In this document: positions 1 to 39,267 of the stretch, one piece after another
Position numbering within the stretch: the stretch's first letter is position 1
Layout of the letters: each line of letters begins with the position of its first letter
DNA from: an uncultured Parasporobacterium sp.
GTDB lineage: Bacteria; Bacillota; Clostridia; Lachnospirales; Lachnospiraceae
Direction: 5' to 3'
NCBI GenBank assembly: GCA_964579345.1
Contig: CAZOHB010000001.1
Span: 1 to 39,267 of the forward strand
Length of the DNA stretch: 39,267 bases
Made by a program: the position numbers and the translations under genes
The notes under the pieces: generated by a model
What the model was told of the DNA's origin: nothing
The model's database searches: none
What the model saw: only the letters and a program-made list of their open reading frames with translations

Positions 1-252
1 TTTCAGAGTCGTCAGCAACTCCGGAACGATTACCTTTGGAATTTGCTTTTCTGCAGACACATTCAGATATCTGGTATATTTCCCGCTCAATTTGATTCTT
101 CCGTTAAACGCAGTATTGGGATTCAAATGTTCTTTAATCGCGAGATCATGTCCGGAATTGCAGGTATTGCCTTTCGTATAATAATTGCCGGCTTCCTCAT
201 AAACGGTCACACCGCATCTTCTTGGACAGCCACGGCATGAATAAAATGACAT
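1..252 (-). CDS. DUF1667-family small Cys-rich protein; the N-terminal 84 codons are present and the 3' end runs off the window
   Basis: This ORF is absent from the ORF track because it has no stop codon inside the window. The minus-strand ATG at 252-250 is preceded by AAGGAGGAG (reverse complement of 258-266) with a 5-nt spacer. The frame stays open to position 1 and reads MSFYSCRGCPRRCGVTVYEEAGNYYTKGNTCNSGHDLAIKEHLNPNTAFNGRIKLSGKYTRYLNVSAEKQIPKVIVPELLTTLK. The pattern CxxCPxxC...GNxCxxG...NP...IPK matches my recollection of DUF1667 proteins. Confidence 0.7.
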   Translation of the reverse strand, partial: MSFYSCRGCPRRCGVTVYEEAGNYYTKGNTCNSGHDLAIKEHLNPNTAFNGRIKLSGKYTRYLNVSAEKQIPKVIVPELLTTLK

Positions 253-423
253 TTCAACTCCTCCTTTCTGGAAAAAGCATATCACAGCAATTCAGCAAAA
301 GGAAGATACAACGTTGTATGGCGAACCCTGCTGTTCTTTTGAAGTCTGTTATTTTCAACAAAAAAATAGCGTACCGATTCCGCCGTAAAACCCCATAATC
401 CGCGATTTTATCATATTTTTTCG

Positions 424-435
424 ATTTCATGAAAT
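424..435. promoter_or_regulatory. Perfect 12-bp palindrome ATTTCATGAAAT in the divergent DUF1667/MFS intergenic region; candidate operator
   Basis: I read the palindrome directly at 424-435. It lies about 130 nt upstream of the MFS start codon at 566, inside a 313-bp AT-rich intergenic region. No binding protein can be assigned from the sequence. Confidence 0.25.
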
Positions 436-565
436 GAAACATTTTAGACACTCATTATAACTTTCAGTCATTACCAGGACACATATTATTATTTCCGTTG
501 ATAAAAGGATTTCTCTAAAATTAAATCGTGGGGTGAAAGTGTAATAACGAAAAGGAGGTAATTAT

Positions 566-1900
566 ATGCAAGCAAAAAACAAAGGCATATGGAGCTTAGG
601 CGCAAAAGGCTGGTATATAGTAATTATCGGTTTCTTTTGCTATTTCATCGGCCAAATCCTTGGCGGTGCAGGACTTAGTAATACTGTAGTTCCTGCAGTT
701 GCCGAGATTAGAGGCTTTGAGGCAACTGCTATGACAGCATGGATTTCATATGGTTCATGGATCGCGTTGCCGTTCGTTGTTATTTGGGCCAAAGTCGGAG
801 AAAAAATCGGTGCAAAAAAAACGATTATGATTTCCATGACAATCGCAGCTGCTGCATTTATTTGTTTTGGTTGCACTACATCTTTCACGCTTTGGTGTGT
901 AGCGATGGTTGTACTTAGCGTATGTACTTTCGCTTTTTATAGTTATGGAGGAAACGCACTTATTTCAAACTGGTTCCCGACAAGAAAAGGAATCGCATTA
1001 GGCTGGGCGTCAATGGGTATTATGTTCTCAGATATCTTCTGGGTACCGTATATTACAAAGGCTTTCGGCGCAATCGGCTTATCAACCACTTCGATTATCG
1101 TCGGCGCGATTGTTCTTGTTCTGGTAGCAGTTATTTTCTTTACAGTAAAAGAAAAACCGGAAGAGGCAGGAGCATATCCAGATAACGAGCCGATTCCAAA
1201 TGAGCAGATGAAGATGATTGCACAGATTCAGAACCAGTACAAAACAGACTGGACCGTTCTGAAACTGTTAAAAACAAAAGAAACCTGGATCGTCGGATTC
1301 ATGGGCGCACTGATGTGGATGTGCGGTGGAGGAACTATCGTATGTTTCTATCCTAGAATGCTCAGTTTAGGATATGAATATTCACAGATATCCGTAATCT
1401 TCCAGTCAATCGCATTTATTTCACTTGTCGGCTCGTGGCTGTTGGGTGTTATTGACGTAAAGTTGGGTACAAAAAAAGCATTTATTATATGCGGAATTAT
1501 TATATTAATTGGCGATCTTGTCATGTTCCTTGTTGTTCCGTATTCCATTGTTGGCGCTTATATTTCGGCGGCGCTTGTAGGTGTTAGTATCGGTGGCGTT
1601 CCAAACTTGCTGGCAAGTATGCAGGCTTCGATATGGGGAAGGTGGGACTTCGTTGCTTCTTCAAAGGTAATTTCACTATTTACCAGTATTTTCCTGGGAA
1701 GCTCTTTCCTGTTGTCTTCAAAATCGTTTGAAATTACCGGCTCCTACAATGCATACTTTATCTTTATCTGCTGCAGCGCAGCAATCTCACTGATCCTAGC
1801 AATCATCATTAAACCTAAACTTCTCGGCAAATCAGATGAAGATATTATGGCAATGTTCCCACAGTACAGAGAGGCTTTTACAACCGCTGAAGAACAGTAA
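566..1900 (+). CDS. MFS transporter (oxalate/formate-antiporter-like organisation)
   Basis: The 444-aa ORF is preceded by AAAAGGAGG 7 nt upstream of the ATG. It has about 12 hydrophobic segments split by a central hydrophilic loop (KEKPEEAGAYPDNEPIPNEQMKM), which is typical MFS topology. Confidence 0.8.
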   Translation: MQAKNKGIWSLGAKGWYIVIIGFFCYFIGQILGGAGLSNTVVPAVAEIRGFEATAMTAWISYGSWIALPFVVIWAKVGEKIGAKKTIMISMTIAAAAFICFGCTTSFTLWCVAMVVLSVCTFAFYSYGGNALISNWFPTRKGIALGWASMGIMFSDIFWVPYITKAFGAIGLSTTSIIVGAIVLVLVAVIFFTVKEKPEEAGAYPDNEPIPNEQMKMIAQIQNQYKTDWTVLKLLKTKETWIVGFMGALMWMCGGGTIVCFYPRMLSLGYEYSQISVIFQSIAFISLVGSWLLGVIDVKLGTKKAFIICGIIILIGDLVMFLVVPYSIVGAYISAALVGVSIGGVPNLLASMQASIWGRWDFVASSKVISLFTSIFLGSSFLLSSKSFEITGSYNAYFIFICCSAAISLILAIIIKPKLLGKSDEDIMAMFPQYREAFTTAEEQ

Positions 1901-1966
1901 AAAGCATGTTTTTAGCAAAAACAGAGAAGCATTAATAATCGGCTAAAAAAGAATCGGAGAAAAACC

Positions 1967-3202
1967 ATGAGTATTGAACAGGATTATATTGCGAGAAAAA
2001 AACGTGTAAAAACGGCAGTCGCTCTACAGGAAGCGGATAGGGTTCCTTTTCTTCCAAACATATCATCTGAATACTTTGTTTGCAATTACGGAATCAATAT
2101 GTATGAGGCAATGAAAGATCCATTGCTTATGAAGAATTCATATAAAAGCTATCTTCTAGAAATTGAACCGGATTTAACTGGACCACCTGCGTTATTCCCA
2201 GTTAAACCGTTAGAAACAAGTAAATTTTCTTGTGGAAGATGGCCAGGACCATATTATGGTCTACCAGAAGACATTGCGTATCAATATATTGATAAAGAAT
2301 ACCTTCACGATGATTGCTATGAGGAGTTCTTTAAGGATCCCAGTCGGTTCATATTACACAAAATACTTCCGATAAAACATGAGGCCTTTAAGCCATTCGA
2401 AAGAATTGAACCTTATATGATGTGTGATTCTGCTATTTATGGGTTTGCGGCATTTGCGGCTCCTGATTTTCTTGACGCTATCGAGGCATTTGTGCAAACA
2501 GCAAAACAGACGGCGGAATATCTAGATAAGGCGGCAGAATTAGGAAAAATGGCAACAGAAATGGGTTTTCCGGATTTCGGAGCAGGCTCAGTAATGGCAC
2601 CTTTTGACGAATTTGCAGATCATGTACGCGGAATCCTCCAGGCATGCTATGATTGCGTAGCAGCACCGGAGGATATCAAAAGAGCAGTAGATCTTTGGGG
2701 TGATGTTACCATTCCGCTTCGCGTAAATATGGCTAAAGCTAACGGCGCCGAATATGTCATGATGCCGCTTCATTGTGGTGTTGACAACTTCATGTCACGG
2801 GAGAGTTATGAAAACATCTACTGGCCCGGATTACGCAGGGCAATTCATATGATTGTTGAAAATGATATGACTCCTTATGTTTTTTGTGAAGGAAAATATA
2901 ACACTCGCCTGGAAATATTAAGAGACGTTCCAAAAGGAAAAGTCATTTACCTTTTTGAAGATGTGGACATGAAAGAAGCTAAAAGGATACTGGGAGATGT
3001 AGCGTGCATTGCGGGCGGAATGTCGTCAGATCTGTTGATGCATTTTTCTGCGGAGAAAGTAATCGACAAAACAAAAGAAATCATAGATATATGTGCTCCT
3101 GGTGGCGGATTTATTATGTCCAACGGCTCGTCCCTGTTCCAGGCTAACACAGAAAATGTTAGAGTATGGAAAGAGACCTTATTTGAATACGGTAAGTATT
3201 AA
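1967..3202 (+). CDS. Uroporphyrinogen-decarboxylase (URO-D / MtaA-CmuA-like) family protein
   Basis: The 411-aa ORF has an N-terminal ...EADRVPFLP... motif and a C-terminal ...APGGGFIMSNGSSL...ENV... motif. Both resemble the URO-D-like TIM-barrel family common in anaerobic Firmicutes. This is recognition by eye only. Confidence 0.55.
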   Translation: MSIEQDYIARKKRVKTAVALQEADRVPFLPNISSEYFVCNYGINMYEAMKDPLLMKNSYKSYLLEIEPDLTGPPALFPVKPLETSKFSCGRWPGPYYGLPEDIAYQYIDKEYLHDDCYEEFFKDPSRFILHKILPIKHEAFKPFERIEPYMMCDSAIYGFAAFAAPDFLDAIEAFVQTAKQTAEYLDKAAELGKMATEMGFPDFGAGSVMAPFDEFADHVRGILQACYDCVAAPEDIKRAVDLWGDVTIPLRVNMAKANGAEYVMMPLHCGVDNFMSRESYENIYWPGLRRAIHMIVENDMTPYVFCEGKYNTRLEILRDVPKGKVIYLFEDVDMKEAKRILGDVACIAGGMSSDLLMHFSAEKVIDKTKEIIDICAPGGGFIMSNGSSLFQANTENVRVWKETLFEYGKY

Positions 3203-3258
3203 TACTATATTCTCCATTACTGAAAACCTCTCCCTAATCAGATAACAGTAAAACAAAA

Positions 3259-3300
3259 TATAAGAAGAAGGGTCGGCGACCCTTCTTCTTATATTTTTAC
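3259..3300. terminator. Bidirectional rho-independent terminator between convergent genes
   Basis: A perfect 16-bp inverted repeat, TATAAGAAGAAGGGTC (3259-3274) and GACCCTTCTTCTTATA (3278-3293), encloses a 3-nt loop. An A-run lies upstream and TTTTTAC lies downstream. Confidence 0.8.
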
Positions 3301-3382
3301 TTTTGATTATTTTTAGAGTGTGTCTTAAGGTCATTCTTCGAAGAGAATGCTGTTCGCAAAGACCGTTTTCTGTTGTTCTTTC

Positions 3383-4312
3383 TCAATCGTCCGAAACACT
3401 CATGACGGAATCAACAGCGTGAAGAAACTTTTTCAATATTGATTTTGTATTGTTTTTTCTCCAAACACAGATCAATCCATTTTCAAACTCAGATAAAGGA
3501 ATTTTTTTGATTTCGTCCGTATTCATGTTATATCCCCAGTAATTATCTGTAATAAAAATCGAATCACTAGTTTTCAAAGTTGTGTAGATTTGAAAATGCG
3601 AGGAGTAATAGCATTCAACCTTCAAATCATAGCCATGCATACTGTAAAAGGTTTTGATCGCATTGTATGGTCCAGAATCAATCCCCCTGTCAAGGATGAT
3701 CAACGGACAGTCTTTAATATCTTCAATCGACAAAAAGTCTCGGGAAAAAAACCTATTGTTTTTGGATAAATAAACCTGTGCCTTATTCAACGCAATATAT
3801 TTGTAATCATAGAGTTGTTTGTCAATACTATCTTTACTAAAATCAGGCAAAATGATTAAATCCAAACCTCCGTTAGAAAGTAATTTCCGTAGAGTAATAT
3901 AATCTCGCTCATGAACGGAGAGTTTATAATTTTTGGAGACTGATGAGAAAAGCTTCGTATAAGGCATAAGAAATTCTGTTTCTAAAACCGTCTCCGAAAT
4001 CCCAATTCCCAAAATCTGATTGTCATTGTCGTTCGCATCGCTTGCAAGTTTAACCCCTTGGTTCAAGAGCGGCGGGACGTTTTTCCAATTGTTATACAGT
4101 ATTTCTCCTGTAAGTGTTGGCGCAACATTGTGTTTATCCCGGATAAACAGTTTAAAACCTAAAATTGATTCCAACGAGACTAGGCTTTTGCTAATACCCG
4201 GTTGTGTCATGTTTAATTCATATGCCGTTTGAGTGAAATTGCAAGTATCATATAATGAAAGAAACACGATGATCTGCTGTATTGTAATAGGTGCAATAAT
4301 GAACTTCGACAT
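3383..4312 (-). CDS. LysR-family transcriptional regulator
   Basis: The 309-aa ORF has an N-terminal helix-turn-helix (FTQTAYELNMTQPGISKSLVSLESILGFKLFIR) followed by a substrate-binding-type C-terminal domain. The RBS AAGGAGA lies upstream of the ATG. Confidence 0.85.
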   Translation of the reverse strand: MSKFIIAPITIQQIIVFLSLYDTCNFTQTAYELNMTQPGISKSLVSLESILGFKLFIRDKHNVAPTLTGEILYNNWKNVPPLLNQGVKLASDANDNDNQILGIGISETVLETEFLMPYTKLFSSVSKNYKLSVHERDYITLRKLLSNGGLDLIILPDFSKDSIDKQLYDYKYIALNKAQVYLSKNNRFFSRDFLSIEDIKDCPLIILDRGIDSGPYNAIKTFYSMHGYDLKVECYYSSHFQIYTTLKTSDSIFITDNYWGYNMNTDEIKKIPLSEFENGLICVWRKNNTKSILKKFLHAVDSVMSVSDD

Positions 4313-4551
4313 TTTTTCTCCTTGTAGAGACTAATCAGCAACGGTGGGATTGAAAACACAACTGTGTATTGTTGCTTGATTGAATACAATAGTAAATTCT
4401 CGTCCAGTAAGAATATCCGGTCAGATTAGCGAAAATATACGAGCCAGGCCGTTGGGTCTGGCCCGTTGGAACATTTTCTAGTTTCGAAGAATTATCTCTT
4501 TAAGATGAACGCATCCCCGATAAGCAGAGTAGTTTTAAGATAGCAAATACT

Positions 4552-5820
4552 TTATTTGTCGTGACCAACCATTTTTTCTACAGGAATTCGAAATCCTTCC
4601 GGATCCTGAATCTGCTCGTCTGGAATAAAAGGATACCATTCTTCTTCCCAATTGTCACCAAAAATATCTGGACGTGCTTCAGGGAACATTCTCGGAAGAG
4701 GAACCGGAAGCTTGTAAAGACGAGCTGCTGTTCCACCCATAATAAGATTGATCTCATCCTGCGTTAACCAGTCACCAATTCTGTCAATGGTTCTTAAGCC
4801 CCACCCATAAAAATCAGGCTGGTATGTCGGAACAGAAGAAAAGCCCCTGTAAGCACCACAGAAACGGGAATCGTGTTTTCTGATGCTCCACGTTTTATTG
4901 TACCAATCCTCTAGACTGATGCCGCCTTTGACACCTCCCGACATTTTCTGGTTTTCCTCATCATGAACAAACGGAGTCAGGTTGCCTGGGCGTACAATGT
5001 GCTGAGGAACATTTCCATAATCATGTCCCCACATCAGATAGCAAGCGCGTACACCTTCGTCAAATGCAATTTCAAAATGCTTTTCAGCCCATCCTCCGGT
5101 TTCCAGATACAGGTTTTTAACACCTGCAGCCATACTATAAAACTTATGCAGTTCTTTTGATGCACTGGTTGTAAATGCATACGGATCTTTGTAACCATGA
5201 TTGAATAGAATTTTTGCCTTTGGATTGTCAAGACATATTTTTTCTAAGAGATCGATGGTATCCCAGCCGCATGTAAAATGAAGCATATGGTCATGATAGT
5301 GAACTGGAACATCGTATTTTACTCCAAGATCACAGATGGCTTTATACTGTTCTCTCCGTTCTTCAAAAGAAGGAACCGGAGCAAGTCTTAAATCATACAT
5401 GGCTAATCCCGGGGCAAACTCTCCGATTCCTACATAATGCCCTGTTTTAAGCGCTTCATCAACTTCATCTAATGACATTTGAAAATTCCAGTTTTTAATT
5501 TCACCGCGGACCACCTTTAAACGGGTCGTCTGGTCAGAACAGCAGGCTCTGAATCTGTCCGGATATTTCTCAACGATTGCATATTGATGTTCGTTTAAAG
5601 TACCAGGAATACTGGGCAAAAGAATACCCATATCTATCCCGTATCGATCCATGTCATACAAAGCAAGTTTTATGTTGTCATGGTGTTCTACTTCCCATCG
5701 CAAGCCATTCCATTTTCCTTCTTTAAACATTTCCTGGCTTATTTCATTATCTTTTGCCGGCATATAGAGTGTTGAAATATGCATATGTGTATCAACAGCA
5801 AATCTTGAAATACTTCTCAT
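4552..5820 (-). CDS. Amidohydrolase-2 (PF04909-like metal-dependent TIM-barrel hydrolase/decarboxylase) family protein
   Basis: The 422-aa ORF is preceded by the RBS AAAGGAGG. It has an N-terminal HxH metal motif (VDTHMH), an internal NHG, and a C-terminal WGHDYG aspartate motif. It is a paralog of the protein encoded at 9012..10247. Confidence 0.7.
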   Translation of the reverse strand: MRSISRFAVDTHMHISTLYMPAKDNEISQEMFKEGKWNGLRWEVEHHDNIKLALYDMDRYGIDMGILLPSIPGTLNEHQYAIVEKYPDRFRACCSDQTTRLKVVRGEIKNWNFQMSLDEVDEALKTGHYVGIGEFAPGLAMYDLRLAPVPSFEERREQYKAICDLGVKYDVPVHYHDHMLHFTCGWDTIDLLEKICLDNPKAKILFNHGYKDPYAFTTSASKELHKFYSMAAGVKNLYLETGGWAEKHFEIAFDEGVRACYLMWGHDYGNVPQHIVRPGNLTPFVHDEENQKMSGGVKGGISLEDWYNKTWSIRKHDSRFCGAYRGFSSVPTYQPDFYGWGLRTIDRIGDWLTQDEINLIMGGTAARLYKLPVPLPRMFPEARPDIFGDNWEEEWYPFIPDEQIQDPEGFRIPVEKMVGHDK

Positions 5821-6057
5821 AGTTTCCTCCTTTAAACTTGTATGTTTTCCGTCTCTTATCCTCTAATTTTATTGTAATTTTTCCTTGAAACTATTTGAAA
5901 TAAATTAATCTATCTCGGATATAACTATGAGTAATAACCACGGGGAACTAAATAATAACGAGCAGAGTTTTAATGAAATATAATAAAAATGACCTGCAGA
6001 CCGAGACAGAAAAAACAGGAGGTTCGATTGAAACATTGCCTGAAGGGAGGTTAGCTG

Positions 6058-8879
<2,822 letters not shown>

Positions 8880-9011
8880 ACGAGTTATAACTACGTTTCA
8901 TAACAAACGCTTTTTTATTTATTTCCCATGTTTTCCTACGGGTTTTAAAATATTTTTGAAGGTATTTGTGTGTAAATTTTTGCAATTTTATTAAAGAAGG
9001 AGGTACAGACT

Positions 9012-10247
9012 ATGGGAAAAATGGGTCGTTTTGTTGTTGAAACTCATGGCCATATTACAACATTGTATGATAGTGTTGGCGATAATCCTTCTCCCGAGGG
9101 GTGGACAGGTTTGCCAATGCAGCCAGGCAGCGGTGAGTGTGAGCATGTTGATGATTTAGCCATGACTTTATGGGATATGGAGGCTTATGGAGTTGATATG
9201 GTCCTCCTCTATCCAAGTATGATCGGTACAACGAATGAAGGACAGCTTGCACTTCAGGATAAGCATCCGGACAAATTCCGTTCCTGGTGTGCAGATCAGG
9301 AGACAAAACTGAAATGCCACAGAGAAAATATTCCATGGACAATTGATGCTGCTGCTGAAGAAATTGAAAAATGCCTTAAAACCGGCCTGTTCATAGGAAT
9401 CGGCGAATTTATCCCTCGTCATTGGGAGCCGGAGTATATTTACACTATTGAACAGCGGTTTGAAGAATACTGCATTTTCGGCGATCTGGCAAGAAAGTAT
9501 AAAGTCCCATTCTCTTATCATGAACTGCAGTGGGCAGATTTTCCGTTTGACCCATGGGTTCTTTTAAACTTTGTTGCTTCTAAGTATTGGGATGTCCCGA
9601 TTGTTGTTAATCATGGAGGACAATCCATTGGTGATTATACAATGGGAGATTGGAAAATTAGAAAGTCCCTGAATGTTGCAGGAAAGACGATGCCAAGACT
9701 TGAAAAAGACAACCTGTTTTTGGAGGTTGGAACTTGGCAGGCTGAGTGGATGAGAATGGCATGCGATGATCCAAACGTAGGCCCGACACAGTTGTTATGG
9801 GGTTCAGATTATGGTAATGTACCGCAGTACATTACGACAGATCCTCGCAGAGAAGCAAATGGAGTTGCAACAACATTCTCTACTTCCATGAAACGCTGGA
9901 GAGCAACCCCGGACTATCAGTCAGACTGGTGGGGATGGGAAACAACACAGATTGAAAAACTGAAACAATGGGTTGGTCAGGATGAAGTCAACCTGATTGT
10001 TGGCGGAAATGCTGCGAAGCTGTTTAAATTACCGGTTCCGTGCGAGAGAATGTTCCTTAGCGGTCGTCCTGATATCTATGGTATTTATTATGAAAGCTCA
10101 AAACCGTTTATTCCGATTGAGCAGGTAATCAATATCGACCAGAAGGCTGCAAATGCTGCTGTCATCGAGGAAAGAAAGAAGAATCCTCCGAAATTCCATC
10201 CAACAGACAATGTTCAGAAATTTAGAGAGCTTTACTACGGAGAATAA
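9012..10247 (+). CDS. Amidohydrolase-2 family protein (paralog of 4552..5820)
   Basis: The 411-aa ORF is preceded by the RBS GAAGGAGG. It has VETHGH, NHGG and WGSDYGNVPQ motifs. It shares a C-terminal KLPVP..RMF...RPDI(F/Y)G...PFIP.EQ tail with the other copy. Confidence 0.7.
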   Translation: MGKMGRFVVETHGHITTLYDSVGDNPSPEGWTGLPMQPGSGECEHVDDLAMTLWDMEAYGVDMVLLYPSMIGTTNEGQLALQDKHPDKFRSWCADQETKLKCHRENIPWTIDAAAEEIEKCLKTGLFIGIGEFIPRHWEPEYIYTIEQRFEEYCIFGDLARKYKVPFSYHELQWADFPFDPWVLLNFVASKYWDVPIVVNHGGQSIGDYTMGDWKIRKSLNVAGKTMPRLEKDNLFLEVGTWQAEWMRMACDDPNVGPTQLLWGSDYGNVPQYITTDPRREANGVATTFSTSMKRWRATPDYQSDWWGWETTQIEKLKQWVGQDEVNLIVGGNAAKLFKLPVPCERMFLSGRPDIYGIYYESSKPFIPIEQVINIDQKAANAAVIEERKKNPPKFHPTDNVQKFRELYYGE

Positions 10248-10287
10248 TTAATTAATCCGAATAGTTAATATTTAATCCTAACTGAAA

Positions 10288-10324
10288 AGAGGCTGTCGTG
10301 ATAATTCAAATCACGGCAGCCTCT
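10288..10324. terminator. Hairpin terminator between the convergent amidohydrolase and MATE genes; it also marks the composition boundary
   Basis: A 15-bp stem pairs AGAGGCTGTCGTGAT (10288-10302) with ATCACGGCAGCCTCT (10310-10324), including one G-T pair, around a 7-nt loop. On the minus strand the hairpin is followed by TTTTCAGT. On the plus strand a T-run occurs only about 15 nt later. Confidence 0.6.
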
Positions 10325-10362
10325 GATTATTGGTTCTGTTTTTTCTTAACCATTTCCCCCCC

Positions 10363-11736
10363 CTAATATTTCAACCCTTTCTTCATCCAGGTACCGCGGA
10401 AATAGCGGATGTTGAAGAAGGTGCTGCGGACGATCCAGTCGATGATCGTGTGGGCGATCCAGACGCCGATGACGCCAAGCCCGAAAACACCGCCCAGCAG
10501 GTAAGCGCCTCCGACTCTGCCGATCCACATCGAAAGGATACTGATGATCATGGTGTACATTGCATCGCCGGTGCTCTTCAGGAAGTTCGGGGTCATGAAG
10601 GCCGGAACCCAGAGCACGGCGGTGCTGATTCCGTGCAGCATCTGAACGACAAATGCGAGCTCTGTCGCTTCCGGCGACACATTATAAACAGAAAGAATAA
10701 AACGCAGGCTGACCAGATCGATCGCCACCCAGACAAGAAGCAGCACATAGGTCCAGAGCACCAGCTTCTTGTAATAATAGCGGGCTTTGTCGTAATTGCC
10801 CGCGCCGATGCACTGGCTGACCACGGTCGTCATCGCAAGGTTGATCGCCATTCCCGGGAGAACGTTGAACGAGGCAAGTGTTCCGCCGATTGCGTTCGCT
10901 GTAATGCTGGCGGTTCCCATGGTTGAAATGAAACTGAACAGGACGATCTTTCCGAGCTGGAACATTCCGTTTTCGATGCCGCCCGGAAGACCGATCGAAA
11001 CGATATTTTTTAAGATGGCCTTGCGGTAGCGGAATTTGCGAAGGCTCGTCAGATTCAGGGTATATTTTTTGCGGAATAAAAGAGCGATGATGATGATCGC
11101 TGCAACCCAGCGGGAAACCAGTGTCGGGATTGCAACGCCTTCCACGCCGCACCCGAAGCCGAAGATCAGGATTGCGTTGCCGGCGATGTTGATCACGTTC
11201 ATGATGCTCGATACGATCAGCGTCGTTCCGGTCCGCTCCATCGAACGGAAGACAGCCGCGCCGCCGTTGTAAAGCGCGATCGCGGGGATGGAGGCCATAA
11301 CGATCGTGTAATAGGTGTTGGTCGCCTGCATGACGTCCGTGTCGATTTTTCCGAACAGAGTATGGACGATCGGAACACGGAATACATAGAGAAGCAGGGT
11401 CAGTACCGCAGAAAGTGCCACCAGCAGAAGGATCAGATGCTGGCAGGCGGAATTGGAATCGTCTTTATTGTTTCGGCCGATATACATTCCACAGACGGCA
11501 GCTCCGCCGGCAGCCATTGCCGAAAAAATATAGACCATCAGAACGCTGATGGAGTCCACAAGGGAAACGCCGGAGACGGCTGCATCTCCGACCTGTGCCA
11601 CCATGATCGAGTCGGCAAGACCGACGGCAAGCGAAAAAATCTGCTCCAGGAGCAGAGGCCAGATCAGCCGGATCAGTTGTTTATTTGAAAAGGTTACGTC
11701 TTTCATGTCGAAACATCGGGCGGCAATTTGTTTCAC
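10363..11736 (-). CDS. MATE-family multidrug/toxin efflux transporter
   Basis: The ORF is 457 aa with 12 hydrophobic segments. The N-terminus ...LIRLIWPLLLEQIFSLAVGLADSIMVAQVG... is typical of the MATE/NorM-DinF family. The start is uncertain, either GTG at 11736 or ATG at 11706, and neither has a strong SD. Confidence 0.85.
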   Translation of the reverse strand: MKQIAARCFDMKDVTFSNKQLIRLIWPLLLEQIFSLAVGLADSIMVAQVGDAAVSGVSLVDSISVLMVYIFSAMAAGGAAVCGMYIGRNNKDDSNSACQHLILLLVALSAVLTLLLYVFRVPIVHTLFGKIDTDVMQATNTYYTIVMASIPAIALYNGGAAVFRSMERTGTTLIVSSIMNVINIAGNAILIFGFGCGVEGVAIPTLVSRWVAAIIIIALLFRKKYTLNLTSLRKFRYRKAILKNIVSIGLPGGIENGMFQLGKIVLFSFISTMGTASITANAIGGTLASFNVLPGMAINLAMTTVVSQCIGAGNYDKARYYYKKLVLWTYVLLLVWVAIDLVSLRFILSVYNVSPEATELAFVVQMLHGISTAVLWVPAFMTPNFLKSTGDAMYTMIISILSMWIGRVGGAYLLGGVFGLGVIGVWIAHTIIDWIVRSTFFNIRYFRGTWMKKGLKY

Positions 11737-11798
11737 TATATTTATCCGGAAGAAAACCCTGTTCGTCCGGATCGTCCCGGGAGATTTTCAGACGGTTG

Positions 11799-12833
11799 TC
11801 ATTTCATCCCGCGATAGCCCAGTCTGGACATATTCGAAACAGTGTTTTTTCGGCGATTGCCTACCTGCAGAATTATACCACCTTCCGGCGCAGACGCATA
11901 CTCGAAATGAACCGGATCCAGCTTGAGTTTCTTTTGGCCATATTCGTCGGTACCAACCCGCCCGATGGCTTCGATGGTGACCCATCCAGCGTGAAGGGTT
12001 TTCACCTCTATCAACTTAAAAGACATAAACTGCAGGTCCGCCATGCAGCAGGTCATGACGATGCGGCCGGCAGACCAGGAATTGCTGTCTGCGGCCGCCT
12101 GATCGTTGCTGCTCTTCGGGCGCTTTTCATCAGAAAATCGCAGCTCCAACGGATCGGTAAAGCAAAGCGTTTTCCCCTCGTAGTGCTCCGGATGATCGGC
12201 AGCGTCGAGCCAGAAGATCAGGTATTCATTTTCCGTGATCGTGATGGTTTCCGCATCCAGTGAATATGGAACAAAGAGATCAAAGGCTTTTTCGTGAAAG
12301 CCCATCGGGTCCTGCCTGAGATAGGAGGCTTTGTGATTCATGAGGCGGAAGGCCTGGCTGTACGGCGCGAGCAGTTCTTTCGACGGGCAGCCGCGGAAAG
12401 TGATCTGCTGCGACTCGGCGACCATCTGGCCGAAGCGCTGGCGATGGATGTCAAAGTAACGATCCAGCGTTTCCCAGTCGATCCAGGTCACAGCGGATGT
12501 GACCTTCATCTCATCCGGGAAGCTCTCTCTTGCGGACGGATACTTTGTATTCATCTCCACATAGATCCGGTCCGGCTGATGTTCCCGAATCTGCCCGGCG
12601 CAGAAGCTTCCGATTTCCTGCGCGCCGTCATAATAAGACACGAAAGCGTTCCGCTTCCGGAGCGCTTCCGTATCGTAATTCTCTCGTCCCTGCTCCAGGC
12701 AGAGGATCAGAGTTTTGCCATCCTTGTAAAAGAAATCGTTCAGGACACAGTCGCTGATATAAGATGTTTTACCGGCGCCCTTGAATCCATATACGACTCG
12801 TGTATCAATCATAGAGGCAGACAAGTCTTCCAT
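11799..12833 (-). CDS. P-loop NTPase (G3E/CobW-like N-terminus) fused to a DUF1980/TIGR03943-like C-terminal domain
   Basis: I chose the ATG at 12833 because GAGGAGA lies 5 nt upstream. The Walker A motif is YGFKGAGKTS. The C-terminal region ...HPEHYEGKTL...GRIVMTCCMADLQF...GWVTIEAIG... resembles the CC-containing YcgQ/DUF1980 domain. The gene overlaps the upstream ADH gene by 29 nt. Confidence 0.55.
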   Translation of the reverse strand: MEDLSASMIDTRVVYGFKGAGKTSYISDCVLNDFFYKDGKTLILCLEQGRENYDTEALRKRNAFVSYYDGAQEIGSFCAGQIREHQPDRIYVEMNTKYPSARESFPDEMKVTSAVTWIDWETLDRYFDIHRQRFGQMVAESQQITFRGCPSKELLAPYSQAFRLMNHKASYLRQDPMGFHEKAFDLFVPYSLDAETITITENEYLIFWLDAADHPEHYEGKTLCFTDPLELRFSDEKRPKSSNDQAAADSNSWSAGRIVMTCCMADLQFMSFKLIEVKTLHAGWVTIEAIGRVGTDEYGQKKLKLDPVHFEYASAPEGGIILQVGNRRKNTVSNMSRLGYRGMK

Positions 12834-13755
12834 CGATCTCTCCTCTGCGGAGTTTGTCGATTCCTTCCGCGATCTCATCGAACGAGCAGATATTGATCTT
12901 CGGATCCAGCTCTCCGCTTGCAAGCAGATCGAGGCATCCGGCAAGATCTTCTGTCGTGCTTCCCTGTGATCCCATGAAGGTCAGCTCTTTGAAGATCATG
13001 GAGTAGGTGTAGATCTCGGAGGTGTCGCTTGCCATTCCGACGAGGACAACTTTGCCGTACTGTTTTACGGTGTTAAGGGCATCAGCGGTTGTCTTTCCTG
13101 CGCCTGCGAAATCGATGATGACATCAAGATTCTTGTCAGCGAAATCTGTGATGTTCGGCTTCACTTCTTTTGCGCCGAGGCTGAGCGCGCGCTCCTGAGC
13201 GGAAGGCTTTCTCGTTGCAACATAAACCTCTGCTCCTTTGAGTACAGCTATACGGACAGCAAACTGTCCGAGTCCGCCGACGCCGATAATGCCGACTTTC
13301 ATTCCCAGTCCGACGCCTCCGACTGAGCAGACTGCATGGTAAGAAGTTGCGCCTGCATCTGTTGCCGCGGCTGCCTTTGCCGGTGCAAGACCCTCCGGAA
13401 CCTTAACAAGCTGCTCCACCGGTGCTGTCGTCATTGTGCCATAGCCGCCGTCACGGGTATATCCGGGAGTCGTTCCGTCCTTTGCATAAAGCGGGCAGAC
13501 TGCAACGATATCGCCAATCTCGAATCCTTCGACGCCTTCGCCGATCTCAACGATCTCTCCGCAAACTTCATGGCCCATGATAACCGGGACATTAAAACTT
13601 CCCATCCAGGACTCGATGTCCAGCGCGCTTACGTCCGAATGACAAAGACCACCGGCGAGCGTCTTCAGAACAACATACCCCGGTTTTGCGGTCGGATCCG
13701 GTTTTTCTACAACTCTAAGCGGCTGATGTGTGCCTGTAAATTCCCATCCTCTCAT
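12805..13755 (-). CDS. Zinc-type medium-chain alcohol dehydrogenase
   Basis: I chose the ATG at 13755 because AAAGGAG lies upstream. Supporting motifs are GGLCHSDV, GHEVCGEIVEIGEGV and the Rossmann motif GIIGVGGLGQFAV. Confidence 0.85.
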   Translation of the reverse strand: MRGWEFTGTHQPLRVVEKPDPTAKPGYVVLKTLAGGLCHSDVSALDIESWMGSFNVPVIMGHEVCGEIVEIGEGVEGFEIGDIVAVCPLYAKDGTTPGYTRDGGYGTMTTAPVEQLVKVPEGLAPAKAAAATDAGATSYHAVCSVGGVGLGMKVGIIGVGGLGQFAVRIAVLKGAEVYVATRKPSAQERALSLGAKEVKPNITDFADKNLDVIIDFAGAGKTTADALNTVKQYGKVVLVGMASDTSEIYTYSMIFKELTFMGSQGSTTEDLAGCLDLLASGELDPKINICSFDEIAEGIDKLRRGEIDGRLVCLYD

Positions 13756-13839
13756 AGTGACGTGACTCCTTTCATTTTGTATTTTTTTAAGTACATGTGA
13801 AGAACTATACTGCATTAATGCATTAAAGTAAAGAATTGT

Positions 13840-13876
13840 TAAAAAATAAACAGGCTGACCGTTGGTCCAGCCTGTG
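13840..13876 (-). terminator. Rho-independent terminator downstream of the rhodanese-TtcA-like gene
   Basis: A roughly 10-bp stem at 13852-13875 (CAGGCTGACC / GGTC(C)CAGCCTG, one bulge, 3-nt loop) is followed on the minus strand by TTTATTTTTTAA. Confidence 0.6.
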
Positions 13877-13951
13877 AAGGTTCAAATATTATATTGTATG
13901 TGCCGTGTGATCTCTGACGGGTTCCGATAGAAACCAGTTTGCCTGCGATGC

Positions 13952-15106
13952 TTATTCTGCGTCGTCACCCTTGCTATCGTTGTAGGTTTCCAGGAAGTTA
14001 TGTGTAACGCCATTGTGTTTGTAAGCGATCAGCGTGTCCAGACAGACATTTCTCATACTGTTGAAGATATTGCTTTCCACATATGGATTGGTCTCTTTTA
14101 ATTTCCGGATCAGCTTCTTGGTTTCCATGCGTTTGGAGATCGAGACGCCGTCATCCCGGCAAGAGCTGCAGGTATCCGTGAAGTGGCAGGCGCACTGGAT
14201 GAAGTGAAGACCATGATAATCGCGCCATGCTTTGATATCGTCCTCCCGCACGAAATACATCGGGCGGATCAGTTCCATTCCTTCAAAATTTGTGCTGTGA
14301 AGCTTCGGCATCATCCCCTGCATCTGACCGCCCCAGAGCATTCCCATTAGGGTCGTTTCGATCACATCGTCAAAATGATGTCCCAGCGCGATCTTGTTGC
14401 AGCCAAGTTCTTTCGCCTTGCTGTAAAGATGGCCGCGGCGCATGCGCGCGCAGAGATAGCACGGCGATTTTTCTATATTGTAAACCGCGTCAAAGATAGT
14501 CGATTCAAAGATCCGGATCGGGACGCCCAGCGTTTCCGCGTTGTTTTCGATCAGGCGCCGGTTCAGCTCGTTATAGCCCGGATCCATGACCAGGAACTCC
14601 AGCTCGAACGGAAACTTGCGGTGTTTTTGCAGCTGCTGGAAAAGCTTCGCCATCAGCATCGAGTCCTTGCCGCCGGAGATGCACACGGCAATTTTGTCGC
14701 CGGGCTGGATCAGTTCGTATTTTGTGACTGCTTTTGCAAACGGGCGGAACAGCTGTTCTTTGAATTTTCTGCGGTTCTGCAGAGATTCCTCGATCTCTGC
14801 GGAGCGGTCTTTTTTGATCATCTGCTTTTTCAGCCAGGAGGCATAGCCGCCTTCCAGGCTGTAGGCTTCGTATCCCAGGTCCCGCAGTTCCTCACACGGT
14901 TCCGCGCTCTGGGTTCCGTGCATGCAAAAAAGGATCAGCTTCTTGTCTTCGGGAAGCTGTCTGTTTTTTGCAAGCGCCACCGGGTCTGCTGCGCTTTCCG
15001 CTCCCGGGATGGTTCCGTAGGAAAACGAGATGCTGTCCCGGATATCATATAAGACATAGGTGCTTTCGGGCAGATCTGCAAGCTGCTCGATTGTAATTTC
15101 ATACAT
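13952..15106 (-). CDS. Rhodanese-domain / PP-loop ATPase fusion (TtcA-like tRNA thiolation enzyme)
   Basis: The ORF is 384 aa. The N-terminal ~100 aa are rhodanese-like (LILFCMHGTQS active-site-type loop). They are followed by the PP-loop motif CISGGKDS, the Cys motifs PCYLCARMRRG and IQCACHF, and GHHFDD. Confidence 0.7.
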   Translation of the reverse strand: MYEITIEQLADLPESTYVLYDIRDSISFSYGTIPGAESAADPVALAKNRQLPEDKKLILFCMHGTQSAEPCEELRDLGYEAYSLEGGYASWLKKQMIKKDRSAEIEESLQNRRKFKEQLFRPFAKAVTKYELIQPGDKIAVCISGGKDSMLMAKLFQQLQKHRKFPFELEFLVMDPGYNELNRRLIENNAETLGVPIRIFESTIFDAVYNIEKSPCYLCARMRRGHLYSKAKELGCNKIALGHHFDDVIETTLMGMLWGGQMQGMMPKLHSTNFEGMELIRPMYFVREDDIKAWRDYHGLHFIQCACHFTDTCSSCRDDGVSISKRMETKKLIRKLKETNPYVESNIFNSMRNVCLDTLIAYKHNGVTHNFLETYNDSKGDDAE

Positions 15107-15192
15107 AGATTTTGTTTCCTTATTCAGGTAATACTCCCTGCGCGATTAAGCGCGGAGAACTTCTTTCCGCGGAGTAAATTATTTTCGCTTCA

Positions 15193-18078
15193 CTACTTCA
15201 GATATTCCTTCAGGAACTGGCCGGTGTAGCTATCCTTGTGCGCGGCAACGTCTTCCGGCGTTCCCTTGGCAAAGACCGTTCCGCCGCGGTCGCCGCCGTC
15301 CGGTCCCATATCGATAATGTAGTCCGCGACTTTGATGACCTCAAGGTTGTGCTCAATTACGACAACCGAGTTTCCGCCATCGGAAAGGCGGCGGAGGATA
15401 TCCACAAGTTTATGCACATCCGCAAAGTGAAGTCCGGTCGTCGGCTCGTCCAGGATATACATTGTCTTGCCGGTTGGTCGGCGGCTGAGCTCGGTCGCCA
15501 GTTTGACACGCTGTGCCTCACCGCCGGACAGGGTCGTGGACGACTGGCCCAGGCGGATGTAAGACAGACCGACTTCGTCAAGCGTCTTGATCTTCTGATA
15601 AATACGCGGAACGTTTTTGAAAAATTCCAGCGCTTCTTCTACCGTCATGTTCAGAACATCGTAGATGCTCTTTCCTTTATATTTGACATCCAGTGTCTCG
15701 CGGTTGTAGCGCATGCCGTGGCAGGTGTCGCACTTTACGTAGACATCCGGAAGGAAGTGCATCTCGATCTTCAGGATTCCGTCGCCGGCGCAGGCTTCGC
15801 AGCGGCCGCCTTTGACGTTGAAGCTGAAGCGGCCTTTATTGTAGCCGCGCACTTTCGCGTCGGTCGTCTGCGCAAAAAGATCGCGGATCAGGTCGAAGAC
15901 GCCGGTATAAGTCGCCGGGTTGGAACGCGGTGTCCGGCCGATCGGGCTCTGGTCGATGCAGATGACTTTGTCGAGCTGCTCAAGGCCTTCGATCGATTTA
16001 TGTTTTCCCGCAACGGTGTGTGCGCGGTTCAGCTGTTTCGCCAGACTCTTGTATAAGATTTCATTAACCAGCGAGGACTTGCCGGATCCGGAAACACCGG
16101 TCACGGCGGTCATGACGCCGAGCGGGAATTTGACATTGATATTTTTCAGGTTGTTCTCGCGGGCTCCTTTGACCTCGATCCAGCCGGTCGGTTTTCTGCG
16201 CTCTTCCGGGACCGGGATCTTGATGCGGCCGCTTAAATAATCGCCGGTGATCGACCGCTTACATTTCATGATCTCTTTCGCCGTGCCGACGGCAACGACT
16301 TCTCCACCATGTTCGCCGGCGCCGGGGCCGATATCCACAATGCAGTCTGCCTCGCGCATGGTATCTTCGTCATGCTCGACGACGATCAGGGTGTTGCCGA
16401 GGTCGCGCAGTTTTTTGAGCGTTGCGAGAAGTTTGTTATTGTCTTTCTGGTGCAGACCGATACTCGGCTCGTCCAGGATATAAAGCACGCCGGTCAGACC
16501 GGAGCCGATCTGCGTTGCAAGACGGATGCGCTGTGCTTCGCCGCCGGAAAGGCTGGCCGCGTACCGTGTCAGCGTCAGATAATCCAGGCCCACATCGAGC
16601 AGGAAGCCGAGCCGGGAGTTGACCTCTTTCAGGATCGGTCCGGCAATCTCCGTCTGCATCTTTGTTAATTTGACCTTTTCAAAGAAGGTCTTCGATTCGC
16701 GGATCGTCATGTCCGAGACTTCAAAGATATTTTTGCCGCTGACTGTGACTGCCAGGCTCAGCGGGTTCAGTCTCTTTCCGCCGCACTCGTCGCAGGGGCT
16801 GATCCGCATATAGTTTTCGTATTCCTGTTTGAATGAATCCGAGCTTTCGCGGTAGCGGCGGTTCAGATTCAGGAGCAGTCCTTCAAAGACCATCGGATAG
16901 ACGCCGCTGCCACGCTGTCCGGAATAACGGACATTAACAGAAACGTCGTCTCCGCTCCAGAGGAGCTTTTTGATCTTTTTCGAATATTCTTTGAACGGAG
17001 TGTCGAGGCTGAAGTTATGTTTTTCCGCCAGCGCTTCGAGGACCGCATGGGTAAAGCTGCCCGCCTTTCCGGAGCTTGCCCATCCCGGGGCGATGATCGC
17101 GCCCTGGTTGATGCTTAAGGATTCATCCGGAATGACGAGTTCCTGATCGAACTCCATTTTATAGCCGATGCCGGCGCAGGCAGGGCAGGCGCCGAACGGG
17201 TTGTTGAAGGAAAAGTTTCGCGGTTCGATATCGCCGATGCTGATCCCGCAGTCCGGGCATGCGAAGCTGCTCGAAAAATGGATCTCGTTATTTTCATCGA
17301 CCGGGAGCGCCTTCTCGCCTTTGCCCGGTTTGACCGCGCCTTCCGGCCAGGAGACGACTTCAACCGTCATCAGGCCGTCAGCCTGGTGCAGGATATTTTC
17401 AATCGAATCGGCCAGTCGGGATTCGATGCCCGGTTTTACAACGATTCGGTCAACAACGATATCGATGTTATGTTTAAAGTTTTTTTGCAGTTTGATCTCT
17501 TCATCCAGATCGTAGACGATGCCGTCGACACGCGCGCGGACATAGCCGGAGCGTTTTGCCGACTCAAGGACCTTGACGTGCTCGCCTTTTCTGCCGCGGA
17601 CGACCGGGGCCAAGAGCTGGAGGCGGGTTCCTTCCGGAAGTTCAAGGATCGCATCCGCCATCTGGTCGACGGTCTGTTTTGCAATCTCTCTGCCGCAGTT
17701 CGGGCAGTGCGGAATCCCGACACGCGCATAGAGAAGACGCAGATAGTCATGGATTTCCGTAACCGTTCCTACAGTCGAACGAGGGTTGCGGTTCGTTGCT
17801 TTCTGGTCAATGGAGATGGCTGGTGACAGTCCGTCAATTGACTCCACCTTCGGCTTTTCCATCTGGCCGAGGAACTGCCTTGCGTAGGAGGAAAGCGATT
17901 CCATGTATCGCCGCTGTCCCTCCGCGTAAATCGTATCAAACGCGAGCGACGACTTTCCGGAACCGGAAAGACCTGTGAAAACGACCATCTCGTTGCGCGG
18001 GATTTCCAGGTCAATATTTTTCAGATTGTTCTCGGACGCGCCGTGTATTTTTATGTATTTCTGTTCTTTTGCTGCCAT
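15193..18078 (-). CDS. uvrA: Excinuclease ABC subunit A
   Basis: The 961-aa ORF has two ABC ATPase modules (GLSGSGKSS and GVSGSGKSS) and zinc-finger CxxC pairs. It is colinear with UvrA from N-terminus to C-terminus. Confidence 0.97.
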
Positions 18079-18121
18079 ATGTTTTTCTTTCTATTTATTT
18101 TTGAGCCTAGGCCCGGTTCTG

Positions 18122-20167
18122 TTACGAGCTGTACTCTTTTCGTTTTTTCAGATTTTTCCGGCGGCGGCTCCGTGTCTTGCCTCCGGTCGCATCATCCAGA
18201 TGCTTTTTCAGTTCCAGCATCTGATCACGCAGGTTGGCTGCAGTTTCGAAGTCGAGATCTGCTGCCGCACGGCGCATCTGCTTCTCGACTTTCTCGATCA
18301 GCTTGCGGATCTCTTCCGCGTTCATGGACTCCGGCTCTTTCTCGAGCTTCATCGAAGTCTTCTCTGCTTCTTTTGTAATACTGATCAGGTCGCGGACCGC
18401 TTTCTTGATCGTAGTCGGCGTAATGCCGTGCTCTTCGTTATACGCCTGCTGGATCGCGCGGCGTCTTGCCGTCTCATCCATCGCGGCTTTCATGGAACCC
18501 GTGATCACGTCCGCATACATGATGACATGCCCCTCTGCATTTCGGCTTGCGCGGCCGATCGTCTGGATCAGCGAGGTTTCGCTTCGCAGGAAGCCTTCTT
18601 TATCCGCATCCAGGATCGCAACCAGGGAGATCTCCGGAATATCCAGACCCTCGCGGAGCAGGTTGATGCCGACAAGGACATCGAAAACGTCGAGACGCAT
18701 CTCGCGGATGATCTCCGTCCGCTCGAGGGCGGCGATGTCGGAATGCAGGTAGCGCACGCGGACGCCCGCATCCTTCAGGAAATCGGTCAGGTCCTCCGCC
18801 ATCCGCTTGGTCAGCGTCGTCACCAGGACTTTGTTTCCCTTATCTGTTTCTTTATAGATCTCGGCGAGAAGATCGTCGATCTGTCCCTCTACCGGCCGGA
18901 CGCTGACCTCCGGATCCAACAGACCGGTCGGTCGGATGATCTGCTCGGTCCGGAACAGTTCGTGCTCTGCTTCATATTTTCCAGGCGTCGCCGAAACGAA
19001 CAGCATCTGGTCGATCTTGCTCTCGAATTCCTCAAACTTCAGCGGGCGGTTGTCCAGCGCGGACGGCAGGCGGAATCCGAAATCCACCAGCGTTTGTTTT
19101 CGCGAACGGTCGCCGTTGTACATTGCGCCGATCTGCGGCACTGTCATATGGGACTCGTCGACGATGATCAGAAAATCATCCTTATAAAAATCGATCAGGC
19201 AGGCCGGTGCGACACCCGGCGCAAGGCCGGTCAGGTGGCGGGAATAGTTCTCGATACCGGAACAGATTCCGGTCTCCCGCATCATCTCGATATCGAAGTT
19301 TGTGCGTTCCTTGATCCGCTGCGCCTCGAGGAGCTTGTCCTCGCTCTTGAACCAGGCGATCCGCTCTTCGAGTTCTTTCGCGATATTGACCAGCGCTTTC
19401 TCCATCCGGTCCGGCGGTACGACATAGTAAGACGCCGGGAGGATCGCCACGTGTTCGAGGCGCGCTTTGATCTCACCGGTCAGGATGTCGATCTGTGTGA
19501 TCCGGTCGATCTCGTCACCGAAAAATTCGATCCGGATCGCGTGGCTGTCGGTCATGACCGGGAAGATCTCGATCACGTCGCCCCTCACGCGGAAGGTACC
19601 GCGCTGGAAGTCCATGTCGTTGCGGTCGTACTGGATCCCGATCAGCTCTTTGATCACATCGTCCCGTTCTTTCTGCATGCCCGGCCGCAGGGATACGCAC
19701 ATCCGCTCGTACTCCTCCGGATCACCGATGCCGTAAATGCAGGAGACGGAGGCGACGATGATGACATCCTTGCGCTCGACCAGAGAGGTCGTCGCGGAGT
19801 GGCGGAGCCGGTCGATCTCGTCGTTGATCGAGGCATCTTTTTCGATATAGGTATCGGTCGAAGGGACATAGGCCTCCGGCTGGTAATAATCGTAGTAGGA
19901 GATAAAGTACTCGACCGCGTTGTTCGGGAAGAATTCCTTGAACTCGCTGCACAGCTGGGCGGCCAGCGTCTTGTTGTGTGCGATGACGAGCGTCGGTTTG
20001 TTCAGCGCCTGGATAATGTTCGCCATCGTAAACGTTTTACCGGAACCCGTCGCTCCCAGCAGCGTCTGGAACTGATTGCCTTCGCGGAAGCCTTTTACCA
20101 AAGCCTCGATTGCCTGGGGCTGATCGCCCATCGGCTTATATTCAGATACTAATTCGAAATGGTCCAT
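18122..20167 (-). CDS. uvrB: Excinuclease ABC subunit B
   Basis: I set the start at ATG 20167 because [24 protein letters not shown]...[10 protein letters not shown] aligns with the UvrB N-terminus. The protein has helicase motifs and a C-terminal UVR domain ([12 protein letters not shown]). Confidence 0.97.
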
Positions 20168-20227
20168 AGTTGTAAATGTGTATTGACTGTTTGAAATAGT
20201 TGGGCGCGCGCACCCGTAGTTTCTACT

Positions 20228-20255
20228 ATTATATATATTCGCTGAAATCTGTCCA
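20228..20255 (-). promoter_or_regulatory. Candidate sigma-A promoter for uvrBA
   Basis: On the minus strand, the -35 TGGACA (20255-20250) and the -10 TATAAT (20233-20228) are separated by a 16-nt spacer. The promoter is about 60 nt upstream of the uvrB ATG. Confidence 0.5.
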
Positions 20256-20269
20256 CCGAAAATCAACAG

Positions 20270-20283
20270 CAAACATCTGTTCG
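20270..20283 (-). promoter_or_regulatory. LexA/DinR SOS (Cheo) box
   Basis: The minus-strand sequence CGAACAGATGTTTG matches the Firmicutes consensus CGAACRNRYGTTYC at 13 of 14 positions. It ends 14 nt upstream of the candidate uvrB -35 element. Confidence 0.6.
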
Positions 20284-20342
20284 CATTTTATCACGGCCGT
20301 GTAGGACTTGCAAGCCCTGCGGCGGATTCTTCAGTGCTGTGG

Positions 20343-20392
20343 AAAAAGATAAAAATAGCACTGACTTTTCTGATGAAAATGACCGTGCTATT
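20343..20392 (-). terminator. Probable terminator after the CsoR-family gene
   Basis: An 8-bp stem pairs AATAGCAC (20354-20361) with GTGCTATT (20385-20392). An inner helix pairs TTTTC with GAAAA. On the minus strand the structure is followed by TTTATCTTTTT. Confidence 0.45.
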
Positions 20393-20429
20393 TGAAGATG
20401 CAATATTTACACTGAATTTTGGTCCGGGT

Positions 20430-20849
20430 TTACAGAACTTTCCTGATTGCCTTCTGGAATTCTTCGACTGCTCTGCTGTCGCCCTCTTCGATGGCGTGCG
20501 TAATACAGTGGGTCATGTGCTCGTTGATGATCTCCTTGGAAAGATTTTTCAGCGCGCCGTTTACCGCTGCAAGCTGGATCAACACATCCGCGCAGTCCTC
20601 ATCATTTTCGATCATGACCTTCACATGCTGCAGATGTCCGATCGCGCGGGCGATCCGGTTCAGCTGTTTTTTCTTCTCTTCCGGGGAATGGTGATGGCCA
20701 TGCTCTTTGCTGTGGCCCTCATGTATTTCATGGGTGTGGGTGATCACGTTCCCGTTCTCATCGATATGCGTGTGTGTTACGCCGTGCTTTTCTTCTTTAT
20801 GGGTATGCACTGCGCGGTGTTGCCCTTCCGCATTTGTCTTCCGGCTCAT
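20430..20849 (-). CDS. CsoR/RcnR-family (DUF156) metal-sensing repressor with a His-rich N-terminal extension
   Basis: I chose the ATG at 20849 because GGAAAGGCGGAG lies upstream. The core LNRIARAIGHLQHVKVMIENDEDCADVLIQLAAV...EHMTHCI contains the x-C-H-C ligand pattern. The N-terminus is HRAVHTHKEEKHGVTHTHIDENGNVITHTHEIHEGHSKEHGHHH. Confidence 0.8.
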   Translation of the reverse strand: MSRKTNAEGQHRAVHTHKEEKHGVTHTHIDENGNVITHTHEIHEGHSKEHGHHHSPEEKKKQLNRIARAIGHLQHVKVMIENDEDCADVLIQLAAVNGALKNLSKEIINEHMTHCITHAIEEGDSRAVEEFQKAIRKVL

Positions 20850-20865
20850 ACTGCTCCGCCTTTCC

Positions 20866-20881
20866 AATCACTTCAGTGATT
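20866..20881. promoter_or_regulatory. Perfect 16-bp palindrome AATCACTTCAGTGATT between the csoR-like promoter and RBS; candidate operator
   Basis: I read the palindrome directly. It lies between the -10 element (20889-20894) and the RBS of the repressor gene. Confidence 0.4.
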
Positions 20882-20888
20882 AACCCGC

Positions 20889-20918
20889 ATTGTATCACAA
20901 TTCACAGAATATCGTAAA
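20889..20918 (-). promoter_or_regulatory. Candidate promoter with an extended -10 for the CsoR-family gene
   Basis: On the minus strand, TTTACG (20918-20913) is followed by an 18-nt spacer and then TGaTACAAT, which contains the -10 TACAAT at 20894-20889. Confidence 0.45.
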
Positions 20919-20999
20919 GGGGAGAGCGGTACCTTGACTGGACGGAATGTTCGTTTGTGACTGTGCCGGGCGTGGATGATGGAGGCACAAACGAACGAA

Positions 21000-21076
21000 C
21001 TGCCCGAGTGCGCGTTGGTAGCGCCAACAAGGGCAGCGTCTGTCCGGATATCGCTGGCGGCGGGGGAAATCCCACC
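21000..21076 (-). repeat. Conserved structured 3'-flanking element, copy A, immediately after the LRR-protein stop codon
   Basis: Two blocks are shared with copy B: GTGCGCGTTGGTAGCGCCA (21008-21026, identical in both copies) and GCTGGCGGCGGGGGAAATCCCACC (21053-21076, near-identical). The blocks are separated by exactly 26 nt in both copies. The first block is enclosed by the stem CTGCCC (21000-21005) / GGGCAG (21031-21036). Confidence 0.6.
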
Positions 21077-21078
21077 TT

Positions 21079-24000
21079 TTACTTCACCTTCACCTTAATC
21101 TTGAAGGTGACGCCGTTGATCTTGATCGTCACGGTCGTCTTGCCTTTTTTCGAGCCTTTGATTTTGACCTTGGTCGCGGTCGCCTTTGATGTCACTTTGG
21201 CGATCTTCTTGTTACCGGACTTGTAAACGTTTTTGACATCGGCTGCCTTGCCGGTGATTGCGACGGTCAGTGTTTTTCCCTTCTTTATATTATAAGTCGT
21301 CTTTGCCTTGAATTTTTTGCCGCCGACTTTGATCGTCGGGCTGGTCGTTACCTTGACTTTGCAGGTGAGTGGGGTTCCGCCCGGAAGCGTTGCCGTGATC
21401 GTCACCGTTCCCTTCTTCAGGGCGGTCACTTTTCCGGAAGCGGAAACTTTCGCAACCGCTTTGTTGGAAGACTTCCAGGACACCGCTTCTCCGTTCAGCA
21501 CCTTCAGCGTCAGTGTCTTGCCCGACTTCAAAGATGCGCTTGTCAGACTGAGGGTTGGAGCCGGAATGGTCACGGAATTATGGTCCTCGATCAGGACTTC
21601 ACCAAAGGGGTCCTCAAACCATTCCTTGCAGATCTCACAGACATAATATTCTTTGTGCCCGTCTTCCGTCTCGGTCACCGGTTTCGCTTCCACACAGATC
21701 ATCTCGTGAACATGCGGCGGGGCCGGCGGCTTCTCCGGCTGATATTCCTTAAACTCGATGTTCTCGTCCCCGTCGGCGAACCTCTGCGCTGCGCTTCCCT
21801 TGATTCCCCACATGACATACGGGAAACAGCGGACCGAGTATTCGCCCCATCCCGGCTCATAATCCGGATACCACTTGTCACGGTTAAACGCTTTTTCACC
21901 GATTGCGGTCACGCTCGGCGGGATGATCACGCTCTCCTCGAGCGTATTAACAAAGGCCATGTCCCCGATCTCCTGCACGGTATCTCCCAGGTCGATCTTG
22001 CTGAGCCAGGTACACCAGAAAGCTCCTTCCCCGATGGTCAAAAGACCGGACGGAAGTTTGATCTCTTCCAGTTTCGTGTTCAGGAACGCATAGTCGCCGA
22101 TGGAGAGAAGACTTCCCGGCAGTTCGACACTGACCGGCGGCCTGTCCGCGGGTGCACCGCTTCCATCGGAGAGATTTGCAAAGGCATAAGATCCGATCCC
22201 GGTGATTCCTTCCCGGATATCGATCTGCGTGATCTTTCCTTTAAACTTGCTCCAGGGAGCCGTGTCATCCGGAATCTCCCCTTCGCCATTAATTGTAAGA
22301 AGTCCCTTTTTCTCATTGAACGACCAGTGAATGTCTTCGATATCTCCTTCATTCCCGTCGATCCAGGGGAGCCCGTATTCCATTGCGTATATATACCCGG
22401 CGCTGTTCTTTCGGGCTATGATATAAAATCCCTCAACAGCCTCGTCCACTGTCGTTCCCGGATACCAGAAGCCAAATGCGTACGCTCCAATCTCACGGAC
22501 CGTCTTCGGAATTTCCACGAAAGTCATCTCGGTCGTATGGAAGGCTCTCTCCCCAATCGTTCTTACGCTTTCCGGGATCGTAATTGATTCCAGACAGGTA
22601 TCATAGAATGCGCAGCTTCCAATCGACACAAGATTTTCCGGTAATTCCAGGGTCTCGATTGAGGTTGCTGCAAACGCTCCGTCCGCAATCGTCTCCAACC
22701 GATCGCTTAAAATCAGCGTTCTCAGATTCTCGCAGCCATCAAAAGCTGACACCCCGACAGAAGTAACATCCAGATCAATCGATGCAAGACTCTCACAGCC
22801 TTCGAAGGTACTATCTTCGATAACGTCAACGCCGGACGGGATCCCGATACTTTTCAACGAAGTGCAATAAGCAAACGCTCTTTTGCCGATGGAGGTGATA
22901 TTGTCGTAATGTCCGAAAGGCCAGACAGAATACTCACCCTCGATCTTGACCTCGGTCAAAAAGGACAATCCGTCAAATGCCTCGTCCGGTATCGCTGTGA
23001 TCCTTTCATCAATATACAGTTCTTTGATCTCATTCTCAAAGTCTTTCCAGGGATATTCCTCACACGCAAAGGAGCCGTCTCCGTAAATGGTGAGCGCCAT
23101 TCCGTCTACCAGCCCTACACGGCCTTTAAGGTCCCAGTAATCCGATCCGGCAACACCCTGAATTCCCCTTTCAATCGTAATCTGGCTCGATGATTCAGCA
23201 TACCCCCTGATGGGATCTGTGTATGTCAGATACAGAATCTTTAACGGGTTCTTTTTTCCGGTGGATGCTTCCAGGCTGCTGTCCGGATTGTCCGGAAAAC
23301 TCGACGTAAAGCCGAGCGCCAGCGCCTCAATCGTCGTAAGACTTGCAGGAAGATAGATTTCCTTCAGTTTCGGGCAGGCGGAGAAAGCAAATTGTTCTAT
23401 TTTCAAAAGGCCGTCCGGAAGAATTGCCCACTCAAGATTCGGGCAGTCCATGAAGGCCTTTCTTCCAACAGCCGTAATGCCCGCTTTGATCACGACCGCT
23501 TTGATCTTGTCTTTAAAATAATTCCACGGCACATCGGTGGACTTCTCATAGCTTTCCATTGCTCCGTTTCCGGAGATGACCAATCTTCCCGTTCCGGGGT
23601 TAAAGTCATAACTGCAGCTTCCGGTTTCGCCGTGCAGGGAATGGTATTCGTATGAAATTCCGTTTTCAATTGCGTACGACTCTGCCACGCTTCCCTTTTC
23701 CACATACATCACAAGGCCGGGTACCTGATACAGCTTTCCATAATTATCCCGGCCCCATCCGATCGCCTGTTCTTCGATTGCCGTAACCGAAGCCGGAACC
23801 TCAATCGTTTTCAGATGACTGGTTCCACCGGCAAAAAAGGCACGGTAGCCGATCGTCTCGACCGAGGCTCCGATATGTACCTCTTCCAGATTCAGATACG
23901 TCTCTTCAAATGCCCTTTTCGAGATCGTTGTCATACCGTCTCCAATATAGATGCTTTTGACTTTGCCGGAATACGGATCCCATGGAGCGGTATTTGTCGC

Positions 24001-26049
24001 TCCATACTCCTCCATCGGACCGCTGCCTGCAATATGGAGTTCCTGCGAATTCTGATGATAGCGCCAGGAACAGTTGCCCAGGGTCTCTCCGACACAGATC
24101 TCATACGGAACGGAATTATTCCGTGCATAATTCAGGCCGGCAGAGTTTGCCATCACATAAAGTTTCGCGTCTTCTATCAGTTTTGTGGAATCTCCCGAAG
24201 TGACATAGCAGAGCGCCTGGCTGTCGATGGAAGTCACAGAATCCGGAATAAACAGCTCATTCACTTTGGTATTCAGGAAAGCTTCTCCCCCAATGGTCGT
24301 AAGACCCCGGCCCATCATAACGATTTCCAGAGACCGGCAGCCCTTGAATACCTGATACCCGATTGTTGTCAGCTGATCGGAATAGCTCACTTCCGAAAGC
24401 GCGGTACAGTTTTCGAACATGTTCATCGGCATTGTGGTCACATTCGGACCAAGCTGAACGCGCTCCAGATCTTTGCACTCCGCAAACGCATAGCCTCCGA
24501 TCGAAATCGTCTTCGCTCCTTCTCCACTTCCGAGGCTGAGCGAGGTCATCCCGCTTCCCGAGAACGCTTCGACGCTGATCGTTTGAATGCCCTTTCCAAA
24601 GTTCACATCGGCAAGGGAGGTGCAGCCTTTAAACGCGGCAACACCGATTTCGGTCACCGAATCCGGAAAGGAGATCTCATCTAATGCCGTACAGCCTTCA
24701 AACGCGCGCAGGCCGACCGATTCAACGGCCATTCCGGATTTCAGAGCCTGACTGTTAAACGTTACGCTTCTGAGATGCTTCAGATTCCGAAAGGCTTCCT
24801 CCCCGATGGACTGAAGTTTCCAATCATTAAACTCTACTGTTTCCAGATCTTTGAGCAGAGCGACGCCCTTTGACACGGTGTTAACTCCTTCTCCAAGCCA
24901 TCCCCTGCGTCCTCCGCCGATCACGAGATGGCGAACCTCGTGCTCCGCAACAAAGTCGCTCCAATACGGATCGGATGCAGCCGGGGTGGAATTGGTTTCG
25001 GAATTCCCCGCGCTTTGGATCCAGACGGTCTTCGTCGCCGGGTCGTAGATCCAGTCATTGTTATCGTAATTGGTAAAGAATTGTTTGTTATATAAGACGT
25101 CAAGGCCATTCGCCTTTCCGTATGCATCCGCTGCAGATCCTTCTTCTGTAAGAATGATCGGTGAGACACCCGACTTATTGCTGATCTCTCCGGATGCAGA
25201 AACGTCATATCCAAACGCCTTCTCACTGATGCTTGTAATCGTGGAAGGAATGTAGATACCGGCGTATTCGTACCCGCTTTTATGACCGGCAAAGGCGTAT
25301 TTTCCGATCTGCGCTTTCGTGTTTGCCCCGAAGGTGATCGCTTTTGCGTTGCTTTGAAGGAAGGCTCCTTCTCCGATCTTTTTTACGAAGGAAGTAATCA
25401 GGATCTCTTCGATGGAAGCATTCTTAAATGCGTAGTCTCCGATTTCCGCGCAATTCAGCCGCAGCTGCTTGATCGGACCAAATCCGCCGAATGCTTCTGC
25501 CCCGATTTTCGATGCGTTCAGGATCTGCTCTCTTGAAGTAACCGACAGAATGGAGTCGAAAAAAGCCCTTTCTCCGATCTCTGTCGCATTGCTCAGGTTG
25601 ATGCTCTTCAACTTTGTAAACCGGAACGCTTCTTTGCCGATTCTCATATTACCCATCAGCTGCACCGTCACCGGATCAGAATCCGATGACTCCCGTGCAA
25701 GACCGTAGAAGGCACCGTCTCCGATATTGACGGTATCATAAATATAAATGGATTTGATCTGCCTGCGGAACCAGATCCAGGGGACATCACTGTCATGCGT
25801 CTCCCCGTTCTGATCTGTCCAATACCTGGTTTTATAATGCTGATAATCCGGCATATAGGAAGTGGTGTTCTCTGAAGCTTTTCTGATCGTCAGCTTACCG
25901 GTCGCCTCATCAAACGTCCAGCTGAGGGTTCCTGTCGTCCCGGAGGTCGGATGCATCTCCGCCTTCGCAGGCCACACAACAAAAAGCAGCGCGAGCAAAG
26001 CCGCCGCAAACACGACTATGGAATACCGAAACACCTTCTGCTTAGTCAT
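21079..26049 (-). CDS. Secreted BspA-type leucine-rich-repeat (LRR_5-like) giant surface protein with a C-terminal Cys-motif and two Ig-like (Big_2-type) domains
   Basis: I chose the ATG at 26049 because AAAGGAGG lies upstream. The signal peptide is MTKQKVFRYSIVVFAAALLALLFVVWPAKA. Many IG..AF... LRR units are interspersed with about six W.F(D/N)...G.L.I.G.G...PW modules. The C-terminus has LSLTSASLKSGKTLTLKVLNGEAVSWKSSNKAVAKVSASGKVTALKKGTVTITA (Big_2-like) and ends FKIKVKVK. Confidence 0.85.
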   Translation of the reverse strand: MTKQKVFRYSIVVFAAALLALLFVVWPAKAEMHPTSGTTGTLSWTFDEATGKLTIRKASENTTSYMPDYQHYKTRYWTDQNGETHDSDVPWIWFRRQIKSIYIYDTVNIGDGAFYGLARESSDSDPVTVQLMGNMRIGKEAFRFTKLKSINLSNATEIGERAFFDSILSVTSREQILNASKIGAEAFGGFGPIKQLRLNCAEIGDYAFKNASIEEILITSFVKKIGEGAFLQSNAKAITFGANTKAQIGKYAFAGHKSGYEYAGIYIPSTITSISEKAFGYDVSASGEISNKSGVSPIILTEEGSAADAYGKANGLDVLYNKQFFTNYDNNDWIYDPATKTVWIQSAGNSETNSTPAASDPYWSDFVAEHEVRHLVIGGGRRGWLGEGVNTVSKGVALLKDLETVEFNDWKLQSIGEEAFRNLKHLRSVTFNSQALKSGMAVESVGLRAFEGCTALDEISFPDSVTEIGVAAFKGCTSLADVNFGKGIQTISVEAFSGSGMTSLSLGSGEGAKTISIGGYAFAECKDLERVQLGPNVTTMPMNMFENCTALSEVSYSDQLTTIGYQVFKGCRSLEIVMMGRGLTTIGGEAFLNTKVNELFIPDSVTSIDSQALCYVTSGDSTKLIEDAKLYVMANSAGLNYARNNSVPYEICVGETLGNCSWRYHQNSQELHIAGSGPMEEYGATNTAPWDPYSGKVKSIYIGDGMTTISKRAFEETYLNLEEVHIGASVETIGYRAFFAGGTSHLKTIEVPASVTAIEEQAIGWGRDNYGKLYQVPGLVMYVEKGSVAESYAIENGISYEYHSLHGETGSCSYDFNPGTGRLVISGNGAMESYEKSTDVPWNYFKDKIKAVVIKAGITAVGRKAFMDCPNLEWAILPDGLLKIEQFAFSACPKLKEIYLPASLTTIEALALGFTSSFPDNPDSSLEASTGKKNPLKILYLTYTDPIRGYAESSSQITIERGIQGVAGSDYWDLKGRVGLVDGMALTIYGDGSFACEEYPWKDFENEIKELYIDERITAIPDEAFDGLSFLTEVKIEGEYSVWPFGHYDNITSIGKRAFAYCTSLKSIGIPSGVDVIEDSTFEGCESLASIDLDVTSVGVSAFDGCENLRTLILSDRLETIADGAFAATSIETLELPENLVSIGSCAFYDTCLESITIPESVRTIGERAFHTTEMTFVEIPKTVREIGAYAFGFWYPGTTVDEAVEGFYIIARKNSAGYIYAMEYGLPWIDGNEGDIEDIHWSFNEKKGLLTINGEGEIPDDTAPWSKFKGKITQIDIREGITGIGSYAFANLSDGSGAPADRPPVSVELPGSLLSIGDYAFLNTKLEEIKLPSGLLTIGEGAFWCTWLSKIDLGDTVQEIGDMAFVNTLEESVIIPPSVTAIGEKAFNRDKWYPDYEPGWGEYSVRCFPYVMWGIKGSAAQRFADGDENIEFKEYQPEKPPAPPHVHEMICVEAKPVTETEDGHKEYYVCEICKEWFEDPFGEVLIEDHNSVTIPAPTLSLTSASLKSGKTLTLKVLNGEAVSWKSSNKAVAKVSASGKVTALKKGTVTITATLPGGTPLTCKVKVTTSPTIKVGGKKFKAKTTYNIKKGKTLTVAITGKAADVKNVYKSGNKKIAKVTSKATATKVKIKGSKKGKTTVTIKINGVTFKIKVKVK

Positions 26050-26086
26050 AGCATCCTCCTTTCGAATCGAGGGGAACAAACAAACT

Positions 26087-26269
26087 GCCTTACGTGAAAC
26101 AGCTGACTTTCAAACTGCTCGCAACGGCTCAACAAAGCCTCCGCTAACAGCTTCTAATGCGCTCAGATCGTCTAGCTTCGCGCATAAGAATCTGTAGCGC
26201 GGAGTCTTGATTCGCCTAAGAACGCTCGCCCAGGTTAGGTTTGAAAGTTCAGCTGTTTTCACGTAAGGC
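26087..26269. repeat. 183-nt imperfect palindrome (MITE/ERIC-like, long RNA stem-loop or inverton candidate) in the leader of the LRR gene
   Basis: The arm GCCTTACGTGAAACAGCTGACTTTCAAAC (26087-26115) pairs with 26239-26269 at 29 of 29 bases, with two 1-nt bulges. Inner helices are CTCCGC (26139-26144) with GCGGAG (26199-26204), and TTCTAATGCGC (26152-26162) with GCGCATAAGAA (26180-26190) at 10 of 11 positions. Confidence 0.7.
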
Positions 26270-26288
26270 TCTCTGAATTGTTCAATAA

Positions 26289-26408
26289 GGCGGGATTCCC
26301 CTTCCCTTCCGCCGCCTGCGCCAGCGGTTGATTGGTCCCGTGCGCGTTGGTAGCGCCAGCGGGGCCAATCAGAGCTGGGACATAGCTGGCGGCGGGGGGA
26401 ATCCCACC
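26289..26408 (-). repeat. Conserved structured 3'-flanking element, copy B, embedded in a 120-nt imperfect palindrome directly after the 2,593-aa gene stop codon
   Basis: The outer helices are GGGATTCCCC (26292-26301) with GGGGAATCCC (26396-26405), and CCGCCGCC (26309-26316) with GGCGGCGG (26388-26395). The middle helix is GATTGGTCCC (26330-26339) with GGGGCCAATC (26361-26370). The apex is GCGC-GTTGGTA-GCGC, inside the conserved block at 26340-26358. Confidence 0.65.
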
Positions 26409-26410
26409 TT

Positions 26411-29400
26411 TTATTTAACTTTCACTTTGATCTTGAAGGCAAATCCATTGACCTTGACGGTCACAGTCGCGGAGCCTTTCTTCAGCCCCTTGATCTTGAT
26501 CTTCGTCGCCGTCTTCTTCGAGATCACTTTCGCGATCTTCTTCTTACTCGTCGAGTAAACGTTATTTACACCCGGAGCTTTACCCGTGATCGTAATATTG
26601 AGCGTCTTGCCCTTCTTGACGGTGTACGTCGTCTTCTTCTTGAAGGCCTTCTTATTGATCTTGATCGTCGGATTCGACGAAACCGTGATCTTGCAGGTGA
26701 CCTTCTTTCCGTCGGCAAGCATCGCTGTAATCGTTGTCGAGCCTTTCTTCAGAGCTGTCACTTTTCCGGTCTTGGAAACTGTAGCGATTCCCGTCTTCGA
26801 GGATTTCCAAAGGGCCGGAATTCCGTTTGTTACTTTCAGTGTCAGCGTCTTGCCGGCCTTCAGCGAAGCTTTCTTCTTGCTGATCACAGGATCTCCGAAG
26901 AACGTGATGGTACTGTCGTGGTTCGTGATCTTCTCGGTTCCGAGTCCGTCATAGAACCACTCGCCGCAATCCTCGCAGATGTAGTACGGAATGTTGCCGG
27001 TCTCACCTTTTACAGCGTCCTTTCCAGGAACTGCTGTCAGGTTATGACCCGGTTCCGTAACCAGTTCCTCTTTCGTAATCGGCGTCGTTCCGGTTTCATC
27101 CGCGAAGAGATGACCGCAGGTCACACACTTGTAATGCTCTTTCATACCGTTCGCTCCGCACTTCACTGCAGCGGATTCCGCAACGAAGATCACGTCATGG
27201 CCGGTTGCAATCCAGAGATCGTCACGAACCACGTCCTCACCGTTCATTGCCGCCTCGATCTTCTTATCTAAGGAAGAATAACCGCAGACCTTACAAACAT
27301 CGTATGCCGGGCATCCGTCCGTGTCGCAGGTTGGGTGCACTTCCTTGTGATGTGTATAGGAGTGTCCCTTTGCAGGGATTTCCTTGAAGGTCGTGTAACC
27401 GCACTTCTTACAAGTATCGTACGCCTTATATCCCGACTCGATACAGGTCGCGTCTTTTCCCTCGAAGTGTTCCATATCGTGGCTTGCGGCTGCTGCCTTA
27501 AAGGTGTGCTCATGATCCACCGCTCCGCAGGAACAGCTCATGTAATAGGTCGCTCCCTTGCTGCAGTCGCCGGATACATAACAGTCGACCGACTGGGTCT
27601 GCTGATTGAAGTTATGGTTCGGAACAAGGTGGCTGTACTTCAGTACATCGTTATTATAATTGTAGTCTTCCAGGATGCGGTCTACCTCGTCCTCAGTGAG
27701 CTTAAGTTTCTGCACGGTTTCCGCATCATTCTCTGTTACATAAACGGTATAGTCATGCTTTTTACCGGAATCATCAAAGTCTGCCAAATTCTTCAGCGGC
27801 GTACCGCAGTTATTGAAATCGAGCTCTCCGTTCATATAGTAGACTTTTCCATCGAGATTGTAGAAGCCGTAGCCGCAGTTCTCAAAGGTGATCTTTCCGG
27901 TTCCTTTCAGGTAGATATCCTTATTATCGCCAGCCTGTACGGACTGTACGAACGCATGGTTACCTTTCAGCGTCAGGTTACCGTCGCCCTTAAAGGTAAT
28001 GTTTCCCTTGCCGCGGATAATGTTTCCAAGAAGGAAATTGCTTTCTCCGCCAAGCTTCTCAATATAGTTGTCTCCGATCAGCTCGATCGTCAGATCCTTC
28101 TTGGAGTAGATGACCGACTGTGACCGGACGTGTGCATACAGGAATTTCTCATATTCCACATCGATACCCATATCCGTGATACTGTAATTCTTCAGAGTCA
28201 GGGTCTTTGACGCTGCGTCATAATGGAAGCCGTCCCGCTCGAGATCGCCCGGATCCGATTTCGTAAGCGGAGCTCTTCCGACATAGACACCGTAATCATC
28301 GCCTTCCGGTTTCGTCCGGACCGGCTTCGTGTAGAAGTATTCGCCAATACCCTGCTTGTAATAAAGGACATATTCCGTATCCGGATCCAGACCCGTGAAT
28401 GCGACTTTGGAAGTCGTCCAGTGGTCACCATCCAGGGAGACGCAAAGGTCGCCTGCCTCCGGGAAGTCCGGATAGATCTCTGTCTCCGAGGTCTTGACGA
28501 CAATGTCATTGACATCCACCGTCTTCACGACGATCGAATCGCCGTCCTTCAGATCCGCCGTATATCTTCCGGCCCAGCTCGAAGCTGCTGCCGCAAAGTC
28601 CGGATCGCCGGTCTTCTCCACGCCTGTGAAGAATGTGCCGTCCACTTCCGGAATATCAATGCTTGCGTAATCCTTATACCGGATCGCCTCAATGTCTTTC
28701 TCATAAGCAACGCTGCCGTCCGGCTTCAGCGTCTTCACATGGACATCGATCGGATAGCCGTTGTCCAGCTGCGGCGCTTCGCCCTGCGTTGCGAAAATGG
28801 TTTTCTGCCTGTTTTCATTCACCCGCATATCGACGATGCCGTCGCCATTGCCGTCGACCGTAATATACAGCGGAATCTTCAGCGGTTCGGACGTCGCCGC
28901 GGTCGCAAACAGACTGTTCTCCACCTCGTCATAATCCACATACGCCGTGATCGCTTCCATCTGATCCAGATCCGGCTCGAGACGGATACTGCCGCCTTCC
29001 GTCTCCAGAAGCTCATCCAGATATACCGTCTTTCCTTTGACCAGGTTGAAATCCTTGACCCGGTATTTCGGAAGCGGCGGGATCGCTCTGCCGTCCAGGA
29101 CGGTTAAAGCTCCCGGCACGTTGAAGATACCGTAATCACTGCCGGCACCCCAGGTTCCATGAATCTCTGTCCGCGGATCGATTTCTCCGTTGACATAAAC
29201 TTTCATGTCTGCCTCGTCCGCAAACCCCACTTCGACATTATCGCCGTTCGGGTTCAGGTCGATGATGACTTTCGGTCCATCGATGGTTCCGCGCATAAAG
29301 GACTTCATGGTGTCCGTCGGGTTCTCCGGATCTACATGATAGCCATATGCCTTGAAGGTATACTCTGCGAAGGAGGTCCAGGAGAATCCTTTCTGGAACA

Positions 29401-32400
29401 GGAACATTCTGTCAGCGCGGTCCGCGTTGGTGCCCGTGTAGAACTGCTCCATCCATTCATCCACGCTGTCGCCTTCGGTTACCTCGGTCGGGAAGTCCAT
29501 CTTGACCGTGTCGATCACCGACGGTCCGTCGCCGATCGACCTCGTAAAGGTATAGTAGTATCTGCAGGTGTCGCCGACCTCGTATTCGCCCGTCGCCGGA
29601 TTTTCGACATAGTCCAGACGGCCGTAGCCGAGATCGTTCGTTATGATCCTCAGACCGTCCTCTGCAGTAGTCACTTCCATTGTGAACGGATGGACATTGT
29701 CATAGCACCAGGGCTCCATCTCTTTGAATTTCAGGATCGGGTCGTTCTTCTCGATCACAACGTTGATCGTATATGCTTTATAGAAGTCCGCGACGGCGTT
29801 ATCGTCAAGCCGTTCGCCGGCGCCGTCGGTCCAGTAAACTTCCTTGACGTGATAATCCGCATCGTCCGGAATCTCAACGTCTGTCCGGAAGTGCGCATCG
29901 ATCTCCGGCGGATTGATATTGGTGATCTCAACGTCATCCACATAATCGATGACTTCGACCTGTATCTTCGCTGTCTTTCCGTCCGGTCCGGTATAGGAGA
30001 GCGTCGCAACGCCTGCATTTCCTCCGAACGCAAGGCATCCGTTCGCATCGATATAGGCCACATCGGAATCCGTTGATTTCGCACTGTCAAAGTACAGACC
30101 GAGCGTATAGTTCAGCGGATATATGGTAAAGAGCTTGATATCGCCGCTCTGTACCTTTCCGCTCTTGAGGTCTTCGATGTCGAAGGTATAGCTGTCTTTT
30201 CTGGAAATAACACCTTCTGCCTCGACCTCAAACCGGATATCCGTCGTCGAATAATCAAAGTATCTCTTCGGAACTTCCTCCAGATTGGTCTGGTACTTCA
30301 CGCGTACGGTGTACTCTCCAGGCTTGATTGAAGCGTATCCCTGATCCGGTTTCAGATATTTCTCGTCGTAGAAGTCCTTCGGGAACTGCGCGGTCGGAAT
30401 CGGATCGCCTGCCTTCAGTTCCAGATTTCGGAATTCTTTGTATCTGTAATAGTGTCCTTCATAACCGACACTGTACTGGACATTGGTAATGTACTCGTCT
30501 TCTTCCAGACCGGTCACATTATCCAGGGACAGGGTCGCGTTATTGAAGATCGAGATATAGTTACCGTTCTTTCCGTAATCAATTCCGATCTCTCCTCCGA
30601 GCGGCTGCTCGAACGAGCGCTCCGGAATCTGATAAACATGGGAGTAGAAGGTCTGCATCGCGTCATAGTAGTCGGTCCAGTTGACGTTGACCGCAACTGC
30701 TTCTACCATGATCTTCTTGCCTGCGAGTTCTTTCGGAATATAGCAGGTATCGGTTGAACCGTAATCCTGATTGTTATTCTGATTGGAAAGATCGTAAGCG
30801 GTCGTATCCCGCAGGTCTTTTTCATTGACCCACTGCAGAGAGTATGCGTGGATCAGCCTTGCGATCGCATCATTGTTCTTCGGCCAGTTGTTGGTATCCG
30901 GATCGATATTATTTCCGTTATAGCGGATCTTCGGAAGCCCGTTCTCATATTCGACGAGATTTCCGCTTTCATCCTTTTCCTGCAGGAGTGGATCGTCCGG
31001 TGCCAACGTATTCGCATACAGGAAACCATCCTTGCCCCTCATCCACCAGGACGGTTTGTGCTGATCCTTGTTCCGGTTCAATTCCGCCTGCATCGTTTCC
31101 CGGTTGAGACCTGCTGCCTTTAACGACTGATAATTTTGAGCGATATCCCAGACATTGGTCGTTCCGGCAAGGAGCGTCTCCTTCTTTCCATTATCATCAA
31201 CGATCCACCACTGATAATAGATGTCGTGGATCATGTTGGTCTCCCAGTCGACATTACCGGTCTTGGCATTAACAAAGTTGATCTTTGCTCTCTGTCCTGC
31301 CTTGAACGGAGCGTCCCACTGCAGCGGGGTATAATCATAAGTCTGTTTATTGTATTCTTCCGAATATTTATGCTCTTTCGATCCGTAGCAGAGGAAGAGT
31401 ACGGAACTGGAGGCTTTCGCCGTATTCAGATTTGTCGTATATGCGTATGTATCCGTATTGGCATTATATGCGTTGGTCGAATACTGCTGGTTTCCGTTGT
31501 AATCAAATCCGAGACGCTCTTCCACATCCAGGGTGATCCGGTACATTTCTCCCTGACGGAACTTAAATGTCGGATCCTGCTGCTGGATCTTGGCCTCTAA
31601 GTCAATCAGGCGGATCATGGTCTTAAGCCCCTTACGTGCCTGATCTCCGTAGACCGCGACAGCGATCGGATCGTCATCCCCGATCTTTCCGTCTTTCCGC
31701 AGGTTCAGACGGGTCAGAGGATCCACCTTGTATACTTTGTACTCAAACCATTTCATGTTTGACACATAGTTATAATCCTGGAACAGAACATCGTAATTCT
31801 TATCAAAGACTTTCATAAGATTCTTCATGCTGATGTTCTCGACCGTTCGCGCGTCTACATAAGTCTTCCCTCCGAAGGTGGACGTCATCGTATTCAGTGT
31901 CGAGTTGAAACTGTTCGTGACCTTCGAAGGATCATTCTGCTTGTAATCACCGATTGCGCCGGATACAAGCGTTCCGAAGATCAATAAGTCATTGATCCGC
32001 AGCGGTTTAATCGGATCGCCATATGCGTCCACCGGTTCCTGATAGTACCAGGTCGGTGAAGTCGCTAAAGACTCTCCGTCCGGATCCAGGTTCTTGAACG
32101 TCGGCTTGATCGTGTAGCCGCTCGTGCTCTCGTCGTCGACCGGATAATAGAAGAGACGTTCTGTCGTGCTATAAGCGCCGCGGACGTTTTCCTCATCATC
32201 CTTAAACACCGTTGATATTGCATACTCATCTCCGCCATTTAACTGTGTCTTCAGGCGGAAGCTGTTTGTAGTATTGGTCCTGGCTGTGTTCGGATAGACT
32301 CTCAGTCCCTGTTTGAAACGGAGTTCCATATCGCTGCAGAACAGACGGTAGTGGTAGATGTCTCCGTCTCCACCGCTTTTATCATCCAGAAGGACCAACG

Positions 32401-34192
32401 CTCCGTTTCCGAACGTGTCGATGATCTGGATCCGGCCGTCGCGGATGAAATCCTCACTGAAGGAGGTAATTCCTAAGTTCATGGAGCCGCTGGTTCCGAT
32501 AAAGCTGGTGAAATGCTCCGTCTCGCTCGCGCTCTTGATTCCGACGTACTTCGCGGCATAATGGTTCTTAAATGTTCCGCCGCGGACCTGGACATTCGCC
32601 GTATCGATCGGAGTGGTTCCGTTGGTCTCATACTTCATCTCCTTGACACCCATGGATTCACTCTCTTCGATCGTAACCATTTCCTGATGCCGGACTCCGC
32701 TTTCATCCTGGTTGATCTGCTGTACCCGGTAACTATTACCGGCAGCTTCCACGATATTAAAGATATTTGCTCCATCCCTGCCTTCAAAAGTTCCGCCGAA
32801 AATATAAGCACGACCCCCGGAATACTGACCGGTCGCCGGATCATAGGTAGAAGCCGGGCCTCTTACTACTTCCACGACCGCATTTCTGGTATTATTGGAA
32901 GCACCATAGCCCTGAAAATCTCCACCGTAAGAGACGAAGGTTCCTAAGCTTCCGACCCGGACACAGGTTCCGAAGTTGATCTGCGTAATGCGGGAGTTCT
33001 GATCCACACCGATCATGCCCGCAATACCTTCCACGAAGTTAAACGCCGTATTTACAATGGATTGAATTGAACTCTGATTGACGGTTGCATCCACGATATC
33101 CTTGTTGGCCTTGGCAATCGCTGAATTCTTATCCGTCTTTGCAGAACCGTTGTCGTTCGCCTTCTGCTCTCCGTTGGTACTGTTATTCTTAGCCAGCGCA
33201 GGGATGTTTCCGTCAGCGTCCGGCTTCGGATGATCGATGCCGTCCTGTTTCTCCCCGATCGTCTGCATATCCTTCTTTCCGTCCGGATTCGTGGTCTTAG
33301 GGTCCGCCTTTTCTGCTTTTTTTATTCCCGGAGAAAGAGCTTCCGTATCTTCACTGATCTTCTTAAATTTTTCCACGACATCATCTTTGGCCGCAACAGC
33401 TGCGTCGATACCCGTCGCGTAAGAAGCAACAGATACACCGAGCTCTACGGCCTGACCGATTACGTTCTTTAATTTTGACCAGGAAAAATTGCTCTTAAAA
33501 TGGACCTTGCTGCGTCCGGCCTGGAAGTGTCCGCCGTAGATTACAAGGTTGCCGTCCTCGACATGAAAGAGATCAAAACTGGAAAAGTGCTCGACATCAT
33601 ACTTATAAGGATTCGGGCAGTAGCCATGGATGTAGATCCTTCCCGTTCCTCCGTCCGTATACTTCGCACTGGTGTCAAGAATATAGAACGTTGCTTCGTT
33701 TGTGATCTCGAAGGCTGTCGCCATATGGTGCTCCAGATCGTCCCTCGGACGAGGGGACTGCTCAGTCAAGCCCTTTGACCAGAAACGGGCATTGGAATCG
33801 ACCTGAAATTCAACAGTATGTCCGTTCAGATCAAGGACTTTCGTTTTTTGGATGACTTTCGTTGTCATGCACTCATGTTTCCATCGGTCATGCATATCCT
33901 CGGTCAGACTGATATATGTATCTTCCTCGTCTGTGCTTTCTAATAGTTCGATAAACTCATCATAGTCTTCCGGATGCTTCCATATTACGCTGCCATCCGA
34001 CGGATTCGAATATTCCAGCGTCCTGGCCATGGCCTGGCCTCGGGTATCCGTTCCGCCGCCTAGGACGATTGGAATATTGATCGAATCATCATACTCTCCG
34101 GCTGCCTGGGTAGCTGCCGGAACAGCAGGAAGCATGGTCACCAGCATAAAGACTGCCATCAATATGCTAAAGACTTTCTTCGCGTATTTCAT
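26411..34192 (-). CDS. Giant secreted protein (2,593 aa) of unrecognised family; beta-helix-like segments, Cys-motif repeats and two C-terminal Ig-like domains
   Basis: The RBS AAAGGAGAGGAG precedes the ATG at 34192. The signal peptide is MKYAKKVFSILMAVFMLVTMLPAVPAATQA. Four GGxF motifs occur (YGGHFQAG, YGGDFQGYG, FGGTFEGRDG, RGGTFKNHY). A low-complexity K/D/N-rich linker is present. A beta-helix-like run is NITFKGDGNLTLKGNHAFVQ...KGTGKITFENCG. Five H...C...G...Y.C..CG repeats follow, and the C-terminal 212 aa are homologous to the end of the LRR protein. Confidence 0.85.
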   Translation of the reverse strand: MKYAKKVFSILMAVFMLVTMLPAVPAATQAAGEYDDSINIPIVLGGGTDTRGQAMARTLEYSNPSDGSVIWKHPEDYDEFIELLESTDEEDTYISLTEDMHDRWKHECMTTKVIQKTKVLDLNGHTVEFQVDSNARFWSKGLTEQSPRPRDDLEHHMATAFEITNEATFYILDTSAKYTDGGTGRIYIHGYCPNPYKYDVEHFSSFDLFHVEDGNLVIYGGHFQAGRSKVHFKSNFSWSKLKNVIGQAVELGVSVASYATGIDAAVAAKDDVVEKFKKISEDTEALSPGIKKAEKADPKTTNPDGKKDMQTIGEKQDGIDHPKPDADGNIPALAKNNSTNGEQKANDNGSAKTDKNSAIAKANKDIVDATVNQSSIQSIVNTAFNFVEGIAGMIGVDQNSRITQINFGTCVRVGSLGTFVSYGGDFQGYGASNNTRNAVVEVVRGPASTYDPATGQYSGGRAYIFGGTFEGRDGANIFNIVEAAGNSYRVQQINQDESGVRHQEMVTIEESESMGVKEMKYETNGTTPIDTANVQVRGGTFKNHYAAKYVGIKSASETEHFTSFIGTSGSMNLGITSFSEDFIRDGRIQIIDTFGNGALVLLDDKSGGDGDIYHYRLFCSDMELRFKQGLRVYPNTARTNTTNSFRLKTQLNGGDEYAISTVFKDDEENVRGAYSTTERLFYYPVDDESTSGYTIKPTFKNLDPDGESLATSPTWYYQEPVDAYGDPIKPLRINDLLIFGTLVSGAIGDYKQNDPSKVTNSFNSTLNTMTSTFGGKTYVDARTVENISMKNLMKVFDKNYDVLFQDYNYVSNMKWFEYKVYKVDPLTRLNLRKDGKIGDDDPIAVAVYGDQARKGLKTMIRLIDLEAKIQQQDPTFKFRQGEMYRITLDVEERLGFDYNGNQQYSTNAYNANTDTYAYTTNLNTAKASSSVLFLCYGSKEHKYSEEYNKQTYDYTPLQWDAPFKAGQRAKINFVNAKTGNVDWETNMIHDIYYQWWIVDDNGKKETLLAGTTNVWDIAQNYQSLKAAGLNRETMQAELNRNKDQHKPSWWMRGKDGFLYANTLAPDDPLLQEKDESGNLVEYENGLPKIRYNGNNIDPDTNNWPKNNDAIARLIHAYSLQWVNEKDLRDTTAYDLSNQNNNQDYGSTDTCYIPKELAGKKIMVEAVAVNVNWTDYYDAMQTFYSHVYQIPERSFEQPLGGEIGIDYGKNGNYISIFNNATLSLDNVTGLEEDEYITNVQYSVGYEGHYYRYKEFRNLELKAGDPIPTAQFPKDFYDEKYLKPDQGYASIKPGEYTVRVKYQTNLEEVPKRYFDYSTTDIRFEVEAEGVISRKDSYTFDIEDLKSGKVQSGDIKLFTIYPLNYTLGLYFDSAKSTDSDVAYIDANGCLAFGGNAGVATLSYTGPDGKTAKIQVEVIDYVDDVEITNINPPEIDAHFRTDVEIPDDADYHVKEVYWTDGAGERLDDNAVADFYKAYTINVVIEKNDPILKFKEMEPWCYDNVHPFTMEVTTAEDGLRIITNDLGYGRLDYVENPATGEYEVGDTCRYYYTFTRSIGDGPSVIDTVKMDFPTEVTEGDSVDEWMEQFYTGTNADRADRMFLFQKGFSWTSFAEYTFKAYGYHVDPENPTDTMKSFMRGTIDGPKVIIDLNPNGDNVEVGFADEADMKVYVNGEIDPRTEIHGTWGAGSDYGIFNVPGALTVLDGRAIPPLPKYRVKDFNLVKGKTVYLDELLETEGGSIRLEPDLDQMEAITAYVDYDEVENSLFATAATSEPLKIPLYITVDGNGDGIVDMRVNENRQKTIFATQGEAPQLDNGYPIDVHVKTLKPDGSVAYEKDIEAIRYKDYASIDIPEVDGTFFTGVEKTGDPDFAAAASSWAGRYTADLKDGDSIVVKTVDVNDIVVKTSETEIYPDFPEAGDLCVSLDGDHWTTSKVAFTGLDPDTEYVLYYKQGIGEYFYTKPVRTKPEGDDYGVYVGRAPLTKSDPGDLERDGFHYDAASKTLTLKNYSITDMGIDVEYEKFLYAHVRSQSVIYSKKDLTIELIGDNYIEKLGGESNFLLGNIIRGKGNITFKGDGNLTLKGNHAFVQSVQAGDNKDIYLKGTGKITFENCGYGFYNLDGKVYYMNGELDFNNCGTPLKNLADFDDSGKKHDYTVYVTENDAETVQKLKLTEDEVDRILEDYNYNNDVLKYSHLVPNHNFNQQTQSVDCYVSGDCSKGATYYMSCSCGAVDHEHTFKAAAASHDMEHFEGKDATCIESGYKAYDTCKKCGYTTFKEIPAKGHSYTHHKEVHPTCDTDGCPAYDVCKVCGYSSLDKKIEAAMNGEDVVRDDLWIATGHDVIFVAESAAVKCGANGMKEHYKCVTCGHLFADETGTTPITKEELVTEPGHNLTAVPGKDAVKGETGNIPYYICEDCGEWFYDGLGTEKITNHDSTITFFGDPVISKKKASLKAGKTLTLKVTNGIPALWKSSKTGIATVSKTGKVTALKKGSTTITAMLADGKKVTCKITVSSNPTIKINKKAFKKKTTYTVKKGKTLNITITGKAPGVNNVYSTSKKKIAKVISKKTATKIKIKGLKKGSATVTVKVNGFAFKIKVKVK

Positions 34193-34354
34193 TCTCCTCT
34201 CCTTTCTGTGCTTCAGACTTGTTTACAACGTCTTATGTTTGTCCAGCTGATATCGTTTGGATTCTTTTCAATGTTTTATTTTGTGAACAATATTTATATA
34301 GAATAAACTCAGGAATTTTGGGGGTTTAGTGACACTTTTCTACGTTATCATTGT

Positions 34355-34382
34355 AAAAAAAGAGGGGGCCTTTTTCCCCCTC
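34355..34382 (-). terminator. Rho-independent terminator of the sensory operon
   Basis: The minus-strand RNA hairpin GAGGGGG-AAAAAGG-CCCCCTC (7-bp GC stem, 34362-34382) is followed by seven U residues (34355-34361). It lies 38 nt after the response-regulator stop codon. Confidence 0.8.
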
Positions 34383-34419
34383 ATAAATGATAGTTTTTAT
34401 TGTTTTTACTGAAAGATAT

Positions 34420-35049
34420 TTACTTAATTCCGGGCACGGTGATCCCGCTTCGCACCGCATTGACCGCCAGTTCCGTGCGGGAAGAAAAGCCGGTTTTCGA
34501 GATCAGATTGCCTACATGATAGCGGACGGTCGTCGTACTTAAGAAAAGCTGCTCCGCAATTTCTTTGTCTGTCAGCCCTTCCGCCAAAAGCCGCAGAACG
34601 TCCAACTCCCGTTCCGTCAGCTCCGATCCTTTTGTCAGCCCTAAGCTGACTTCCGGCGGCTGGTCCGGATACATCTGCTCGCCGGCCATCGTCCGGTCCA
34701 TCACTTCGAGCATCGGAGCTCTCTGCACTTCCTTATACCAGAACGAATCCACGCCGATCTCCCTCGCCCGCTTTAAAAACATGGCGTCCGGCATCGAAGT
34801 GACAATGATGATCCGGATATGCGGATAGGATTTTTTGATCCGCTCGGCGGCTTCCAGTCCGTTATACCCGTCATTCATGACTACATCCATCAGGATCAGG
34901 TCGACCTGCCCTGACGCACAGTAAATATCCGCTACCTTCGCGGTTTCCACCGAGGCCGTTACCGTATAACGCTCGGAAGATGAAATGATCTGCTCAAACA
35001 GCTGCCTTGGAACGATCTGATCATCTACGATCAGTACTCTGTAAGCCAT
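34420..35049 (-). CDS. LuxR/NarL-family response regulator
   Basis: The 209-aa ORF is preceded by the RBS AAAGGAGGAG. It has a receiver domain (VLIVDDQ...DLILMDVVM) and a GerE/LuxR helix-turn-helix (LTERELDVLRLLAEGLTDKEIAEQLFLSTTTVRYHVGNL). Confidence 0.9.
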   Translation of the reverse strand: MAYRVLIVDDQIVPRQLFEQIISSSERYTVTASVETAKVADIYCASGQVDLILMDVVMNDGYNGLEAAERIKKSYPHIRIIIVTSMPDAMFLKRAREIGVDSFWYKEVQRAPMLEVMDRTMAGEQMYPDQPPEVSLGLTKGSELTERELDVLRLLAEGLTDKEIAEQLFLSTTTVRYHVGNLISKTGFSSRTELAVNAVRSGITVPGIK

Positions 35050-36337
35050 CTGTCTCCTCCTTTGGGATAATAATCGTAACCCTCATCTCCGGCTGTGACT
35101 GAATATGCATCTGTCCGCCGGCGTTTTCCACAAGTCCCCGCAGCGAGTGCAGTCCGCCGGTTTCCCGAATCTCCGCCTCCGGCTGCTTTCCATTGTTCGT
35201 AAATACTGCCGTCAGGAATTCTTCCTGTTCCGAAAGGTGAATATATAAGCGGTCTCCCTTTGCATGTCGTATCGTGTTCGTCAGACATTCGTGGATTGCC
35301 GTAGAAAGGACGGCTTTGCGGATATCGCTCTCCGGAAGCGTTCCGTACACTTCGACATCCACGCCCAGTTTCCTTGCGGTCTCAAACAACAGTGTGTAAT
35401 CATCATTCGTTACCGGCTCATATCCGTTCTTGAGAAACGCTACATTCATTTGAAGCTTTTCACGTATGGTCTTCATTTCTTCATCAGAGCCCCCGTTTGA
35501 CAGATATTTCCGGATCAGAAGAAGATTGCTTCCCAGTTCATCATGAATCTTAAGGCGGGCATTTAAAATCTCCTGCGCCGCGGTCACTTCTACGATTTCC
35601 TTATTGATTTTTACAAGGTTCCGGTTGACCTCTGAAAGTTTTTCCATCAGCAGCTGCAGCTGACGGGTCTTCTGCCAGATTTCCGAAATATCTGCAATGA
35701 TCAGCATCGTTGCAGGCCGTTTATCATAAACCGTGTCTTTTTGCTGGACAGACCATGCACTGCTGCCTTCGTCCGCAATCACGATCTGGTCCCCGGTTCC
35801 GATACTTTGGAAACCCGGCGTGATCTGTCCGCTTTTCAGCTGTTCATAAAAAACCTTTCCGTTCTGCAAAACCGCACCGGTCATCCGCATGCAGAATCGG
35901 TCGACTGCTTTATTCTTCATCAGGACCCTGCCATTTATCAGGAAAAAGCAAAGACCGGTTGGCAGAGAGTCGATGGCTTCCTTCACCGAGGACGGCGTGA
36001 TCTGGTTTTTCTCGTATTTTGCAAACGACCGGAACGCAAAGATTTCTCCGAGGCATAGGAGCACAAAGATTCCGCCAAGCACCCAGACCGGTATTCCGGA
36101 AAAGATCCGGAGGGCGGTTTTTGCCGCAGTGGATATGACCTCTCCTGTAATATTGGACGAGACCTGCTGGAACAACAGAAAACAGACCAGCATCAGCAGA
36201 CCCGGCAGCACAAGGGTCCGGTATCTCTTCTGACGGATCTGAAGAACAAATATGATGAAGGCAACAAAAAATTGTATGACAGTCATAAGACCGAAAATCA
36301 GCCAGAACGGAGAAGTGACCGGAAGCGCTGCTATCAT
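35021..36337 (-). CDS. Membrane sensor histidine kinase (HisKA_3-type H box plus HATPase_c)
   Basis: The 438-aa ORF is preceded by the RBS GAGGAGG. It has three N-terminal hydrophobic segments, the H box ARLKIHDELGSNL, the N box HECLTNTIRHA and the G box ETGGLHSLRGLVENAGG. Its start forms an ATGA overlap with the upstream gene, and its 3' end overlaps the regulator gene by 29 nt. Confidence 0.85.
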   Translation of the reverse strand: MIAALPVTSPFWLIFGLMTVIQFFVAFIIFVLQIRQKRYRTLVLPGLLMLVCFLLFQQVSSNITGEVISTAAKTALRIFSGIPVWVLGGIFVLLCLGEIFAFRSFAKYEKNQITPSSVKEAIDSLPTGLCFFLINGRVLMKNKAVDRFCMRMTGAVLQNGKVFYEQLKSGQITPGFQSIGTGDQIVIADEGSSAWSVQQKDTVYDKRPATMLIIADISEIWQKTRQLQLLMEKLSEVNRNLVKINKEIVEVTAAQEILNARLKIHDELGSNLLLIRKYLSNGGSDEEMKTIREKLQMNVAFLKNGYEPVTNDDYTLLFETARKLGVDVEVYGTLPESDIRKAVLSTAIHECLTNTIRHAKGDRLYIHLSEQEEFLTAVFTNNGKQPEAEIRETGGLHSLRGLVENAGGQMHIQSQPEMRVTIIIPKEETDGLQSTDRR

Positions 36338-37941
36338 TTTGCACCTCCTCTGACTTCATACGACAACAAAATATTGGTGTCCTGTTCTTCCTGTGTGATG
36401 GAAAGTGTTTTTGTAAACACTTTTCCTGAGGCGTCTGCTGTTGAAAGCGACACGCTGTCAGCCTGTGCCAGCACCCGCAGGGTCAGCTTCTCTTCTCCGG
36501 CAATAATCGTAACCATCAGATTTCTTAAAGACGCAAAGCAGTTCTCCAGAATATCTTCAAAGTCCTGATAGGCTGCAAGGATGACTTCCGGAACATATAC
36601 TCCGATTCCGGAAGACCGGACTGCGGTATTGACCCCATTTAATTTTACGTATTCCAGGGATTCTTTCACCGCCGTAAACAGTTCCTCTGAAGAAAGCTGC
36701 CCGGAAGATGCAAGGATCTCCATGTTGCTGCGGCGCTTGATATATGCCCCCATGACTGCGATAAAAGGCATTACTTTTTCCAATTCTTTTTCGGAAGCCG
36801 CCTGTTCGACTTTATTCAGCTGCGGGGAGAGCACTTCCCGGATCCTGTCATACAGATGATGGCGCGTTTCCAGTTCCGCTTTCTCTTTGCGGATCGCGTT
36901 TTCGTTTGTCAGATAGGCATTTCGCGTCTCCATCTGGTAGTTCTTTTCTTCCAGTTCCCTGTTCAGCTGCTGAACCGGAAACAGATCGACTGCCCACTCG
37001 ACCCGTCCTCCCTGGATCGGATGACTGTTGATCTTTGTCGTCTCATCCGCGGAGAACGGATACTCCGCACCTGCCGTCTGATATACGGGTTTTCCGTCAT
37101 GATCCAGGATTGCAGCCTTCATATCGGACAGGCCAAATAGTTGTTCATAGCCGGTATTTGCCGGGATCATCCCAAGCTGGATACAGGACTCAAAGAATGC
37201 AATGATAAAGAAGCCGAAAATCTCCCCGTTCTGCCAGATGCGGATTCCATGAATCGTCGGAGAGAGATGGAAAAAATCCAGAATCAAAAATATTCCCATG
37301 AGAACCAGTGGAACTACCGGGATCAACCGGTATCCTTTATACAGCTCTCTCGGCATCTTTCTGAGAAAAATGATAAAGGCGATCAAAAACAGCAGCGCAT
37401 ACGTTCCATAGTAAACATAGAAAAGCAGACCATACCCTTCCAGACGCAGATCACTCATCGAGCTGTCCTGAAAGCGGAAGGCCAGCCGATGAAAATCATT
37501 TGTCAGGATACCAATGATGATCAGTACGCAGGGAATGATCGGAAGATACCAGCTTTTTCGCAGCGGCTTTTCGGAAATGCGGTTCACATTCAGGGAAATA
37601 TAAAAGCAGCAGAGGGCAACCACGATCATCGGAATATAATAGCAATACCAGACCCACCGATGCAGCGGCGAGTTTTCCAGGATCAGCTTATACCGGGCGA
37701 TCTGAAGAATATAGTAAAGCAGAAGAAAACCTGCTTCGATCAACAGCAAGCGTCTCAGGCGCTTATCCGCGACCCGCTTTTGAACCGAAAGCGCCCACAA
37801 TGCGGTAACCGCACCAACATAAAACTGCGTAATACAGTCTGTAAAGTCGACGCCGTAAAACACGACGTGGATCACGCCGCTCAAAAGAAAGGCAGCCACA
37901 AACAGAACGATCGCTTTTATGGATGATCCGGAGATGCGCAT
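36334..37941 (-). CDS. Polytopic (7-8 TM) membrane protein with a degenerate histidine-kinase-like C-terminal half (candidate pseudo-kinase or co-sensor)
   Basis: I chose the ATG at 37941 because AAGGAGGA lies upstream. The longer ORF starting at 38178 would overlap the oxidoreductase gene and has a basic, non-protein-like N-terminus. There are 7-8 hydrophobic segments followed by a coiled-coil. An H-box-like stretch, ETRHHLYDRIREVLSPQL, has Tyr at the position where the neighbouring kinase has the phospho-acceptor His. I see no G1 or G2 boxes. Confidence 0.6.
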   Translation of the reverse strand: MRISGSSIKAIVLFVAAFLLSGVIHVVFYGVDFTDCITQFYVGAVTALWALSVQKRVADKRLRRLLLIEAGFLLLYYILQIARYKLILENSPLHRWVWYCYYIPMIVVALCCFYISLNVNRISEKPLRKSWYLPIIPCVLIIIGILTNDFHRLAFRFQDSSMSDLRLEGYGLLFYVYYGTYALLFLIAFIIFLRKMPRELYKGYRLIPVVPLVLMGIFLILDFFHLSPTIHGIRIWQNGEIFGFFIIAFFESCIQLGMIPANTGYEQLFGLSDMKAAILDHDGKPVYQTAGAEYPFSADETTKINSHPIQGGRVEWAVDLFPVQQLNRELEEKNYQMETRNAYLTNENAIRKEKAELETRHHLYDRIREVLSPQLNKVEQAASEKELEKVMPFIAVMGAYIKRRSNMEILASSGQLSSEELFTAVKESLEYVKLNGVNTAVRSSGIGVYVPEVILAAYQDFEDILENCFASLRNLMVTIIAGEEKLTLRVLAQADSVSLSTADASGKVFTKTLSITQEEQDTNILLSYEVRGGAK

Positions 37942-37985
37942 CCGTTTGTCCTCCTTTCTTTCAACGTCGGTTCTCTGGGAAAACC

Positions 37986-38000
37986 GGAGATGTTTCTCCG
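37986..38000 (-). terminator. Weak hairpin between the oxidoreductase gene and the sensory operon (terminator or leader structure)
   Basis: CGGAGA-AACA-TCTCCG (minus strand) is followed by GTTTTCCC. A TATAAT hexamer (38026-38021, minus) lies upstream of the hairpin, so its role is ambiguous. Confidence 0.3.
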
Positions 38001-38051
38001 TCTCCCTTCCCTTTGCTTTTATTATAGAAAAAGAGTCTCTTCTTCTCCCCG

Positions 38052-39267
38052 TCAGAAATGACAGTTTTTTCGCAAATATTCGATTGCTGCCCGCGCGGCT
38101 TTTGCCCCGCTTTCCGAGACCGCGTCCACGATCCGCATGACCTTGCGGACATTCCCCGCGGCAAAGATCCCTTCGCATCCGGTCATCCCGTTTTTATCCA
38201 TGACCGGACCGCCGGTTTCGGGATCGATCGCGATCCCTGCCTCTCTTGTCAGTTCATTTTCGGGAACCAGTCCGGCTGCGATCACAAGCAGGTCGCAGTC
38301 GAGCCGCTGTTCGGTTCCTTGTTTAAAGCGGACGGTCCGGTTGGCCTGCGGGAACGTTTGAAGAAGCGGGCTGGTTTCTCTGTTTTCTGCAGCTTGCGCG
38401 CTGCACTCCTGCTCCACTTCCGCGACTGTCACTCCCGTAAGCCTGTCTTTTCCGTGGATCTCTTTCACCGTCGTCCGCAGATACAGCGGGATTCCATATG
38501 CCCTCAGGCAGTCTTCCAGATTTTGGGGAAGCCCGCCGGGATGCTCTTCTTTTTCATAAACACCGAGGACGCGGATCCCGGCCTGCGCCATCTGCCTTGC
38601 CATGATCAGGCCGACATCACCGGATCCGACGATGACCGCGGTCTTTCCCGGAATTCTTTTTTCTATATTTATAATGTACTGAAGTCTGCCGGCGGTAATG
38701 ACGCCTTCTGGTCTCGTTCCTGCAAGAAGGAGCTGGCCAGCGGTCCGTTCCCGGCAGCCCATCGCGAGGATGATTGCGCCGGCTTTGATCTGCATCAGGC
38801 CTTCAGCGGCGCTGACCGCATCGATCTCTTTTTCTTTCGTGATCCGCAGGACGGTCGTTCCGGTTTTGATCTCGACCGGAAGCTGTTTCAATTTCTCAAG
38901 TTCTTTTTCTGCATATGCGAGGCCGGTCAGGTCTTCGCTGTACCGGCTGAGTCCGAAGCCGTTGTGGACACATTGCTGCAGGATCCCGCCGAGGGTTTGA
39001 TCGCGGTCGATCAGAAGCACACGGCAGGCGGGCTCTTTCGCCGCCTCGATCGCCGCAGCGATTCCCGCCGCCCCGCCGCCGATGATGACAATGTCATATG
39101 TACTGTTTTTAACCCGGGCTCCGGTTCCTTCTGTTCGATCCTGATTCAATTGGGACAATTCTTTTTGTTCTAATAGTCTTCGGATCTTTTCCGTGCAGAA
39201 GCCACCCTGGCAGCGGCCCATCCCGGTCCCTGCCCGCAGCTTTACTTCTTCAATTGTTCTTGCGCCG
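38052..39267 (-). CDS. NAD(P)/FAD-dependent (pyridine-nucleotide-disulfide-type) oxidoreductase, 5'-partial; in frame with a BFD-like [2Fe-2S] segment
   Basis: The frame is open to the window edge: GARTIEEVKLRAGTGMGRCQGGFCTEKIRRLLEQ... is followed with no stop codon by YDIVIIGGGAAGIAAAIEAAK, a second dinucleotide fold VIVGSGDVGLIMARQ, and GIFAAGNV near the C-terminus. Confidence 0.8.
   Translation of the reverse strand, partial: GARTIEEVKLRAGTGMGRCQGGFCTEKIRRLLEQKELSQLNQDRTEGTGARVKNSTYDIVIIGGGAAGIAAAIEAAKEPACRVLLIDRDQTLGGILQQCVHNGFGLSRYSEDLTGLAYAEKELEKLKQLPVEIKTGTTVLRITKEKEIDAVSAAEGLMQIKAGAIILAMGCRERTAGQLLLAGTRPEGVITAGRLQYIINIEKRIPGKTAVIVGSGDVGLIMARQMAQAGIRVLGVYEKEEHPGGLPQNLEDCLRAYGIPLYLRTTVKEIHGKDRLTGVTVAEVEQECSAQAAENRETSPLLQTFPQANRTVRFKQGTEQRLDCDLLVIAAGLVPENELTREAGIAIDPETGGPVMDKNGMTGCEGIFAAGNVRKVMRIVDAVSESGAKAARAAIEYLRKNCHF

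Follow-up and report, generated by a model that had tools for sequence, protein, structure and literature searches.

A giant secreted protein with an unplaced conserved head and a BspA-type leucine-rich repeat protein share a lysine-rich C-terminal module in an uncultured Parasporobacterium

The window analysed here, a stretch of 39,267 nucleotides from an uncultured Parasporobacterium sp., carries two co-oriented genes on the minus strand, and both open reading frames (ORFs) of the pair outlined in a preliminary description of this DNA were recovered. Gene A (26411..34192, minus strand) starts with ATG behind an AGGAGAGGAG ribosome-binding site and encodes a secreted protein of 2,593 aa with a putative head, stalk and anchor. 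Gene B (21079..26049, minus strand), supported by its ORF and ribosome-binding site, encodes a putatively secreted BspA-type leucine-rich repeat (LRR) protein of 1,656 aa. The longest ORF of B extends over 21079..26079 from a TTG start (1,666 aa); the length of 1,656 aa is counted from the ATG at 26049, situated 7 nt 3' of AAAGGAGG. The same proteins occur on ENA contigs in the case of A and on three public contigs in that of B. The A-B intergenic region (26087..26410, minus strand) contains two long hairpins (inverted repeats I1 and I2), its RNA having a minimum free energy of -180 kcal/mol (z = -11.6 against shuffles), and an Rfam scan of the window returned zero families at the gathering threshold. 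Both products begin with what inspection indicates are Sec-type signal peptides: MKYAKK, a hydrophobic run and TQA/AG in A (residues 1-30, 34103..34192, minus strand; MKYAKKVFSILMAVFMLVTMLPAVPAATQA/AG), and MTKQK, a hydrophobic run and AKA/EM in B. N-termini of the type found in A recur in 55 homologous loci.

Three sensor genes lie upstream of A on the same strand. The one directly adjacent (34420..35049, minus strand) encodes a LuxR/NarL-type response regulator with Response_reg (65.4 bits) and GerE (66.9 bits) domains and matches to NarL-family NCBIfam models. Next is a membrane histidine kinase (35021..36337, minus strand) with an HDELGSNL H-box, for which hydropathy predicts three to four transmembrane (TM) helices with short loops; its HATPase_c domain scores 26.9 bits, and its matches to the UhpB and LiaS models are weak. 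The third gene (36334..37941, minus strand) encodes a sensor-like protein with seven TM segments by hydropathy and a HisKA_7TM match of 27.2 bits, just below the cut-off of 28.6; the gene call of the public contig gives it 535 aa, the 614-aa ORF starting further upstream. As already described, an intrinsic terminator separates the response regulator from A (34362..34382, minus strand; GAGGGGGAAAAAGGCCCCCTC followed by a T7 run, with a 7-bp stem of which six pairs are GC).

LiaFSR-type sensors combine an accessory membrane protein, an intramembrane-sensing HisKA_3-type kinase and a NarL/LuxR regulator. The set upstream of A is similar in having three genes, a LuxR-type regulator and a kinase whose extracellular loops are short and whose H-box reads HDxxxxxL, but it falls outside LiaFSR: its accessory protein is of the 7-TM, HisKA_7TM-like kind rather than LiaF, and its kinase reaches 20 bits with the LiaS model, for which the cut-off is 450. 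The 7-TM/kinase/LuxR set stands upstream of relatives of A in 16 of the 26 informative loci, including family members only 33-36% identical, and is absent from 10, including that of a close relative (L005). This retention agrees with the earlier view of a dedicated sensory operon, and transcription of A is probably under the control of the adjacent 7-TM protein, intramembrane-type histidine kinase and LuxR-type regulator. Scanning of the A leader found no sigma-70-like promoter, and k-mer enrichment upstream of family members gave nothing convincing as a common regulator site. The relatedness of the loci may account for the 8-mers enriched in these upstream regions, as may the 3' end of the regulator gene.

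Protein B belongs to the LRR_5/BspA type, as first described. Ten LRR_5 stretches (496.8 bits against a cut-off of 27.7, E 2e-151) make up arrays spanning residues of about 31-1440 (21730..25959, minus strand). The NCBIfam equivalog model for HupY/LrrG adhesins (NF047961) reached 199.5 bits, its cut-off being 1,250; judged by these model scores, the likeness of B to HupY/LrrG is at the level of the repeats only. With BspA-type surface proteins (Tannerella forsythia BspA and HupY/LrrG) B has in common its LRR_5 repeats, signal peptide and C-terminal Ig-like region, but it ends in a lysine-rich module instead of a sortase or type IX secretion signal, and LRR_5 proteins of its type are encoded beside members of the head family of A or are fused to them. 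Residues 1441-1656 of B (21082..21729, minus strand) form the region shared with A and comprise one Cys/His knuckle, a Big_2 domain (1499-1555) and a terminal domain whose 86 aa include 26 Lys and 1 Asp. When A was compared with B by BLASTP, a single significant match emerged, between A 2383-2593 and B 1448-1656 (119 of 211 residues identical, 56%; E 1e-61), all segments outside the C-terminal 211 aa having E > 0.06. Both proteins end in FKIKVKVK, and the common module of about 210 aa, estimated by eye to be half identical, is thus substantiated.

The preliminary description regarded A as an orphan, which proved wrong if the word means a protein lacking homologues, since its relatives amount to 57 homologous clusters when grouped at 90% identity and to 97 representatives at the 50% level. 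Among 1.84 billion representatives, 97 match the head of A, and all of these are family members or fragments. The family is a closed set of about 60-100 giant proteins from rumen and gut Oscillospiraceae/Ruminococcus metagenome-assembled genomes (MAGs), the relatives all being assigned to Clostridia or Oscillospiraceae MAGs, and there are several head paralogues per genome. Our literature search returned nothing specific on this family or on the lysine-rich module. The accompanying claim, that A lies outside any well-characterised family over most of its length, stands: across residues 1 to ~2290, tiled Pfam searches at E <= 1 gave nothing (noise only across the head) and phmmer against the PDB had no match, Pfam on the whole protein reported only Big_2 (2437-2501), and the relatives themselves include no characterised member. 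Of the approximately 2,100 residues that had been considered impossible to place, only the 1,160-aa head is truly so; the remainder consists of a predicted Ig-like stalk of about 1,000 aa with clear Foldseek matches and a Cys-rich block matching the tail of the Thomasclavelia ramosa IgA protease.

The head (residues 31-1190, 30623..34102, minus strand) is the constant part of the family and is common to all 57 homologues. AlphaFold2 (AF2) modelled it with a pLDDT of 74.8 as beta-hairpin-rich domains with an inserted helical hairpin. A family profile search against the PDB found no match within the head, NCBIfam models had none to it, and Foldseek against the PDB and BFVD returned none at E <= 1e-3; this absence of a fold match is suggestive, not conclusive, because the model is of moderate confidence and was submitted as a single 1,190-residue query. 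The predicted hairpin (residues 238-393, 33014..33481, minus strand) has helices at 238-276 and 356-393, with pLDDT < 50 for 271-364, and its disordered tip (277-355) corresponds to what had first been read as a K/D/N-rich linker; the near-invariant residues listed for the tip are E314, K315, N346, K352 and A360. Both this stretch and the GGxF segments noted earlier are present and conserved in the family. The beta-helix label attached to the GGxF region was dropped, as AF2 gives beta-hairpin-rich domains with the inserted helical hairpin, and a beta-helix or pectin-lyase fold had neither a Pfam match at E <= 1 nor a Foldseek match. Two further candidates were set aside: a thioester (TED) domain, prompted by FCxD and YYQWW motifs, was unsupported by Pfam, the PDB or Foldseek, and a phage or tailspike origin of the head had no match in BFVD.

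About 23 polar residues of the head are invariant, in contrast to the stalk, which is invariant mostly at G, P and aromatic positions. We read the head as the part of A that is under constraint and carries its function. In L005, L006 and L012 an LRR_5 gene bearing the lysine-rich module comes after the A-like gene, that is, in all three close relatives having sufficient downstream sequence, and fusions of head and LRR_5 occur among the relatives of A; the head thus appears to act together with LRR_5 proteins. That the head is instead an enzyme acting on plant, host or microbial polysaccharide or protein, whether exposed at the cell surface or part of a cellulosome-like complex, is a possibility that we regard as doubtful. 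It would suit the abundance in the head of invariant residues of the types D, E, H, R, C and W/Y (D121, N123, D173, H614, invariant in a 31-sequence alignment, R616, C619, E623, R625, D824, E892, C935, D982, Q994, H1115 and D1148), the presence in about 18 relatives of dockerins, the tag of cellulosomal enzymes, and the fibre- and starch-degrading rumen bacteria in which the family occurs. No catalytic family was detected in the head by Pfam, NCBIfam, PDB sequence profile or Foldseek, however, Ruminococcus dockerins are not enzyme-specific but tag many non-enzymatic proteins too, and pairing and fusion with LRR_5 binding repeats fit recognition better. An enzyme and Ca-binding sites would both be compatible with the invariant D, E, H and C residues. 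On balance of these comparisons we think binding or adhesion the most probable function of the head and enzymatic activity a less probable one, the adhesive role being only the default for such an architecture.

The predicted stalk of A (residues 1191-2195, 27608..30622, minus strand) is a series of tandem Ig-like beta-sandwich domains with a short-strand, solenoid-like segment at ~1990-2135. AF2 rendered residues 1191-2390 as all-beta (pLDDT 84.6), and Foldseek of the stalk model against the PDB gave 104 matches at E <= 1e-3, including the NUP210 Ig array, the GhpA neck, the S-layer proteins EA1, Sap and SbsC, cadherins and an RTX adhesin extender. Five Cys/His knuckles follow (residues 2196-2429, 26906..27607, minus strand), with the repeat pattern GH-x10-14-C-x3-G-x4-6-Y-x-C-x2-C. 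The family profile matches residues 847-1050 of the T. ramosa IgA protease (9qa6_A, E 6.7e-11), the H...ATC...G...Y.C..C pattern being kept in the alignment. By homology and ligand positions these repeats belong with the Cys3His domains CTD2 and CTD4 of that protease, described as Zn-binding "periscope" domains in which Zn binding is itself predicted (PMC12415215), and the Cys3His spacer of A and B is probably Zn-stabilised. The likeness to the protease tail (CTD1-4; PMC12415215) extends to the placing of an N-terminal functional part on a beta-sandwich rod, and the Cys/His repeats of both A and B are homologous to CTD2/CTD4, but the head of A bears no relationship to the M64 protease and the terminal anchor differs. 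As in periscope proteins, the stalk matches Ig-like rods; its domains, however, are not near-identical repeats. A canonical periscope stalk, with near-identical tandem repeats in variable number, was not found in A by BLASTP against B or by comparison with homologues, with which the stalk aligns colinearly while its Ig-like domains have diverged.

The shared module begins in A with a Big_2 domain (residues 2430-2507, 26672..26905, minus strand; 40.7-50.8 bits against a cut-off of 22.8) and ends with a lysine-rich Big_2-like domain (residues 2508-2593, 26414..26671, minus strand) finishing in FKIKVKVK. The first domain belongs to Big_2 (PF02368) in A (40.7 bits) and B (43.3 bits) alike, and the isolated A module tile scores 50.8 bits in two stretches. 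In its 86 aa the terminal domain of A has 26 Lys and no acidic residues, close to the mean over 26 proteins (84 aa, 25 Lys, 0.5 acidic residues, net +25). The module carries a net charge of +39 in A and +35 in B, and the passengers -146 and -85. Across species it is 50-70% identical, its terminal motif is constant and certain G, N, Y, P and K residues never change, whereas passengers diverge. Its end lies 0-2 residues from the protein C-terminus in 29 of 29 strong homologues, and its passengers (LRR_5, cohesin and various small proteins) are unrelated to each other, a distribution that sets it apart from generic Big_2 similarity at random positions. A profile search yielded 264 clusters at E <= 1e-10, the named ones being mostly from Ruminococcus sp. 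and annotated only as "Ig-like domain-containing" or "hypothetical". Counts of module homologues are lower bounds, since the word-indexed searches were incomplete, favouring short proteins and missing A, B and P0048-P0057.

None of the familiar attachment signals was detected in A or B. Pfam found no SLH (PF00395), Dockerin_1, Cohesin, GW, SH3-like or SLAP domain in either, the C-terminal 80 residues of all 57 homologues, the cluster of A among them, contain no LP.T[GAS] motif, and the ends of A and B (...FKIKVKVK) have no hydrophobic segment, so that neither is a sortase-anchored protein. The strict C-terminal position of the module, its beta-sandwich fold and its conserved last strand recall the Ig-like C-terminal domain of type IX substrates, but a sorting or export signal, read and possibly cut off by dedicated machinery, is a very improbable reading of it. 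Both proteins carry ordinary Sec signal peptides, the relatives are Firmicutes-type, the sensor set is the only conserved neighbour, with no secretion or sorting genes kept alongside, and at E <= 1 the module tile gave Pfam matches to Big_2, besides weak ones to Ig-like and other families, none of them a secretion-tail family. The relatives colinear with A moreover use SLH or dockerin domains, which are anchors and not export signals.

These relatives are colinear with A to about residue 2411 and then differ. The lysine-rich module ends 11 of them, SLH domains 8 and Dockerin_1 10 (precomputed Pfam), a regular expression finding dockerin-like Ca-loop motifs in 18; fn3 and Ig/PKD-like C-termini also occur on the A-type passenger. 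Some family members and a CBM26/cohesin-like protein end in lysine-rich fn3 or Big_2 domains. In three MAGs, at L040, L046 and L031, a dockerin-ending giant relative is directly followed by a protein of 463-473 aa whose start overlaps the stop of the giant. The L040 giant combines the head, LRR_5, Cohesin (44.7 bits) and Dockerin_1 (58.2 bits), and its small neighbour has a Cohesin domain (51.9 bits against a cut-off of 24.1) and the lysine-rich module; the small proteins of L040 and L046 both consist of a signal peptide, a cohesin-type domain, Big_2 and the lysine-rich domain, ending in FKIK[VI]KVK. The profile of further small module-bearing proteins matches the cohesin structure 4ums_A (7.7e-5). 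In P0002 and P0005 cohesin had been guessed by eye, and Pfam and phmmer gave no confirmation; the PDB profile search, together with Pfam on the L040 neighbour, settled the presence of cohesin in the small module-bearing proteins. The shuffling of a C-terminal unit onto different passengers, suggested earlier from A and B alone, therefore holds for the wider family in both directions, with SLH, dockerin, fn3 and Ig/PKD ends on the A-type passenger and the module on LRR_5, cohesin and small proteins. Since colinear relatives end in SLH or dockerin and cohesin proteins end in the module, it sits in the slot of a cell-wall anchor, and from the layout in L040 and L046 it would take the place of SLH or LPXTG in anchoring scaffoldins.

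The module had been proposed to serve in export, anchoring or partner binding, and of these three anchoring is the best supported, by the slot shared with SLH and dockerin and by the cohesin neighbours, while staying a matter of position and charge. A dockerin analogue, docking specifically to a dedicated surface receptor, is unlikely: the 50-70% identity and fixed terminal motif kept while passengers diverge would be in its favour, but no candidate receptor gene is conserved next to the module across the examined loci, a domain that is 30% Lys and nearly devoid of Arg and acidic residues looks more suited to binding polyanions than to forming a specific interface, and lysine-rich fn3 domains appear to replace the module in relatives. 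Ig-like domains often serve as carbohydrate-binding modules, and the module could also stick released proteins or cohesin scaffoldins to external polyanions such as pectin, mucin and extracellular DNA or to other microbial surfaces. We consider such substrate binding unlikely. It would be in line with an extreme positive charge without obvious specificity, for which an external polyanion is an equally possible partner, and cohesin proteins bearing the module could be bound to substrate and not to cells; a neighbour protein in L080 even joins CBM26 starch-binding modules to lysine-rich terminal domains. Against it, the slot is exactly that of SLH and dockerin in colinear homologues, the module, like the anchors of Gram-positive surface proteins, terminates the chain at the end away from the functional head, and its fusion to single cohesins beside dockerin-bearing giants is the layout of anchoring scaffoldins.

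We therefore favour, as the somewhat more probable interpretation overall, that A and B are Sec-exported cell-surface display proteins held by the lysine-rich module as a non-covalent envelope anchor, with a probably adhesive head and with A under the control of the adjacent sensor. Domain anatomy, family, exchange of modules, synteny and charge are observed, and from them we deduce anchoring, the wall-polymer target, adhesion and regulation. Each would present an acidic functional N-terminal part, namely the head on its stalk of about 1,000 aa in A and the LRR_5 arrays in B, followed by the probably Zn-stabilised Cys3His spacer and by the Big_2 and Big_2-like pair, the latter about 30% lysine with almost no acidic residues. 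The module would be equivalent in function to an SLH or dockerin-cohesin link and would most likely hold to polyanionic wall polymers by charge. With the module on the cell, the stalk of A would project the head tens of nanometres outward in the manner of a periscope.

Strongly basic C-terminal modules such as GW of Listeria InlB and SLAP of Lactobacillus S-layer proteins are thought to bind anionic teichoic or lipoteichoic acids. A and B resemble these in joining a basic C-terminal module to an acidic passenger, but their module is Big_2-like and unrelated in fold and sequence, and its wall binding is our inference. SLH domains anchor scaffoldins in Acetivibrio thermocellus, and ScaE of Ruminococcus flavefaciens is anchored by sortase. 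As in such cellulosomes or amylosomes, the C-terminal module would tether secreted modular proteins, or scaffoldins with a single cohesin, to the cell, its slot is taken by SLH or dockerin in relatives of A, and a cohesin protein with the lysine-rich module is encoded directly 3' of a dockerin-bearing relative. The module differs from cellulosome anchors in being a tandem Big_2 pair with a terminal domain of 30% lysine, A and B have neither cohesin nor dockerin, and anchoring here is put forward from position and charge. A 2024 survey lists SLH, LPXTG, LysM, TM helix and a Cu-amine-oxidase-like domain as anchor types (PMC11557425), and the lysine-rich module is none of these.

A bolder and improbable proposal is that the head family and the 7-TM/kinase/LuxR set form one unit, in which a giant surface "antenna" of previously unseen fold recognises a ligand of particle, host or microbial origin and, by way of intramembrane-sensing kinases, adjusts its own expression in response, perhaps also that of a cellulosome or amylosome, the lysine-rich tandem Big_2 module being a new charge-based class of anchor in Ruminococcus-type bacteria. 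The head family, conserved, with its own sensor system and without a relative in sequence or fold, is a target for structure determination and ligand screening. Rumen and gut Ruminococcus and Oscillospiraceae are key degraders of fibre and starch whose surface organisation is only partly understood. If the anchoring role is true, the tandem Big_2 lysine-rich module would be a new anchor type beside SLH, sortase, LysM and TM-helix anchoring and could serve as a surface-display tag in anaerobes that are hard to engineer, and many unannotated "Ig-like domain-containing" proteins of these bacteria, including scaffoldin-like ones with a single cohesin, would become readable as surface-attached.

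The two giant genes lie head to tail on the minus strand of this metagenomic contig, and the same locus was found on ENA contigs from two samples. ORF A (26411-34192, minus strand) starts with ATG and encodes 2,593 aa. The longest form of ORF B (21079-26079, minus strand) starts with TTG, and an ATG form starting at 26049, with AAAGGAGG just 5' of the ATG, gives the 1,656-aa product of the preliminary description. By inspection, both N-termini have a basic n-region, a hydrophobic core and an AxA-type cleavage site, a layout shared by those homologous loci that were checked. In a BLASTP comparison of A with B, residues 2383-2593 of A align with residues 1448-1656 of B (56% identity over 211 residues, E 1e-61), both proteins ending in FKIKVKVK; outside this C-terminal stretch there was no alignment below E 0.06. 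Pfam recognized only Big_2 in A, and ten LRR_5 stretches (E 2e-151) plus Big_2 in B. The ORFs, the single alignment and the domain content confirm the earlier observation of tandem giant genes with only their C-terminus in common.

Protein A was originally considered an orphan, but belongs to an uncharacterized family. A search with residues 1-2230 recovered 57 protein clusters (1,288-3,148 aa), only two of which do not exceed 2,000 aa. Their sources are MAGs of Oscillospiraceae, Ruminococcus and Clostridia, apart from one R. flavefaciens protein, which is partial; every cluster is either annotated as hypothetical or named for an accessory domain. By BLASTP mapping, ten clusters are colinear with the whole of A (38-66% identity), around thirty follow it only as far as residue ~2411 (31-35% identity), and around seventeen share residues 1-1190 only. 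The constant part of the family is the head, residues 31-1190. An exhaustive phmmer search of residues 1-1190 against 1.84 billion representatives returned only 97 matches, each clearly a family member or fragment, and no series of more distant relatives followed. Scanning one genome per GTDB species identified 70 family loci, nearly all in rumen or hindgut MAGs, some of which have several copies. MAG RGIG2756 has four head-family paralogues (L025, L033, L035 and L036) and MAG RUG11801 has three (L011, L013 and L043), which points to lineage-specific expansion of the family.

The head was modeled with AF2 at moderate confidence from a 31-sequence alignment (pLDDT 74.8, pTM 0.69) as a beta-rich structure with a long helical hairpin (helices 238-276 and 356-393), and has numerous invariant polar residues; D121, N123, H614, C619, E623, C935 and Q994 are among its invariant positions. 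Foldseek searches with this moderate-confidence model gave no fold match in PDB or BFVD at E <= 1e-3, and nothing was found for the head in Pfam tiles, NCBIfam, or phmmer and profile searches of the PDB. The K/D/N-rich region first taken for a linker is the disordered tip of the predicted hairpin. This tip (residues 277-355; window 33128-33364) has the consensus ...TVGEK...NKAN..G.AK.DKN... and keeps nearly invariant E314, K315, N346, K352 and A360, hinting at a linear motif with a function, for instance in cleavage, cross-linking or binding.

The region following the head is better modeled (residues 1191-2390, pLDDT 84.6) and is all-beta. At E <= 1e-3 it has 104 matches in the PDB to Ig-like domain rods, including NUP210, the GhpA grappling-hook neck, S-layer proteins, cadherins and an RTX adhesin extender. 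Its invariant residues are mainly glycine, proline and aromatics, which fit a structural stalk. Cys/His repeats lie at residues ~2196-2429, and the family profile matches residues 847-1050 of the Thomasclavelia ramosa IgA protease structure 9qa6_A (E 6.7e-11). CTD2 and CTD4 of that protease have been described as an uncharacterized spacer fold with predicted zinc binding, within a "periscope" tail (PMC12415215). Half of the supposedly unknown part of A thus consists of a stalk of Ig-like domains and a Zn-knuckle spacer of known type, so that ~1,160 residues, those of the head, are truly unplaceable rather than the ~2,100 first proposed.

In the C-terminal module shared by A and B, a single Cys/His knuckle is followed by a Big_2 domain and then by a second Big_2-like domain, which is degenerate. 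Averaged over 26 proteins, this terminal domain has 84 aa with 25 lysines (30%), 0.5 arginine and 0.5 acidic residues, giving a net charge of about +25; the passengers carry net charges of -146 in A and -85 in B. A profile search at E <= 1e-10 found the module in at least 264 clusters, none with a functional name, the named organisms being mostly Ruminococcus sp. It is borne by unrelated N-terminal parts, among them LRR_5 and cohesin-like domains, and ends 0-2 residues from the protein C-terminus in 29 of 29 strong matches. The similarity is accordingly specific and strictly terminal rather than generic Big_2 resemblance scattered over unrelated proteins. Shuffling of a C-terminal unit among passengers is likewise supported, with the module found on LRR_5 and cohesin proteins and relatives of A carrying SLH or dockerin domains.

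Of the three roles initially suggested for this unit (export, anchoring or partner binding), anchoring is the best supported, and we infer from four lines of evidence that the module is a surface anchor. First, its C-terminal slot is occupied by SLH domains in colinear homologues (8 by Pfam), by dockerins in other homologues of A (10 by Pfam, 18 by motif), and by Lys-rich fn3 or other Ig-like domains in further ones. Second, at three loci (L040, L046 and L031) a gene for a small protein lies directly 3' of an A relative, its start overlapping the relative's stop. The L040 relative combines the head with LRR_5, Cohesin and Dockerin_1 domains (dockerin 58.2 bits, Pfam), and its small neighbor bears a cohesin (51.9 bits, Pfam) together with the module. 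The small proteins of L040 and L046 consist of a signal peptide, cohesin, Big_2 and Lys-rich domain, ending in FKIKIKVK and FKIKVKVK, respectively; anchoring scaffoldins are built in this way, but with SLH or LPXTG in place of the Lys-rich module. Third, a profile of other small module-bearing proteins matches the cohesin structure 4ums_A (7.7e-5). Fourth, the SLH, LPxTG, LysM, C-terminal TM helix and Cu-amine-oxidase-like anchors in a 2024 survey of cellulosome anchoring (PMC11557425) include none like the Lys-rich module, in keeping with an unrecognized anchor type.

A profile of the cohesin-like N-domain in the small module carriers also matches 7urp_A, a PDB chain of 160 aa deposited as "Ribonucleases G and E" (E 3.4e-12). 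It scores better there than against any named cohesin, which makes the name of the entry look inappropriate; no publication on it was found. In L080, one such small carrier, which combines the Lys-rich module with a cohesin-like domain, adjoins an 897-aa protein (9390-12083). The larger protein has T/P-rich linkers and a cohesin-like domain of its own, together with two CBM26-like starch-binding repeats, and Lys-rich fn3 and Big_2 domains form its C-terminal end; its layout resembles an amylosome scaffoldin.

GW and SLAP modules are precedents for targeting anionic wall polymers, and by analogy such a polymer would be the likely target of the Lys-rich module.

All three close relatives with sufficient downstream sequence (L005, L006 and L012) have an A-like gene followed by an LRR_5 gene with the module, four such giant genes being consecutive in L006, and head-LRR_5 fusions are present in other genomes. 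This gene pairing and the fusions argue that A and B would work together. The ~330-nt gap between them (26087-26410, minus-strand transcript) folds into two long hairpins with arms at 26287-26301/26396-26410 and 26087-26099/26257-26269 (MFE -180 kcal/mol, z = -11.6 versus shuffles); the corresponding gap in L005 and L006 is only ~100 nt. The two hairpins may represent palindromic elements that were inserted, or structures for processing or stabilization of the mRNA that set the A:B ratio. The DNA just 3' of the A stop (26336-26410) and the B stop (21004-21078) is partly near-identical, with blocks of 26 nt (25/26 matches) and 19 nt (19/19) confined to contigs of this species. Identity is 75% over these 75 nt versus 66% in the coding module, suggesting either a duplication or gene conversion that extended into the 3' flank or a repeated element at this position.

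Elsewhere in the window, GC content rises at ~10,000-10,400, from ~40% (1-10 kb) to ~52% (10 kb to end). Calculated from coordinates, the end of the independent scaffold_1023 falls at ~10,340, at this boundary, and a second contig, k141_473966, appears by its coordinates to span it. Possible explanations for the boundary are the edge of a genomic island, a junction that varies between strains, or a join made in assembly. The low-GC part encodes a chaperonin of the Cpn60_TCP1 family (7266-8879, plus strand; 232 bits); the genes around it, for MFS transporters, a LysR regulator, a URO-D-like protein and two amidohydrolase-like proteins, are unusual company for a chaperonin.

Upstream of A are genes for a HisKA_7TM-like 7-TM protein, a kinase that has 3-4 TM helices with short loops as well as an HDELGSNL H-box, and a LuxR-type regulator. 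In 16 of the 26 loci with sufficient upstream sequence, the 6 kb upstream of the giant gene contain homologues of all three (11 co-oriented, 5 divergent); in some of these loci the giant is only 33-36% identical to A. Of the four RGIG2756 loci, L025 and L036 each have a sensor set of their own upstream. The terminator between the regulator gene and A was confirmed, a scan of the A leader detected no consensus promoter, and no convincing regulator site shared upstream of family members was found; regulation of A by the sensor set is thus plausible but unproven. The 614-aa 7-TM ORF (36334-38178, minus strand) overlaps the upstream Pyr_redox_2 gene (38052-39221, minus strand), and residues 1-79 of its product are non-membrane and rich in Arg/Lys; the 535-aa public gene call, with its start at 37941, is more plausible.

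The overall design of these proteins is familiar: a signal peptide, a functional head, a stalk, and a C-terminal anchor swapped among SLH, dockerin and others. What is new is a closed head family, without a sequence relative or, as judged from a moderate-confidence model against PDB and BFVD, a fold relative; a candidate anchor of lysine-rich tandem Big_2 type; and, as gene neighborhoods suggest, a conserved partnership of the head family with a three-gene membrane sensor.

Follow-up and report, generated by a model that had tools for sequence, protein, structure and literature searches.

What is the element that recurs directly after the stop codons of two neighboring giant genes, and what could keep it there? 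In the window, that is the whole stretch of 39,267 nucleotides analyzed here, the sequence-only reading had pointed to two shared blocks behind each of these genes and had seen in them the signature of selection on structure. The open reading frame list places both genes, G1 and G2, on the minus strand, so that ‘after the stop codon’ means toward lower coordinates. Both are giant surface-protein genes, described as adhesin-like. Along the minus strand, a two-component system (7TM histidine kinase, HATPase and LuxR-type response regulator) lies immediately upstream of G1 and is followed by G1 itself, copy B of the element, a second long palindrome, G2, copy A of the element, an unrelated hairpin, and the csoR-type, uvrB and uvrA genes. 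The surroundings of the two copies are laid out as follows:

26411..34192, minus strand: giant gene G1, 2593 amino acids, with a Big_2 Ig-like domain and the end ...FKIKVKVK* (from the open reading frame list, Pfam and the gene called on a sister contig).
26086..26269, minus strand: second long imperfect palindrome, 3' of copy B and ahead of the ribosome-binding site of G2; predicted fold of -100.1 kcal/mol, z -5.4.
21079..26049, minus strand: giant gene G2, 1656 amino acids, with BspA-type LRR_5 repeats and Big_2 and the end ...FKIKVKVK* (from the open reading frame list, Pfam and the sister contig).
20949..20996, minus strand: second hairpin (GUUCGUUUGUG ... CACAAACGAAC), unrelated to the element, directly after copy A and competing with the U-rich tail of copy A.
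20430..20849, minus strand: gene for a CsoR-type metal-sensing repressor, 3' of copy A, with a promoter-like site at 20889-20918.

The start of G2, earlier placed at 26079, is corrected here to the called start at 26049, where an AAGGAGG ribosome-binding site and an ATG are found. The locus is known from one strain, in five contigs (the window, L012/L029, L030, L031 and L032) that are essentially identical where they overlap. The sister contig (ENA ERZ28654782, XIEF21-1_SAMN15829916_METAG-scaffold_1023) is near-identical to the window, from which it differs by three bases, all in uvrB; three more contigs, found through the exact CsoR protein, carry the same sequence bar one base 5 nt from a contig end. 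The host is an uncultured rumen-type Clostridia bacterium, and the named relatives of the window's proteins are from Ruminococcus, Lachnospiraceae, Oscillospiraceae and Clostridiales MAGs.

Upon close examination of the two gene ends, we found that each copy, read on the coding strand, runs TAA-AA, GGUGGGAUUYCCCCCGCCGCCAGC, 26 nt and UGGCGCUACCAACGCGCAC, and that both copies start 2 nt after the TAA of a minus-strand gene. The 19-mer GTGCGCGTTGGTAGCGCCA occupies 21008-21026 in copy A and 26340-26358 in copy B (19/19 identical), and the 24-mer, which we call block 1, occupies 21053-21076 and 26385-26408 (23/24 identical); the gap between them is 26 nt in both copies. The two-block recurrence that had been described is thereby borne out in identity and spacing alike. 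As direct repeats 5332 bp apart, the copies bracket G2 exactly. A third copy of the 19-mer is absent from the window even when 3 mismatches are allowed (chance expectation 0.01), and a stretch shared further 3', GGCAGTTYGTTYGTT in both copies, is not significant (P = 0.08). The parts of the element are:

26286..26410, minus strand: copy B, the full imperfect palindrome of ~125 nt, made up of an A-tract, 5' arm, variable helix, apical GCGC hairpin, 3' arm and UUAUUG.
26385..26408, minus strand: block 1 of copy B, GGTGGGATTCCCCCCGCCGCCAGC on the minus strand, in which a local 6-bp hairpin, P1, is possible (26391-26408).
26340..26358, minus strand: 19-mer of copy B, TGGCGCTACCAACGCGCAC on the minus strand, forming the predicted apical hairpin P3 (GCGC, UACCAAC loop, GCGC).
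26330..26370, minus strand: variable helix P2 of copy B, GAUUGGCCCC / GGGACCAAUC, with one bulged A, enclosing P3.
26289..26325, minus strand: 3' arm of copy B, which repeats block 1 imperfectly in inverted orientation, has a 7-nt bulge (AAGGGAA) and lacks a counterpart in copy A.
20999..21078, minus strand: copy A, with block 1 at 21053-21076, the 26-nt spacer, the 19-mer at 21008-21026, the P2 helix and then a U-rich run.
21031-21037 with 20999-21005, minus strand: P2 helix of copy A, CUGCCC/GGGCAG.

High identity between the copies starts exactly at the stop codon. TAAAA together with the 24-mer matches at 28/29 positions, whereas the last 30 coding nucleotides of G1 and G2 match at 22/30, the 26-nt spacer between the blocks at 11/26, and the 20 nt beyond the 19-mer at 5/20. 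Taken together, the blocks are identical at 47/48 positions, against 16/46 in the spacer and the next 20 nt, and the probability of such block identity is about 1e-20 if 16/46 is taken as the background, and still 6e-6 if the 73% of the neighboring coding DNA is taken instead. The genes around the blocks, to judge from their sequences, are old paralogues: the C-terminal modules of G1 and G2 (last 170 residues) are 60% identical in protein, while either of them is 62-71% identical over the same length to its counterparts in two other species, and within the last 30 codons the same codon is used at 9/22 identical residues. Because the two C-terminal modules are no closer to each other than to their orthologues, the blocks must be either constrained or younger than the genes. 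Likewise, the low identity of the spacer and of the flanking coding DNA (~72%), set against 28/29 and 19/19 in the blocks, argues that the blocks are not leftover homology from a duplication. Recent gene conversion of the gene ends was considered as well and is rejected by the protein identity matrix. Residual homology of duplicated gene 3' ends, a scenario named among those that would undo the claim, is thus rejected by the protein identity, the codon usage and the unrelated sequence found at this position in relatives. On these comparisons, the conservation of the blocks is non-neutral and far above chance.

The predicted folds agree with the pairing that had been proposed. In both copies the GCGC-7 nt-GCGC hairpin is enclosed by a helix, CTGCCC/GGGCAG in copy A and GATTGGTCCC/GGGGCCAATC, with one bulged base, in copy B. 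Block 1 of copy B also pairs with 26289-26325, as had been noted, and completes a hairpin of about 125 nt; this RNA folds at -80.1 kcal/mol versus -51.8 +/- 3.9 for shuffled sequences (z -7.2). Copy A lacks the partner arm and reaches a z of only -2.8, with just the inner hairpin, which is present in all of its predicted low-energy structures. The 3' arm of copy B extends far enough to complement the AAUAA around the stop codon. A ribosome terminating at the stop codon covers block 1 with its footprint, and in copy B this block doubles as one arm of the terminator-like hairpin. Block 1 (CGCCAGC) might instead pair with the 19-mer at its 5' edge (GYUGGCG); this alternative was set aside, as it comes out about 15-20 kcal/mol worse than the hairpin model.

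The consensus fold of both copies comprises three helices. P1, a 6-bp hairpin within block 1, and P3, a GCGC/GCGC stem with the 7-nt loop UACCAAC, are invariant between the copies. P2 is a 5-bp helix in the same alignment columns (G-U/A-U, C-G/U-A, U-A, G-C, C-G/G-C) and differs between copies A and B by two double and one single compensatory change; beyond these columns it is extended differently in each, to 7 bp in A and to 9 bp plus a bulge in B. In shuffles, helices of the size of P2 are common by chance in a single copy, and 3.2% of composition-preserving shuffles of the variable flanks yield a helix of 5 bp or more that both copies share in register (P about 0.03). Controls with slid alignments gave no double compensatory changes. 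In a column shuffle, 149/500 replicates reached the observed covariation score, a test that has no power with two sequences. The fold, moreover, is not particular to one strand: for copy B the values are -84.1 kcal/mol (plus strand) and -80.1 kcal/mol (minus strand), G-U pairs being about as numerous in one as in the other, and the plus-strand fold equals or surpasses that of the sense strand. A fold that is equally good on either strand gives no ground for placing the structure in the sense RNA. The shuffle frequency, the powerless two-row test and the strand symmetry together leave conservation of structure unproven and not assignable to the sense RNA; in these models, conservation of structure between copies A and B is suggestive. 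Of the selection on structure that the sequence-only reading had seen here, the in-register helix with its two double and one single change therefore stands, whereas a signature of such selection cannot be claimed.

What occupies this position in related genes? We read the 3' flanks of 11 genes that carry the same C-terminal module (one each from L020, L022, L023, L027 and L028, three from L024, two of them repeated in L025, and two from L026). In 9/11 flanks a short GC-rich hairpin and then a T-rich tail lie within about 40 nt of the stop codon; in L023 a convergent gene follows 2 nt away, and L028 has no clear terminator near the stop. The element is present in 0/11 flanks, and the link that had been suggested between it and genes with the FKIKVKVK module is thus not seen. 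L024/L025, at 50% identity to G2, and L026, at 40%, are the nearest relatives found; they keep the tandem arrangement of G1 and G2, and their sequence 3' of the stop is unrelated to the element. Relatives encoding small proteins also have hairpin-plus-T terminators. The spacer between G1 and G2 measures 361 nt here versus about 100 nt in relatives. The palindrome that it contains at 26086-26269 has no homology to the element, is absent from relatives and has no other copy in the window. A scan found no promoter-like site in this spacer on either strand, which suggests that G2 probably depends on read-through.

The position of the element is therefore that at which relatives carry terminators, and both copies present a stable GC-rich hairpin 3' of the stop on the coding strand, as intrinsic terminators do. 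A consensus scan that asks for a U-tract of at least 5 T in 8 found no minus-strand terminator at copy A or copy B. In line with this, the earlier statement that neither copy ends in a classical U-tract agrees with the scan, which rejects both; it needs qualification in that AAAA and UUAUUG flank the outer hairpin of copy B and UUCGUUCGUUUGUG follows the inner hairpin of copy A. The tails, UUAUUGAA in copy B and UUCGUUCGUUUG in copy A, are near misses and are comparable to some of the relatives' tails; ...GGCGGCCUC-UUUCCUC in L024, for instance, departs from the ideal as much as copy B's UUAUUG does. Canonical terminators are in use elsewhere in the window genome, at 13850-13875 and around 34360-34390, the latter after the response-regulator gene (GAGGGGG-AAAAAG-GCCCCCUC-UUUUUUU). 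This indicates that the unusual ends are specific to the two giant genes.

The reading that we prefer, at a little less than an even chance, is a lineage-specific 3' hairpin module that stands where relatives have terminators and would serve as a partial terminator and exonuclease barrier. The module would be a GC-rich stem-loop within the 3' UTR of G1 and of G2: in copy B a composite hairpin of ~50 bp between AAAA and UUAUUG, in copy A the inner hairpin and then the U-rich run. Each copy would stall or release RNA polymerase inefficiently and would block 3'-to-5' exonucleases, which would make copy B a leaky terminator or a processing or stabilizing hairpin, comparable to the REP hairpins that stabilize mRNA upstream of them in E. 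coli operons. Copy B could thereby set the ratio of G1 to G2, and copy A could close or shield the G2 message before the csoR-uvrBA genes, which are promoted separately. Such a module would have arisen in this lineage, with its blocks held near-identical and the stem between them free to vary as long as pairing is kept. What the sequences show is the anatomy, the non-neutral conservation, a position equivalent to that of the relatives' terminators and the lack of other copies in the searches; what we infer is an action at the RNA level, through termination or stabilization, and selection.

Several points count against the preferred reading: the consensus terminator scan rejects both copies, the plus strand folds at least as well as the sense strand, covariation has no statistical power with two sequences, and the locus comes from a single strain. 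The main weakness is that block 1 of copy A is near-perfect even though it has no pairing partner, and a plain hairpin role is insufficient to account for this; a block kept while unpaired points to some sequence-specific role. A bolder version, which we consider quite improbable, would make the blocks an RNA motif (the post-stop hairpin plus the apical GCGC-UACCAAC-GCGC loop) that a trans-acting factor of its own, or the ribosome as it terminates, would recognize. If true, translation termination in each giant gene would be linked to read-through, processing or stability of the transcript, which would amount to a private system of 3'-end control for very long mRNAs of surface proteins.

Further copies of the element were sought widely. 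A covariance model built from copies A and B and run over the window with filters off returned copies A and B and the reverse half of the copy B palindrome (26285-26373, plus strand, 22 bits), with no degenerate copy; over the related loci it gave no match. The collection scans used exact patterns. In one genome per species (185,579 species) the exact 19-mer had no real match: 11 Psychrobacter loci carry it within a coding region (…MVRVGSAIFGAR) and without the second block, and we take them as chance. The gapped two-block pattern gave 7 high-GC chance matches in JGI metagenomes, none like the element, and exact patterns gave zero matches to the element in viral, plasmid and phage collections. 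With the covariance models of Rfam 15, the window has 0 matches at the gathering score, and none overlaps the element at E <= 10; a weak match to CRISPR-DR17 (20860-20884, E 0.08) lies outside it. On the plus strand the 19-mer resembles a D-arm one base short, and a tRNA-like identity was therefore considered; ARAGORN found no tRNA or tmRNA and Rfam no tRNA match. In protein space, all six reading frames had zero matches among 5.8 billion called proteins, and the open frame found nothing real among 1.84 billion representatives, the lone match (P0179) being a PSSDWP repeat artefact. The literal sequence strings of the element had no match in the literature searched. The idea of a dispersed family thus gains no further copies in the window or in the collections searched, and with no significant covariation either, the stronger claim of a conserved RNA family is not borne out on the sequence-only reading's own terms.

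How do other explanations fare against the preferred 3' hairpin module? One alternative sees in the copies two members of a dispersed family of extragenic palindromic repeats (REP-, ERIC-, BOX- or MITE-like), with B full-length, A truncated or rearranged, and any RNA effect secondary. Copy B is an imperfect palindrome of ~125 nt with terminal arms of 24-37 nt, and its size, GC-richness and post-stop position are typical of such elements (ERIC, Correia and REP). The 361-nt spacer with its second, unrelated palindrome looks as if palindromic units had accumulated there, identical blocks around an unrelated spacer fit derivation from different family members, and about 32 kb of the organism's genome is visible, so that most copies could lie outside. 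We nevertheless regard a repeat family as unlikely: there are two copies in 39 kb and none degenerate by the covariance model; no real match came from the species genomes, the metagenomes, the viral, plasmid and phage collections or the proteins; copy B has no target-site duplication, and its arms run into the stop-codon A-tract; the window's open reading frames include no transposase or RAYT gene; and both copies sit at an identical offset from the stop codons of paralogous genes. A history without any selected function is decidedly unlikely in our estimate. It would take a recent copying of the post-stop segment, after which template-switch or indel events rewrote the spacer and built the copy B palindrome. 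Template switching during replication can create or perfect hairpin stems and introduce multi-base compensatory changes at once, without selection (PMC8794818), and the changes in P2 would then have arisen in single steps. The 3' arm of copy B, an inverted block 1 that reaches the AAUAA complement as in a local inverted duplication, speaks for such events, as do the equal stability of both strands and the weakness of the covariation evidence. They would, however, require a copied tract that starts exactly at the stop codon in both genes, and would have to leave two blocks 47/48 identical amid 26 + 20 nt of random-level identity, a spacer of exactly 26 nt and a rewritten helix in the same register; a flanking coding identity of ~72%, moreover, is too diverged to drive homologous gene conversion.

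That the sequence itself has been kept, with block 1 unpaired in copy A and the 7-nt apical loop invariant, is what a recognition site for a trans-acting factor would lead one to expect, whether at the RNA level (a processive antiterminator, an RNase III-type processing enzyme or another RNA-binding protein, by which the two giant genes would be regulated jointly) or at the DNA level (a regulator, or a site-specific recombinase that uses the two direct repeats). A long duplex like that of copy B would suit a double-strand-specific RNase. The direct repeats 5332 bp apart that bracket G2 and the LuxR-type two-component system immediately upstream of G1 also favor such a site. Yet the window holds no recombinase, integrase or reverse transcriptase, all contigs with the locus are collinear and none lacks G2 or is rearranged, no known RNA family matches even at E <= 10, and no candidate factor can be named; we hold this explanation to be improbable. 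A coding reading of the blocks is close to excluded. It would take them as a read-through extension (KVGFPPPPA...) or as a small plus-strand antisense gene (…VRVGSA…DIAGGGGNPTF…), and it can point to the sole difference in block 1 being synonymous in both frames (TTT/TTC, GGA/GGG). Spacers of equal length keep both frames in register. The in-frame extension of copy B, however, meets a TGA after 13 codons, between the blocks, and the inter-block peptide is unrelated in either frame; the plus-strand frame has no ATG upstream of the blocks, and its openness downstream is owed solely to a Lys-rich coding region on the opposite strand; and no frame has a homologue in the protein searches above, the one match among the representatives being the repeat artefact.

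If the preferred 3' hairpin module does control termination, processing or stability, it would show how surface-protein genes of 5-8 kb are tuned from their 3' ends and would exemplify the conservation of a specific sequence within a bacterial 3' UTR. For now, the element is a two-copy feature of a single strain, and its main value is as a worked example: conservation beyond that of synonymous sites and compensatory changes can be found together, yet two sequences cannot prove a structured RNA.

Comparison with known systems places the element more closely. Hairpins made by template switching (PMC8794818) share with it the long near-perfect inverted repeat, clustered differences that preserve pairing and equal stability on both strands, and the arm of copy B copies sequence that adjoins the stop codon. 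Template switching explains the origin of a stem, but not the identity of two unpaired or apical blocks 5.3 kb apart. Like integron attC sites, the element is an imperfect palindrome immediately 3' of an open reading frame, is conserved in its middle more in structure than in sequence, and recurs after consecutive genes of the same orientation. By contrast with attC, its ends carry no R''/R' core sites (RYYYAAC / GTTRRRY), conservation lies at the apex and in one arm, and the genes are 5-8 kb long and form a tandem pair that relatives conserve without the element; the attC reading was rejected on the missing GTTRRRY/RYYYAAC ends and the absence of an integrase domain from the window. The target end of a diversity-generating retroelement (VR plus IMH) was rejected also, there being no reverse transcriptase in the window and no template repeat. 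The coding differences between the G1 and G2 ends are of all kinds, as opposed to the adenine-specific differences of such retroelements.

Bacteria harbor several families of extragenic palindromes, among them REP/BIME and ERIC in enterobacteria, BOX and RUP in pneumococci and the Correia elements in Neisseria. With REP-, ERIC- and MITE-like units the element has in common an imperfect palindrome of ~125 nt, a place right behind a stop codon in transcribed intergenic DNA, and conserved ends around a variable interior. Those families, however, run to tens or hundreds of copies in each genome and recur across species, against two copies here and none in the collections searched, and the element comes without a target-site duplication or an associated transposase in the window and is conserved in one arm and the apex rather than at both termini. 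Terminal inverted repeats with a target duplication are accordingly not seen, as copy B has no direct repeat at its borders and copy A has no second arm. A hairpin placed between cistrons can, on the other hand, stabilize the mRNA upstream of it, as shown for the REP hairpin in the malE-malF spacer of E. coli.

The element resembles intrinsic terminators in being a GC-rich hairpin a few nucleotides after the stop, in copy B with AAAA upstream and UUAUUG downstream, and in occupying the position of the relatives' hairpin and T-rich terminators. It differs from them in that its hairpin has ten times the usual length, is multi-branched, has a weak U-tract and is rejected by the consensus scan, in that copy A has no outer hairpin, and in that its two blocks are conserved beyond what pairing needs. 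In its working, intrinsic terminators and REP-type 3' hairpins would be the closest analogues, and we file the element as a private example of a 3'-end extragenic hairpin, outside any named family.

A second long imperfect palindrome lies in the spacer between the giant genes G1 and G2, on the G2 side of copy B, the shared hairpin element that directly follows the G1 stop codon. It and the neighboring features considered here are:

26086-26269, minus strand, second long imperfect palindrome, between copy B and the G2 ribosome-binding site
21079-21600 (G2) and 26411-26932 (G1), C-termini of the giant proteins, a module of about 90 residues ending ...VNG.AFKIKVKVK
20430-20849, minus strand, CsoR-type metal-sensing repressor with a His-rich N-terminal extension
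1-10340, left part of the window, with genes for MFS transporters, a URO-D-like protein, a LysR regulator, a Cpn60/TCP-1 chaperonin and an amidohydrolase

The RNA fold of the palindrome has a predicted energy of -100 kcal/mol (z -5.4). Its outer arms measure some 29-31 nt, lie at approximately 26234-26262 and 26087-26115, and have CAGCTG cores. We found no promoter-like site within it. In relatives the palindrome is absent, and the G1-G2 spacer is just ~100 nt long. Candidate explanations are a segment that can invert, a structured leader and a further palindromic insertion.

Upon reading past the stop codons of G1 and G2, we noticed that both copies of the hairpin element encode KVGFPPPPA in frame (21050-21078 and 26382-26410, minus strand). 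A single synonymous difference (TTT/TTC) separates the copies in this frame and is the sole substitution in block 1, the conserved 24-mer after the stop codon; in copy B, the in-frame extension reaches a TGA at the 14th codon. The shared reading is probably a coincidence of the GC-rich block. On the plus strand, a frame common to both copies reads ...VRVGSA...DIAGGGGNPTF... (21008-21200 and 26340-26560) and continues open for ~50 codons further, which is explained by its position antisense to the Lys/Val/Thr-rich C-terminal module. This frame lacks both an ATG upstream of the blocks and any homologue, and is thus most likely an antisense artefact.

The 19-mer, the second conserved block of the element, also occurs exactly inside a conserved coding region of Psychrobacter genomes (L001-L011), where it encodes ...MVRVGSAIFGAR. 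We dismissed this match as coincidental and without relation to the element. Another contig of the same strain (ENA ERZ28019011 k141_249741, L031) begins within copy A. At its position 5 (window 21029), 5 nt from the contig end, the minus strand has C in place of T, within the internal loop that separates the apical hairpin P3 from its enclosing helix P2. This difference may reflect true variation or an error at the end of the assembled contig.

The His-rich extension of the CsoR-type repressor spans ~55 residues (HTHKEEKHGVTHTHIDENGNVITHTHEIHEGHSKEHGHHH). Farther left, GC content within the window jumps sharply at ~10300, from 0.38-0.44 on the left to 0.50-0.55 on the right. A bidirectional terminator hairpin (10287-10325) forms the junction at this step, and the near-identical sister contig ends at ~window 10339. 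The step may mark a genomic island, or the assembly may be chimeric at this point.

No Pfam family covers the last domain of the proteins with the ...VNG.AFKIKVKVK module. The module, possibly a domain for wall anchoring or sorting, sits at the very C-terminal end of many Big_2 proteins from rumen and gut Clostridia (P0001-P0019). These proteins vary in size from secreted ones of 170 aa up to giants, and in some cases three lie in tandem (locus L024).
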